A stretch of 64,000 bases of DNA from Haplodiscus bocki. Its lineage: Eukaryota. Below are positions 1 to 64,000 of this stretch, piece after piece. The notes under the pieces were generated by a model, which saw only the letters and a program-made list of their open reading frames with translations, had not been told where the DNA came from and did not search any database. How positions within the stretch are numbered: position 1 is the first letter of the stretch; every line of letters starts with the position of its first letter. The stretch lies in assembly GCA_965655095.1 (NCBI GenBank), contig OZ296651.1, positions 30,256,001 through 30,320,000 on the forward strand, in the 5' to 3' direction. Position numbers and translations under genes: made by a program.

Positions 1-2550
1 TGGCTCAAGTGGTTGTCGAGTATGCGGCCCCCGGGTTGCAATTGCCAGCACTTCTCTACGTCTTGTGTTAAATTTCCTTGCAAAATTTCTTGCGTGTTCG
101 TTAGAAGTGAATTTCGCGTCGAGCTGCAACCCGACGAAGGTTGGACTCTTTCAGTACTGGAACTCTGCGCCTTTTACGGCAGGTTTAACAGGCTTTTTAC
201 TGTTGCTCTGTGCTGGATCCAACGTAAAGATCGTGCAGTTGTACTTTTCGAGGCTCATACAAACCTTTCCTTTGTGGCATCACTCCTGAGACGCATCGAG
301 GTCTGGTTGCATGATTTCTTTGCAGTGTTCAATGCCGGAGTGCGTGGTCAATAGCGCAGGCTATGCGATCAAATGGCTGGAACCTGCTCCTGGGCGTTTG
401 CTCATGATAATTCTCGGGAGGTCGTCGCAGTGACATCAGCCAGAAAGTAGGCTCTAGAACCGACACTTGTAGGAAACCTCCACGAAACACGCGTTCCTAG
501 AATGGTCTTCCGTTCAATTGGGCATTGGCGCATCAGTCATTGAGCAAGGACTTTTCCAATTTGATCAGACACGTAGGAACCTGACTGATCCATTTTTCAA
601 TACAGAGCACTTTTCAAAACCCTGTGGTAGGTACGTTTCTTTTGTTCTAGGCCATCAAAGGCATCTTGTACGATTCTTGCTATCTGTTCTTCCGGAATGC
701 TGCCTGACAGTTGGCTAGAATTCAACTAGACTCAAAGATGTGCACCAGTTTTATAGCAATTAGTCCTAACAATATTCTTTATACGCAGCTGGTTAGTGCG
801 ACGGCGGTAGCTTCCCGGTTGGTCCCTCGACTTATTCTTTTTGCGCATCGGAACATTTACTGATCTCCTCCAACCGGCCGGAGTCACCTTTCCAGTAATT
901 GACTTCTTGAATAGGCCCCACTCGTTGCTTCACCTCGATTCCTGAGCATCGTATTGCACACTTTGTCGTCGACGGTAGCATTGCATGTCTTCAGCACCCT
1001 CAAGCTTGTGTTCAATTCACGCATCGTCAGCGAGCTGCAAGCACGTTCTCGCTTACAGGTGCAGGCTTTCTGTTCACTGTGCCGTCCGCCTTTCCCTTGG
1101 TACTCTAGAAATCTCTGCGTACAGCCGGCAGAATAGACCCGCTCTGTAAGACAGCAGGTTTTGTCTCGCTTCCGTACAATCGATTATTTCATTGAATCAG
1201 CTCGGAACCATTTTTTAGGTTCTCCCCGCCCCGTGAAGTTTTTCATGGCACAGGAGATATCGGTATCCACGGTAATTTTGATGCACGTCTCATTCCAAAA
1301 CTTCGAGTCGGATGCCTTTGTCTTTTGGTTTCGGACGGCGCGGAAGGATTAAATATCTTCGTTTTTGCATCGTTCGGCCCGGTTCCTGGCTGCGTTTCCA
1401 TTGGATCCTACATCTTGGCAACTGTTGCTCCAAAAATCTTTGTTCTCCGGCGGCTCCATTGAGATTGCCTTCCTTGAGGTTACCGGAATGTCACCAATCA
1501 GGTGTCTATAGATCTCGGTCACCGTGACTCCTCGTGGGTCGCTCCAAAGGAGCTCCTTTTGGAAGGTAGCCCATCTGGCTTTCTTAGAAGCAAACGTTGG
1601 TTTCCATTTCCCATCCGAGGTCTGTTTATTGTGTATATGGAAGAACAACGGTAGGCGGTTGGATCATATGTCCTTCGATTTTTCCATGTGTCCCGTACTT
1701 CTGGGATCAGCCCGTTTGAGGCAAGAGTTAAATCCTGACTCGACTTACAGCTTGGTGGCATGTAGTAGTTCCCGGAAGGACAGATTACCAGTCCTCCGTA
1801 GCCCGGGACCTTTTCCCGGGGGTATACACGCGTGATATCCTGTTTCTCTAAAAGGATCGTTGCAAAAGCTGGTCCTCGTGTAACCAGACCGGGCTACCTT
1901 TGGGAAAAGCACATCGCATCTCACCATTGTCATCACTCCTCTTCTGGGTTTGTTCCCATATGGCACACCGTCTCGACCAGGTGCTATTCTGTAGTCCACG
2001 CCGTAGTGTATTTTGCAGAAGTATTACTGCCGTTTCCTTGTCCGCTGGTACTCGTGAGAGCCCAACAATTTTTGCTCTTGCTCCGTTGCATTTGGCAGAA
2101 AAAAGTAGCCTGGTGCCTCTTATGTTTTGCCTGCGCGGTCTTCAGTTCTTGCATTTAAACCTCTATTAATCCCTCTTGAATGCAATGCTCGTGGGTCCAT
2201 TTTCGACATCCTTGACAGGAGACACAGAAGCAGCTTTCACCGCAGACATGATACTCCCATTTCTGGTTTGTGCATGTTATGCAGACGTAGTTCTGGGGTG
2301 GTTCACAGGCACAGACTCCGAAGCATCGTGTGTGGCTCTATTCTGTACACACGACGCACTGCATTATGCCCACTCCTGCTTTCTACAGAATGGGCATTTG
2401 TGCACTGGGCGAGGGTTTGAGTGCACATCTCCACATCGGGCCACTGGGAACATATTGGGCCCAGCTCGGTTGAGTGCGAGTCGGGGGCTGACAACATCCA
2501 CTACCTCAGCAAAAACACTATTTCTGTGTTGGTTGGCATCGGGGTATAAT
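1..2550 (-). mobile_element. Decayed non-LTR retrotransposon (PHD fingers + APE endonuclease + RT; Ingi/Vingi-like), running off the window start
   Basis: Manual minus-strand translation across frameshifts. PHD-like CGESCFCVSCQGCRKWTHEHC (~2180-2250). APE start CNGARAKIVGL..VILLQNT (~2010-2090), GVMTMVRCDVLF, and SSQDLTLAS..W. RT remnants SLLND*CANAQLNG..GFLQVSVLEPTF..DDLP (~420-570) and SPTFVGLQLDAKFTSNEH (~95-150). Clade assignment is inferred. Confidence 0.75.
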
Positions 2551-2879
2551 TAAGGTATTTATGCAAACACAGTGCTCAATTGAGTAGTTGTTTTCATCAA
2601 GGGTTTCTTGGGGTGGAATCCTAAATTCTAATAGGACACCGAATCGAACAGAAGACAAATTCGGCCCAAAAAACTGATTACCTCTGATTAAGGGTAATTA
2701 TCCAGCGTCAAGTAAAAATTGCGTAAACTTATATCACAGTAAGTAGCGCCAATAGGAAAAATAAACCAATAACCACCAAAACAGCAATAGTTAATGCACA
2801 AGCCATCTGATCTAAACTTATTATTGTTGACATTTCCACAAGCATATCTTTCGCTTTCTAACTTTGTTACACAGACGCA

Positions 2880-5800
2880 AAGCGAAACTTCGCAACACAT
2901 TCCAACTTGTTATTCAAGATCAAAGACAAAGTTTACACAGAGAGACATCTGAACCTTGATTGGATCCATGATTGACCCTTTTAGAAATACTGCCCCAGAT
3001 GTCGATGAAAAGGTTGCTCGAAAAAGTCGAATTGAAACAAGTCACCTTGACGGTGTCTACTATTCGAGAAGTTGATGTGTCAATCATGTCTTTCAGGGAT
3101 TGTTTTTTTTGTAGCTCAATGTATAAAAGTTTTACACAGTAAACAACGCAAAAATGAACAAAGCTAGGTGCCCAAAAACCGGTAAAAGCAAAAAAATTTT
3201 AAGCTCTCAAAATGCCATATATTAGTCAAAAAGACGTCAAAAGAGCTTCAAAAGCTTCCTGTCTCACTTGTCAATCATGAAGACTTTTGACTTTTGAATG
3301 GAGCATCGGAAAGAAACTTGCATAATTTCACTCAAATGAGTGTATATATAAAAAAGCTTTTCTTCACCCAACTTTTGTCTAAAACTTTCAGCTTCGGCAA
3401 TACAGACAACGAAAAACTAGTTTTAGACAGTAGAGCTTGAATGAGCATGCAGAATAATTTACTTGAAATGGTACAGTAAACACGGAGAGTGGCCTCCGCT
3501 CTAGCTCGGGGACTCGAAAGGGTAAAAATCAGAGGGGCAAAGCGGAAAATCGCCACATTCTTTGTGAGTTGAGGTCACGAATCCCGAAAAACATTTAAAA
3601 CCATAAGAAGAGACTACCCCAGTTATCAATCAATAGTTTGTCCGAAAGCATCAAATTAGGACAAAGACCTGTCAAAGGTTCGTATACTCAGAAGTTGATA
3701 TGCCAATCACGTTTTTTAGGTAACGCCATTTTGCTGCCGAACGTTTAAATTTGAACAGTAGAAAACAGCAATGAACAACTCCAGGCAAAAAGCCCTATTG
3801 ACGGCTTACATCCGATGACTGGATTTCTAACGACGTCAAAAAATGCAAGTTTTGAACAAGACAAAAATAGGCACCAAGGGTGCCGGGCATCAAACTCTAA
3901 GAATTTAGAAAAGTAAAAAATTAGAATTGAATAGTTTGCACGCTTTCGGTGCATTGGGAATCAACAGAATTTGGAAATGATGACGGTCATCATTCTGAAC
4001 TCCGCAACAGTTTCTGAATTGTCGGTTGAGATCACGGATCCCAAAAGACATTTTAAACCATGATCGGATATAGATTTGGCACTATGAGAAATAATACACC
4101 AGCTCTCAATCAAATCCTCAACGTACTCAAACTACATTCGCAATTTCCAAAAAAAAAACATCAAAAGATCCCTCAACCCACAACTCTCTTGATACATAAT
4201 TTCGGGCAGCGCCGACTTTGGCAGTTCACATCTTGTTGAGTCATTTTGGGAGCTTTAGTTTTTGAGATATTAACTAGAACATCTGTCATTCTAAAGTAGA
4301 GTTAATTTCCGCAATGAATTATATAACAACTGGGGCGCAAAACGGGTATACGTTCAGCTTAGGCTTATTTGCTAATTAAATAATTGGGCTAATCAGCGAA
4401 ATAAGCGGGACCGAAGTTTATATTCTGTGCGAAGTTGTCTTATGCGGGATTTGGTTTTTGGTCCGAAAAGTCATAGAGCCGAAACTTAGCATGACAATGC
4501 GTTCCCGATTTAAGTAGGTTCGGTGTAATATGCCCAGAAGTTTATTCAGCCACACAAACTTTCAGAACTCCGACAATGAATGTAGTTTTATGGGAATTTT
4601 AATCATACTTTAAAAGTTGTACAGATACAAGTGACAACTTGTCCTTTATTTGGCAGTCTAGAAAAATAAAACTAAATATCTTTTACACACTCAGCTAATC
4701 ACAAAAATGCTTGAAAATCTGACCCTTGAATTTCTGACCGAAATAAAGTTCAAGGTCCGCAAAACAATTCCCTCAGCGCATGAACCACTAAAAAGAACAT
4801 TAAATTATTACTAATTACAACTAGCACCAAATTTCATTCGAAGAAATAAATGTCAAATTTGAGATTATTTGCAAGGCCAAAAAAATTCTAGCTGCTTCAA
4901 GGCCATGCCAAAATGACATACTGGCCAACATCACAGACTTTCCAAGCTTGCAGGCGAATTTGCGGTGGGAACAGGAAAACATTTATTAATTCTGAATTGG
5001 GCTTTCACTATAGGGACTTAAACTGTCATTGTAATCACATATTGCTTGTCCATGTGGTAATTGAAAATCCAAGCATCAATTTAATGCTCTACCGAATTAC
5101 AACACAAACCACATGGGAGACGCCAAAATAATCGGAATGGTACCCTTTATTCAGCTTGATAGGAAGTATTTAACCCTTCAGGTATAAAAGAGCGAGTCAG
5201 TCTCATTTAAACAAGAATTAAACACCATTTATTATGCGCAGGTGTCGTCACGCTCTACAAACCTTTTGTTATTTCTGCCTGCGCACAGAGTAAAAATTCA
5301 ACTATATCAATCTTTCATGAACTTTCACAGCTAGGCTTTCCACGAGCGAAATTTGCATCGGTACAAAATGAAAGGGGCATTATTGCCAAATTAGAAGTTC
5401 AAACGTATGCAAACATCGGCAACACTTTGTGCCAATTTTTTTTGGAGAAACCTGTCTATCAAAAATAGAAGCCGAGAGTGTTAGAGATGTCACAAACAGA
5501 AAATAATGTTGTTTAAGAAAAAGGAAGAAAAAAATTGTAGAACCACAACTTCAGAATATTTTTTCAAAAATGAGTCCACGGGACGAAACATTCAATCCTC
5601 AAGAAGCTTCATCGTCAGAGCTTCGCCTAAAAAAGTCGACAATTAAAATGATATGAGAGTTCTTTGAATACTAGTTGGTAACAGAAAGTTTTGAACGTAA
5701 GAAAATTGCAAAAAAACCCAGAAAAATTATCATTTCAGTTTCAGTAAAAATTCGCTTTAAAGAAACAATGTAAGAAAAAATCACACATCTCTGTGAAGAT

Positions 5801-8800
5801 TTGTCACTCCATCAATTGTCAAAATTGACACTTAAAATTTATTTGTAGTAGAGGTTAACTGATTACCAAATCATGTTGGAAAATGTATATACGATTATTG
5901 GAGGCTTTACTATCTCCCGCTTTTTCATCTTCTGAAAGTCTGAAAAAGCTGAACACAAAGGAAACGCGGATCTTCGCAACACATTCTGACTTGTCGGTTG
6001 AGATCACGCATCTAAACGACATTTGAAACCATGATCGAGGACGTGATTGACACTTTTAGAAGTACTACACGAGCTGTCAATGAAAAGTTTGCTCGAAACA
6101 GTCAAACTGAGACAAGTACCCATCAGAGGCTCTTATACTCGAGAATTTGATTTGTCAATCATGTGTTTTCAGGTTACGCCATTTTGCAACCCAGTGTTTA
6201 AATTTGCACAGTAAAAAACGCCAAAATGGACCAGAACCTGCCGAAAAGAGGTCGTTTTTGATCGTTTACACCAGATGATCAGACTCTCTAATGACGTCAC
6301 AAAATGCAAGTTCAGGACAAGATGGAAAAAAACTAAGCACATTCCGGTTTCCAACAGACATTCTTCCAACCACTCAGAAAGTGTAAAAAAGTTTTATCCT
6401 TAAAATTCCGAGATTATTTTCCATTCTGTTTAGTAATTATTGAGTTGATCTCAATGACGATTACAATTGAATGAAAATGGTAGATTTGGAGGGGGTGAAA
6501 AAATTCTCAAAGACTTGGGTGACTCCAAAAGTGAAAACTTTCGGATATGTTGTAGAAATTAACAATAAATTTGGCCTTACATTTCTCCATGGCAACATTT
6601 TACTGAATGCAATATCTTACTGAACCATTTTTTGTGTTCTAGTCTAAACTTTTTCCAGTAGTCATTTAGTTCACTTGTAACAATGTTCTAGAAGCCTTTT
6701 CACATCTGACGATGATGTATAACATCGAAAAACAATGTCAATAAAATCTTTCAATTCACTGAAAAGTGGAAATTTTTCTGCTTCTTCTCAGTGGTCAAAA
6801 TTTTCAAGCGCCCGCTGTATCTGCATGAATTCTTCGAAAATTCAAAATGAAGGATGTGAGAATAAAACTATGGAGAATTTTTAAGAGAGAGGCGAAATTG
6901 TGCTTCGCGACACTTGCGCCGACGGAATATTAGGGAACAAATCGACTCATTATAACTGATTATATTATTCAATTTCTTCCATTAGGAATACAATCTAGAG
7001 CTCCCAAAAAAATTCAATGCGTCTAATTCTTGCCTTTTATTCTCGTTGACGAAAAATCCTTGCTTAAATTTAAAATTCTAAGAAAAAACTTGAATGAAGC
7101 CAAGTTTGTAGAAACCACTCATTCAATTTCTTTCAACTAGCGGTCAATTCTAAGATCCCTCTGTTTTAAATTCCGGAAAATAATTGAAAAAAGTGCAAAC
7201 ATTTGTTCTGTGCAGGGAAATTCCAAAATAAATTTCCTCTGCATCAATTGACTCGATTCTCTTCAACCGGATTTAATCCGGAATCTTTTTGAACATTGAA
7301 TTAGGTTTCAACAATTTCAGCGCTTATCGCTTGCTGTCGCTCACCTCTAGCTTAAGTCACGCTGATATAGAAAACTTAGTGGCTGGAAACTGATCACTGA
7401 TTTTCGAAAGCAAATTCTCTGAAGCTTCCCGTTTTATTGTTAGCAGAACACCGGCACATGAAAAGTCTTTTGACTCTAGTGGTGTCGAGTGAAACACTCA
7501 AAATTGAGGAGCCGAAGCTTTGAAACTCCGGAGGGTAACTTCTCCAAAATTAGATTAATTGCACGCTGGCAGCAATTTCCCGAGAAGATACTTCCATATG
7601 ATGGAACTTTGCGTTCAATCAGATAAGCGCAAATTTCATTCTTCATTTGAGCTTACAGCGCTTACTTCGAAATAGCGTCTTTCACTTTTTCGCACTTTCA
7701 CTTTAGGCGACCTAATGCACTACTTTTGAAAGTGGATTGATTTGATTGAAAAAATCTTGGTTAACTGTAACTGTGCCCAAAAACAAAAATACTACATATG
7801 TAATTTTTTAGAGGGATGTAAGATGATTTCAGAGGGAAAGTTTTACGCAAACCGCTTCTTCTTTGATGTCTCAAGATTAACAAGACTGGAAATCTTAAGC
7901 CGGCGTTGCCCGCAAAGCTGTAGATGTATAAGGGGGTATTATAGAAAATTCGGGAGGTGGGTTAAAAAGAGGGGACACATTGAAAAACGCAACAAGCCGG
8001 GAACGGCCTAAGTCGGCGCCGCCCGTACGCCATGGCGGAAGCTTTTGCTGTTTAAAAAGTTTTGAATTTCAGGAAGAAGCAATCAAAAGCAATCAAGATT
8101 TTTCGTCCAAAGTTTAATCAACGCCAGTCTTTTTTACCAAGAATTTAGCGACCTCATACACTATCTAGAAAGCTAAGAAGTTGAGAAAACGGTGCTTGCC
8201 TTTCTGAATTTTGGTTTTTGCAAAAGGTAACACGATTTTTTTGGCATGAATATCACCAGAAAGCTTTGAGAGCAAGCAAAAAGGGATTGTGGACATTATT
8301 GATATTCGCGTTTTTGATTTTTGATATTGGCGTTTTCAAAAAATTCGCATACGAAGGGTATCTCCAAAATTTTTCGAGCTTGTCTTTTGTAACATTTTTG
8401 GTATCTGCAAAGGGGCATACAAAAAAAAATTTTCGAAATTTTTCGTCTCAGCACCGAATAACATCGAGAATCTTTGTAAACAAAATGAGCAAAAATCAGG
8501 GCTCGAACACCAATGCAAAGGCGAAAAAGATGTTTGACAAACGAGAAATTTTTGAAACGAAAAATTTGAAGAATCAAACTCGGATTTATTCTCAAAGAAA
8601 ACTGCCCTAAAAATTTCGACAGCACCTTTCGAAAATCAATAATTGAAAAAAGGAAACGCAGAAAGATTTTGTCTTGGGTTTAAGCTATGTACATAGGTTC
8701 ATTCGGGCGGAGGGCATCGAAAAATTGCCCAGCACATTTGCAAAACCATTTCACGTCTCAGACCATCCCAACTGTTTACTCCTGGTCTCTGTGTGACTAA

Positions 8801-9320
8801 TTCCGAAAACTATATCATGCATAAATGACAAACCATTATCAGGGTACCAAATACAAGCCAGAATTTGAGAAAAAGTTTTGTTTCTGCCTGCTTCTAGAGC
8901 TTCCGTTAAAGCTCCCAAAATAGTGCTTGGTCATTACACTGCTTAATTTCCATTGCTACACAAATCTGTTCTGATTCCGACAAAATTATAGAGCTTCCAC
9001 AAAAAAATGCAACTGATATGAAGGAATTCTATGGAAAAAAATTATGGAAATACCACTCCATGCCAAGGAAACACCAGCCAGTCACTACACCAGCTGACAA
9101 TCAAGAGGTTGTTGAAAAAGACCGAAGTCACAGTGTCTCACTCGAAAAGTTGATCTGTCAATCAAGTCCTTTCAGGCTACGTCCTTGCTACCCAATGTTT
9201 CAGAAGTGTGCTGAGTAAAATGCAAAATAGAAGTAGTACCTGCCACACTGTCTCATATTCAAAACATTGATATCAATAATGTTTTTTTTTCAGGTTACGA
9301 CATTTTACTGCCCAATGTTT
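2880..9320. repeat. Dispersed degenerate repeat family (copies ~2880-3260, 3540-3900, 3995-4100, 5965-6360, 9090-9320)
   Basis: Recurrent motifs cgcaacacattc-acttgtcggttgagatcacg and ctcgagaagttgat-tgtcaatcatgt-tttcagg in each copy. Confidence 0.6.
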
Positions 9321-9357
9321 AGGATAGTATTAAAGGCTTTAAGTGATAAATACGGGT

Positions 9358-10018
9358 TCAAGACTAGGCAGGAAATATAAAAAGCGGTTTTGTTTGGAGA
9401 GGTTTACCTTGATTCTCTAGGTATATTGATGCCTTTTGAAGATTCTTGGATGTAGAAAATGAACGTTCCTTCCGACATCAGTTTCGGAAAATTGACATTC
9501 CCTAGCTTGTGAGTCAGGGCATTTTTACACCATATTTATTTTGCGCCATATTAAAAATATGGAAGCAAAATCTTTCTCTCAAATGCGCTATTTCTGACGG
9601 TTTTTACCCGATGTCTGCCAATTGCGTTCACGCCAACATCCGCAACTTTGTTCACGTCTGAACGTGAAATTATTTTGTTTTCACCAAATTTTAGCAAATT
9701 TGCCGTAGAATGCGACTGGAATAGAAAGAATTCTCAAAACGTTCAAAGTTTGGGATTTTTTGGAAAAATAGATAAATTTTTCAAAATCTCTACAAGTGGC
9801 AAATTTCTTCTAGAATGCGTCTCAATTGATATTTTTTTCTTGAAAATGTCTTTCCACCTTATTTTTGAGGTTTTTTGGCAAGAATCAGAAATTAAAGTTG
9901 GCAAAGTTAGAAAATGTGATGAACAGATTATTTGAAAAAAACGCTTTGATCCTTCTAAAAGGCATCTTTAACAATGTTGGAGGGCGCAAAATATTCCGGA
10001 GGTAGCCGGGTGTCTTGT
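9358..10018. mobile_element. Putative non-autonomous TIR element (CAAG...CTTG family; related ends at ~7990, 14128, 25585-25618, 26020-26050, 26070)
   Basis: caagactaggcagg at the left end and ccgggtgtcttg at the right end. Similar aacaagccg(a/g)gaacggcc termini recur elsewhere in both orientations. Confidence 0.4.
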
Positions 10019-11881
10019 TTGATGATCCATCCAAATTCAAATGCAAACATAGAAAAGGTGGAAAGATTTCACATGATTCAAAAATCCATCAGAATGCGCA
10101 GAATACGTTTTTTTAAAAATCCCAAAATTTTCCTCCGGACATGTAGAATGCAGTTTTGACAACTCTGCTAAAAATTGTTGACTCAAAGTCCGAACAAGAT
10201 TCGAAAGTTTTGATGTTTCGAAAAAAACTAAAAAATGTTCCTCTGGGCCAATTTTGTCAAATATTGTATTTACTATAATAGGAGGGGGCCTTCTCGCTCC
10301 CTAGTCTGCCAATGATTTTCTTGAAATTTTCAGCCATTTCATTCTAGAGCCCTTTGTTAACTACGGTCGACAGAAAACATCGCAGCGCTGTTGCGACTCT
10401 TTTAATTTCAGTTACCATTCGCGTTCATTCTGACATAGTTAAAAAAGTGATAGCAGCTATCAACAAGAGAACTTCAATTTTCACCTTCTTTTTCATAGAT
10501 TGACTCACCTTTGCATGCTTTCTCAGATGAACAATATTTTGAACTAATTTTCAAATAAATAGGAACGTTGGGAACTGATTTCTGAACCAACATAGAAGAG
10601 CTTTACCGATGTTGGATAACATCGAACAGTGCCGATTTACTTGACTTTTTCACTATCCTTTTAGTTGGCTCTTTTAGTATAAAAATACCAATCTAAAGTC
10701 ACGTTTTTCGAAGACTTACTGCTTAAGGGTGCATATTTTAGTTTCAGCGTATGTTCAAACGGTACCAAAGCTGAAAGCTCGGGCACAAATGCAGTGCTGG
10801 AAGGAAGGAGATTATTGGATACATCGACTGAAATTTTACCATGTTCAACATTTTCATAAATTTCTCACCAATGCCCAAATTCAAAATTTGCCATGGGTTC
10901 TTCCAGAATTTTGCTGAATATACTAAAATAATGCGTGGGCCTTGCTGAGGCCACTGACACGTCGTGGGTCTTGTTACGTGTGGTATACTATGTCACACAA
11001 ACCGAGAACCTTTGTTCTTTCAAACAGCCAGGACTTGTTCTTTCATGTCTATTGACACTGTCTACGTCAAAATATCAAGTCCGACAACTTTTCATTGCTT
11101 TGAAGATTTAAAATTACTGTTTTGTTCTTTTTATGCTGATAAAATATTGTTTGGAACCATGCAAAGACCACCTACACGCCGTATGTCCCATCATGTTGGC
11201 AAGATTTGCTAATTATGAGCACTTAACTACCTCAATTTTTTTGTGTTCATAGAAGTTTTTTTTAAAACCATCAAAATGTCTCTACTTTCAAAAAGTTTTC
11301 TATGCTGCATAGAAAATGCGTATTCTTTTGCCAACGCGCATCGAAGATTTTCCCAAAAACTTCCAAGGTGCAGCAGATCTAAAATGTTCCATGCATTTTC
11401 TAAAATTAGTAAAATCTGCATGCAGCTTCAATTAGGGTACCGATTTTTTGAGTTTTTTCGTTATGAGATGACGCTAAGTTTTTCACCTAATATATAATCA
11501 CTTCGAGTCATTTCTCCCCGGGCTACCATAGCGCAACTCTCGTGAAGCACTTTGCCATAGCTCAGAGATAGAAATCGCTAGTATTTTGTATAGAAGATTG
11601 CGTCTCGGAAAAGAAAACCATTCTTTTCATCAAGTTTCAAATGCCATTAAGATACAGCAAAGCCAAAAAATTAACATCGAAACAACTTAGTGGAAAAATC
11701 ATAAGCAGAATGAGCAAAAGAAAAAAAACATGTTTTGGAGTAACAAGAATAGCAAATGAGTTGGGGCTGAAGACTTCATGTGGGGTCAAAGTTTTAAGCA
11801 AAAATCGCATTGATTTGCTTAATCTCGTATCGGCGAAAAAATTCAGAAAAATTCATATTTCTAAACAAGTAAGTCACAAAC

Positions 11882-12255
11882 CTTGGCCTGTTGAGCGACC
11901 TTTTCCGCATCTCTTTTCATCGTCAGCATTTTCTGTCTCGCTTTATCGCAGTAACAAACAGCCGCGAACTCAATTAGAGCACCGAAAACGTAGAAGAAAC
12001 ACATTCCAAAATAAACATCGAGGGCTTTTATGTTCGACACTTTGGGCAGTTGACTGTTCACGGTGCCCATCAGTGTAATCATCGTCAAAACGGTTGTGAT
12101 GGCGAGAGATGCCCGAGCAGGAATGGACTTGGGGTCGACCCAGAAACTCACCCAGGATAAGTTGACAATCAACGTTGCCGGTACATAGCTTTGCAACACA
12201 AAATACAGAAGTCTCCGTTCAAATATAAAGATCACCTCCAAATCACTGAAGTTTC
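11882..12255 (-). CDS. Cys-loop ligand-gated anion channel subunit (GABA-A/RDL/GlyR family), exon encoding TM1-TM3
   Basis: GNFSDLEVIFIFERRLLYFVLQSYVPATLIVNLSWVSFWV..PARASLAITTVLTMITL..LPKVSNIKALDVYFGMCFFYVFGALIEFAAV. Acceptor tttcag at 12256 (phase 1), donor aag|gtttgt at 11881 (phase 0). Confidence 0.95.
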
Positions 12256-12549
12256 CTGAAATGAAGGGAAATTATTCAATACCGATCGTGCTTTTTTTCA
12301 AACTCGCTTCATTTCCCAATTCAGAAGCATCAACGTTTGTTCATAGTATCAATTTCTTGTGTAGCGTAGGATGGAAGGAAGTCCGCAGACACAATCGATT
12401 TATTTATCGTTTTTTTAAATCGCACAACTTAATTGCAAAAGTTTCTCTCTGTCGACATAGTTAATAAAATGCCCGAAAATAACAATCGCCTTTTTCTTCA
12501 ACAGTGCTAGAGGATCAATTCTAGTAATGCTGATATCTTGTTAACAATA

Positions 12550-12605
12550 CGTCTCCGTGGCCGAGGGTGTTCGGAATCCAAAGGTTGAGGGTCCGAATCG
12601 CAGCA
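12550..12605 (+). repeat. tRNA-derived (SINE-like) head, degenerate
   Basis: A-box-like tggccgaggg and B-box-like ggtccgaatc. No complete cloverleaf. Confidence 0.3.
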
Positions 12606-15600
12606 TCGGCTCTATTTCTACCTTTTTTCCAAAAGATATACCAACTACATGCAATTTTTTCTTAATCCCCCTTCCCATATAGTTAGATCTACAAAAAAAA
12701 TGTAATGCCCTGTTTAAAAACGGCTCAAAAAAACTTTCCACAAAGTAGATTAGAGTCCACTGGATGCGCCGACTTTGAGCCTTCCCGATTTGTTGGTATT
12801 TTCACACAGGGTTCACCAATGACGTTTTCGTATTGTTCTTTCAGAAAATTATAAGGAATTTTTTAGAAAAAAAGGCTATTTACATAATAAACGCATCAGG
12901 ATTCTTCGTCGTTAGTTCGGAAACATTTACAATTTATATTGCCTGGTGCATTCGGCAGATGCATAAATGCGTGTAACTCTTAAATGTGAGTCGACAGGAA
13001 GGAAACTCAGACATCAAATGAAAAAGAAGACATAGGCATCAATTGTTCAAGGCATTGTTTCAAGGCATCAAGCGCTAAGAATTTAGAACAAGAGGCGCAG
13101 CAGCACAGCGATATCTTCCGCCGACTATAGGTGAGAAAAATGAAATTTATGAAAACTTCGAGAAAAACAGGCACCTTAGGGCGAGGGGAGGCTCGCTCCC
13201 AGCTGTGTAAATACACTTTCAGACAACTTGCATTCTCAAAATTGATTAATATATATTTCAGTTCTATTCGGGCTTTGAGCGAAAAAACTTTCCTTGGTGT
13301 TCCCAGAAACAAACTGTAAGTGTCCCAAGGACCATTTTCGGGAAAAGATTGGAAAAAAAATATCAACTCGTAATTTTTTTTGGACTTTAAGCGAAAAATT
13401 TTCGGCATGGTAGTCAAAACTGCGTTCTACGTGTCCAAATGAACATTTTCACTAGAAAAATTTTCTTTGAGAAAAATAAAAATTTTTTAAATATATGATT
13501 GAGCGAAGTTTTTTGAGAACTTCGCAGTTGACGAAGCCAGAATTGGCAAATCAACGGAAAAACAGTCTACATACTGAGTTGATGACTTTTTTTAAATATA
13601 TTACGACGGAAAATATAAGGGTTAGAGAAAATAATAAACGAGCCAAGAATGGCGAGTCAGCATCTCCAGAGTTGGCGTATAATCAATCAAGTTTTGTCGA
13701 TAATCACAAAACTGATAAAAGTATGGACGGTTATTGGCGTACAATCGAGTGGCGGATAATCGAGGAATAAGTCTGGGTATCACGAAAATTGTTCATTTTT
13801 GACTTTTCCCTATAGAAATACTGATGGTGGTTCTGACTTCAGGCTTCCTACTGCAAACAAAAACGTCAGAAATGTAGCTTTGTCGAGCTTGTCGTATAAT
13901 TGAGGTTGATCTCCGATAATTATCCGTATGATGCAAAAAGGCACGGAATATCACAATTTGGGTGGGAAAATTTAGTCTCACAGTACGGAAAAACTTCGTT
14001 AGCGGGTTTGCTTTAGAGTTTTGGAACATGTGGCCCAATCCGGGAGAGCGAGGAATGAAAGAAAATTTATAGCGAAGAGTGAGTCGGTTTGAACTGAGAA
14101 CGTCTTACGAAAGAAAAAATAAGAGAATCAAGCCGGGAAGGGCCCAAGTCGGGGGGATATCGCGAAATTTTTCGGTACTTAGTTTTAAAAAACATCAATT
14201 TTTTCCATGTTGGGTTTCGGCATTTTGTGTTTTGGGATTTTTGTACTCTTGTGTGTTTTATATAAAACTTTGGTTCTCCTCTCCCTGACGGCCGAAGATC
14301 TAAGATCTCAACACCAAATCGAAGAGTTTTTGTTGAATTTCATCGATCTCAAGGTCTTGAAAATGAAAGCCACTGTTACAGTCAGCACTTTTTACTAGAG
14401 CGCCGACTAAAAAAATTATACTTCAGCTCCATCATGTCGAAAAACTGCGGACTAATCAAAGCGTCCAAAATTTCAGCGCATCCGCTGGTATAATGGTCAA
14501 TATCGACGCTTTGAACAGTATGCAATTTTTCGACTCTCTGGTAATCAATAAATTTTAGACGCCATGAATGGTCCTCCTTTCGAAAAGCGGAAAATAAGCA
14601 GCGAATTTTGAATTGACAAATTTGAGAGTATCTAAATCTCGATACTTGAACCTACGCTCCGACTACCACAACGACTTGAGATGTAAGAGGAAACATTAAA
14701 GCTCGCTCTAGCTTGGGGTAAACGACGAGAAAGTATACACAAAAAAGTGAATAATAAGCAGGGACAATTCGGGTTCACTTTATCCACCAGTCTCTCCCAG
14801 TCAGTCGGTTAATCACGAAGACGTTTGCAAAAAGCGAAGGAAAAGAATCCAAAATCTAGAAGCATTAAGTTTCAATTAAAGTCTAAAAATTTGAATCAAT
14901 GGCCAGTCTTTTTAAGCTCAGCAAACCCGGACTGCAGACAGACCATTCATACTCGGGCCTCCTCTATTGCAATATTTTGCGCATTTACGAGCTACTTCTT
15001 ATCGCTTCGTAAAATTTGTATGATTATGAATAACCCATTTTTCAAATATAACACAAAAAATGACCAAAGGCACGCAGCTGCATTCCGTAGAAAATTGAAA
15101 GATCTTTCTACACGGGCATATATGAATGTTGCTTTTAACCCCAAGACAGGACCCATTTTAGGAACTGCTTATGTCGAAAAAATCGATTTTGCATTTCAAC
15201 TATAGTGCTGACATTTGGATTGATGTCTGACATTCCCCAGAAAAGATCAAAGGCAGTCCCCAGTGCTATTTCCGCAGCAAAGATAGCATAAATTATTGAC
15301 TGCACGCGTCTTGTCAAAAGCTTTACAGCACACATGAAAAGCGACTTGCAGAATTTTGATCCCTTAATTTGAAATATTTTTCAAATACGGCGAGGAAAAC
15401 AGACTGATGTTGACAACGATTCTCTGTATGTACCATATTTTTCTAAACAGCCATCACTCAAAGCGAAAGATCAAAAGTATGAAGCACAATATTTTGGTCA
15501 ACCAAAAAAATGTTATCATTCGGCGTCAGATTGCCGTCTACAAATGCCAATTTCTCAATTGTTTCACATAGGTCACGAATCTACGGCTGTATTAACCGTT

Positions 15601-16471
15601 TTCGACAGCTACAAAAATCGTCATCAAAATATCTGAACATATGAAAGCATCCCATATGTATGAAATTTCAAGGGAAATATGTATTTCAACCAATCCTTTC
15701 ATATCGACACTGGCTGAGCATTATGGACTTTCGGCGAATTCATTAGCTTATCATAAAGAATGTGCAACAAGGCACCCTAGATTGCACCGGTATATGCTTT
15801 CGCCCTCTAAAATTTAGGACATTTTTTGATCAAGAAAAAAAGCGACCCAAAATGCCGGGAAATTAACTTTTCCAGATTATTAGTGTGAACACTATAAATC
15901 TTTTGTCTAACCCGCCTAACCCAAAATTCTAAAATAAACCTAATTAAACTTTTCTGATAAAATCAGAAAGGCTCAAAGTTATCATTTCCCGCGCGTCTCC
16001 AGTGATGCAAAGGGTATCGCCAAATTTTCGGTATTTATCTTCTAAGGACTTTCTGGTAAATCCGTTTCTGGAGATATTTTAGGTATTTTATACTGGGCAT
16101 AACAATTTGGAAAATATTTTGGTTGTCCTTAAAGAATTCGGTAGACGTAGAGAGAGCGGGGGTATCAGGGATTGTACAGAGAGATAATTTGTATGTTGTG
16201 GAAAATTTTTGCGATAGCTCGTATTCGCATCCGCTTTCCTGCTGTATGCTTCGTTGCATGCTTTCATATTGCCAGTTAATTCTGTTTCATTTTTCCATTC
16301 CATCAAATTATATTTCAGAATTTCTTCCAACGAGTCTTTAGCCCACAACGCAACAATAAAAATAAATCAACCCATTCAAAGTCCTCCAAATTCAACGCAA
16401 GCAAAAGTACGAAAATGAGCAATATACCTAATACATTCTACCACGCTTGGCACAATCATGGAAGTAAAATG

Positions 16472-16858
16472 GGGTTCCTAATAAATGGCACCCCGCGCAA
16501 TGTCTGAGACCCAAAATATCGCTCCCCTTCCCCCTAATTTAAGCCCCTTGATTGAATTCTGAAGGGTTGTGCAAACGAAAATTTTGGCACTTGCTTCTCC
16601 GATTAAATTTTGCTTTTTTCGAAAGGTGTCCCAGCCTTTTTTTCCAGTTTTAAGGTCTTGATGGACGAACTCACTCACAATGCCTAAACTTTTGGTTTTG
16701 ATTTTGGGCTTGAATAAAAAATTAAGATTCAGTCTTCTTTGAAAGTTCAACTTGCGACGCTAACAATGTGATGTTTTAATTGAAACCACCTTTTATTGTG
16801 AAACGAAAATATATTGCCCCCACTCCCGCTAAAAATCTCTAGAGCTTATTAGGAACCC
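16472..16858. mobile_element. MITE with 13-bp perfect TIR
   Basis: gggttcctaataa (16472-16484) and ttattaggaaccc (16846-16858). No convincing TSD. Confidence 0.55.
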
Positions 16859-17297
16859 AAAAGTATCGCTGACCTTTTCTCGAATTTTAGGAAACTTTTA
16901 TCAAACTCTTTAGTAAATTGAAATAGTTCGGTATTTCTGAGAAGCGATCGCCCACATTTTCAATTCTTTAAATTGAAGCGAACAGCACAAAAATTCGAAT
17001 AAAATTCCAATTGCCGCGCTGCGTCGCTTTTCCCAAGGGAAATCGTTCTCGGAATTTGGACTCCCAAGATCGGCAAGACCATGGACAAAAAGCATCCCCG
17101 TAAAAAATTGCATCATTTTAGAACGTCTTTTGGAAAATTTTTCTCACCAACAAGGCGTTCTTAATTTATGAACATATTTAGGCGCATTTGAATCAATACA
17201 GCTAGCTTCATCTTGAACCAACTTTCTTGTGACAATGTGACAAAAGTTGGAAAAGCACGCAATAAAGTTTTCAGAAGCTTTTGATCAATATACGTGC

Positions 17298-17457
17298 CAG
17301 TTGAGAATTTGAGCTCGTAGCTGTCAGTTTTATGGTCGATGAACTTGAACTGAGACAACTTGCATTCAGCCACTTGCACCGCTTCTTTTATCTTTCCCTC
17401 CTCGTCTCTCTCGTTCTTCCACTGAAGCCTCAAGTCCCGAACTGTGTAGCCATAGGC
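17298..17457 (-). CDS. Cys-loop receptor exon (loops B, F, C)
   Basis: AYGYTVRDLRLQW...LSQFKFIDHKTDSYELKFST. Acceptor tttcag at 17458 (phase 0). It ends in phase 1 at a GC donor, matching the phase-1 start of the next exon. Confidence 0.9.
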
Positions 17458-17900
17458 CTGAAATGACATTCAATATTAAAATTCAGAATGTCAAGTGTGG
17501 CCTGAAATGACGTTTAATAATAAAATCCTCAAAGTTAAGTGGGAAAATATTTTCTATTCTTCAGTTCACTTTACGCTCACCTTATCCAGCAGATTGAATT
17601 TTCATTCTGTCCCAGTCTTTCCAAAAATCTGTTCGTCTTTTTGCTTCGAGCCACTTATTACGCTGAATGAATAAAGCACGCGAGTGGATGTAGTGGACGA
17701 CTTGATGAACTCACTCGCTTTTCTCACTAGCGAGGATCATCTTAACGCCATAACCGAAACACTATCACTGAGTTTCATTCACTAGTTTTTATTGGCCCGC
17801 TATCTTTACTTGCTGGCTTCGGTCTTTTGGCAATTAAGTTAGAAAAATTTCATAGTTTTGAAAAGTCGAGACACGGTTCACAGCCTCCATTTAGTATAGG

Positions 17901-19870
17901 ATTTCCTGTCCTTCTACTCTCTTCTGACTTTTCTCATGCTGACAGCCAATAGAAATAGATTGACGATAGCAGGAATGCTCTCTCTACAACCGGTTTATGC
18001 CGGATGCTGAATTAGATTGCAAGTCTTGTACGGAAAAATGACTTTTGTAACTGGCGACCCTTTGAAAAAACAGTACAACTCAATACAAAGGGTCGCCAGC
18101 TACAAAAATCAGTCTTCCGTTGCAAACTAACTCAACATCCGATATAAACGGCTTGTAGAGAACTTAATTTTTGGTATTCTCAATCGATATGCATTTTTAT
18201 TGACTTGCAGAATGAGCAGAAAAACAGCAGAACGGTGTCAGGACATTTCACCCGAAGACACTCCACCCCACTTTTTGAAAAGGGAATACGATGAGTCAAG
18301 CGGAATTAAAAGAAAGAACAACTGTGCAAAAGATGTGTAAATAATAGAACAATTCGATCAAAGGCCTTGACGTAAAAAGCCACCCCTCACTTTTTGAACG
18401 CATGGTGGTAAACAACGATAAACAAGAATTAAGCATTACGTCAACAACGCAAATTTCTTTTGGTATGCCAATCACAGATTGTGACATTTTAAAACAACAA
18501 AAGCTTGTTTAAGTGATATATTTCTATCGATGAACGAATTTTTCAGTACGTATTGTAACTCGAGTAGCCAAGTGGTAAGGCAACTGCCAGTGCGCTAAAA
18601 TACATGACTTTTTTTCTACCCTAGCCTTCGGATTGTTCTATAAAGTTTAGGACTTACTGAATCCCGATTTTCCCAGATTCCCAGTTTCCCGGACTTGGAA
18701 AGTCGGGATGGCATGAGGGGGAAAAATAAAACCCTGATATCGTCCTAACTAATGTGTTGAAAATTCGCTCGGAAAAGCTTTGTAGTTTTCGAGAAAATTG
18801 ATTTTTTCGTCTATTTTCCGGAAGAAAATATGTGATAAATAGAAGAAGCATCCCGATATGGTAGCAATGGGCAGTGCTATTTCGGAGGTTTTCATGACAA
18901 CCTGCTAAAAACCTTATCGGGAACTGCATTCGGGAGGAGCGACAAAAAAAGTCGGTGTATAGCTGATAAAACATTTTTGGACTCAATTTAACTGTCCCAT
19001 TAGCCAGCCATAATGGAGATGACTGCAAAAATTTTACCATTTCATTGTCGCTGAAAACCATTATCATTTCAAGGTTTTTTTCCAGTGTCGTACACCAGAA
19101 AAGAATGAAAATATTTCAACACGTCGAAATTTTGGCTGGCAGGGTCTGCGAAGTGGATCAAATCCCTTTTTTGTCTCACCTGTTGAAAAACTTTGAAGGG
19201 CCTGGCTTTGGAGGGCAGTGTCAAATGAGCTGCGCATTCGTCCGTGACTTCCAGCAATGCGGATGTAACTGAAACTGCCGGGGTTTAAACTTCTTTCAAT
19301 TCTTTGATCTTTTTTGACACTTTTCTGGCTCCAACTTTTCTCAAACCAATATCTTGGTTGCGGCTCGAATCGAAATGACCTTCTCGCCACTCTTAATTGC
19401 AATGGTTCAGCAGCTGAGTGTCTGATATTGGGCACTATTCCAGTCTTTGGTTACCTTCTTTTTTGTAATATTGGTTGCCGACGACTACCAGATTTGTTTT
19501 CGATTCGCTAGATTGCACAAATTCAATGCTACTCATTGTCGTGTTGATTTTGGGTTGTTGTTTAGTGATTGAGTATGAGATACCATTTCACATGGTGGTT
19601 TCACACCTAGTCTCCACACTGTAGTGAAAATGAAGTGCGCCGCTTTTTTGAATTGCGTCAACTTAATTATTTAATTTGCATCTACTAACGCGGAAATATT
19701 ATTGTCTTCATTAAGAACGCTCATTACTTTTAATTGATGGGCATAATTATATTATTGACCGCTATTGCTTTATAAATTATGTTGTTGGGCCGCACTAATT
19801 ACATAAATCGGGGTGATATGTCCGTGGGGTGAAATGTCATGTAACCCAGCAGACCAAAAGGGCAGGAAAT
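17901..19870. mobile_element. Foldback/palindromic MITE interrupted by a Mutator element
   Basis: Arms 17901-18064 and 18086-18233 plus 19847-19870 are inverted complements (centre tgacttttgtaactggcgaccctttg / caaagggtcgccagctacaaaaatca; ends atttcctgtcc / gggcaggaaat). Confidence 0.7.
18234..19846 (-). mobile_element. Mutator/MULE DNA transposon, internally deleted
   Basis: TIRs ggtgtcaggacatttcaccc and ggggtgaaatgtcatgtaacc. 9-bp TSD cagcagaac (18225-18233) / cagcagacc (19847-19855). Transposase remnant VFSDNEMVKFLQSSPLWLANGTVKLSPKMFYQLYT matches the MULE DGTFK..P..F.QLYT motif. Confidence 0.85.
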
Positions 19871-19897
19871 AGTATCAAAAGGACAGTATCAGCTAAC

Positions 19898-20064
19898 CTC
19901 AATGATGAGAGAACAGTTTTGAGTGTCGAGAGGGAAATATTCCAGTTCCATGGGGCATTTTGACACGACTGTCACTCTGCAGGAATAAAGCACTTGACCT
20001 TCCGGTGACAATCGCAGAAGAATGTTGGGCACCATGACACTGTGCTTGTCAGCAGACAGCGACT
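19898..20064 (-). CDS. Cys-loop receptor exon (loop E and the Cys-loop)
   Basis: ESLSADKHSVMVPNILLRLSPEGQVLYSCRVTVVSKCPMELEYFPLDTQNCSLIIE, containing the C-x13-C loop. Acceptor ttctcag at 20065 (phase 1), donor gag|gttagc at 19897 (phase 0). Confidence 0.95.
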
Positions 20065-20222
20065 CTGAGAAAACACAAAACATGAAAAGTTCGCAACCAT
20101 AAATGCGTCTGAGTTCAGATTAGCAATGAACTATGATGCTTAAAACTATATACTATCAGAATACTTGCAATTTCATGTGGAACCAAAACCATTTATTCAA
20201 CATTAAAACAGTCATATTTAAA

Positions 20223-20637
20223 AGTTTCAGGATAACCCCACAGACAACTCACTACACGGACATTTAACCCGAAGATACTTTACCCCACGGACATTTAACC
20301 CACTTTTAAAGCACCTGATCATTTTACCTAGGATGCCTAGTTAAAGAATTATTTCGGTCATTCTTTGTATTGCACCTTACTTTCATCATCCAGCGTGAAT
20401 TAGCACGCGGTTGTTGCTATTCTCGCCTCATTTCAGGGTTTTCGCACAAAATTATCGCCATTAACACCTCATTTCATTTATGATCGTATCGATCGTATTT
20501 AATTGTTTATCATGCATATTAATAGGAGCGCCAATTAAAGATACTTTTCAAATCGGGGTGAACTGTTTGTAGGAAAAATGTCTGTGGGGTGAAATGTCCT
20601 TGGGGTTTAATGTCCTGGGGTGATAAGTCCTGAAGCC
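20223..20637. mobile_element. MULE-family MITE with tandem ~15-bp subrepeats in its TIRs
   Basis: Left arm has repeated ggacatttaacccc and right arm repeated ggggtgaaatgtcc, the same motif as the MULE TIR at 18234/19846. Confidence 0.7.
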
Positions 20638-21699
20638 AATTTAGAAGGTTCGTTTTTTGTCAAAACGAACGAAATTAGAACCAAATTTTATTCTTGGGCT
20701 CATAAAACAAGTTGGTTTTCATTTACGTCTCGAAAGATAATCTTGTCTCTCAAAAATCAATATTCTGGATCCTGTTCTTCACCGCCTCGTCCCGGCTATC
20801 AAATCCAATTTTTGTGAAACTTCGGCTCGGAGTTGCTCATACAATCATGTACTTTCGTTGTGGACAAATGACGCGGATTGCGCAACGGATCTCATGTAGA
20901 CAAAATTGACACTTTTTATATCCAATTTACTGCTGTAAATAAAGATGAACTGAGCAGTGAGGACAAGTGACAATATTTTCCATTTTCGCCTGAAATTCGA
21001 CGTTTGTGTCATCATTTGTTTTGATTCAAAAACTTTCGGGTTAGTGAATTGTCCAACAGATTTCGCCATTTTCCGACATTCGCATTGTTTGTACCCTTTT
21101 GGTTCTATAGTCTATAAACTAGACAAGAAAATTGAAGATCTCTACCCGAAAATTGTTCAGCCAAATACAATCATTCGAAACAAGAAACAAAAATCGGCAC
21201 TGATTTCGAAGACTTTAAATGTAAAATAGTATTTATTTAATCTTCAAAAACTTCTGAAAATAATTTTGACTCTTCCACGATCATTTTTCTAATTAAAAGT
21301 AGACATTTTAACTGAAATCACATTAACTTATTCAGCTGTCCATAAGTTGTAAATTTGTACTGTTCTACAATAATAAAAATACATGAAGAAAGATTGAAGA
21401 CAAATACAAACACGAGCAAACATGATAACAAGAAAACCTCTCACGTCAATTCACTGGCTCAGACAAAAATCTGGAAATAAGTTTCACTTGAATGGCTACA
21501 CTTGGTTTTAAAAAGTTCGTTGCGCCACGAAAAAAAAACAGCATTGAACAAACTATCAATGTTTCAGAAGAGTCAGTGATTACTCTTCATGATTTTACAT
21601 CGTAATGTATTACGAAAAGAAAATCAGTCCCTCAGTATGTACTTTTCTCCACTTTCGACTCAACTGACATCCTGACAATCTTAGTTTACAGATTAATTA

Positions 21700-21760
21700 C
21701 AAGAAACGGTCGTCAGAGTACGACACTCCGGGTTCGATCTCCAATAGGACACCACGTTAT
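21700..21760 (+). repeat. tRNA-derived SINE-like head
   Basis: gtcgtcagagtacgac hairpin followed by B-box gggttcgatc. Confidence 0.35.
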
Positions 21761-23924
21761 TATACGTATTTCGCGTTTTCATCAAGTTTTACAAGAAAAT
21801 ACGAATAAATTGAAAACACCAGAAAGTATCATTTTTTGATTATGAAGTTCTTCGCTTTTCTTAAACGCAAAAGCGAATCAATTTGAAACTTTTGGGCAAA
21901 ATTGAACAGTTTTACATGAACACTGAAAAAAAACACACAAGCTTAGGAAACAGTCGAAAATTTTCTTTCAACTTTAAAATTATAACATTATTTAGAAAAG
22001 AAATAGTTAAGAAACACATTTGAAAAAACTTTGGAAATTAAGATAAAAAATCGTACAACCCTAAGCTGGTCTTTTCCGGGTTTCAAAGAAACACACAAAC
22101 TCCAGCCAGAACATTTTTTTCCTAATATTTGATACTTTGAGCAAAAAATGTCGAAGAAGTACTTTTAATTTTTCTCATTGATCAAACTCATTTTCTCCAT
22201 AAATTACCCGCTGCTTCTATTCAATCGATGCGTTAGCCGAGAGGTTCCACCTTGTAGATGAGAATTCAACACTGATATCTGGTACTGCTTTTGGATACGA
22301 ATTCCCAACAAGCCGAAAACGTCAGAAAAATCTATTATTACGTTTTTAGATTTTCAAACTCAATTTTCTCCGAACTACCGCCTTGAATTCTACCATCAAA
22401 ATTCTCATGCACAGTTTTCAACAGGTAGAAGAGCATTCAACACTTCAAATTTGGATTTCGTTCATTGCACTGGAAATCTCAGACACCGAAAATACCAGAA
22501 AACTCCATCAGCATCCACTTGTATCGATTTTCAAGCTCAGTTTTTTCCAAAGCCATCAACTTTATATCCTTCAAGGCCTCAAAGAGTACTTGTAGAAGAG
22601 CATTTAACACAAAAATCTGGTTATTAAATTCCAATGGAGTCCTGATATGATCAACCAGTCAGGAATTGGCATCAGCATTGAGGTTTTCCATATTCAACAT
22701 CAATTTGAATCAAAACTAACTTGGTTTCCTTCATCATTGTTTTATTGATTATTGGAAGGGCATTTGACACTACAATTTGGGATTTTGTTCATTGCCTGTG
22801 AATTTTCGAAAGTCTGGAGTACTCCAATAAGCCTTTACTCGATATGCAAATTCACTTTTGTCCATGACTACCGCCTTGATATCTTTAACAATGTATTAGT
22901 CGACCGTTGTCGCCATTCTTACCAGCTGAATTTCTTCTACCAAACTCTCAGTCAACCACAATCAACTGTTAATAACTGGAATTCGTTCCATGAATCGGAG
23001 TTTCTATAAGCCTCCAAAATTATCCAAAAGCGCGATATCCAAAGATCTTTAACTCTGCTCAAAGTCAACATCCTCAAATTCTACCAGCTGGATTTCTTCA
23101 CCCGAAACCTGACCCGACAACTGCTAGTTTGGTGAAAATATTTACACAGACACACTATAAGTTTTTGCCAATTGGAAACATGATAGGCCGAAAACGCGAA
23201 AAGAAATGAAATTTGGGGACATTCAAAATCAATTGTCTCCATAACTACCGACTTGATTTCTTCCAACGGTGCCTTAACCGAGAGTTTTCCACTTTTCAAA
23301 GGGCATTCTTCACTATATTGTCAGGTTTTAATAATTGCATGGGCATCCTGATAAGCTGGGCTGAAAAGCCCAAAAAGAGCCCATTGTAGTAAATTTTTTC
23401 CATATTCATTCTCAATTTATTTCGCAATTATCTGCTGTATTTCTTTCATCAAGGCCGCAATCGGAAGTTTAATAATTGTTAAAAGGTATTCTACATTAAA
23501 ATGCCAAGTTTTTGAAGCTGCAGTGGATTCTGATAAGCTGAAGATCCCAAAAAATGCCTTCAGTGTCAAGTTTTCTCGACTTTCAGTCTGACATTTTTGC
23601 AAAACTACCCAATAGATTTCCTCTATCAATTTCTCAGTTGACGGCCTTTTACATGTAGAATTTCATTGAGCACAAACGTCCTCATTTTGTTCATTACTTC
23701 GGAAATCTGATAGGTGACAAAAATCAAAAACTGCAACTTGCAACAATTTTTTCCAAATTAAGCACTTTTCACTCCTAACCTATCCGCTGAATTCTTTGCA
23801 TCAAGGCATTGTTCGACAGCTCTTTTCCGTAAAAAGTCAGTTGGCAATGTTTTTATTTGGTTGAGTTACTTTCACCGCCGCTGCTGTTTGGAAAATCACA
23901 TTTGGGGAAAAGGCAAGTTTCGTC

Positions 23925-23998
23925 AAGCGGCAATGGCAGTCAGTAGAACATGCGACTGCGGCGCGAAAGGTCCTAGGTTCGATCCTGAGAAACTCCCT
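23925..23998 (+). repeat. tRNA-derived SINE-like head
   Basis: A-box-like tggcagtcagtag and B-box ggttcgatcc at tRNA spacing. No intact acceptor stem. Confidence 0.4.
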
Positions 23999-24067
23999 TC
24001 ACTTTGATCAAAACGTAGGAGCAAATGCGAGTTGTTAACGGATTGGAAAAAGTCCACGGACGACTCT

Positions 24068-24180
24068 GATATAACACGTGCTGGCGCTATTGTAAATAAA
24101 CAACATGATATTACACTTGCTTGCGCCAGTATAAATAAATAACATGATACAACACTTGATTGCGCAAGTGTAATTAAAAA
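24068..24180. repeat. ~39-bp tandem repeat, about 3 degenerate copies
   Basis: Repeated taaataaa(c/t)aacatgata..acacttg.ttgcgc.agt. Confidence 0.55.
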
Positions 24181-24439
24181 GCAGAAAGAAATTTTAACTT
24201 TTATAACTGTTTTCTCGTAAAACCAATGTGCTTTGAGAAAATTAGCTTCAAAGTTGCTGACTTTTTGCCCATGAGTTCATTAATTAAAATCAGTGCTGTA
24301 TTCGATGTTTTTTTAACAAAATGTCAAAATTAAATCGTTGATTAAATCGTTAGCAAAAACTGTCAGAACATTTCCATTTGGTTCGCAAGAAACAAAGTCA
24401 AACAAGATTTTGATGACTATTTTCCGAATCACATCTCAC

Positions 24440-24808
24440 CTGGAAAGTAAGTATCTGGGAGCCAAATTTTGTGCAAAAACTCGTGCGACAAAGTTATACT
24501 CTCATTTGATTCTTCAGCGAATTCCAGTCTTTTGTCCATCCAGTACTGTCGGAAAGCGAAGTCAACTCGGAAGCTCATGTCAGTCTCACTTATGGGCCCC
24601 AGACTGTCCACGTGCAGGGTTATGTCAACTTCGACGGGATCTCCTCCGAACTGAGGCCTAAGTCTCGAGTCATAGTCTTGCAACAATCCCGACAAAATTT
24701 TACTCGTTCTGAACATTTTGGCTTGTCTTTTGAACTCGGCGTCTTGATCTTTGGCTAATTCGGAATTGGAGTATCTGATGCTCTCACTGATCATTGAAGA
24801 ACCCATGC
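24440..24808 (-). CDS. Cys-loop receptor exon (N-terminal helix, loops D and A)
   Basis: TSKILSGLLQDYDSRLRPQFGGDPVEV..DFAFRQYWMDKRL..KIWLPDTYFP. Acceptor tttcag|gc at 24809 (phase 1), donor g|gtgaga at 24439 (phase 1). Confidence 0.95.
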
Positions 24809-26699
24809 CTGAAACGAAAAGAGCCCTTCATTACAAATTCAAAAGAATAAATGACTTCTTCGTAGTTTGAAGCAGGACTGCGTTAATCCAAGAATTTGAA
24901 ACCATACAAAGGTCCGAAGTACATGATTAGAAAGTTAGAATAGCCCACACTTAGACCATTGGTTCAATAGTAAACATAAGGTTATTTTCCGCAGATCTCA
25001 CAAAAATTGCGGTTTAAGTCGGCACTTTAGTTATTACTTAGTATAGTATTTAGTATTGCTTTGATTTCTTTAAAGATGGCAGACCTCACAACGTATACGA
25101 TGTTTTTACTAACCGACACAATATATACATACCTAGAACGTAGCAAAGACTTTCCCAAACAAAACAAAATACGACAGCCGAAAAATTTTGAGAAGCAGAT
25201 CAAAAAAATTCAGCATGTAGCGGATAGCATTTTTTTCACTTTTCATTTTTTCCGAATCAGCAGACAACGGAAAAAAATCGTGATACGAGCAGACAAATAT
25301 AAAAGTGTGCAATCCTCCACGTTTTTTAACTTTTTCTCTAGATTTTTTCAATTTTTTCGCCATGCCCACCACTCTCCTCACACACACATACGTACATTTT
25401 CCTTATCCCATTTTTGCGACTGCGATTCTCACGAAATTGATGACATTACAAAGCGTACACTCATGAAATTTTTAAGCGCTCCCAGAAAAAGTTCCCCGAC
25501 AAAATTTCAGTAAAGAATAGAATTTTCCAAATTGCCGAAAGTTTTCTGAACATCAAAGGTGCCCCATGAGTTTTTTGAGCCTTACGGGCGACGCCAACTT
25601 GGCCGTTCTCGGCTTGTTTGATATTTAAAATCACTTTCCACCCAAAACGCCTGTTGAACTTCTTCCACCCATTCAATCATAGCCAGAGCTAAAGATGTTC
25701 GAAAACACCAATGTGTCTTCGTAATGCCCTTTTGAATGCTCGAATTTTTTCGATGATACACCTGTAAAAATTCTCACGATACCCTCAAAACAAAACGAAT
25801 ACCAAAACCAGAAAGTCCCAAAGGCCAATACCAAAATTTTTTGAAAGTTTGTCTTCCCAGATATTGTCCAAGGCTCCAAAATTTCCATCAACCAAAATAA
25901 ATTGCACTGAAAAACATTTGACGAAGAGCATAGATGCCGCATTTGAAAATTTTCCAGAAAATTCAAAATTTTTCAAACAGGAAAATCACCTCTGTCCTAT
26001 GAGAATTTTGAATCTTACAGGCGACACCGACTTGGCCGTTCTCGTCCAGTTATTCTCGTCCCATACTTTAACAAGACGGGAACGCCCGTATGGTGGCGAA
26101 TACTGATAGGTCCGGAATTGATTTTGAAGTTCGAACAAAATGTACTTTGGAATCAAATTTAAGAAAACATAGCTTCTGGTGAGAATTGAACACGCTACCT
26201 ATCGATTCATTAGAACTTACTAGAGGAGTATCAAAAAAATTTGGAACGAAAGTCCAAACTGTTCTGCAAAACAAGTACTAGATTTTTGGAAAAGTTTCCT
26301 ATATAAGAAATATAGTCTATACGGAGGTTCAAACACTCAACCTGTCGCTTCGGAAGCCTTTTCTCCAAGCCACTGGAGCATATATAATGTAATTCTTTTA
26401 AAAATTTCACCGAAGAGTGGGTCAACCACGAAAACAGTGGATTGATTCGAAGCTAGGAATCCGTCTTACGAGAAAGAGTTACACTGATAGTCGGAAAATT
26501 TTGTCTTTGTAATACCGCTGACTAAAAAGGTCTCTGACGCTGCTCAAACATGGATGCGACTGAAATCAAAGATTGTTAAAGTTTAAACTCAATTTTCAAC
26601 TGTCTGCAAAGCGGTCTCAATAAACCACTGAAAATTTCAACAAAAAACGCAAAGAAAATGCCAATGTCAGAAAAAAAGGCCACTTTAGGTCTTGCCTAC

Positions 26700-27560
26700 C
26701 GAAGCATTAAAAATCTTCCTCTATCTGTCAAACATCAGGTTTCTATCACCAAATATTTTCTTTCAGAGTCATGACCTAATAAGCAAAATTAGCTTTGCGA
26801 TTAGCCGCTCAACGACCCAAATGAAATACGTAGTTTCCAAATACAATTTTGAAAAAATGATTATCATGGTCAACCATCAATGTTTTCCGGTGTTTTTGAC
26901 TTTTTTATGAAAAGGTCAGGCTGTGTTCAACGGCATCCCTTACAGATTTAACCAGCTTTTGATTGAGCACTCAACGCTCAATATCGGGCAGTTAAGAATT
27001 CGTAAAAACTAATTCCCCAAAATCAATTATCGTCAACAGTTATTGTAATTTTTGGTACTTTCGGTCAGTTTTTCAGAAAACTCAAAGTGGAAGGCCAAAT
27101 TCTGGTCCACGAGTTCCCTTAGTGAAACAAGTGTCTCTTGATCAGGAGATCAATTATCAAAATCGGATAAAAATACGCGGAAAATCAATTTTTGAAGTCG
27201 ATCATAGTCAACCACCACTGCTTTTTTATATATTCTGATCATTTTCGAGAAGTTGAATTGGTATAGCTAATCTGTGTTCCACGATATCCTTCTAAAATAT
27301 AGATACCTTTTGATTAGGCGCTCATTGGTCAAAATCGGATATGCAGTAGTTGAAAACAAAAATGTTTTGAAAATCGAAGAAAAACTTCATGGCTTTGTTT
27401 TGAATGTTTGATCAGTCAATTCAAAAATGGTATTAGGAGGAGGCCATTAAGTTTGACAAGATCGTTCAAAAAGTAAATAATTTTTGAATCGGGGTTTAGG
27501 CGAGATTATAAGAGCAGTAGTCATTGAGAAAAAATTATTGCGGATAAAACACCGTTTTCC
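26700..27560. repeat. Degenerate tandem repeat, period ~170-180 bp
   Basis: Recurring ctg(tg)t(t)ccacga..tccctt...ttgat(t/c)agg..ctc...tcaaaatcggat blocks at ~26920, 27100 and 27270. Confidence 0.4.
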
Positions 27561-28254
27561 TCATCGAAGTATATCTGAAATATTGCACTTTTGTTAAAGA
27601 AAAAACCCAATTTTACATTTTATGGAAGGGTTTTTCATATAGTTTACTAGCTCGTAAATAATTATTCCAATTATCTCCAAGAAAACCAGCAGAAATCCAG
27701 CAGAGAGCCAATTTATGCCAGATGAAGATCCGAAAAATCATTTAAAAATAGCAAAATGTGTGGACGAAAAACGGACACATCCTGGTTTTTATATCTTCAC
27801 TTTCGAAATAAAAAGGAGGTGACACAACTTCACCAAACTGAAAGAAAAAATCACAGAAGCCAAGTACACGAAAAACTTCATAAAATTGAATAAATTCGCA
27901 TCAACTGTAGGAAAACGATGCCGAAATGAGTCAACAAGAAAACCACGGTAAGTTGCGTGAAACTAGCTTGTTGAGGTATACTAGCTGACAAGAATAACAG
28001 ATTTATCCGAAAAGTATCAAAACTAAGGCAGATTGAAATGTACCTGTTACCAAAAAAAATTGGGGGACTCTCGTTTCCTCAAAAGAAAAATATTGAACAA
28101 GAGATCCATAACATTCGTAGACACTAGGCAAAAAATGAAAGGTGTCAATAAAACAACATGAAAATGCAGTAACATTGGGTAAACCACAAACTTTACGACA
28201 ATGTTAATGGCGGAAACTTTTGTGAAACCCCAATGTTTACACCAAAACTCTCAA

Positions 28255-29545
28255 CTCGTAGTTAATGTATCTCCTGCGCACATCACCAGCATTCAAGTAT
28301 GGCCACAAATTGGTTGAACTGACACAATTGATGCGGGATACATTTGAGAAAATACCGAATGTAACAACAACTGATAGGCGTGGGCTCAAACAACTTTCCC
28401 GGTGAAACTGGGTGGCTTTGGGTTACAGTCTCCTTTGGATATTGCTTCGTCAGCGTGTATCTCCTCATCAATATCCTGCCACGACCTTATCAGTGCCCTG
28501 CTTGAACACGAGCCTGATATCGTGTTGTTCCGAGAAGCTGTGACAGACTGGAGAGCGAAAGTGAATCCCGATAAGCCCCCACCTCTTGAATGCCATCGTC
28601 AGAAATCATGGACAGAACCAATTGCTAAAAGATGTCAAGAGGAATTGATTACGCACGCAGATGATATCCATTTAACCCGATTAGGAGGCTGTGCTGCGCC
28701 TGGTTCCGGAGACTGGTTAAATGCCCTCCCGCCATCTGCCCTGGGTCTCTCCGTAACTAATGATCAGTTTCGGATAGGCTGTGCCCTCCGTCTAGGTGCC
28801 CCTGTTTCTTTTGCACACGCATGTGTATCGCACTAACGCGGATGAGCATGGTTCTCACGCCCTAAGATGCAAGTCGAGATTCATCCGCCATCAAATGGAC
28901 AATGATGTCTTCAGAGAGTCCCTGAAAAGTGCCAGCATCCCATCAACATTGGAGCCTACCGGTCTCATGAGAAACGACATTGGTCGTCCTGGTGGTGTCA
29001 CAATGCTGCCTTGGTCCAGAGGCCGCTCCTTAGCTTGGGACTTCACTTGTGTTCACCGTCTGGCAGTGTCGCACCTGTCCAAAGGGAGACAAGAAAGCTC
29101 CTATGTTGCTACAGCCAAGGAAGCCACCAAACGACAGCATTATAATGATATTCCCTTGTGTTACATCCTCGAAGCCGTAGCTATTGAAACTTTGGGTGAC
29201 ATCGGTGACTCCAGCTGGGCCTTCCTAAGAACGGTTGACCAACGTATCCAGGAGCAGACTAGTGAGAAACGTTCCCTTGCTTGGCTACAACAACGCCTCA
29301 GCATCGCCGTCCAAAGAGGAAATGCCGCCCGTATTTTGGAATCGGTCCCTGACTCATCAAACTGAAGCTATCCACTTGACGATGAACTCCAACCTCTTTC
29401 CTTCTCTTTGTGTATTTTATTATATACTTTTATATTTCTCATCCTTCTGTTAAATAACAATTTTTCCATTTAAATATAATGGTGCTCCGTTTTTATCCTT
29501 TGTCTATATGTATCAATCTGATTTTATGTCGCGTTTGAAATAAAT
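28255..29545 (+). mobile_element. 5'-truncated CRE-clade (RLE-endonuclease) non-LTR retrotransposon
   Basis: LMYLLRTSPAF, PVKLGGFGL, GDWLNALP..LGL, LRLGAP..C, HGSHALRC..RH, EPTGLMRND..RPGGVT..PW, AIETLG and QRLSIAVQRGNAARIL. One frameshift at ~28830. AT-rich 3' UTR ending near aataaa. Confidence 0.85.
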
Positions 29546-29599
29546 TCGTAGTGATATAAACGATACCGCTGTAAAAATTGATTGTTAGTGTGCACAATA

Positions 29600-32500
29600 C
29601 AGGGTTTTCCAAAAGGTAGATGAATTTCCAATACGCACTTTTATACTCCAATGCGAAATGTAAGCCAGTGCTACATTAACTCGGGATTGTAAAACGTAAA
29701 AACGAAAAGGTGGCCTGTCGCGATCCAAGGGAGCAGAAAAGAAAATGAAGAGCAGCCAAGTCGATAGACAATGTTCGAAGAAAAAAGTTGTTAGTAGACG
29801 AATGTTGGACCTGCAAAAATATAAGAAATCCTTATACAAAATTGACGTTACTGGAGATTTTCTAGATTGAAAATTATGAAGGAACAATCAATTTTCTGAA
29901 TGACAGGCAGAAAATCAAACTCCTCAACAAGTTCCTCGCGAGCGTCTTCACCACGGACGGAGAACTGCAAAACAAGAACGGTTAATTTTCTCGGGAGCCA
30001 GGACAATCAATTCACAATTAATAAGAAGAATTAAAGGCTATCCTGAAATCGCTAGACATAAAAAAGCTTGCGGTCCCCAAAACATCGGAAATATAATCCT
30101 CAGGAACACACCAACTCTCTCGAAGTTAGTGAAACTAATCTTCCAAACTACACTCAACAAGGAACCTATCCAAAAGAAAAAGAGTCGAGTAACCCCGCTA
30201 CTATTCAAAGATAGATTGAGTCAGATTTAAGGCAGTAGACAAAATGGTCTACAAACACAATCAAAGTCTTTGAAAGAGTAATATTCAATAATCTTTACCC
30301 TCTATAAGAGAAACTTCCTCCAACTTCAGAGTTCGGTTTCCGACGCAAAAAATCAACAGCGCTTCATTTGCTAACTTAACTGAATGACAAGAAACATGAA
30401 ACTACATAACTCCACACACGTATGTTTACTTTTTTGGAAGACTTTGACAAAGTTGCTCGCAGTACGCGTATTGCGAAGCTGCAGCATTCAAGGGGAAACT
30501 AATGAAACTTCTCGCGAATCACACCATCAATGGACTTCAGAACGTCAGAATGGGACACTATCAATTGACGAACACAAGGATCAGCGCCGGTGTCTCACAA
30601 GGATCTATCCTCGGAGCGCTATGTTTCTCGTCTATATAAACCACCTACCGCAAGCAGTGCAAATACAGATACATATTGCATACGGGTATATCGATGACTT
30701 CAAAGCAGAGGTGTGATAGCGATAGCGATCGCTATTCGCTATAGCGAAGCATAATTTAGCGACTTTAGCGAATAGCGAAAAGTAGCAGTTAGCGATCGCT
30801 ATAGCGAAGCCAATTAAACCGAGTACATGTAATTTCGCAGCGACGGTCAGTCAAAGCGTGCACGCAAATAAAACCGAGTACATGTGATTTCGTGGCCGCA
30901 GTCAGCCAAGGCGTGTGCGTTGAGTGCAAAAAGAATTTCAACTGTGAATTGCTACAACCAATAACTGCACAGGAATTTGAGCCTCTCTCGTGTTACTGGC
31001 AGCTACTTCAAAGTACCGTGCGACTTGCTTTTGACTCTTTTACGTTTGCAAGGTCTAGTTATCGACAGTTTCACTGCCATGGGCTTTCGTTATGAGCAAC
31101 TTTTTCGAGATATAGATAATACCAAGTGCACTGCTGTGTGCAAGACATGCGTTGTTACCATCCAATTCTCAAAGTCAAGTAAGTGGAATTTGAAAAACCA
31201 CTATCAGAATTAACATCCCCAAAGATTAGCCTAATTAAATTCTTGCAGCCATTTAACTTTAGCGGCAACAAATGGAGTGGTTGGAGTATCTGCGGATACT
31301 GCAAATTCTACTTCTAGTGGCACCCGTGGATCAAAATTCATTGGCCAATCACAACTAACTGAATCACTTGTTAGAAATTTGGTTGCTAAGTGCAACTTTC
31401 CTCTACATATATCTGAAGATAATTACTTTCGTGCTTTCGTGTATGATGCACAGCCCTTGTATAAGCCTATCTGCTATCGGACTGTTGTAAATACCTTAGA
31501 TGGGCTGTCACAGAAGTCAACAAAGAACTTTAATCTGGAAATTCGCAAGACTGACTCGCGTTACAGCATTGGCCTAGACTTATGAAAAGGTAGAGACAAG
31601 AAAGAATACATGGGGTTCATTATTACGTTTATGAAGCATTGGCAACTGGTGTCTTCTCTACTGTTCTTTTCGCCCTTGCTAGACAGTCCAACAGCAGCAA
31701 ATGTCTTACAACATGTTCGCAATGAATTCGACAGATTACGGCTATTCTCAAGTTGCAATGACAACTGCGCAGTAATGAAAAAAGCTTTTGTGGGCCTACC
31801 CGAACTAACAGATATTGAAGATGCGAACCAAGAAGAACCTGAAGAAGATGGTTTTTTGACTACTTCACAGACTGAAATTGAAGGTCTATCGGAGGAAGAT
31901 TTTAGTGTTGTCTCTTGGCATGGTTGTGTGGCACATCTTTTGCAACTCGTGGTTCAGGTCGGACTAAAGGCCGGAGCTGTTTATATCAGATATTCAAATA
32001 CTATTTCTAAGTGCAAGAAAATAGCTGGATTGGGCAAGTGGTCGGTTCAATTTTCTTCGAAACTATCCAAGCGTATCATGCAAGCTACAGGGGTGAGATG
32101 GAATTCATTTTTTGCCATGTTGACCAGTATTTTCGATCAACACGAAAAAATTAGCCGGGCTCTCGTGGAATGTAGAAAAGAAGATCTGAAACTTAACGAC
32201 AATGAGATTCATCTAGTTCGAAATTTCACCAAGCTACTAAAATATTTTCAAGAAGCTACCGACATCCTTCAACTTATGCCATCCACAAGGTTATTCCTGT
32301 GTGCCAAATGCTTTCAAAAGCTGTTGCCTCTATTCAATTTACCGAAGATGCGTGTTGCAACCACATTAGAGAAGCAAGCCTAAATTCACTGGAGAAACGA
32401 TCTGAGTATGTTAAATCATCGCCAAAGCACATTTTTGCAACGCTCTGACCCAACCAAGAAACTCTAACATTACACGATCGAATAATCGGTTTTTCAATCT

Positions 32501-33560
32501 TAACCAAGAAGTCTGCCTACAAAAATGCAGGGACCTTATTGAGCAGCACCTCGAGTCCGAAGAAATTATTGATATAACACAGCCTACGGCCTCAAAGCAG
32601 CCCAGAATTTCACTTCTCGATTTTGATTCTACATCTACAGACGCTACCACACATAAACGTAAAGTCTGGTCGCAGTTTCTGGGTTTTATAATTTCTCCCG
32701 TCACGGCACTCTCGATGTCGAAACACTGGTCCAGCATTGAACAAAACTCTTTGACAAGACTACTGAGAAATGTGTTAGGATGTCTACCCAGTGACGCCTC
32801 GGTAGAACGACTTTTCAACAAGGCTGGAGATATTCAGCGTCCTAAGAGGGCACGGATTTCCTCAGAAAACTTGCAAAATTTATTACTTATTAAGTGCAAT
32901 GAAGAATGAAATTTCTTATACACTGATGAAGATTATATCATATAGCGATAGCGAATTGCGAGGCCTAAAATAGAGAATCTAACGATAGCGAAAGTCAAAT
33001 AGCGAACGATAGCGAATAGCGAAAAAATTTAGCGAAGTCACACCTCTGCTTCAAAGTAATCTTGAACAGTGCGAATGAAGCAGAGGAGATCCTGTTTTTC
33101 ACTTGTCGAGGACTGATATGAGACTGATGGAAAAGTCTCAGAAGTGAGTAAATGGATAATTGGTAACCACGACATCTTCAAACACAGATTAGCAACATTA
33201 AAAATCCTTCAAATTTCCTCCTGTATTTGGAACTACGCGACTTGCAGTTTATGCCATCCGCAATGAACGGGGTCTGTTGTATAGGAACCCCCAAACTATT
33301 CAAACTTCGCACAAGTTTAATAAGACAACATCTAGCGTTCGATATCGCGAAACTGCACCTAAAGAAATCTCTTCAATCTTTTTGGGCGCGATCCGCAAAA
33401 AAAACTACAAACTGGTTTGTTGAATCTGCCACTCTGACAACATGGAAAGAGATTGTTAAGAATCTCTACGCTCAATATCAACTCAGGAGATACCATGAAC
33501 TTGACTCTTGTACCTGAGAGTTTTTAGCTCTTGCAGAAGCTGCAACCAACTCAAAAGACT
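29600..33560 (+). mobile_element. Highly decayed LINE (CR1-group) RT, split by the hAT insertion
   Basis: FGFRRKKST, GVSQGSILG..MFLVYINHLP and YGYIDDFK immediately before 30706. Sequence resumes after 33056. Outer limits are approximate. Confidence 0.65.
30706..33048 (+). mobile_element. hAT DNA transposon with pseudogenised transposase
   Basis: 11-bp TIR cagaggtgtga/tcacacctctg; perfect 8-bp TSD cttcaaag (30698-30705, 33049-33056); subterminal tagcga repeats. BED finger CKTC..NLKNH, CVAHLLQL, VRWNS and dimerisation motif ASVERLFNKAG. Confidence 0.95.
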
Positions 33561-33842
33561 CACTAGACGACAAACGAAGCGCTCATGCCCACTGAAAAGA
33601 CTCATCAAGACTATACTACTACCAACACATGTGAGCCGGCGCTACATGTAAGCAATGATGAACAACTTGAAGACTACATTTTCACAAATACAGTTCGACG
33701 TTTCAAATGTCAGTATAAAAGGTCGAGGTGTAACCATAAAATCGAAAACCGTCGGTTTGGATGTATTAAAAATTGAACAGAAATCATCAAATAACCAAGG
33801 GCTTTTGAATTATCTGCAAAAATATGCAAGTTTAGGTATAAA

Positions 33843-33908
33843 CAGGAATTCGAACCCGAGGTTCTTGTTTCACTATCCGGCATCCTACTCTTTACAGCAA
33901 TTGGTCGC
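33843..33908 (-). repeat. tRNA-derived SINE-like head
   Basis: Minus-strand B-box gggttcgaattcc at tRNA-like spacing from a degenerate A-box. Confidence 0.3.
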
Positions 33909-34481
33909 AAAATTCGTTCGAAGTTCTCTTATTTACATGTACATAGATATCGATTAAACTATACTGGGGAAGATACCCCGATGCCAACACGGTGCTTGCT
34001 TTCACCTCAAATTAAATTCATGAACGACGAAGCAAAGCAAACGAAATCACAATGAAATCACAGACGGCTTAATAGGGAAAGATACATTTTGAAGGTTAAA
34101 TCTTTCAAAATGGGCTGTGAAAATATATTTAGATTTAGGTAATTCAAATGAATATTATTTCTACTATTTTAAACGATTTTTTTTCTAATAATTAATTTTT
34201 ATAAAAGACGAAATAGTGCTCGCGTTGAAGGCGACATGACTCTGCTCAGTAGTATCAAAAGTTTCATTGAATCTCAATTATTGTACCTATAAAGCCATTG
34301 GAAGTGTATCCGGCAGCAATATTCATGCCTAAAAAGAATGAATTAAAATCAATGAAACTTGTTGGGGTTTGGGCACCAATCATTAGTCAAAATCTAAATA
34401 AATGCAAACACTAGACTGATAAAAATTTGACGATCACGGATATCAATCATTTTTAGTAGTCGTAGTAAAATCTTTAGTGGG

Positions 34482-35362
34482 TGTCATCCACACGGGTTTT
34501 TGGGACCCTTATTTCATTCTATTGTCCGACCGTAAAGTTCATAGCTGTTGTCACTCGTTACAATTTCCACAAAGGCAGAGAATACACTATGTGCAGGAGT
34601 TCTTGAGATTGTATGTGGAGTTGAAGAGGTTCAAGTAAAGCTGTGCCAGAGATTTCTCGTCCCTGACAAAGTTTGGATTCTTGTTGATCAGATTGTCTTA
34701 CTCGCGATTGCACCAATTCTAGGTAGCTTGTATCGAAATCAAAACAGTTGTTTACAAGCGCAGAGTGGCAGAGCAATCATGCTTTTCGAGGTAGTAAGAG
34801 ACAGATAGAAGTTTGATTTTTCGGAGTCTTTCCTTTTACGTATGTTTTCTGCTTATTTTCAGATGCTGACTGATGATGGGTGTAAAATCTTGATAGTTCC
34901 TATTATTTAGAGATCTCTGGTTTTAGTAATCTTCAGAGCGGGGCGTGAGGAAGAGATTTACAGAAAAGAGTTAATTCATAGTCAATCGTTCACTAGAAGT
35001 GTAGAGAGCTCGTGTCCATCTACGATTGTTGTTATAAATAGTCATCAATCTTTTTTATTGAATTACTGCTTCAATATTAGATATTTCTCATGCAGAAACT
35101 TCATATAAATCTAATTGTTTACATCAGTATATTTTGTATTGAAAAGTCACTCACGCAAGTATTGAGATTCAGAACCCAATGTCTTTTTAATAGCTTTCTA
35201 TTGTTGAGATTATTGCTTTTTTGCGTTCCGGGGTGGGCTTTTCTTATTAGTTAAAATTGAGTTAATAATAGCTCCAACAAGAAGGGTTCAAATATATGTT
35301 GCATGCTTTCGACTAATCAACTAATTAGTTAATTTGGTTTAATCTTTTTAGAAATTATTACA
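34482..35362 (-). repeat. 3' LTR (~880 bp)
   Basis: TG..CA ends; 35274-35362 matches 46129-46217. Purine-rich tract (aaagtcgggtag, minus strand) abuts 35362. The left end rests on the TG terminus plus TSD. Confidence 0.8.
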
Positions 35363-35449
35363 CTACCCGACTTTATTACTTCTCACGCCGGATTTTTCTG
35401 GGTGAGTTATACAGTTAATTGTCCTTTTTTTCTCGGTTAGCTCTCTATG

Positions 35450-37652
35450 TTATATACGTCCAGTTTGTAGTTGTCTGTTGAGTTGGGAATAGATTGGGGC
35501 TTCTGGTTCTGTGTGTCGTATTTCTCTAGGTTCGCGTAGTTGGGATTCCGGGATTAGTAAACTCTGGTTTCTCCACCGGAATTTCTCGTCGTTTTCAAGC
35601 CCATGTAGGTGTTGATCTTCCACCATCATAATTGGCTTGAGTTGTACCTTCTGATTTTCCAGTTTGTGCGAAAAGGGTAGGAATTTGTGGAGCTTCTTGT
35701 ATCTGTGTAATGCGTACGTTATTCCCAAAAGGAGTGCTGTACTCTCGAAGAATACTACCAGTCCAATTGCAAGATGACTTTTCCACGATAGGTAGTTGTT
35801 GAACTGCTTCTCCAGGGATGGCTTCAAGGCTGTGAGTCTCTGTGCAATTGGTTGTGCAATATAATTCAAATCTTCACGGTATGAGTGGTCCGGTTGTGAC
35901 TGAAGTTCCAGCTTTAGTGAGTTCAGTAATTGAATGTTCGCTTCCACTCTTGTGTTGTAGTGTGGTAGTTGGTCCACTGTTGGTATTAGACTGAATAGTC
36001 GGGCCATTGGTTCAGGAAGTGTTACATTCAGCTTCAATGGTGGAACTTTCATACACGTACTCAAGTCTGATCTTATTCTAACATCGGGGCCAATGAGTTG
36101 TTTTCCACAGCTATGGCTAACCAGGCAAATCTGGCAACCATCAACTGTCGAAGATCCGGCTGTGGTTGTTGCATACATATACGATTCCCTGAATTTGAAA
36201 TTGGGTGAAGCAGAGGTTATTAGCCATATTCCATAACCCAAGTTTGTAGCTTTTTCCTTGAGAGGAAGGGTTACAGCTTCCGTGTCACACACATCAATTG
36301 CATCCATTACGCTGCCAAAGTAGAGTACTGCTAAGCATGACGCATCTGATGTTTCAGTCGCCATTGTTTCGTGACATATTTTGTATTTATTTGAAGCAAT
36401 GCATTTTGCAAGTTGGTCCTGACTGACCAATGCCGTTCCTCTGAGGTCTTCCGATATTGCAATGTACACGGTTTCCGTAGTCCATCGGATTGCATACTCT
36501 TTTTCCAGCTGTGGCATCGGGGCTACTATAGCTTTGTAGACAGTGAATACTGTTTGTCTTGACGCCAATGGGATCGACATTGTCATTAAAAGACCATCGT
36601 TCAATGTTAGCACATCCAGGAGCAGTCTTCATTCGTAATAAGCCAGAAGCTCGTCCAAGGGAATAGCCAGGGTTAGTCTATCGCGTGATTGTAATTGTTC
36701 TGTAGCCACCTGTTGGAGAATTATTTCCAATGATTCTTTTGGTAGTAGGGACATCGGCACGTATTGACTACGTAATGACGGTATTGCGTTCATAATGTTC
36801 ATCTGGAATGCGTAAAGTGCTGCTCTGTAGGATTTCACGTTACTGTAAATAAGTGACAGTAGTGATGAGATTGTGTCAAAGTTAAAATTCACTTGTCTAG
36901 TATAGAGGGGTTGGTCACAATTCCTCATCTCATGGATGTTTTGTTGAAAAACACTAAATTGTTTCTCAATTGCTTGCCAGTTTTGATTTTGAGTTTCAAT
37001 AATTTGTCGTTGGATGCCATGCAGCATCTCCAGTTCTTTCGATACTCTGAAAAACTCGCATCCGAGGCATTTGCTAGCTGTTGGATGTTTTGTCCCAAGT
37101 TGATTGCATATGCTCCCAATTTCTCAATGTTTTGTGCATTCTGTTTTGCTCTTTCTTCACATAAACCGAGTATTCCCATTATTCCGCAATCTCCGGAGCC
37201 AAACATGATGCCGCCACCAAATAGGCCAATTGCGCCGACTGCGGCTGCAGCTAAGGGTAGCGCTCTTTTGTTAGCATTCCTACCTTTGAGGAATGACGCA
37301 ACGTCATTTTTGATTTTTGCCAGGTCGCTTTTCGCAAATGATATCTTTTTTTTGTTTCTTTCAGGAGCCAATCCATTTTAAAATCAACTTCACTCGTATT
37401 GGTGAAGTTAAGGTAACAAAAATAGGTCGGGGTTTGCCACATGTTTTGTAGTGGCCGTGCAATTTGGTCAACGTTTTCTATAAGCGTCATTTCGAATCTT
37501 GGGAACGGGACTAAAAATTGTATATTTATGAAATTCTCTGCCAGAAGGATTTTGGTTTCCTCATTAAAAAAGATGCCCTTGTCCAAGTTGCCTTGGCGGC
37601 TGGTTGCTTGGGCTATTTGAAATAAAAATATCAAGATGAGCAATTTGTACAA
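35450..37652 (-). pseudogene. env: Envelope / class I fusion glycoprotein (frameshifted)
   Basis: Signal peptide YKLLILIFLFQIAQA; basic cleavage site RNANKR followed by fusion peptide ALPLAAAAVGAIGLFGGGIMFG; heptad-like region; Cys-rich ectodomain; TM HLAIGLVVFFESTALLLGITYAL; cytoplasmic tail. Split into four ORFs. Confidence 0.88.
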
Positions 37653-37653
37653 A

Positions 37654-38161
37654 TTAGGCTTCTGTTACGTATTGTTTCATATTTACTAACATGGTTGCAA
37701 TAAAAAATTGTTCAATTCCATCTTTGGTGTGTTCAAATGAGTTCTCTAGCTTGTGATGGGGCCGACCATAGTCTGCTGTCTCTGGTTTAGCCGTGAATAT
37801 CCATCGGCTTTGTTGAGGGATTGGTTGTCCGATGAATATTAAGGGGTAGTCAGGGTTGAAATTGTAGTAGCAGGTGTCCACGCGAACTTTTTTTATGCAA
37901 TTTCATATAAGTTAGTAGCTCGTCGAATATTGATAAGTAGGTAGAATTTCCCAGGTTCAGTAAGTGATATAGACTGCAAAATTTTTTGCTATGTTTTTCA
38001 ATTTCCACAATTACTTTTTGTCCATTAAGAATATCAGAGCTGCTAATAAGTAAGCGTAGCGGAGGGCAACAATGGCATTCCTGCCATTGAATTCTGTGTA
38101 TAGTTACTAAACAATTTTTGCAAGGAGGTTTCCACTGAAGATCAACTTCAAATTTTGTCAT
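37654..38161 (-). pseudogene. Accessory ORF of unknown function directly upstream of env (Cys-rich N-terminus, one frameshift)
   Basis: ORFs 37850-38161 and 37654-37881 overlap. CKNC..CHCC motif. The stop lies 1 nt before the env start. Confidence 0.5.
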
Positions 38162-38540
38162 TTATAAATAATTTTGTAAAGCAATACTACTGTTACAAGG
38201 TACAACTGTTCGTAATTCTTCTATTTCGCAAGTGGTTCTGTAGGATCTCTTAAAGCGTCGAATATATTCGCTGAGTTTTTCAGTTTTTGTTTAGTTTTAT
38301 TGGGAAATTCATTCGACCGGAAATTTAATATCGTGACGTCAGCCAAAATTTTTTGAGCGAATCATTTCAATTTCTTGGGATATCGTGTTTCTCAATATTT
38401 CTCAATATAGTGTTTTATTACCGAAACCAATTATGGCGTCCTTTTGTTTATCAGTTTATTTGGTTTCTGTCAATCTGCTCAATGATTACGTCAGCATCTG
38501 AATGACCGAAAATGTCGAATTTACACAAATTTCAAGGTTT

Positions 38541-38834
38541 TTGCGAGTATTTCAGATCATGGATTGTGTTCGTGCCATTATTGATAGTGTGTTTGAGCTT
38601 TTGTGTTGTCCAGACGGAACAACAGTCTTCAAAGAGTCAAAGAAAGTCAGTTTTTCCCCTGTGAGGGATGTTCGGTGCCCTTTCATTCAAGCCGCTACTG
38701 GTGGAAGTCCAACAACTGTTACTCCTGGGTGGCCGTATTATCTTGTAATTTCCCGCTTTCTGGCAATTAGCGTGTTAGCGTCAGTCTTTTTCCTGCTCAA
38801 GAGATGTCGTGCTGTTCATGATACTCCTGAATAA
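38541..38834 (+). CDS. Possible small antisense membrane protein inside the provirus
   Basis: MDCVRAII...YLVISRFLAISVLASVFFLLKR: one hydrophobic helix followed by basic residues. Same strand as the JmjC gene. Confidence 0.3.
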   Translation: MRVFQIMDCVRAIIDSVFELLCCPDGTTVFKESKKVSFSPVRDVRCPFIQAATGGSPTTVTPGWPYYLVISRFLAISVLASVFFLLKRCRAVHDTPE

Positions 38835-39118
38835 GAATACCTTTGTTTGACTGTTTTAAGCAATGCGTTTAGTGTTATTGAGCGTAGCACCCCTTTCAGG
38901 GCCTTTTCTGTCCCAAACGATTACAATTCAATAATAATACCACCTGTTACGTAGTTCATTTAATACCTTAGGTGTTTGTTATATTCGAGCTATCATTCAA
39001 TTATTCTGCTGTCTGTTTTGTTTCTCTTGCCACGTTCTGGCATATCCATTGTTGATAAACACGATGATGAGATCAAGAGTATTAACTTTTTCTAGATTGA
39101 AAAACGGATCAGTTCAAT

Positions 39119-39916
39119 TTGTTGTTGAATTTATGTCAATCACATTGTAAAGAAGTGGATGCCGTTGGAGAGGAGGAAGCTGCCAGATTCGAGGCTGTGA
39201 CAGTTGTTCGGGGCATTTCATGTTCCTATAGGGTTCCCCTGTTGCAGGACTTGGCAGTTAGCTGTGTTGATTTGTCCATTTTGAAGATGCATTTCACTAA
39301 TTGGGGGGAAGAGAAGAATATTGTGCTATTTCCTGATACAACATTGATTACAGCGTTAATGCCAACTGAGAATGTGGATAATGTTTCACAGTGGTTCAAC
39401 AGTGCAATAATACCTCTGGAGGTTGTACATGATCCTATTTTATTAGTGGCAACAGGCAATTGTCTCACTGGTTTTCACATGGATGACAAACGTCCCACTG
39501 AAGTTGTGGCGTCTTTGTTACGTGGACGGAAATTATGGTTATTCGCCACTCCTGGGTCCAAGTCTGCTTCTGCATTAGTGAAAAGACCCGAAAATACTCA
39601 CTTCGAACATTTCATGGGGGATATGGTTTTTGGCCGTTATAAAGACTTGTTGTATTGTCTACAGGAGCCTGGTGATACTATTTGCTTACCTGCGCGAACC
39701 GTACACTTTGTTTGAAGTGTTACTCCAGATAATGGGTGGAACTGTTTATTAAGTCACAATGTACGACATGAAGAAAATGAAGCAGTTTCTATGGAAAGAA
39801 AGGCCTTCAATCGTTGTAGTGATCAGCGGTCTCGGACAGTCCAGGGGAAGCGCACAAAGCAATCTGGTGTTACAAGGAAGCGGTTCACACCTCGAAGAAG
39901 ATCGAAGACTTCTTAG
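39119..39916 (+). pseudogene. JmjC-domain 2OG/Fe(II) oxygenase, antisense within the provirus (premature stop at 39713-39715)
   Basis: LTGFHMD (HxD), LLRGRKLWLF, and QEPGDTICLPARTVHFV (distal His). The frame continues after the stop to a basic tail RKRFTPRRRSKTS* at 39916. Confidence 0.85.
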
Positions 39917-40550
39917 TGGTTAAAAGTTTTTTATTCTTTTCTTTCTTGTCCGCTCGTAGTGTCAAAAGTCAATTTTTGTAGTGGGTTGTTTTAAGTAGGA
40001 AATGTAAAACTGCTTTTCCGCGTTAGTCGTTGTAGGGAGGCTCCATTTATACCCTATTGTGTAGTACTCTTTCTAGGCTATCGGTTGAGAGTATTAAGTC
40101 TCCGATATCTGTCTTTGTCTTTGCAATCGCAGTGGCACAAGTTATTTTTCCGGGACTTCGAAAAAATAATTTTTTGTACATTTTGGATGTTAACAGTCAT
40201 TAGTAATGCTCCCACAGGTATGTGAAGTACCCTATCGTGTAGAACGCGTTTTCACCTGTCCCTTGAGCTATTTTACTTTGTTTTGTGGTTTCAGCTTCGG
40301 TCATTCGCAGTGGCACAATACTTCAATTCTTTGTCCTTTTTTGTAAGATAATCAAATTTCTGTCTCGTGTTTCCTTTGTAGACCGTCTAAAAGCCTGTCC
40401 TTGATCTCCATGTGTAGAAAATTTTCATTCAGTGGGTTTTCCGGGGTATTTTTTGTCGGAAGGATCCAGAATGTCTTTGAAATTTTCAAATTTTTTTGCG
40501 TGGTTTCTTTTCTAGGTATCTTCGGCGGATTGAGCTATTGAGCTGACGGT

Positions 40551-41510
40551 TTAAGCGCGGAAGCATACTGTTACTTGCACCGGGGAATGCTGAAAAACTT
40601 CTAATAAAATGTTATGTACTACTTGCCTTCTCAGGCTGTCAAGTCCACATCCAAGTTTTGGGAGGCGGATATGTTGGATTCTGTTCATTTTTGCGTGGTT
40701 TCGCATCAGTATGAGGCTCGTTCTGAGAGATTTGTAGAATGGTTGGTGGAAGACTTTGTACTTTGTTACTAAATTGTAGATCCAATTTCTTGAATACTTG
40801 TCATAGTACGCAAAAACTGATCCTGGAATGAGGTTTCTCGATGATTTTCTTTTACTTTGTGGGAAAAGTTGGTTAAATTTCGCTGCTATTCCTGCTCCCA
40901 TGTAGAAGTCTGAGGAAACGCAGTGTCCCATACCACAATGTTGTTGGAAAAGGTTTTCCTCTACAATTCTAACATTCTTCGTTGTGTCTCTTCGTTGAAG
41001 TTCATTGAGTTCTGGGCGTGGTTTCTTTGTCATAGATCCACTCTGTTGTGCTCCCTTTCGCTGGACAAATTGCATCTGCTGGCGTTCCTTTCGACGGTTA
41101 TTCAGTAGGTCTACGAAATTGCGTGCTTCTTTAGTTTCGCCTTGAGTTGTGCGTTTTGAAGGTTGTCTTTGGAATTGTCTCCCTGCAGCTTCTAATACTC
41201 TGAAGCTTCTGCTTTTTGTTTGATTTTGTTCCTGTACTCTTTCTGAGCGTCTCAGTGGATGGATTGGTTCTACGTATTCGTCAGATTCTTCAGAAGAGTC
41301 TGGAATTTGGGCTGTAAGATTGTCTGGTGTTAACACTCTTCTTGGTGCTACTATCTGTTTTCTATCCCTTGGATTGGGTTGTGGTATTTCACCTGCTAGT
41401 GCTGGAATAGCGATTGGCGCTGGTACAGCTGGGGCTGGTGCAGCTGGTGGTTGTTGCGTTGTTCCAAAGGAGATTGAAACTCTAACTGGGCTATCAAAGT
41501 TTGTTGTCAT
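40551..41510 (-). CDS. Pol C-terminal extension with TARG1/OARD1-type macrodomain (domain ~40551-40980)
   Basis: GHCVSSDFYMGAGIAAKF, IYNLVTK..HQPFYKSLRTSL..MRNH and LPKLGCGLD align motif by motif with OARD1/TARG1. In frame with integrase, separated by one TAG. Confidence 0.9.
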   Translation of the reverse strand: MTTNFDSPVRVSISFGTTQQPPAAPAPAVPAPIAIPALAGEIPQPNPRDRKQIVAPRRVLTPDNLTAQIPDSSEESDEYVEPIHPLRRSERVQEQNQTKSRSFRVLEAAGRQFQRQPSKRTTQGETKEARNFVDLLNNRRKERQQMQFVQRKGAQQSGSMTKKPRPELNELQRRDTTKNVRIVEENLFQQHCGMGHCVSSDFYMGAGIAAKFNQLFPQSKRKSSRNLIPGSVFAYYDKYSRNWIYNLVTKYKVFHQPFYKSLRTSLILMRNHAKMNRIQHIRLPKLGCGLDSLRRQVVHNILLEVFQHSPVQVTVCFRA

Positions 41511-41534
41511 ACTTGTTTTTTCATGGTTTATTCC

Positions 41535-43196
41535 CTATTCCAGTAAACCTGGGAGGCCTTTGTCAAAGTAGTCTTGTTCTCCTCTGTACTTGTCTGAGAG
41601 TGGGTCTGTTTGGAAGTTCTCTGGGTCAATGTCTCCAATATCATCCACCTGATATTGAGGAATGATTGGTCTCGTCCTGATTCGGTGAACTATTTGTGTA
41701 TAGTTGGTACCTACTTTCCCAATCATGTAATTGAAGTCAGTTAGTACTTTTTCGATGCGGTACATTGCCAACCATTTCTGAATGAGTTTAGGACTGAAAG
41801 CTGACTGTTCCGTCAATTTTGGGTTCAAGAGTAGGCAATAAGTTTGTTCTTTTAGGGGGTTTGCTCTCGCTTTTTGGTCGTAGTATCGTCTGTATCTTGT
41901 AAATGATTTTGCGAGGCTTTCTTTTGCCTTTGAAAACTGTTTCAACATTTCGTCTTTTAGTGAGTCAACAAAGTCGTAGTTGAATGCTGCTTTTTGTATG
42001 CAACTACTATAGAATCTCAAATCTAGAGGTTTCATCGGTTCTCTACCATGGAAAAGAACTGTTGGAGAGCATCCAATTGATGTATGGTACGAAGTGTTGT
42101 GGATGAATGTAGCCAATGGGACATATTTATGCCAATTTGTGAAACTTTGGTTGCTGTTGAGCTTCAGAATTCTAGCCACAGCTGCAGGTGATCTTTCAAC
42201 TACTCCTATCGTTTGTGGGTGTTTCAGCGAAGCGTGAGAGATTTTTATCTCTGGGAGTTGCGTAAGTTCGTGGAGGAGTTCCGAAACAAATTGAGTTCCC
42301 AAGTCTGACATTATTTCTTTTGGGATATAACTGTGGTTGAACAATATGGAGACTAGTGCTGAAGCTACTGTTGAGGCGCTCATTGTAGTTAGTGGTACTG
42401 CGAAAAGGTATTTTGACAAAACATCGATCGCTGTTAAGACGTATTTGTAGGGTGTCGTTGGGTACGCTCCCATAATGTCAATGTGCAATATGTCTCCTGG
42501 AAATGAGGTTGTTGAGGAGATCTCTTGTAGTGGTGTTTTTACTCGCGACAAATGTATTTGTTTCAGTTGAAGGCATGAAGAGCAGTTTCTGATATAGTCC
42601 ACAATTTTCTTAATATAATTTGGGCAGTAGAAGCGTTTTCTGAATTCTCCAATTGTTCTTGTTATTCCCAAGTGGCCGCCTGTCGGTGAATTATGAATTC
42701 GGTATAGTATCTCCTTCAGCATGTGTTTAGGAACACATAGTTGGTCGTAAAGGGTTGTACCATCGTGGTTATAGTAGTTGCGTTTTAGGATCCCATTGTC
42801 AATTATTAACCTGGGTAGTTGTTTTATGTATTTTTGCTCATCTCCCGTTGAGTATATATTATTATCAGGAATGTTTCCGTCTGTTTTCCAATTTTTAACC
42901 GTCGTCAACAGTGTATCTTTTTGTTGCTCATTTTGTAGCTGTGCCATCGTCGTTTCTAGTTCCGGGTAAGTATCCATTGGGTTTGCTGACTGTATCGCGT
43001 TTATGGTTTCTTCACGGGTTTTGTATTTGATTAATTCTATGTCGGTACAGTTTTCTGTATTTCCTTTCAGTCGTTGCGAGGTTTGCTCATAGTTTCCAGA
43101 TTTTTTCAGCGTTATCAACGTGTTGATATCTACCACGTGCAGTAATCCATCCGGGAAGTCATCTGCAAAAAGTTCATTGATCGTGTTATCTGGCAA
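41535..43196 (-). CDS. pol: Gypsy integrase
   Basis: HHCC motif (HNSPTGGH..CSSC) and DDE core HIDIMG / SDLGTQF / VVERS. Confidence 0.92.
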   Translation of the reverse strand: MPDNTINELFADDFPDGLLHVVDINTLITLKKSGNYEQTSQRLKGNTENCTDIELIKYKTREETINAIQSANPMDTYPELETTMAQLQNEQQKDTLLTTVKNWKTDGNIPDNNIYSTGDEQKYIKQLPRLIIDNGILKRNYYNHDGTTLYDQLCVPKHMLKEILYRIHNSPTGGHLGITRTIGEFRKRFYCPNYIKKIVDYIRNCSSCLQLKQIHLSRVKTPLQEISSTTSFPGDILHIDIMGAYPTTPYKYVLTAIDVLSKYLFAVPLTTMSASTVASALVSILFNHSYIPKEIMSDLGTQFVSELLHELTQLPEIKISHASLKHPQTIGVVERSPAAVARILKLNSNQSFTNWHKYVPLATFIHNTSYHTSIGCSPTVLFHGREPMKPLDLRFYSSCIQKAAFNYDFVDSLKDEMLKQFSKAKESLAKSFTRYRRYYDQKARANPLKEQTYCLLLNPKLTEQSAFSPKLIQKWLAMYRIEKVLTDFNYMIGKVGTNYTQIVHRIRTRPIIPQYQVDDIGDIDPENFQTDPLSDKYRGEQDYFDKGLPGLLE

Positions 43197-43277
43197 TTTG
43201 GCACGAAAGTCTATTTCTATCTCTCTAATAGGTATGCGATCGGTAGGTTTCAGTTCAATTGTTTCGTTTGGATCAGC

Positions 43278-45002
43278 TTACAGGCGAGATAAGAAATCTG
43301 CTGCTGCATTTGCTTTTCCAGGTATGTGCGCAACAACTATGTTGAATGCTGTTACTCTATCGATATAATTCCAAAGTGATGGAGGGATTGTTTTTGCTTG
43401 AAAGAATCTCGTTAGGCTTTTGTTGTCAGTCAAAATTAGTACGGTTTTTTCACTTTCCCAAATGAAATGTGAAAATGTTTCCAGTGCAAAGTAAAGTGAT
43501 AGGAATTCTTTGCAATATATTGACATTTTCAGTTGCGCCGTGTTAAATACCTTTGATCCAATTAATACGGAAGCGTATGATTTAACAGATTCTCCTTTGT
43601 CGTTTTTTACGTAGTCTTCAATCATTAGCACAAAACCACTAGAATGGCAGCTCGCATCACAAACAATTGCGTACTGTAAACCGGGTTTAGCTAGTCTAAG
43701 CGTTTGAGTAGCCGTCGTTTGTAGCTTTTGTTTCAGCGTTTCAAAGGCTTCCATAATGTCTTCTGTGAGCTCGAATGATACATTCTTTCTGAGGAGTTTG
43801 TAAAATGGTATCAAGTGTTCATTCAAGTTTGGAATGAAGTTCCGAAAGAATTGCAGGAATCCAATCAATCTTTTCACTTGTTTAACTGATTTTGGTTCTT
43901 CTGAAGTTCGCAGAAACTTTTCGATCTTCTCTTTTTCCGGTTTAAAGCCTTCTTTAGTAATGACATTAACTAGAAAACTAACTTGTTCAGATCCAAATAT
44001 ACATTTTTCTGGTGACAATTTGAGTCCTGATCGTCCAAGGCATTGGAAAATTTTTCTGAGGTAAGGTAGTAGTTGCTCAGCGGAGTCTACTCCACATCCA
44101 ATGTCATCCATGAATTGGGTGCAGATGTTTGCAGAAAGGCATGGTTCTAGGTAGTTTCGTACAAATGCACTGAATCCTGTTACCGCTCTATTGAGTCCTC
44201 TAGTTAGTCTCTGATAGGCCATTGTTCTTGATGCAAAATTAAACGCTAGTAGTTGTACTGATAGTGGGTCTGCCATTTGGACACAATGGTAGGCTTGGGA
44301 ACAATCGAGTTGTGATTTTCCTGCAGAATGAGCTGTTGTGTCAGCCATTTTAGAAATTGGAAAGTTGTTATTATGATAGTCATGAAGCAGTAAGTGGTTG
44401 ATTCTTCTCAAGTCAACTAAAATTCTGAGTTCTCCGTTTGTTTTACGATGGGCAAAAATTGGGCTATTATATTTCGAGTGGTTGAGACTTGTAATTAACT
44501 CAAAGTACTGCAGAAGGGCTAATTCGACCTGAAGTTGTTCTCGTAAGTGAATAGGTGTTGGTGGACTCTGAGTATAGACTGGTTTGTCATGTTCAGGCGT
44601 AAGTTTCATTGTTATTTCTGAATTGTAGCCAACATCAAATCTGTGTTTTGCAAAAATAACAGAAAATTCAACTAACAGCTCTTCAACTTGTTGTTTTTGC
44701 GATTCATTTAGTACGGGGTCTTTCCACTTGAATCTTCGGAGAAAATGGTTTCTATAGCTCTTGTCTGTTTGGAGGTCAATCTTGTCCAATTCTTGAAGTT
44801 TTGATAGTTCTGTATAAAATCGTTTTTCAACACCTTGTAATTTTTCTGGGTTTTTACAGGTTTCAGGCGTTGGGAACCAAAATTTTCTATATTCGGGTTT
44901 TGGGCGAGGTGGTTGGGAGTCTGAACTGAATTCCTCATCAATGATGAGTTGATTTATTTCCTGAGCAAAATTTTCAGGAATTCGTAGTTTTGCCAATGTC
45001 AA
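43278..45002 (-). CDS. pol: Gypsy reverse transcriptase + RNase H
   Basis: LRILVDLRRIN, LDCSQAYH, QFMDDI, CDAS, CKEF, TDNKSL and NAAADFLSR. In frame with integrase across a single TAA. Confidence 0.95.
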   Translation of the reverse strand: MTLAKLRIPENFAQEINQLIIDEEFSSDSQPPRPKPEYRKFWFPTPETCKNPEKLQGVEKRFYTELSKLQELDKIDLQTDKSYRNHFLRRFKWKDPVLNESQKQQVEELLVEFSVIFAKHRFDVGYNSEITMKLTPEHDKPVYTQSPPTPIHLREQLQVELALLQYFELITSLNHSKYNSPIFAHRKTNGELRILVDLRRINHLLLHDYHNNNFPISKMADTTAHSAGKSQLDCSQAYHCVQMADPLSVQLLAFNFASRTMAYQRLTRGLNRAVTGFSAFVRNYLEPCLSANICTQFMDDIGCGVDSAEQLLPYLRKIFQCLGRSGLKLSPEKCIFGSEQVSFLVNVITKEGFKPEKEKIEKFLRTSEEPKSVKQVKRLIGFLQFFRNFIPNLNEHLIPFYKLLRKNVSFELTEDIMEAFETLKQKLQTTATQTLRLAKPGLQYAIVCDASCHSSGFVLMIEDYVKNDKGESVKSYASVLIGSKVFNTAQLKMSIYCKEFLSLYFALETFSHFIWESEKTVLILTDNKSLTRFFQAKTIPPSLWNYIDRVTAFNIVVAHIPGKANAAADFLSRL

Positions 45003-45697
45003 TAAATGTGGATCAATTGGGTTAATGTTTCTGCTTGTTGGGGTGTGAGGAATTTGAATAATGCTATGTCAGAGTTTAGTGGTATTGTTATTTCAATATT
45101 TTGCAAGTTCAAAGCTGAAATGAACAAGTTTCCATTAGAATCCGTTCTAGAAAGGGATGACGTGATGCACAAGCCTGTTTTGTCTTCAAAGTTCATTTTT
45201 GGTTCTACTATTTCGCACACGTCAGTGAATATCTTCTTCGAAAGTAATCTACATTAAAGGGTTGTTTGTTGGTTGGGGCGATCGTTATTTTTTCCGAAGT
45301 TCTAACTGAATAATTGGGTTTCGTGTGCTTTTCCGTTGGGTTTGGTTGAAACTCGTTCAATTGAAGTCATAGGTCCTGTAGTTTTGAGGTTTTCCTTAAG
45401 GTGTAATTCAATCGAGTTGTTTTTGAAGAATGGGTTTCCCAGTATAATACTATTCGTGCTTGGCAAAACTAAAAATTTGTCGTTGAATAAATGTTTTGCT
45501 ATTGAGAATGTTAGTTCAATTTGGCCACGCACAGGTATAAGCTGTCCTGAAGCTAGTTTGACTTTACTGACCTCTGAAGGTGGAGGACGTTGGGTTCCAA
45601 ACGATTTTAGTTCATGGGAGTCCTTTTCACTAATAGCATTTGCACAGGCACCAGTATCTATTAATGCTTTTCTCTGTTGAGTGTTGGAGAATTTCAA
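44999..45697 (-). pseudogene. Aspartic protease followed by a dUTPase-like relic
   Basis: ALIDTGACANAIS and IILGNPFF (45302-45697), then ITIAPNQQ..IVEP..ISALN..ITIP..IA (45000-45300). The dUTPase-like call is an inference. Confidence 0.75.
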
Positions 45698-45801
45698 GGG
45701 GACATATGAAAGAAGGTCTCCTTCAAGAGAGATGCATGCTGTTATTCCGTTCTCCTGAGTTGTTTGTGCTTCCTGTGGTGCGTCGTCATACTGGCGTGGC
45801 T

Positions 45802-46128
45802 TTATTCGAATTTTGGTGCTGTTTGGTAAGGGATTTGTTGATTTCTATTTGCTGGTTTTCTCTGATTGCAATCTCTGGCGTAATGGTTTGGGTATCCACA
45901 TGTAAAGCATATTTGTTTTAAGTAGCTAGTTTGTGCAATGTGTCTGTTATTCGAAGATTCTTGTATCTGTGGGTTGCTGAATCTGTTGTAGTTTATGCCG
46001 TAGTAGCCTCTGTTGTTGTTGAATCTACCTCGTCCTCTATTGTTAAAGTTTCCACGTCCTCTAAATTCTCTTTGATTGTTGAATCTGTTGTTTCCTCTAT
46101 AGTAATTCTGTTGGTAGGTATAGTAAAC
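45802..46128 (-). pseudogene. gag: Gag C-terminal fragment (nucleocapsid)
   Basis: N/R/G-rich segment and CCHC knuckle CFTCGYPNHYARDC. The N-terminal part is deleted. Confidence 0.85.
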
Positions 46129-46217
46129 CCAATAAGAAGGGTTCAAATATATGTTGCATGCTTTGGACTAATCAACTAATTAGTTAATTTGGTTCAATCT
46201 TTTTAGAAAATATTACA
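46129..46217 (-). repeat. Truncated 5' LTR remnant (longer copies at 49502-49629 and 52920-53047)
   Basis: About 4 differences in 89 bp from 35274-35362. Ends attaca followed by TSD atggg. Confidence 0.9.
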
Positions 46218-46466
46218 ATGGGTTTACCAGTCCCGAAGTAGTTTCATTGATTTTAATTCATTCTACTTTCATTCTTTGGGTACTCAATTCATATATTTTT
46301 TGTTTAATATGATTTCTAAAGCCCTTCTTTCATATTTCAGACTAAATCTACTTTAGATGGTAATTGTACTGATAGTTTTCTTTACTGAAAAGTACAATGA
46401 AATTGTTGAAGTGGTGGCACAAGAACGAAGCGACAAATGTGCTTACGAACAATTTGCAACTCTTAC

Positions 46467-46647
46467 CGCTTTTAACGTCGGCGGATGTAGACCGTGGAGG
46501 CCTCACACCTAAGCTTTCTCGTCTCATTCTTCGTTCCCTGCCGTCCTGACTGGAAGCCAATTTCAACCCCGGGTTCAACAATAAGCACAGAAGAAAGAGG
46601 CAGAAGATTTTCAGCATTGTAAACGCTGGTCCACTACTAATAGCCAT
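46467..46647 (-). CDS. Signal-peptide exon of the Cys-loop receptor, copy 1
   Basis: MAISSGPAFTMLKIFCLFLLCLLLNPGLKLASSQ..DVKS; 181 nt ending at donor g|gtaaga (phase 1), which fits the phase-1 acceptor at 24808. Linkage is inferred from phase and from that exon's lack of a signal peptide. Confidence 0.75.
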
Positions 46648-47599
46648 TGCTGCACTAATAAAAGCTCACAACAAAAGCAATCAAGTAAAAAGATGCAATT
46701 CCACCGAATAAAAAAAGTATCTACAAGTTATGGTGCACATAAATGAACAAACTGGCATTGTTTTTCAGGTTGTGGGAAGAGACTTCCTGGTATTTTATGC
46801 TGAGTGTTCAAACTAAATTCTGCGTAGTTACTTCGACAGCTTTCTGTTCAATCCGTAAAATCGATAAAAAGATCAATATTGGACTTCTACACATCATCTA
46901 TTCTAAAAAAGAACTTCAAAATACTCCTAAAGAAAAAGTTAATTTATTGATGTGCTTCGTTTCATACAGCATCACATACAAGTTTAAAAACCACATTAGA
47001 GAGACCCTCCAAAAGCTCAAGCTGGTTTGTTGAAGTAGGACCCTCAAGCAAGTCATTAGAAATGAAGTAAAGTAACAGAAAATTCCTTCGGCAATCAGTT
47101 GAACAGAGTTATTTCTCAGTTGTAGTAGTAGTAGAAAAGATTCTATAATAAGAATATAAACAATGAAATAAACCCAAAGGGAGCCTGGACGGGAAAATGA
47201 AAAGACCATGACAATTAACAGCAATTACATTCAATAAAACGTTGACAGGTTTGTCGTTCATAAGAATCTATGAAATAGTTCCATATTATGAATTTCAAGT
47301 TCTTCTTCACTAGACTGTGATCGTTGTGATAAACTTATCAAATATGTGGACAAGAATGTTAGAGCCTCTTATCGAAAACTCTGTTGGGTAGCCCGCAAGA
47401 GATTACAGAGAGAGGTAGAAAGTGGAAGATCACCGGAGGAGACAGGGCACTTCTGGATCTGGAGACGATCTCCCTTCTTCCAGGTTGCAACATTCCATAT
47501 ACACATTGGAATTTCACTGCCCCCGCCCCCTATCCCCACAAAAATATTCATAATTAATTATTCATTTATTAAGTTAAAAATTTCGACATTATTTTTCGC

Positions 47600-47881
47600 C
47601 GCTTTGTAATGTTCCCCTACGAAGTTTTTCGGTAGTGAGACAACAAATTTTCTATAGAAAATCATGATATTCCCCTCTTAAGCATACAATTTTTCAATAC
47701 CCGAAATTAGTGACGCACTAAAGGGTTCCCCAACGAAATGTTTCGGTACTGTGAGACAAAACAATTCTGACGGAAAATCGTGATACCCTCCCCCTCTCTT
47801 TTCCCTAACATTTGTCGAAATCAGAAATTTTTTAAAACACAGAAGGGTTCCCCTATGTAAAATTACGGTACTGTGAGACAA
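47600..47881. repeat. ~107-bp satellite-like repeat (also 51020-51300, 56247-56420; related at ~13290-13520 and ~13940-14005)
   Basis: Repeated ttcggtactgtgagacaa..aaaatc(g/a)tgata.ccc and gaagggttcccc motifs. Confidence 0.65.
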
Positions 47882-49501
47882 GAAAGAAAGACTTTATTTT
47901 CCACATTCGCATCTTAATTGACACATAAACTTGAAAGAAATATCCAGCATATGCACATGTAGAGGACCCTCCATAATGTCAAGCTTTTCGAGAGAGGACC
48001 TGAAAGCTCCAAAGCTATGTAGAAGCATTTGTTAGTTTAGTTTCTCAGACTTTGAAATATGAGTTCGGCTGGTGTCTCAGGGCAACTGTTTTTTGCTTCT
48101 CTTAACTTATGCATTAGTTGGTTTTCTGACTATTGAAGTATGTTATCGGTAGAGTAATAATTTGCGATGGAGTAATTTAATACTTTAGAACCGCGGTTTT
48201 TTATAGACTGATCTTCTCGCAAATTAGAAGTACGAAGATGGTAAAAGGCACCGCTACTTACACTCCTCGTTTCATGAACATTAACCCGTGTCTTTTAGAA
48301 GCTGTTAAGAGAATAGGAGCAGTTTTCGCGCACTGATTGAAGACAGAATTTAAGAAGCTCCATAGCGTACAACTCGAACACATTTAAAAACCCATTTTGG
48401 AAGAAAAGTTCTCGACTAGGGTGAAATTGCGGCTCAAAGTGAATTAAGCTGAGTATTTATTTTTGAATGATGTAAATGGGGTTCAACCGGTGTCTTGATG
48501 TACAACCATACACCAACAAACCAAATGTGAAGATAGGTTCGATATATTTCCGGTAATACTTCAATAAAGTCCCCCTGGGTACGTAATGTCTCAGTCGAGC
48601 TATGACGGACAATTGCTTCGAAAGTTTTTTCACTATGTGTTTGATATGGGAGTGAAACGAGAGTTTAAGATTAATATGAATCTCCAAATACTTTGCACTT
48701 TCGTCAAATACTAAATTTACGCCCATAAAGGGAACATTAGATGTTTGGTTGAATTGCAGCATTTGTGTTTCTGGAATGTTGAGAGCTAGCTTATTTAAAC
48801 TCATCCACGATGGAAGACTCATTAGTTCTTTGTCGAGACACGAGGTCAATGATTTCCTTTTAGAGTATATCAAGTTTGCGTCATCAGCAAAAAGATACGT
48901 GGTCACATTTGGGCAACATTTAGGAAAGTCACTTATGTAAATAATAAAGAGTAAGGGCCCCAGTGTGGAGCCCTGTGGAACACCACAATTGATCGGCTCA
49001 AAGTTTGACCATTTATTGTTTACAAATACAGCCTGTTTCCTGTTTCTTAGGTATGATTCAAACCAATTATTCACAATTCCCCTGACACCGCATTGTGACA
49101 GTTTTTCCAATAATCTGTAATGATTAATGGTATCAAAAGCTTTTCGAAGATCTAGCATAATACTGGTAAATTCTTCATCAGTGCCTGATCGTATGTTCTC
49201 AATGATCTCTATTAGCGCATCTACAGTTGAATGCTTAGATCTAAATCCAAATTGCTTCTCAAAAAGTATGTCCTTTTTGCCGAGGAATTTGTTTAGACGA
49301 TTGTACATGATTTTTTCCAGTACATTACTCAAAACTGGTAGTAAAGAAATTGATATAAAAATATCAACGTCGGCTTTACTGCCAGATATAAATAGTGGAA
49401 TTACTTTGGAATTTTTCAGACAGTCTGCAATTTCGCCATGACTAAACGTTTGATTTATTAACTTTTGTATATATGGGACTATAGCCAGATCTGAAATCTT
49501 T
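47882..49501 (-). mobile_element. CR1-group LINE 3' half (RT + 3' end), copy 1
   Basis: QFGFRSKHST, LDLRKAFDTINH, GVPQGSTLGPLLF and LFADD. 3' end aataaa followed by a (cttt)n tail. Confidence 0.9.
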
Positions 49502-49878
49502 GGGCTTTTCTTATTAGTTAAATATGAGTTAATAATAGCTCCAATAAGAAGGGTTCAAATATATGTTGCATGCTTTGGACAAATCAACTAATTAGTTAAT
49601 TTGGTTTAATCTTTTTAGAAAATATTACAATGGGTTTACCAGTCCCGAAGTAGTTTCATTGATTTTAATTCATTCTATTTTCATTCTTTGGGTACTCAAT
49701 TCATATATTTTTTGTTTAATATGATTTTTAAAGCCCTTCTTTCATATTTCAGACTAAATATACTTTAGATGGTAATTCTACTGATAGTTTTCTTTACTGA
49801 AAAGTACAATGAAATTGTTGAAGTGGTGGCACAAAAACGAAGCGACAAATGTGCTTACGAACAATTTGCAACTCTTAC

Positions 49879-50059
49879 CGCTTTTAACGTCGGCGGATGT
49901 AGACCGTGGAGGCCTCACACCTAAGCTTTCTCGTCTCATTCTTCGTTCCCTGCCGTCCTGACTGGAAGCCAATTTCAACCCCGGGTTCAACAATAAGCAC
50001 AGAAAAAAGAGGCAGAAGATTTTCAGCATTGTAAACGCTGGTCCACTACTAATAGCCAT
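49879..50059 (-). CDS. Signal-peptide exon, copy 2
   Basis: Intact ATG, frame and g|gtaaga donor. One L-to-F difference from copy 1. Confidence 0.6.
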
Positions 50060-51300
50060 TGCTGCACTAATAAAAGCTCACAACAAAAGCAATCAAGTAA
50101 AAAGATGCAATTCCACCGAATAAAAAAAGTATCTACAAGTTATGGTGCACATAAATGAACAAACTGGCATTGTTTTTCAGGTTGTGGGAAGAGACTTCCT
50201 GGTATTTTATGCTGAGTGTTCAAACTAAATTCTGCGTAGTTACTTCGACAGCTTTCTGTTCAATCCGTAAAATCGATAAAAAGATCAATATTGGACTTCT
50301 ACACATCATCTATTCACATCATCAAAAAAGAACTTCAAAATACTCCTAAAGAAAAAGTTAATTTACTGATGTGCTTCGTTTCATACAGCATCACATACAA
50401 GTTTAAAAACCACATTAGAGAGACCCTCCAAAAGCTCAAGCTGGTTTGTTGAAGTAGGACCCTCAAGCAAGTCATTAGAAATGGAGTAAAGTAACAGAAA
50501 ATTCCTTCGGCAATCAGTTGAACAGAGTTATTTCTCAGTTGTAGTAGTAGTAGAAAAGATTCTATAATAAGAATATAAACAATGAAATAAACCCAAAGGG
50601 AGCCTGGACGGGAAAATGAAAAGACCATGACAATTAACAGCAATTACATTCAATAAAACGTTGACAGGTTTGTCGTTCATAAGAATCTATGAAATAGTTC
50701 CATATTATGAATTTCAAGTTCTTCTTCACTAGACTGTGATCGTTGTGATAAACTTATCAAATATGTGGACAAGAATGTTAGAGCCTCTTATCGAAAACTC
50801 TGTTGGGTAGCCCGCAAGAGATTACAGAGAGAGGTAGAAAGTGGAAGATCACCGGAGGAGACAGGGCACTTCTGGATCTGGAGACGATCTCCCTTCTTCC
50901 AGGTTGCAACATTCCATATACACATTGGAATTTCACTGCCCCCGCCCCCTATCCCCACAAAAATATTCATAATTAATTATTCATTTATTAAGTTAAAAAT
51001 TTCGACATTATTTTTCGCCGCTTTGTAATGTTCCCCTACGAAGTTTTTCGGTAGTGAGACAACAAATTTTCTATAGAAAATCATGATATTCCCCTCTTAA
51101 GCATACAATTTTTCAATACCCGAAATTAGTGACGCACTAAAGGGTTCCCCAACGAAATGTTTCGGTACTGTGAGACAAAACAATTCTGACGGAAAATCGT
51201 GATACCCGCCCCCTCTCTTTTCCCTAACATTTGTCGAAATCAGAAATTTTTTAAAACACAGAAGGGTTCCCCTATGTAAAATTACGGTACTGTGAGACAA

Positions 51301-52919
51301 GAAAGAAAGACTTTATTTTCCACATTCGCATCTTAATTGACACATAAACTTGAAAGAAATATCCAGCATATGCACATGTAGAGGACCCTCCATAATGTCA
51401 AGCTTTTCGAGAGAGGACCTGAAAGCTCCAAAGCTATGTAGAAGCATTTGTTAGTTTAGTTTCTCAAACTTTGAAATATGAGTTCGGCTGGTGTCTCAGG
51501 GCAGCTGTTTTTTGCTTCTCTTAACTTATGCATTAGTTGGTTTTCTGACTATTGAAGTATGTTATCGGTAGAGTAATAATTTGCGATGGAGTAATTTAAT
51601 ACTTTAGAACCGCGGTTTTTTATAGACTGATCTTCTCGCAAATTAGAAGTACGAAGATGGTAAAAGGCACCGCTACTTACACTCCTCGTTTCATGAACAT
51701 TAACCCGTGTCTTTTAGAAGCTGTTAACAGAATAGGAGCAGTTTTCGCGCACTGATTGAAGACAGAATTTAAGAAGCTCCATAGCGTACAACTCGAACAC
51801 ATTTAAAAACCCATTTTGGAAGAAAAGTTCTCGACTAGGGTGAAATTGCGGCTCAAAGTGAATTAAGCTGAGTATTTATTTTTGAATGATGTAAATGGGG
51901 TTCAACCGGTGTCTTGATGTACAACCATACACCAACAAACCAAATGTGAAGATAGGTTCGATATATTTCCGGTAATACTTCAATAAATCCCCCTGGGTAC
52001 GTAATGTCTCAGTCGAGCTATGACGGACAATTGCTTCGAAAGTTTTTTCACTATGTGTTTGATATGGGAGTGAAACGAGAGTTTAAGATTAATATGAATC
52101 TCCAAATACTTTGCACTTTCGTCAAATACTAAATTTACGCCCATAAAGGGAACATTAGATGTTTGGTTGAATTGCAGCATTTGTGTTTTTGGAATGTTGA
52201 GAGCTAGCTTATTTAAACTCATCCACGATGGAAGACTCATTAGTTCTTTGTCGAGACACGAGGTCAATGATTTCCTTTTAAAGTATATCAAGTTTGCGTC
52301 ATCAGCAAAAAGATACGTGGTCACATTTGGGCAACATCTAGGAAAGTCACTTATGTAAATAATAAAGAGTAAGGGCCCCAGCGTGGAGCCCTGTGGAACA
52401 CCACAATTGATCGGCTCAAAGTTTGACCATTTATTGTTTACAAATACAGCCTGTTTCCTGTTTCTTAGGTATGATTCAAACCAATTATTCACAATTCCCC
52501 TGACACCGCATTGTGACAGTTTTTCCAATAATCTGTAATGATTAATGGTATCAAAAGCTTTTCGAAGATCTAGCATAATACTGGTAAATTCTTCATCAGT
52601 GCCTGATCGTATGTTCTCAATGATCTCTATTAGCGCATCTACAGTTGAATGCTTAGATCTAAATCCAAATTGCTTCTCATAAAGTATGTCCTTTTTGTCG
52701 AGGAATTTGTTTAGACGATTGTACATGATTTTTTCCAGTACATTACTCAAAACTGGTAGTAAAGAAATTGATATAAAAATATCAACGTCGGCTTTACTGC
52801 CAGATATAAATAGTGGAATTACTTTGGAATTTTTCAGACAGTCTGCAATTTCGCCATGACTAAACGTTTGATTTATTAACTTTTGTATATATGGGACTAT
52901 AGCCAGATCTGAAATCTTT
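51301..52919 (-). mobile_element. CR1-group LINE 3' half (RT), copy 2
   Basis: Duplicate of 47882-49501 with an extra 1-bp deletion near 51988. Confidence 0.9.
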
Positions 52920-53296
52920 GGGCTTTTCTTATTAGTTAAAATTGAGTTAATAATAGCTCCAATAAGAAGGGTTCAAATGTATGTTGCATGCTTTGGACTA
53001 ATCAACTAATTAGTTAATTTGGTTTAATCTTTTTAGAAAATATTACAATGGGTTTACCAGTCCCGAAGTAGTTTCATTGATTTTAATTCATTCTATTTTC
53101 ATTCTTTGGGTACTCAATTCATATATTTTTTGTTTAATATGATTTTTAAAGCCCTTCTTTCATATTTCAGACTAAATCAACTTTAGATGGTAATTCTACT
53201 GATAGTTTTCTTTACTGAAAAGTACAATGAAATTGTTGAAGTGGTGGCACAAGAACGAAGCGACAAATGTGCTTACGAACAATTTGCAACTCTTAC

Positions 53297-53477
53297 CGCT
53301 TTTAACGTCGGCGGATGTAGACCGTGGAGGCCTCACACCTAAGCTTTCTCGTCTCATTCTTCGTTCCCTGCCGTCCTGACTGGAAGCCAATTTCAACCCC
53401 GGGTTCAACAATAAGCACAGAAAAAAGAGGCAGAAGATTTTCAGCATTGTAAACGCTGGTCCACTACTAATAGCCAT
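53297..53477 (-). CDS. Signal-peptide exon, copy 3
   Basis: Intact ATG, frame and donor. Protein identical to copy 2. Confidence 0.6.
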
Positions 53478-54260
53478 TGCTGCACTAATAAAAGCTCACA
53501 ACAAAAGCAATCAAGTAAAAAGATGCAATTCCACCGAATAAAAAAAGTATCTACAAGTTATGGTGCACATAAATGAACAAACTGGCATTGTTTTTCAGGT
53601 TGTGGGAAGAGACTTCCTGGTATTTTATGCTGAGTGTTCAAACTAAATTCTGCGTAGTTACTTCGACAGCTTTCTGTTCAATCCGTAAAATCGATAAAAA
53701 GATCAATATTGGACTTCTACACATCATCTATTCACATCATCAAAAAAGAACTTCAAAATACTCCTAAAGAAAAAGTTAATTTACTGATGTGCTTCGTTTC
53801 ATACAGCATCACATACAAGTTTAAAAACCACATTAGAGAGACCCTCCAAAAGCTCAAGCTGGTTTGTTGAAGTAGGACCCTCAAGCAAGTCATTAGAAAT
53901 GGAGTAAAGTAACAGAAAATTCCTTCGGCAATCAGTTGAACAGAGTTATTTCTCAGTTGTAGTAGTAGTAGAAAAGATTCTATAATAAGAATATAAACAA
54001 TGAAATAAACCCAAAGGGAGCCTGGACGGGAAAATGAAAAGACCATGACAATTAACAGCAATTACATTCAATAAAACGTTGACAGGTTTGTCGTTCATAA
54101 GAATCTATGAAATAGTTCCATATTATGAATTTCAAGTTCTTCTTCACTAGACTGTGATCGTTGTGATAAACTTATCAAATATGTGGACAAGAATGTTAGA
54201 GCCTCTTATCGAAAACTCTGTTGGGTAGCCCGCAAGAGATTACAGAGAGAGGTAGAAAGT

Positions 54261-56247
54261 CCAATGATACAGTACAGTTCAATGATGCGAACTTCATTCT
54301 CGGTTACGTTCCTTCCAGATAATTTATTTAAATCCCTGTAAAACCGCTTGGGTTGTTTCATTTTACTCTCGAACATCCTGCTGTAGAAAAGATATTTGTC
54401 ACTTCTTATCAAGCGATTTGAACAGTTTCTCGAGGCAGTATACCGCAGTTTATTTGCCGATCTTGGGTTTGCAAGATATTGCTTCAGATATTTATCGCCA
54501 AGTAGAATTTGATTTTTATTCTTTTTGCTATACCAAGGTATATTGTTTTCGTTTTGGACGAATTGTTTTTCAACAGTAAAACTGACGGTGGTTTCGTTTA
54601 TCGCTTGAGTCAAAAGAGAGAAATTATCATTCACGTCTGAAGCAAATGGGGTGTGTAACAATCTTTCATGAAGACTACGCATGACTTTTTTTGAGTTATT
54701 ACTTTCTGCTCTTTTGTTCGACAGTATGGTGTTATCACTTTCGTTGCATAAAGATCTGTTATAGATAGATTTATTACATCATATGTTTTTTGCAAAATAC
54801 TATTCTGAAACACATGATCTAGAAGAGCTTTAGATACCGGAGTGACACGTGTTGGCTTTGCTATATGTTGGGTAAAGCCACGGAACAGCATTGATTCGAT
54901 ATAGTTGTTCGAAGCAGTATTGGTTTCGAGCAAACTGATAATCATATCCCCAACAATATAACAAGGGTGGTTGGGTTTTGCTAAAATCGAAAACCTTGTA
55001 GACATTTTTTGTATGAACGTTAGCTTATCACAAGATGGCGAGTTATACACACATGCAACTATAAAACAGTTTTTTGACGCATTTGTACCTTTCACTGCAA
55101 CTGCAGGTAAGCTCTCGTGAAATTCGACAACTTGATAGCGAGGCGATTTATGTACATGAATCCCAGAACACTGTTTCTATTGAATCCTGCGTGCGAAATC
55201 AACCTGTGATAGTCCTGTATTTCAAATAGACCCAACGTAGAGTCATCTGACAGCCACGTTTCTGTCAAACAAATAATAGACGGCTTGATTAATTTTTGAT
55301 CTTCAATAAACATCAATAGGTCGTCAAAATGACTTTCGAGCGATCGAATGTTCATATGAAAAAACCATTCATTACCTTCTACTTCTTGTTTTTTACTATT
55401 ACGAGGGTCTTCTACTGAAAATTTGGTTTATCAGCACATACAAGCATGACCAAACCCGGATCCCATTTGTATAATTCATGCAATGTATGAAAAACAAATT
55501 TATCATTATTGGTTTGATACACGATTATTTTCTCATTGATCATGTTTGCAGCTTTGACATCCGTTTTTTCTTTGAACGATTTTAGAAGACGCGCCCTCAG
55601 TTGAGTGATATCATCATCGATATAAATAGGCCTACCTGACTGATGTCGCGAACCACTTTTCTTTTTCATCAAACAGTTTTGTTTCTCTTCGGACAAACTT
55701 CACAGTAATAGGTTTACTTGATTGTCCTCTTGCAGGGAGACGATGGTATACACTAATATCACTCTTACAAATTTAAACACCTCTCCCTTCCACCACATCC
55801 ACAACCTGCTGATTTACATCCTCTCCTGTTTGCTCTTCCACACCAAATAATCTGACATTTTCTCTTCGTCCGTATTGTTCATTGGCATCCGACAAAATCA
55901 AATTTGAGAGTCTAGTCTCTTGTACTTTTGAATCAACATGAGTTTCCTTCCGCAACTTTTCAACTTCCGTAAAGGCACAGTAACCACAAAGAAGGTGTCG
56001 CTCACTGAAATTTTTTGGCAGTCCTGTAGTGAGCCAGACCGGTACCCATGCCACACATCCATTTCCATCTTGACCAGGTCCACTACACTCTATCAAGTGA
56101 TTCTTGCCATCTTCATCAGTAAACATTTCGTCTGATACACTAGTTTTCCTTTGAGTCACCTTCTTTGGAGGCATCACAATATGTAACTTTTTATTAAGTT
56201 TTTCACAACAAATAGGCTTTATCACAACAAGAATAAGTTTATCACAA
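54261..56247 (-). mobile_element. CR1-group LINE 5' half: ORF1 (PHD-like + RRM-type) and APE endonuclease
   Basis: ORF1 motifs IEC..C.AW..LLCGYC, EQYGRRENVRLFGV and IYIDDDIT. APE motifs MNIRSL, CLTETWL, IVGD and PTRVT..LLDHVF. Confidence 0.88.
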
Positions 56248-57599
56248 TAAAAATATCTCTGTAGAAAATCCTGATTTTCCCATGTTACGCATAAAATATT
56301 TCAATTCCAGAAGTTTTCTGAAACACAGAAGGGTTCCTATACGGAATTTTTTGCAACTGACACAAAAATTTTAAAATGGAAAATCTTGATACCCTTTTGC
56401 ATAAAGAACAGAAATCAGTGGTGGAATTGATGTTTGTAAAAACTTTTCGAATACTAATTTCGAAAGAGTCGTGTTGTTTTTAACCGTTTGCAAAAGTTCA
56501 TCAAAACTTTTGTGATTGGGCAAAAAAAGAGCCGGTGCAAGCCGGCCATTGTGTTATCTCTCTCAATTGTAGCTGTCACCCTTTCTTCGCCCATGCAGGG
56601 CACAAGCGGCAGATTCAAACCAAACGTAGTCCCAAGATTTTCACAAATGTAAAGCTTTGGTTCCACAAGAACGAAAGAACCCATCCCAAGCCGGTTCAAC
56701 ATTACATTCGTACAGATGGGCAACGTTGATCGAAATTTGCTAAGTAGTTGAAAAATACGCGCCAAAGAGTTAGAGTTGGACACAATCAAAGCTGGTTTCA
56801 TTGAGCACAGATCTTCACCCGAAGTATCAACGAAAACAAGGAACTTTTTAACAAGTCCTACTTTCGGGAAATTCAGCCCTGATGCTCTAGTACTCCCGGA
56901 AAACATAGCCCTCTCTACCATTCAACTACTCAGCGAAAAAATTTTTGGACTTGACCGCAATTTGGAACCCCTTGTGGAATCCAAATTTTCGTAATTTCCA
57001 TATTTTCCAATCTATTCACTCCATTTGTGAATGAAAACTTGTCTTTTTTGAAAGGACTGTAATCATTTTTGATTTGCTGGAAATCAAGCTTTCACATATG
57101 CATTTCGCTAACTCCTGTATATTTTCAAATTGTTGACTGATAAGCCTTCCCCTTCCGCTAAGAGAACTTGGAATCCTTGCATCATCAGTTAACGACATCT
57201 GCGCGGCGGTGGACTCTGGTGCATCAGGTGTTCTAGCTATCTGCACCTTTCATGCCGGGGTCTAACAAACGAAGAAGATTTTTAACAGGTAAACAATTGC
57301 GAGATAAGCTCTGCTGAATTTTGAGTTCCAAAATATCAAGCCGCAACCCCATTTGTTTTTTCTCACCCATGCTTGTGGGCATCTCTAACAGACAACAAGA
57401 CAAGGAATTTCTTCAAAGTTTACAACAAAATCATACACCGGAAGCCCGTATTTTTCATTCTCGCCAAAAACAAGACATGAAACGAATTTTTCAGTCAGCT
57501 CAGCATACTTCTGTAACTTTTGGCGGATAGAACAAGCCATAGTAGTGTCAGAGTGAGAATTGCAAGGGCCATACCACATCTAGCGAAGACGAAAGACTC

Positions 57600-59620
57600 A
57601 TGTCATGGCTCGATAGCCAGTACGATCTCACGGAGAGTAAGCCTAATGAATACGCCCGCACTGACTCACCTTACATAAAACCAAGCCAATTGTTAACTAT
57701 GGGGAAAATATCCATCGGAAAGTCAAAACAGCAAATTAGCTCGTTGTCCTTGCGTTAATCTTTGAAAGACCAATTTGATTTCCCGGAAACGACAACAAGT
57801 TTAAAAAATTCATCAAAGATTCCGTCAGAACACGGAAGACTTATTATCGTTGAAGGTTTTAACTGTCCAGAACTTCATTGTACCATTGACTGTGCACGAC
57901 GTTTTCAGTCGAGAGTTTCTTTTCCCTGAAGCAGTAGAAGATAGTTTTTTTAAACGTCCGTGATAAGTACCAACCACACGAGCTCTGGCTCCTTTACCTA
58001 GTTGACAAGCCAAGCTATAACCCTCATGTCTTTTGACCTCAAACCGTCTACTGCAAAAATCTAGCAGACATCGATTGATGCAACATCCAATTCTTGGTTA
58101 AAAGCTAGGGATGTGAAGAGATTAAGCAAAAAAAACTCAGTTTGAATCGATGCGAACTGTCATTTTTGAACGGTTAACTCAAATGACAGAGACGAATAGT
58201 GGTCAAGAAGGTTCAGAGAAACTTAAAATAGAAAAGGATGCGACTACGGAAAAAACGATTCAGAGTTAACTGTGGTCGCCAAGAAAAGAGCACTGCTCAT
58301 CACGAAACGAAGTTGGCCGTCGAAAAGAAACAAGTTGGAATTTTTTCTCGATACCACTTTCCAAGAACCAGCCAGATAAGTCGAAAAATCTAGAGACAAG
58401 GTATGCAATCTTACAAGCATGAATGCCATGAATTAAAAAATATAGGCTAAAAACCAACCCAACAGCATTCCTTAACCTTTCTGGAACGGTGTTAAAAAGA
58501 GAACGTTGTCTTGGCAACGGATACCAGATTTAGAGCTAAGGGAAGTGACCACAACCACAGACCTAGAGAAAGCTAACATTTCATTGACTTTGTTTCAGCT
58601 CTGTCTTCACTCATGAGCCACTTCGATCTTGGGATTTCGAAAAAACGACAAGTGTTCACGTTACTCCGGGGGCACGTTTCACTGCATAAACAGTTCTGCT
58701 GGAGCTCAAACATCTAAATGTCAACAAGTCGACGGGGAACAGGCATTTTCCACGCACGTGTATTTTCTGAACTGAGACACGAATTAGCAAAACAACTCAT
58801 TCTTTTTTCCCAGCTGTCTTGGGGTACGGCCGAGTTCCTTATAGCCTGGAAAGGTGATAATACAAAAGCTGTTTTCAAAAAAGTTCCCGATTTGACCAAA
58901 ACATGTAAAGGCCCTTAAGTCTAAGCGGGTTCTGTTCCAAGATCAAAGACGCAGCTGTCCGAGATCACCAGAGGAGGTTTTTGATGAAACACGATATGCT
59001 GAGCTCAAATAGTACAGTTTTTTACCAGGTAAATCAACCATATTTCGTTTTTTGAAAGCAATGGACAGTTTGACACATGCTCTGGATGGTTATAAATGGT
59101 TCAAACAATCTATTGAACGTCCGAAAATCTTTCTATAGCTCCTTTCAACAAAAATTGATACACTTCAATGAGAAAAAGTGGCATTACAAGGAAAAATTTC
59201 GCCTGGTTGAACACTTTTAAAACCCATTAGGAATAGATTGTTTTTGTGAACGGAAGGTCCTCAGAATGGAACCCCGAGCATAGTAGCATACTGCATTCTC
59301 TTGGTCTGTTTATACTATGAGTCAGTTTTTTAGCACAGGCTCCGTCTTAGAATTTTCATTCTTTGCCGACGATGCCAAGTTGTACCGACAAAACGCAAAA
59401 AAATGTCCGTTTAACGATATAAAAAAAGACCTAACGAAATTAACCGAATGATTGGAAAAAATCAGCTGAAACTTTTGTCATAGATGTGTGAAGCTTGCTG
59501 TTGAAAAACCCCAGCTCAGCCCCAATGTTGCCAGTACACTTCGATTGAAAAGAAATTCAACAATAAATGTCATGTTCGCTTCAAGGAAAAATGAGATATC
59601 TACCTGAACGGACGATACGT
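57600..59620 (+). mobile_element. Highly decayed LINE (RT remnant)
   Basis: YSFLPGKST (~59012-59040) and FFADDAKLY (59359-59385) at RT-like spacing. Limits are approximate. Confidence 0.55.
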
Positions 59621-61779
59621 GAAAAACAATTGAAGGTTTTTCCCTAATAAAACTTCAATGCATTTTCTGTAGCCAAAATTGCATAGAGGTTCAAATGCTA
59701 TGTTCTGTTACTTTCTCTCTTTCCGATTTGAACGAGATCAAAATATCATGTAAACAACATATGATATTCTGTAGAAAGCATTGCTGATCAAACAAAAGCA
59801 TCTTCAGCCATCTGAAACCAAAGTGCAATGAAAAAGACAGACTCCGATGATGGCTCTAAGTAACTAGAACAGATATAAAAAGCCCCGGAATACTCCAACC
59901 AAATAACCATAAGCCACTATAGGTGCCCTCTGTGGCGTCCATATTTTTAGGGTTTTAAGAGAGACGGCAAAAAACTTCCTTCGGAAAAATCACTTCGCTA
60001 AGTTCACTATTAAATCCCCCCTTTTTGACACACAGTAGCATATTCATTAACAGATAAAGTTTTTTTGACAGTTATGGACAACTAGATAGCGATGGACTGG
60101 GTCAATGGCCCATACGAACTTCCTCGGCTTACATCCAAACAGTGTAAACATCCGACTCAACCTTTATCAGTTTTTTCCATCAATTTCCATACGAACAATG
60201 AAAACAAGCTGTATTGACTGCCATTCTTTGTAACATAAATTTTGTCACGTCAAAAAGAATTGAAGACTTGGTTAAACAGAAGTGCTACTGTATGTAATGA
60301 ATTAATGATAACTTTGATAATTGACAACTGCGTTAACTTCGATTTTCACCTAAACAATGCCTTAGTGATTTAACAACCCCATTTACAAACAGCCGAGAAA
60401 TATGAGATGCGCTGTTAGTTTATTACAATGGATTTCGTCAGATTTAGGAATAGCAGCCACTAGACAATGAGTAGCAAGAATGGTGATAGACGACACGATG
60501 AATTCCTACGAAAAACAACACAGCTTAAAAACAATGTAGAACAACAATGAGGAAACCTTAAATGCAGTAAAAAAAAGTGCTGATTCTTTACATTTCACAA
60601 TTTTTTTATTTACCTGACGCGTAATATTGAAGGATTCGTTATAATCCCCCATCTTGTATTTCTGCAAATTTACTGATCCAAATTTGAATCATTAGCATCT
60701 TGTTCGAACGTAGTCCTCACAGTTTTAATGGATTCGCGTTTTACTGCTTGACTATTTAGTTGGCGATATAGCCAAAGGGCCAATGAGATCCTTTTGATCA
60801 TAGGAAATGCGTCTCAATAACGTTCACGTGGCCACGAAAACCCACCAAGCACTAACGGAAATTTGCCGCCATCAATGAGACAACCAATCTTCGCCAGCAG
60901 AAAAATCTAAGAAGCACAGTGCTGAAAACATATTCTCAGTCGACTTCACTTACAATAACACTCTCTGGAATATTATCAGTTCACATCCACTCCGTAATTT
61001 TCATCGTATTTAGAATCAAACTTATGTGAAAATCCGAAAAGCGTCTATTTTCCTCGTTTTTTTCAAGTCTTGATTTTTGAAAGTCTGATTCTGACTCTTG
61101 CCGAAAAAAAACGGCAAAAAATATAACACAAACTAAGGGATGAGAATGAGTGAAAAGATTAGTGTTCGAGACAATGGAGCCGGTAGTTAATCGAAAAATC
61201 CACTTGAAGAAATTCTTGAATTTCTAATTTTGACTAAAGGAGCTGTCAACGAAGAAATCAAAGGGTTCATCGCCGCACTGACACATCAAATAGACAAACT
61301 GAGTACACACTGCATCTAGGCCCCTACCACAGCAGTGATTACAGTACCTGTTCTGGTACAGCCGCACATGAGCCCGAGAATGCGGCACCAAGGACGACCC
61401 GGGAGTCAACTGGTAAAAGCTTGAATTTCAGCAAGCAAATTGCCGGCTCAACGAAAAACACACTCGCAAAGTTTTCACTAAAAAGGTTGACTGGCCAGTT
61501 TCCTGACGCTGGAACAAGTGAGACGCTCTACAATGCGGCCTTCTTTACATTAGGTTCTTCAATACTTGTAGCCAAAACTGAGAAAACACCGGTTCGGCAT
61601 TGAAAATGTTGAGGCCTGTGACGTGATTGTCGGAAACGCTTTTAAATTGTCTTACGGGAGATGTAACTGCAGATGCAACATACATCGACATTTTAGCAGA
61701 CACGATAATGAGGCAGAAAGATCGAAGTATAGGTAGTTCTGAACATCACCAACGAATTCTTCTAACGCGCGCATCTGCT

Positions 61780-64000
61780 GAGAGATGAGCACTCCAGCGG
61801 GAAGGAAAGTTGCCAGATTGTCAGCTGTCCAATTGGAGTTGGAAGAGATGTGTTTTAACCTTCGTTTTGAACCCATCAAGTGAACACGCCTCACGAACCT
61901 CCAAAGGTAGTCGGTTGTACAATCGGGGGCCAGCCAAAGCAAAAGCTCCACGAGTATTATCTAGGCAAAATCTTTCGGCAGTAAGTAGTTTCGAAGATTG
62001 TGATCTGAGCCCCGATGAAGAGTACTTCAGTAATTCTGTCAGGTATTTTGGGGCTAATCCGTGTAAACATTTCCACAAGAGTAAACACACTTTGAAAGTA
62101 ATTCGATACGAAACTTTAAGCCAATGGAGTTGATGGAGAAATGGCGTTATGTGCAAATGCGTTGGCAGTCTGAAGATCAGTCTGGCACAACGATTCTGTA
62201 GTTTCTGAAGCTTGGTAATCTGAAAATCAGGAAAAGCGGAAAGACAACCATTGAAAAGATCGAGATGGAAGGTAATAAGAGAGTTAATCAAGGTTCGGGA
62301 TGTATGAATAGAAAGATAGTTTCGTATTTGCCATAGTTTTCCGAGAGTTAAATTGCAGCGTTGAATAACAGAGTCAATATGCTTAGATAGAAGAGTTTTG
62401 TCCTTGCTAAGAATAGAGCCTCATGTTTTCACAGATCTACCATCAGGAGAAGAAGGGTTTATGAAAAGAATTTAAATTTTCTCAGCATTCAGATCGAGCT
62501 GGAGACGTTTGAGAAAAGTTTTGATGTCTTGAAAGAGCAGGTTAATGTCACTAAGTTTGGATTCACAGTCATTAATGTCAATACAAAGATAAAGTTGGGT
62601 GTCGTCAGCGTAAAGATGATAAGGAATGTTCAGGCAGTCGAGATAGAAAAAAACAGAAATTGTCTAAATAGTAAACAGAATTTGGCACAAGGTAGAACCT
62701 TGTGGGACACCACACAACACAATGCGATTACGAGAGCGACAGTTGTTTACCTTAATACATTCTTTACGATTGCACAACTAAGACGAACACCAGTTCAAAA
62801 CCATTTCCTCATAGACCAAATTGCTTCAGTGTTCTGATCAAAACGATGTGCGATACAGTAACAAAAGCAGCGGTGGGATCCAGTAATAACAAATTTGCAG
62901 CTTTACGTTTATCCAAAACAAACAAAATATCATTGTGTATTCTGGTAATTGTTTCAATAGTGTGATTTTTTCGGAAGCCTGATTGAAATTTCGGTAGGAG
63001 GTTGTTCACAGTCAGGTAATTTACAAGTTGAGCAGCGACGATTTTTTCAAACTGTTTCGGAATGAAAAAAGGTGGGATATAGGACGATATTCTGCCAGAT
63101 ATTCAGGATCAGCATTTGGTTTTTTCAACAGAGGGACAACAGTTGCTTGTTTGAGGAGAGACGGGAAAACACCAGAAGACAGACTAGTTTTAATTATAAG
63201 AAGAAGGAACGGAATGATTGCAGAGAGAAAAATTTGATTGCCAAAATGTTTGGTTGGGACAACATCGGCGTCAGTTTCAGTTAAGTTCAGTGAGCTAATA
63301 GTTTTTCTAGACCATCCGCAGTAAGTTGGAAAAATTCGAAAACAGATCTAGCAGCAGGAAATTCAATGAGTGTGTTGCGGTCAGGAGGAAAAGAAGCAGT
63401 TTTTGAAGAAATCTTAGACTCGAAGAAATCAATGAAGCGGTTAGACAATTCTTTAGCACATGAGAAAGATGGAAGCTTGTAATTTACTTGGCGACGATGT
63501 AAAAGCGTATTCGAGGCGTCGAAGAGTTGTTTCGTAGGACTACAAGAAGATAGGGGAAGAACAGTACAAAAGAGACGATGTTTGCTTTGAAGAGCAGAGT
63601 GGTACAATGTACGAGCAGAAAGGTAGGCGAACAGAGATACGTCCGTGCGGTTCTTGAGAAATGCATGTTCAGCTTTACGACAAATTCAGCTTTACGACGA
63701 GATGTACGAAGTGACTTGAGTTCAGCATCAAACCAAGGAGCAGACAGTGAGCGAGATTTTACAACGCGACGAGGGCAATGAAGGTCAAGATAGGTAGCAC
63801 CAGAGTCCTTCAAGTCACGATATAAGGAAGACACGTCATCAGACGCAGGAACAAAGTTGCTAATGAAACTACACCAGTTATCAAAGTTGAACGAACGCGT
63901 GGATCTAATGCATTTTAAGAAATATTTAGGGCTTTTGTCGACTAACAGAAGGGTAGTAAACTTGATAGGAACGTGGTCTACAACAGAGTCACATTCAGGA
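61780..64000 (-). mobile_element. L2-clade LINE ORF2, decayed, running off the window end
   Basis: PWFDAEL, FQSGFRKNH, LYADDTQLY (~62590-62615) and KLQKLQNRCARLI..HITPFLHQLHWL..RITFK..LHGLAPKYL. Confidence 0.9.

Follow-up and report, generated by a model that had tools for sequence, protein, structure and literature searches.

Structure and coding content of the element

The window, the whole 64,000-nucleotide stretch of Haplodiscus bocki DNA analysed here (contig OZ296651.1), contains a Ty3/Gypsy element with env that occupies positions 34881–46217 on the minus strand and is flanked by a 5-bp TSD, ATGGG, at 34876–34880 and 46218–46222; perfect 5-bp TSDs also flank two of three sibling copies. 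The first-pass annotation had set the left end at 34482, which we correct to 34881: only 34881–35362 matches the paired LTRs of the three siblings, and 34482–34848 is a separate dispersed repeat outside the element. The 3′ LTR (34881–35362, minus strand) is 482 bp long with TG...CA ends, and is 94–98% identical to both LTRs in the three siblings. Of the LTR pair with a TSD annotated at first, the duplication is placed at the two sites given above, and the pair is incomplete: all that is left of the 5′ LTR is a stub of 89 bp (46129–46217, minus strand; 85/89 positions identical to the 3′ LTR), and the rest of this LTR, the PBS and most of gag are deleted. Compared with a sibling, some 1.25 kb covering LTR, leader and gag is absent, and in two of the three siblings the PBS starts with TGG. 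Adjoining the 3′ LTR is a short purine-rich stretch (35363–35372, minus strand) that most of 24 copies compared retain at this boundary; its position makes it the probable PPT. An Rfam search of 34000–47000 gave no match.

The TG...CA LTRs, the short TSD and the pol order PR-RT-RH-IN identify a Ty3/Gypsy LTR retrotransposon; the RT tree was built from copies of this genome alone. The gag-PR-RT-RH-IN series recognised at first pass is borne out on the minus strand by a C-terminal gag remnant with a CCHC zinc knuckle (45805–46128), an aspartic protease (45305–45844), reverse transcriptase with RNase H (43281–45068), and an integrase with an H2C2 finger and rve core (41538–43277). A proline-rich, basic linker (40986–41537, minus strand; median dN/dS 0.19 in diverged pairs) leads from integrase to a macrodomain, with a stop in frame at the integrase end of the window copy. 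This copy is decayed, having stops or frame changes at the PR/RT, RT/IN and IN/macro junctions, within the JmjC gene and within env.

Small packed ORFs are present as first described, and they lie on both strands. ORF B1 (37850–38161, minus strand) encodes about 95–100 aa with a CxCC motif and is conserved across subfamilies, with a median dN/dS of 0.30 in diverged pairs. Its paralogue B2 persists as a 3′ remnant (37657–37890, minus strand) that is 87% identical to the end of a 226-aa ORF in the sibling L003; about 750 bp is deleted here in the window copy, and a deletion in this copy fuses two small ORFs. ORF A, on the opposite strand (38547–38834, plus strand; ATG at 38559), encodes about 90 aa with conserved cysteines and a C-terminal hydrophobic helix (hydropathy 2.4), and has a median dN/dS of 0.33 in diverged pairs. 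Pfam, PHROG and Atlas searches matched none of the small ORFs to a known family.

The env gene lies in four pieces in the window copy (35450–37664, minus strand). The fusion-protein env proposed earlier is upheld by a weak Baculo_F match, just below the Pfam cut-off in the window copy (E 2e-5) and found in two of nine env pieces (E 2e-5 and 3e-6, near the cut-off), and by hydrophobic stretches resembling a fusion peptide and a transmembrane segment; a sequence search of env against the PDB found no match. This third ORF starts with a hydrophobic segment, has basic residues ahead of a hydrophobic run rich in Ala and Gly, and contains a TM stretch, which gives it the predicted signal-peptide, cleavage-site, fusion-peptide and TM features of env-carrying Gypsy elements (errantiviruses in the broad sense). 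Its dN/dS between subfamilies is 0.01–0.14, and the product is probably an F-type class I fusogen.

A TARG1-type macrodomain at the C-terminus of Pol

The C-terminus of Pol is a TARG1/OARD1-type macrodomain (40551–40985, minus strand) that matches PDB 4j5q with E 1e-19 over 124 residues; all PDB matches are TARG1 chains. It was first noted as in-frame, and it does share the integrase reading frame, which is uninterrupted in other copies. The TARG1 catalytic pair is Lys84/Asp125 (an excerpt of PMC9411070), and the equivalents of both are present here, with Lys retained in 21 and Asp in 19 of 23 copies. Median dN/dS is 0.20 at pS 0.6–0.74 (106 pairs). Kinship and the catalytic pair place the predicted domain in the TARG1/OARD1 (ALC1-like) hydrolase class. 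The domain here resembles human TARG1/OARD1 (PDB 4j5q) and DarG (PMC7050489, PMC9411070, bioRxiv 10.64898/2026.03.31.715305) in being a minimal macrodomain of ALC1-like type that has the Lys84/Asp125 equivalents; unlike them, it sits inside a retrotransposon polyprotein.

Fusion downstream of integrase through a long linker recalls the chromodomains that certain Gypsy elements with env carry at this site (PMC13524379, in part). The macrodomain could accordingly serve mainly as a reader, tethering integration to chromatin that is ADP-ribosylated or to DNA breaks, rather than as an anti-defence eraser. We consider this unlikely, as the catalytic pair is retained and in one other family the domain is found after RNase H and before integrase. 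TARG1-type domains are common in other Gypsy families of the same genome, and the kept catalytic pair suggests that ADP-ribosylation acts on invertebrate retroelements.

A conserved JmjC gene on the opposite strand

Antisense to pol lies a gene for a JmjC 2-oxoglutarate/Fe(II) oxygenase of about 270 aa (39104–39916, plus strand), with an H-x-D...H triad and a basic C-terminal tail (11 K/R among the last 30 residues). In the window copy the start codon is lost and there is one internal stop. The opposite-strand JmjC gene of the first-pass annotation is confirmed by Pfam, at E 8e-4 in this broken copy and above the cut-off in its relatives P0001 and P0024. Among 23 copies the first His is present in 18, the Asp in 22, the 2OG-binding Lys in all 23 and the distal His in 22, and 24 of 30 family members have the complete triad; because the copies are related, such counts, including those for splice signals below, overstate independence. 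The JmjC frame contains 0.39 stops per 100 codons, against 3.3–6.8 in the other five frames.

Neither enzyme gene is peculiar to this copy, since both are syntenic across diverged subfamilies: at 20 sampled JmjC loci, JmjC was antisense to pol in all 20, with the macrodomain at 19 and env at 19. JmjC median dN/dS is 0.20 at pS 0.6–0.74 (60 pairs), and the comparison of the window copy with L023 gives pS 0.74 and pN 0.21. Three contig sets compared with L023 bear on its presence alone. Neutral evolution between subfamilies, where both JmjC and the macrodomain have median dN/dS near 0.2, is thereby contradicted. Chance cargo or secondary insertions, carried neutrally, might be proposed from the dN/dS of 0.5–2 given by near-identical siblings and from the loss of JmjC from some copies, among them a variant found at two 98%-identical loci of different contigs, both with the same deletion junction. 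However, integrase and env are equally near-neutral in the sibling pairs, as post-insertion decay would produce, and distances track those of RT (Spearman 0.71 for JmjC, 0.85 for the macrodomain and 0.86 for integrase). Synteny, strong between-subfamily selection, retained catalytic residues and low stop density lead us to reject neutral carriage as scarcely credible. The earlier description of a complex env-bearing element with two enzymes is supported, and the family appears once to have been functional.

Relationship of the JmjC protein to demethylases and hydroxylases

A profile built from 13 sequences found no match in the PDB, and the model from 13 close sequences reached a pLDDT of 36; a later structure model has a pLDDT of 87. 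Profile matches in the PDB are headed by PHF8, KDM7A and ceKDM7A (E 6e-5 to 2e-4), followed by JMJD6 (E 8e-3). A wide structural search with VIA-align placed PHF2 first (Z 14.7, rmsd 4.2, 218 aligned), then KDM2A (14.3 and 14.0) and ceKDM7A (13.6), with JMJD5 (13.4) and FIH (13.1) close behind, all at 10–16% identity. The modelled double-stranded beta-helix, the H-x-D...H motif and the 2OG-binding Lys assign the predicted protein to the JmjC class of 2OG/Fe(II) oxygenases. Profile and fold lean slightly toward the KDM2/7 demethylases, the JMJD5/FIH hydroxylases following closely, and the modelled fold does not itself separate the two groups.

With KDM2/KDM7 proteins (PHF8, KDM7A, PHF2, KDM2A) the element protein shares the fold, the triad, and the Thr and Lys 2OG ligands; it differs in its 13–15% identity, its length of about 270 aa, its basic tail and its lack of PHD, CXXC and F-box domains. 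No PHD or CXXC reader domain was found, JmjC standing alone in proteins of 270–300 aa, and we therefore do not class it as a KDM2/KDM7 member. KDM7-type enzymes remove H3K9me or H3K27me. Our reading of the element JmjC, as an anti-silencing lysine demethylase working in trans, is a tentative one that falls just short of an even chance. Targeting to element chromatin is left unexplained by the missing reader, and the loss of JmjC from mobilised variants would also fit a minor benefit.

The protein might instead be functional as a protein or RNA hydroxylase or an arginine-directed enzyme of the JMJD5/JMJD6/TYW5/FIH kind, leaving chromatin untouched. Foldseek ranks JMJD5, TYW5, FIH and JMJD6 first, which speaks for this reading and against the demethylase one; the protein is small and stand-alone with a tail that could bind RNA, its neighbours in the Atlas are small algal and fungal JmjC/Cupin_8 proteins, and an AlkB-class RNA demethylase is proven in orchid Gypsy elements (PMC9289625, in part). 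Such an enzyme could act on host factors for restriction, splicing or translation, on the primer tRNA, or on proteins of the element. We regard a hydroxylase as rather unlikely, given that KDM2/7 enzymes come first in both the sequence profile and the exhaustive structural aligner, and that the Thr preceding the first His and the Lys of the GxK strand agree with the PHF8 alignment.

Splice signals of the antisense genes

A splice acceptor (39087–39095, plus strand) lies 8 nt upstream of the JmjC start, and one is found ahead of this start in 18/26 copies against a background of 7%. ORF A also has an acceptor, ending at 38555, and the order acceptor, 3 nt, ATG is kept in 13/15 copies. Related JmjC genes elsewhere have acceptors in 6/6 copies of the BEL family J3 and at 6/8 loci of an independent sequence record (background 7%), less frequently in the BEL family J2 (4/9), and in 0/11 copies of a second Gypsy JmjC-like gene. 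Host tubulin and actin genes, compared with regard to trans-splicing versus a 5′-UTR intron, have a similar acceptor in 3/9 cases. A 77-nt GT..AG intron interrupts the antisense JmjC gene in 4/4 BEL copies, with a GC content of 0.29 vs 0.56. No conserved splice donor was found, a candidate adjoining the 3′ LTR occurring in 6/24 copies vs a 24% background; this, and the incomplete occurrence of the acceptor, weigh against the demethylase reading. An HBZ-like donor beside the 3′ LTR and an antisense TATA box in the LTR were rejected as not conserved across subfamilies. A CRE-type promoter serving ORF A and ORF B1 in both directions from the interval that separates them was rejected too, its full palindrome being present in 3/18 copies, which all belong to one subfamily.

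HTLV-1 HBZ exemplifies antisense self-restraint and latency. A comparable role for the antisense unit here, damping the sense promoter or protecting the host cell, would fit its predicted spliced arrangement between pol and the 3′ LTR, the start of the J2 gene ~70 nt from the 3′ LTR, the movement of JmjC-less variants, and the position of KDM2A, an H3K36 demethylase, less than 1 Z from the top match; for plant elements, both antisense ORFs and self-regulation through dsRNA have been considered (PMC7264820, in part). Removal of an activating mark would be one such action, with selection through host tolerance. Long retention in Gypsy and BEL/Pao lineages fits host conflict better, and we judge self-restraint improbable.

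JmjC genes in other LTR elements

Related antisense JmjC genes lie downstream of pol in two BEL/Pao families of the same genome, one with an intron, and at loci of the independent record. L088 and L097 carry DUF1759, Peptidase_A17 and DUF5641 with integrase and thus belong to BEL/Pao, to which the other loci were assigned by tblastn with the L088/L097 domains. This context holds for 11/12 loci of J2 and for 6/6 loci, plus L097; a Polinton origin of J2, hinted at by L056, was dropped on the strength of the 11 J2 loci. In a younger Gypsy group the same slot is taken by a second JmjC-like gene, one that is deeply diverged and lies antisense behind the macrodomain in 29/37 macro hits of that group.

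A viral origin of the JmjC cassette is not supported: viral contigs and phage records contained no relative, no PHROG matched, and viral JmjC folds show distant structural resemblance at most. A tree with host JmjC domains, made by a quick method with long branches and two misframed host rows, is uninformative on the donor. The host itself has an animal-type KDM5 that is 44–54% identical to those of all named animals and 78–80% identical to further orthologues. Because the JmjC enzymes of the family are so short and diverged that Pfam hardly recognises them, it has probably escaped notice in other repeat libraries. Its appearance in both Gypsy and BEL/Pao elements, and in Gypsy twice over, speaks for a selective pressure of a general kind, and opposite-strand relatives in several families suggest a shared means of undoing host silencing.

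A model for two accessory enzymes

Synteny, selection, catalytic residues, fold and conserved acceptors are observed; from the sequences we infer that the two enzymes could counter ADP-ribosylation and chromatin silencing. Active members would make two kinds of RNA. Sense RNA would yield Gag, Pol ending in the TARG1-type macrodomain, two small CxCC proteins and Env, and spliced antisense RNAs would yield a small membrane protein and the minimal JmjC oxygenase. The antisense position may permit expression and splicing of JmjC while the genomic RNA stays uncut. Taken into the nucleus by its basic tail, the JmjC protein would strip repressive methyl marks (H3K9me or H3K27me), so that proviral copies stay or become transcribable; acting in trans, it would allow individual copies to lose JmjC and still move. 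The macrodomain would accompany integrase and remove ADP-ribose from element RNA, cDNA or proteins. As the JmjC module is found in BEL/Pao too and turns up again in a second Gypsy group, it would be a response to defence against LTR elements generally.

More broadly, animal LTR elements of two superfamilies may have in common a family of minimal histone demethylases peculiar to them, made from antisense RNA after splicing, passed between elements or acquired anew as a module, and erasing silencing marks; with the Pol-fused TARG1 domain, one env-bearing lineage would set two erasers against two defence layers. We offer this wider proposal as possible but somewhat less likely than not. Should the JmjC protein prove to be a demethylase, an animal's histone-based silencing would be countered directly by a product of the element itself.

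Comparison with known systems

The first-pass annotation knew of no element with this combination, and our literature search, which lay outside Repbase, Dfam, GyDB, most subscription journals and bioRxiv supplements, likewise found no identical architecture and no paper on an LTR-borne JmjC. The macrodomain is less novel than first suggested, being in print for fish ERVs and common in other Gypsy families here; JmjC is more widespread than first noted, taking in BEL/Pao and a second Gypsy group. The comparisons that follow refer to excerpts of the cited papers. Fish epsilon-like ERVs have macro-domain ORFs (Basta et al. 2009, via PMC4977317) and are likewise LTR retroelements with a macro domain; here the element is Gypsy and the domain is TARG1-class and Pol-fused, and the passage on fish does not give the class.

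The closest structural counterparts are the 'ancient errantiviruses', env-carrying invertebrate Ty3/Gypsy elements with F-type env (Chary and Hayashi, eLife 2026, PMC13524379). They share the LTR-gag-PR-RT-RH-IN-env order, an env that is here probably F-like, and multi-copy presence in an animal genome, whereas in the present element integrase and env are separated by ~3 kb of accessory genes in both orientations. The excerpted text does not mention JmjC, antisense or ADP-ribose, and 'macro' occurs solely in species names (seven supplements).

Known transposon cargo includes chromatin readers, DNA methyltransferases and an RNA demethylase, and MBD domains are reportedly captured by retrotransposons, as one paper title has it. 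Retrotransposons with captured DNMT (PMC5890265) resemble ours in recruiting chromatin enzymes or readers, but DNMT and MBD are DNA-methylation writers and readers, in contrast to the candidate histone-mark eraser here. Phalaenopsis Gypsy elements carry an AlkB m6A RNA demethylase, also a 2OG/Fe(II) oxygenase held as a fixed extra ORF and proposed to act against surveillance (PMC9289625); those are AlkB-class, RNA-directed and in plants, whereas ours are JmjC-class, antisense, in animals and common to BEL/Pao. The plant elements Grande, RIRE2 and Retand similarly carry, between pol and the 3′ LTR, an ORF in antisense orientation (PMC7264820), but theirs lack clear homologues, and here there is a recognisable JmjC enzyme with splice signals. 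Rotifer retroelements, finally, parallel the present case in having accessory ORFs common to unrelated retroelement types (PMC5408684); their extra ORFs are esterases or nucleases, and the one described here encodes a JmjC enzyme with splice signals.

Boundaries and state of the window copy

In this 1.5-Gb animal genome, the env-bearing Ty3/Gypsy element of the window lies on the minus strand at 34881-46217. The first-pass annotation had placed its left end at 34482, but in a genome search the match to the LTR pairs of three siblings is confined to 34881-35362. Positions 34482-34848 belong to a dispersed repeat that is unrelated to the element; it matches many loci at 72-84% identity and is found in tandem arrays on contig C8. 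With the left boundary at 34881, a perfect TSD (ATGGG) is seen at 34876 and 46218. The LTR pair reported earlier is not complete, the 5′ LTR being an 89-bp stub. Relative to a sibling, this copy lacks ∼1.25 kb spanning LTR, leader and gag. The LTR pairs of three siblings diverge by 0.2, 1.2 and 4.2%, and insertion of the subfamily is therefore fairly recent. Pfam confirms the gag knuckle, protease, RT, RNase H and integrase, and gives weak matches for JmjC and Baculo_F. The window copy is dead: pol, JmjC and env are interrupted by stops or frame changes, and deletions are present as well.

The right flank is tandemly duplicated at 46129-54260, with a 3.4-kb period and 99% identity. The duplicated stretch includes a fragment of a LINE-like RT, and LTR ends of 129 bp lie at 49501 and 52919. 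Decayed ORFs at 31586-32909 were labelled by eye as hAT-like transposase.

Synteny and selection of the accessory genes

The window JmjC has 152 genome matches, and we compared 9.9 kb around 20 of these, picked across 33-67% identity. The combination of macrodomain, antisense JmjC and env described in the first-pass annotation is syntenic across these copies, with JmjC antisense to the element at all 20 loci and macro and env each present at 19. Gene order is invariant: integrase, linker and macro, then antisense JmjC and ORF A (∼90 aa), the small sense ORFs B1 and B2, and env.

In a pairwise codon comparison of 23 natural copies, in which the pairs are not independent, synonymous sites are saturated between subfamilies and amino-acid change is limited. 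At pS 0.6-0.74, median dN/dS is lowest for RT (0.08), integrase (0.11) and the C-terminal piece of env (0.12), stands at 0.20 for both JmjC and macro, and reaches about 0.3 in the small ORFs; JmjC and macro are thus constrained between subfamilies and not neutral. Near-identical siblings show dN/dS of 0.5-2 in all genes, as expected after insertion, and given the constraint between subfamilies we regard it as most improbable that the two genes are neutral cargo. The JmjC frame contains 0.39 stops per 100 codons, compared to 3.3-6.8 in the other five frames. Distances track those of RT (Spearman 0.71 for JmjC, 0.85 for macro, 0.81 for env, 0.86 for integrase), which fits mostly vertical descent. 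The JmjC-bearing element is real and under selection.

Catalytic residues are largely retained in the 23 copies, for JmjC the His in 18, Asp in 22, Lys in 23 and distal His in 22. PDB matches to the macrodomain are exclusively TARG1 chains (E 1e-19), and the equivalents of the TARG1 catalytic dyad Lys84/Asp125 (PMC9411070) are present in 21 and 19 copies, respectively. For the macrodomain alone, a role as a reader that targets integration appears rather unlikely.

Three loci (L068, L069 and L070) are JmjC-less variants. Two of them, on different contigs and 98% identical, share a deletion junction that removes ORF A and most of JmjC, and the JmjC gene is therefore not needed in cis; the remaining locus has a separate deletion that retains ORF A. 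A cluster of ten JmjC proteins with at least 90% mutual identity (the P0024 cluster, P0072-P0121) finds no match above 69% in this genome, and a related genome therefore holds a recently spread family.

Nature of the JmjC protein

Top profile matches of the element protein are PHF8, KDM7A and ceKDM7A (E 6e-5 to 2e-4), followed by JMJD6. A structure model built from a 30-sequence alignment (pLDDT 87) gave PHF2 as the first match in an exhaustive structural search (Z 14.7, rmsd 4.2, 218 aligned), then KDM2A (Z 14.3 and 14.0), ceKDM7A (13.6), JMJD5 (13.4) and FIH (13.1); Foldseek placed JMJD5, TYW5 and FIH at the top. Identity to all structural and profile matches is 10-16%, and a tree with host JmjC domains gave no informative placement. 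The Pfam JmjC search of the host genome scored only six host matches.

The protein is a JmjC oxygenase, and in its working it would most closely resemble a KDM2/7 catalytic core reduced to the minimum. Its domain content, in which no reader domain was found, sets it outside that family; it does carry a C-terminal basic tail. With JMJD5 and FIH also among the structural matches, the protein could instead be a non-histone hydroxylase, although with the KDM2/7 group leading the profile and exhaustive searches we think this rather less likely.

Signals for antisense expression

In 18 of 26 copies (of 30 compared, four lack a match covering the start), an acceptor pattern (pyrimidine tract plus YAG; background 7%) ends 7-8 nt upstream of the JmjC start. 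ORF A has an acceptor, 3 nt and ATG in 13/15, and by eye none of seven sense-strand starts (B1, B2, env) shows the pattern. We found no conserved splice donor, a candidate by the 3′ LTR occurring in 6/24 copies against a 24% background; the upstream exon may therefore derive from the LTR or from a trans-spliced leader, either of which fits. Three of nine host genes have the acceptor pattern, which is likewise compatible with both. Host KDM5 (L063:892-5283, minus strand) is encoded in one uninterrupted 1464-aa frame, and a splice acceptor lies 8 nt ahead of its ATG. The protein shares 44-54% identity with KDM5 of named animals across all groups and 78-80% with two further orthologues, so that the host is probably an invertebrate.

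In a third JmjC type, from a young BEL/Pao family, all four copies examined contain a low-GC 77-nt GT..AG intron, exon 2 encoding the catalytic half, and an acceptor lies 7 nt before the ATG in 6/6. Persistence of an intron in a retroelement requires splicing from the opposite strand, and its retention here supports antisense transcription. That the antisense unit serves as self-restraint of the element seems improbable.

JmjC genes in BEL/Pao and other Gypsy elements

Weak genome matches led to a 293-aa JmjC relative (about 30% identity), which at 11/12 loci is convergent with a BEL/Pao pol and adjoins the 3′ LTR; the strict acceptor pattern is present in 4/9 of this type. The third JmjC type is tail to tail with BEL/Pao pol at 6/6 loci of its separate family, which has seven further copies at 95-99%. 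BEL/Pao loci with antisense JmjC between integrase and 3′ LTR are L079, L081-L090, L130, L131, L092, L094 and L097. Among eight weaker JmjC matches, two are beside a BEL pol and six (L091, L093, L126-L129) have no pol match within about 5 kb. At L056, L095 and L091, Polinton/Maverick-like ORFs (protein-primed polymerase, integrase and ATPase-like, labelled by eye) adjoin a BEL LTR and JmjC fragment.

A profile search of 1.84 billion representatives yielded 89 matches, the distant ones being small stand-alone JmjC proteins with basic tails; about 20 of the more distant small proteins come from short contigs. One subgroup occurs on 14 metagenome-record contigs. Of these, L097 extends into an adjacent gene, which is a BEL/Pao integrase in opposite orientation; no pol match was seen on the remaining 13 contigs, which are 1.2-2.9 kb long. 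Viral contigs and phages yielded no relatives.

In a younger Gypsy group that also bears macro, with RT 65% identical to that of the window element, the space between macro and env holds another, distinct antisense JmjC-like gene (372 aa; L053:1274-2392, plus strand, and L156-L167; H-x-E...H). Its product matches JmjC by profile (probability 93%, E 3e-7) and has no Pfam match. The gene has 111 genome matches, and lies 3′ of and opposite macro, within 5 kb, at 29 of 37 macro matches assigned to that group. Thr, His, Glu, Lys and His are retained in 11/11 copies, and 0/11 show the acceptor pattern. An antisense membrane mini-ORF and three related ∼100-aa ORFs are also present in this group. The macro search of the genome gave 5774 first-look candidates, and in another multi-copy Gypsy family (L054:2420-7213, minus strand) RNase H and integrase are separated by a TARG1-type domain, with a long env-like ORF after these genes.

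A possible mechanism

We tentatively propose, as a reading that is plausible though somewhat short of probable, that the antisense accessory gene is spliced to yield a JmjC protein acting as a nuclear lysine demethylase, which would act in trans to relieve element copies of repressive marks. In the same reading, the TARG1 domain on Pol would strip ADP-ribose from nucleic acid or protein of the element. Locus structure, selection, residues, fold, splice signals and recurrence are observed, whereas we infer that the gene is expressed, where its product acts, on which substrates and to what benefit. TARG1 substrates include proteins and nucleic-acid ends (PMC7050489), thymidine (PMC9411070) and RNA bases (bioRxiv 10.64898/2026.03.31.715305), and L1 silencing is helped by ADP-ribosylation of KAP1 (PMC4695847).

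Relation to known systems

Gypsy elements that carry an F-type env occur widely among invertebrates (PMC13524379); the text and seven supplements of that report mention no JmjC, macro or antisense gene. Macro-domain ORFs are reported in fish ERVs (PMC4977317), orchid Gypsy elements have a proven AlkB RNA demethylase (PMC9289625), and DNMTs are present in other retrotransposons (PMC5890265). A survey of chromatin-domain fusions to transposons lists Chromo, PHD, SNF2 and SET, the word JmjC being absent from the parts of it examined (bioRxiv 10.1101/2021.11.30.470311). Plant LTR elements have antisense extra ORFs of unknown function (PMC7264820), and rotifer retroelements of different types share extra ORFs (PMC5408684). 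In a literature search that covered mainly open-access papers and the main texts of preprints, we found no paper describing an LTR-borne JmjC.

Retroelements that capture epigenetic enzymes are a known kind. The surprise is that a dedicated family of antisense JmjC genes occurs in both Gypsy and BEL/Pao elements of animals, and that the window lineage pairs it with env and a TARG1 domain complete in its catalytic residues.

What the first reader, a model, noticed from the sequence alone, without database searches (positions are those of the whole stretch)
46129..54260. Tandem triplication creates three intact copies of the receptor's signal-peptide exon
Each unit holds an exon with ATG, hydrophobic core and g|gtaaga donor (46467-46647, 49879-50059, 53297-53477). 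A candidate acceptor tgcag|caATG would make each exon 183 nt, so tandem inclusion stays in frame and would stack signal peptides. Alternatively the copies act as alternative first or mutually exclusive exons. Copies 2 and 3 share variants absent from copy 1 (L-to-F change, small cacatcatc duplication), implying two successive events rather than read error.
Basis: partly seen in the sequence, partly recalled or inferred. Interest (0 to 1): 0.7.

Follow-up and report, generated by a model that had tools for sequence, protein, structure and literature searches.

The report
Young tripled first exon of receptor
The start of a GABA/glycine-type chloride-channel receptor gene (likely promoter, signal-peptide exon and the first 249 bases of intron 1) stands three times in a row because a 3.4-kb piece bounded by two dead jumping genes was copied head to tail; this is a real but ordinary young structural variant, and whether the extra copies are used is untested.

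Summary
Window 46129-54260 is a head-to-tail repeat with a 3412/3418-nt unit, 99% identical, in 2.38 units. It carries three intact copies of a 181-nt minus-strand exon: ATG, signal peptide and a G|GTAAGAG donor. Copies 2 and 3 share the Leu19Phe change and a 7-nt insertion that copy 1 lacks.

The exon fits the phase of the next exon (acceptor at 24808) of a Cys-loop anion-channel gene. It is the only signal-peptide-like candidate in the 39 kb upstream of that exon.

An old Gypsy element with a CCCAT target duplication sits 249 nt into intron 1, and a LINE lies upstream. The repeated junction joins LTR base 129 to the middle of the LINE, and it occurs nowhere else in the genome. The upstream-most unit lost 2.3 kb, leaving a 16-nt filler. 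The 5' LTR after copy 1 was later cut down to 89 nt.

Contigs built from reads confirm that the segment has two different left neighbours. They cannot count copies.

No RNA data could be reached, so alternative first-exon use and in-frame stacking are both untested. With only 0.4-0.9% divergence, intact copies say nothing about selection.

Earlier notes of this scan report similar young first-exon repeats elsewhere in this genome. This is a new member of a known kind, of low interest.

The parts
46129..54260 (-). Whole tandem array, 2.38 units of 3412/3418 nt
   Evidence: Self-BLAST 99.3% and 98.8%; repeat families
46218..47423 (-). P1: 776 nt upstream of the ATG, exon-1 copy 1 and 249 nt of intron 1. 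This is the proximal copy, still joined to the rest of intron 1 through the Gypsy element
   Evidence: two SINE-like dispersed repeats at 47326-47124 and 47121-46930
46467..46647 (-). Exon-1 copy 1 (Leu19): ATG, signal peptide, phase-1 donor G|GTAAGAGT
49879..50059 (-). Exon-1 copy 2 (Phe19)
53297..53477 (-). Exon-1 copy 3 (Phe19)
46129..46217 (-). First 89 nt of the Gypsy 5' LTR, then a deletion junction into the element's interior (about position 1336 of an intact copy)
49501..49629 (-). First 129 nt of the same 5' LTR copied with P2. Its 3' edge (49501|49500) is the novel duplication junction
   Evidence: the junction is unique to this locus
52919..53047 (-). First 129 nt of the same 5' LTR copied with P3; second instance of the duplication junction (52919|52918)
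47880..49500 (-). R1: 3' half of a LINE (reverse transcriptase, tail ...AATAAAGTCTTTCTTTCTT), in the same orientation as the gene
   Evidence: Pfam RVT_1 3.8e-30; 88-92% identity to many genomic copies over exactly this span
51299..52918 (-). R2: second copy of the LINE 3' half
47424..47879 (-). s1: 456 nt between the LINE tail and P1, holding a very high-copy repeat. Copy s2 lies at 50843-51298
   Evidence: summed contig depth of 10^4-10^5 at 51020-51219
49630..50842 (-). P2 segment
53048..54260 (-). P3 segment; its left neighbour is the filler and the LINE 5' half, not s
54261..54276 (-). 16-nt filler at the left edge of the array, with no template elsewhere in the window
54277..56219 (-). 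U: 5' half of the same LINE. Intact copies elsewhere carry 242 nt between the end of U and the start of R
34881..46128 (-). Gypsy interior (35363-46128) and complete 482-nt 3' LTR (34881-35362), lying in intron 1
34876..34880 (-). CCCAT target-site duplication, 3' copy. The 5' copy is at 46218-46222 and is repeated at 49630-49634 and 53048-53052
24440..24808 (-). Exon 2 of the receptor: acceptor ttttcgtttcag|GC, start of the ligand-binding domain
   Evidence: Pfam Neur_chan_LBD 3.5e-20; tblastn of homologues
11936..20071 (-). Further receptor exons: about 20071-19898 (Cys-loop C-x13-C), about 17469-17164, and about 12265-11936 (TM1-TM3, PAR motif)

Best explanation
This is a young tandem segmental triplication at the 5' end of a Cys-loop anion-channel gene on the minus strand, with breakpoints in transposons. 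Shown: the ancestral order was LINE (U, 242 nt, R), then s, then P (upstream region, exon 1 and 249 nt of intron 1), then a Gypsy element in intron 1, then the rest of the intron. The segment from the middle of the LINE to base 129 of the Gypsy 5' LTR (R-s-P-LTR1-129, 3.4 kb) was then duplicated head to tail. That created one novel junction, LTR129|LINE, which is now present twice. Inferred: a first duplication was followed by a second through unequal exchange between the units, since copies 2 and 3 are the most alike. A 2.3-kb deletion with a 16-nt filler removed the LINE part of the upstream-most unit. A deletion of about 1.2 kb cut the 5' LTR after copy 1 down to 89 nt. Each copy keeps the same 776 nt upstream of the ATG, the same exon and the same donor. 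Each could therefore act as a first exon spliced to the acceptor at 24808. All would give the same mature protein, because Leu19Phe lies in the predicted cleaved signal peptide. I take the extra copies to be a recent, probably neutral structural variant and not an evolved device. Transcripts that start at copies 2 or 3 must also read through a sense-oriented LINE tail with an AATAAA signal.
For: Structure and identities. LTR identity and length: the 129-nt piece matches both ends of three other Gypsy copies and the match runs on beyond it; the LTR is 482 nt. One old insertion: CCCAT flanks the element, and all three copies end in CCCAT + TGTAAT. The three 5' LTR fragments share 3 differences from the 3' LTR, whereas the units differ from each other by 0.4-0.9%. 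LINE halves: U and R match the same full-length copies with 242 nt between them. Both junctions are unique in the genome and the filler has no local template. Gene: Neur_chan_LBD and Neur_chan_memb, GABA-A and glycine receptors as best solved relatives, C-x13-C and PAR. Exon 1: the phase fits; it is the only ATG, hydrophobic, phase-1 GTRAG candidate in 39 kb upstream of exon 2; homologues carry 38-70 residues with a signal peptide ahead of the stretch that aligns to exon 2. Raw-data contigs show both left neighbours of P.
Against: No RNA evidence at all: no listed run is on record as RNA, so exon 1 to exon 2 splicing and any promoter activity are inferred. The read contigs do not bridge the LTR129|LINE junction in the rows shown, and they cannot separate two copies from three. 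In sample S1, the contig that enters P from s carries copy 3's letters at the three sites where the assembly's copy 2 is private. That could be allelic variation, gene conversion or a collapsed graph path. The order of the duplications and deletions is a most-parsimonious reading; a single complex template-switching event would give the same layout. The difference between 5/1302 and 23/3411 changes is not significant (Fisher p = 0.29).
Confidence: 0.62

Rival explanations
1. A working array of alternative first exons or promoters. All three modules fire, each first exon is spliced to 24808, and the array raises or diversifies expression of the receptor. It would be a nascent version of variable-first-exon loci.
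For: Each copy keeps 776 nt of identical upstream sequence, an ATG, an open frame and an identical strong donor. The phase fits exon 2.
Against: The copies are too young (0.4-0.9%) for intactness to show selection. The proteins would be identical after signal-peptide cleavage. Upstream starts must cross a sense LINE tail with AATAAA. There is no RNA data. The breakpoints fall in dead transposons, as expected of an accident.
Confidence: 0.18
2. In-frame tandem inclusion. Transcription starts upstream, TGCAG|CA serves as an acceptor, and two or three 183-nt copies are spliced in series or in a mutually exclusive way, which stacks signal peptides.
For: 183 nt is a multiple of three, and G + CA gives Ala with no stop. 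AG|CA directly precedes the ATG in all copies.
Against: The tract before the AG is purine-interrupted (ttttattagtgcag) and weaker than the real acceptor of exon 2 (ttttcgtttcag). No upstream non-coding exon is known. A second hydrophobic core inside the mature N-terminus would probably upset the topology of the ligand-binding domain (inference). Nothing was tested.
Confidence: 0.05
3. An assembly artefact: haplotypes or reads wrongly laid in tandem, with only one or two copies in the real genome.
For: The read contigs cannot count copies. The S1 contig lacks copy 2's private letters. No second assembly of this species could be reached.
Against: There are no gaps. Three mutually distinct copies follow a nested variant pattern, and Y1 and Y2 differ at 13 sites. 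The left edge, with its own filler, and the s|P adjacency are both seen in read-derived contigs, so P has two different left neighbours in raw data. Only one false join could be explained by a haplotype mix-up.
Confidence: 0.08
4. The ORF is not the receptor's first exon. It could be a chance ORF or belong to something else, with the real first exon elsewhere, possibly beyond the window.
For: There is no transcript evidence. No family or homologue matches the peptide. No recognisable orthologue lies within 20 kb upstream of exon 2 in the nearest available relative.
Against: The phase is correct and the donor is strong. The peptide has the typical n-h-c layout with an A-S-S|Q cleavage context. 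It is the only such candidate in 39 kb. Exon 2 has no signal peptide of its own, yet the protein needs one. Signal peptides diverge fast, so a blank in a relative whose exon 2 is only 75% identical means little.
Confidence: 0.15

Closest known systems
Tandem segmental duplication expanded by unequal exchange, with breakpoints in transposable elements (non-allelic recombination, or replication-based template switching of the FoSTeS/MMBIR type; named from general knowledge)
   Same: Head-to-tail units, one recurrent novel junction, an edge with a short untemplated filler, nested divergence among the units, and breakpoints inside a LINE and an LTR.
   Different: Nothing essential differs. The founding junction joins unlike sequences (LTR to LINE) with at most one base of microhomology, so homology between repeats did not make it. 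Only the later expansion fits homologous unequal exchange.
Variable-first-exon loci such as clustered protocadherins and UGT1A (from general knowledge)
   Same: Several tandem modules of promoter plus first exon, each ending in a donor, lie upstream of shared downstream exons.
   Different: Those arrays are old and diverged, encode different protein parts and have proven promoter choice. Here the copies are 99% identical, differ by one signal-peptide residue, and their use is untested.
Tandemly duplicated, mutually exclusive internal exons of Cys-loop receptor genes (for example insect Rdl exons 3 and 6; from general knowledge)
   Same: Exon duplication within a gene of the same superfamily, with an exon length that keeps the frame (183 nt from the candidate acceptor).
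   Different: Those are internal exons with proven acceptors, and they encode parts of the mature receptor. Here it is the ATG and signal-peptide exon with its upstream region, and the acceptor is only a candidate.
Other young first-exon tandem repeats noted by this scan in the same genome (s1-369389, tripled first exon of SF3B3; s1-366753, 2-kb duplication of a PKG exon with its upstream region)
   Same: Same genome and same kind of event: a young tandem copy of a gene's start.
   Different: Different loci. I did not re-examine them, so they are leads and not support.

Membership tests
Tandem segmental duplication | Head-to-tail copies with one and the same novel junction between the end and the start of the unit | tested here: met
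   LTR base 129 is joined to the LINE middle at 49501|49500 and again at 52919|52918. The spanning match occurs only at these two places in the genome.
Tandem segmental duplication | Present in raw sequence data, not only in the assembly | tested here: inconclusive
   Read-derived contigs show P next to s and P next to the filler and LINE 5' half. No listed contig bridges the LTR129|LINE junction, and copy number cannot be read from the contigs.
Cys-loop ligand-gated ion channel, GABA-A/glycine-receptor-like anion branch | Ligand-binding and transmembrane domains of the family | tested here: met
   Pfam Neur_chan_LBD (3.5e-20 and 1.2e-13) and Neur_chan_memb (4.3e-29). The best solved relatives are GABA-A beta and glycine alpha subunits at about 1e-31.
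Cys-loop ligand-gated ion channel, GABA-A/glycine-receptor-like anion branch | Cys-loop C-x13-C, and the P-A-R motif before TM2 (the anion-selectivity signature, from established knowledge) | tested here: met
   CPMELEYFPLDTQNC and IPARASLAITTVL.
Cys-loop ligand-gated ion channel, GABA-A/glycine-receptor-like anion branch | Complete gene, with TM4 and an N-terminal signal peptide joined by splicing | not testable with these tools
TM4 was not located by tblastn. There is no RNA data.
Variable or alternative first-exon array | Each first exon has its own active promoter and is spliced to the common second exon | not testable with these tools
   Only the potential is shown: identical 776-nt upstream sequence, donor and phase.
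Mutually exclusive or tandemly included internal exons | A functional acceptor ahead of each copy, and a frame-preserving length | tested here: inconclusive
   The length of 183 nt keeps the frame. The acceptor ttattagtgcag|CA is only a motif match and looks weaker than the acceptor of exon 2.
Ty3/Gypsy LTR retrotransposon insertion (the bounding element) | TG...CA long terminal repeats, a target-site duplication and a polypurine tract before the 3' LTR | tested here: met
   The LTR runs TGTAAT...TTTACA over 482 nt, the duplication is CCCAT, and the purine-rich ...AAGTCGGGTAG precedes the 3' LTR. The 5' LTR is cut after base 89, so the copy is defective.

The most novel reading that the evidence does not exclude
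The three promoter and first-exon modules are all active. They form a newborn variable-first-exon array on a neurotransmitter-receptor gene, giving higher or differently regulated expression, or a minority of in-frame stacked-exon transcripts. That would catch the birth of an alternative-first-exon locus by a transposon-bounded duplication.
Probability: 0.12. Interest if true: 0.45.

Novelty: new member of a known kind. Interest (0 to 1): 0.2.

Why it matters
The locus is a cleanly readable example of how dead transposons set the breakpoints of a local duplication that multiplies a gene's start. The target-site duplication, the single recurrent junction, the filler and the nested variants allow the order of events to be reconstructed. 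If the extra modules are transcribed, it would show the first step towards an alternative-first-exon locus. If they are not, it is a neutral young variant. Either way the mature receptor is unchanged, and similar events are noted elsewhere in this genome, so the general significance is small.

Tried and rejected
1. Reading X as an LTR and the array as an LTR-internal-LTR tandem. Rejected: the LTR is 482 nt, only its first 129 nt (or 89 nt) are present, and the rest of X is unique.

2. Reading the 89-nt repeat at 46129-46217 and 35274-35362 as a giant target duplication or as a short LTR. Rejected by the other genomic copies, where the match runs on beyond it.

3. Copy number from contig depth. 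In run X3 the figures 61, 88 and 132 look like 1:2:3, but they do not fit the expected effect of the variant sites, and the tool itself warns against using depth. I did not use them.

4. A local template for the 16-nt filler. None found in the window.

5. An orthologous exon 1 in the nearest reachable relative (ENA contigs, exon 2 at 75% protein identity). Neither tblastn nor DNA similarity found one within 20 kb upstream. There was only an unrelated signal-like ORF.

6. Independent assemblies through exact look-up of the 99-aa and 93-aa ORFs. Nothing on record.

7. The representative-protein search with exon 2. It gave homologues, but not this species' own annotated protein, so no annotated N-terminus was available for comparison.

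8. A literature search for first-exon tandem duplications. Nothing specific turned up.

9. Joining the exons into a spliced protein for a search.

10. The word-index protein search. Not used: no RNA run holds the exon, so a transcript-derived hit was unlikely and the search is costly.
Full report
OBSERVATION

Repeat finding and self-BLAST show that 46129-50842 matches 49541-54260 at 99.26% over 4721 nt. They also show that 46129-47423 matches 52959-54260 at 98.8%. The window contains no N.

The layout is X1 (46129-47423), Y1 (47424-49540), X2 (49541-50842), Y2 (50843-52958) and X3 (52959-54260). That is 2.38 units of 3412/3418 nt.

The exons lie on the minus strand. Window 46647>46467, 50059>49879 and 53477>53297 each give a 60-codon peptide beginning MAISSGPAFTMLKIFCLF(L/F)LCLLLNPGLKLASS.... 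One further base and G|GTAAGAGT follow, and ATTAGTGCAG|CA precedes.

- Leu19 (CTT) in copy 1 against Phe (TTT) in copies 2 and 3.
- A 7-nt insertion shared by copies 2 and 3.
- 183 nt from the candidate acceptor.

In full, copies 2 and 3 share 8 substitutions and the indel against copy 1. Copy 2 has 3 private changes and copy 3 has 2. Y1 and Y2 differ at 13 sites.

THE GENE

On the minus strand downstream, Pfam finds Neur_chan_LBD in 24432-24827 and 19892-20119, and Neur_chan_memb in 11864-12271. The best solved relatives are GABA-A and glycine receptor subunits. The Cys-loop C-x13-C and the PAR motif before TM2 are both present. Homologues map to four exons without stops.

Exon 2 begins at 24808 behind ttttcgtttcag, with GC completing a codon. 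The last G of the candidate exon 1 makes this codon GGC, so the frame fits.

Exon 2 has no signal peptide. Homologues carry one in the 38-70 residues ahead of the aligned part.

I scanned the 39 kb upstream of exon 2 on the minus strand for ATG ORFs with a hydrophobic core and a phase-1 GTRAG donor. The scan returned only the three copies, each from Met1 or Met11.

The peptide and the unique DNA around it occur nowhere else in the 1.5-Gb genome.

That this exon is the receptor's first coding exon is therefore a well-founded inference, not a demonstration.

ANATOMY OF THE UNIT (MINUS ORIENTATION)

A search of the genome with X showed that its last 89 nt recur in pairs 8-13 kb apart. Fetching those pairs showed that the piece is the start of a Gypsy LTR that begins TGTAAT, and that the similarity continues beyond 129 nt. 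Against another copy, the LTR is 482 nt long: the window's 3' LTR is 35362>34881.

The element in the window is flanked by CCCAT on both sides (46222>46218 and 34880>34876). All three copies of the exon segment end in CCCAT followed by the LTR start. One old Gypsy insertion, 249 nt into intron 1, therefore predates all the duplications. The three 5' LTR fragments share three differences from the 3' LTR, whereas the units differ from each other by only 0.4-0.9%.

After LTR base 129, copies 2 and 3 continue straight into the 3' half of a LINE: 49500>47880 and 52918>51299. This half carries RVT_1, has the tail ...AATAAAGTCTTTCTTTCTT, and is sense to the gene. It is followed by 456 nt of other repeat-rich DNA (s) and then by the next exon segment.

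Upstream of the array lies the 5' half of the same LINE (56219>54277). In intact copies elsewhere the two halves are separated by 242 nt.

The junction LTR129|LINE is found only at these two places in the genome. The left edge (LINE, a 16-nt filler, then P3) is found once, and the filler has no template in the window. The first 60 nt of P have weak relatives elsewhere. The s|P boundary is therefore simply where the left-edge deletion ended, not a natural boundary.

After copy 1 the LTR stops at base 89 and joins the Gypsy interior at about position 1336 of an intact copy.

HISTORY

Shown steps are marked; the rest is inferred.

1. Shown: the order LINE, s, P, Gypsy, rest of intron existed first.
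2. Shown: a 3.4-kb segment from the middle of the LINE to LTR base 129 was duplicated head to tail, creating one novel junction.
3. Inferred: a second round, most simply unequal exchange between units, gave three. The tree (copy 1,(copy 2, copy 3)) supports two steps, though the rate difference is not significant (p = 0.29).
4. Inferred: a 2.3-kb deletion with filler removed 242 nt + R + s from the upstream-most unit. A 1.2-kb deletion trimmed the 5' LTR after copy 1.

A single complex template-switching event cannot be excluded, but the graded divergence speaks for separate events.

RAW DATA

Only four runs (two samples, one study) hold the exon. None is on record as RNA, and all are kept as contigs.

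Laid on 48420-54419, a 1289-nt contig (three runs of sample S1) runs from P into s (49600-50888). In sample S2 a contig ends exactly at the start of P (50842), and a 100-nt contig without mismatch covers 54231-54330, across the left edge. That last contig has 30 letters on the P side, one short of the tool's own bridging criterion.

P thus has two different left neighbours in raw data, which means at least two copies. The rows shown do not bridge LTR129|LINE, and depth cannot be used, so three copies rest on the assembly's three distinct variant sets.

Unexplained: the S1 contig carries copy 3's letters at the three sites where copy 2 is private. This could be allelic variation, gene conversion or a collapsed graph path.

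CONSEQUENCES

Each copy keeps 776 nt of identical upstream sequence, the exon and the donor, so each could serve as a first exon. Products would differ only at residue 19, inside the predicted cleaved signal peptide (cleavage context A-S-S|Q; my reading of the sequence).

Transcripts starting from copies 2 or 3 would have to pass a sense LINE tail with AATAAA.

The in-frame stacking idea is formally correct: 183 nt, with G+CA giving Ala. It depends, however, on an unproven and rather weak acceptor and on an unknown upstream exon.

At this divergence about one to two changes are expected per exon and one is seen, so intactness says nothing about selection.

COMPARISON AND VERDICT

This is an ordinary kind of event: a local tandem duplication with breakpoints in transposons, later expanded and trimmed. 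It resembles variable-first-exon loci only in layout.

Earlier notes of this scan report other young first-exon tandem repeats in the same genome (s1-369389, s1-366753). I did not re-test them. My boundaries differ: the 3' end is at 34881, not 34482, and the 5' LTR is truncated.

I only described the Gypsy copy. 

This is a new member of a known kind, of low interest.

Noticed in passing
window 34881-46217: The Gypsy element in intron 1 is defective. Its 5' LTR stops at base 89 and joins the interior at about position 1336 of an intact copy, a loss of about 1.2 kb that includes the rest of the LTR and the leader. The target duplication is CCCAT.
   Followed up: partly
window 51020-51219 (copy at 47600-47800): The 456-nt spacer s holds an extremely abundant repeat. 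Summed contig word depth there is 6e4 to 6e5 in all four runs, with many contigs that skip or replace parts of it.
   Followed up: no
window 47326-47124 and 47121-46930: Two adjacent SINE-like pieces of about 200 nt lie in the region upstream of the exon. Dozens of genomic copies match them at 76-84% identity. Only about 280 nt directly upstream of the ATG are unique.
   Followed up: no
window 46545-46520 (minus strand), within exon-1 copy 1: Just after the predicted signal-peptide cleavage site the peptide reads QDGRERRMRRES. The clustered arginines look like dibasic (furin-type) processing sites, so there may be an N-terminal propeptide.
   Followed up: no
window 49760, 49761, 49835: In sample S1 (three runs), the contig that enters the exon segment from s carries copy 3's letters at the sites where the assembly's copy 2 is private. 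This points to allelic variation, gene conversion between copies, or a collapsed graph path.
   Followed up: partly
L035/L036/L037 (ENA ERZ25071366 ctg20321l, ERZ25878734 ctg23490l): The nearest reachable relative has the orthologous exon 2 (75% protein identity) and exon 3. There is no detectable counterpart of exon 1 or of the array within 20 kb upstream. An unrelated signal-like phase-1 ORF lies 6 kb upstream of its exon 2.
   Followed up: partly
window 54277-56219 and 47880-49500; L022-L031: The LINE family is about 3.86 kb long and abundant: 1489 and 4429 first-look candidates for its two halves, with the scored copies 86-92% identical. The copy here is split by the rearrangement. In R2 a 1-nt deletion (at 51988) shortens the reverse-transcriptase ORF relative to R1.
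   Followed up: partly
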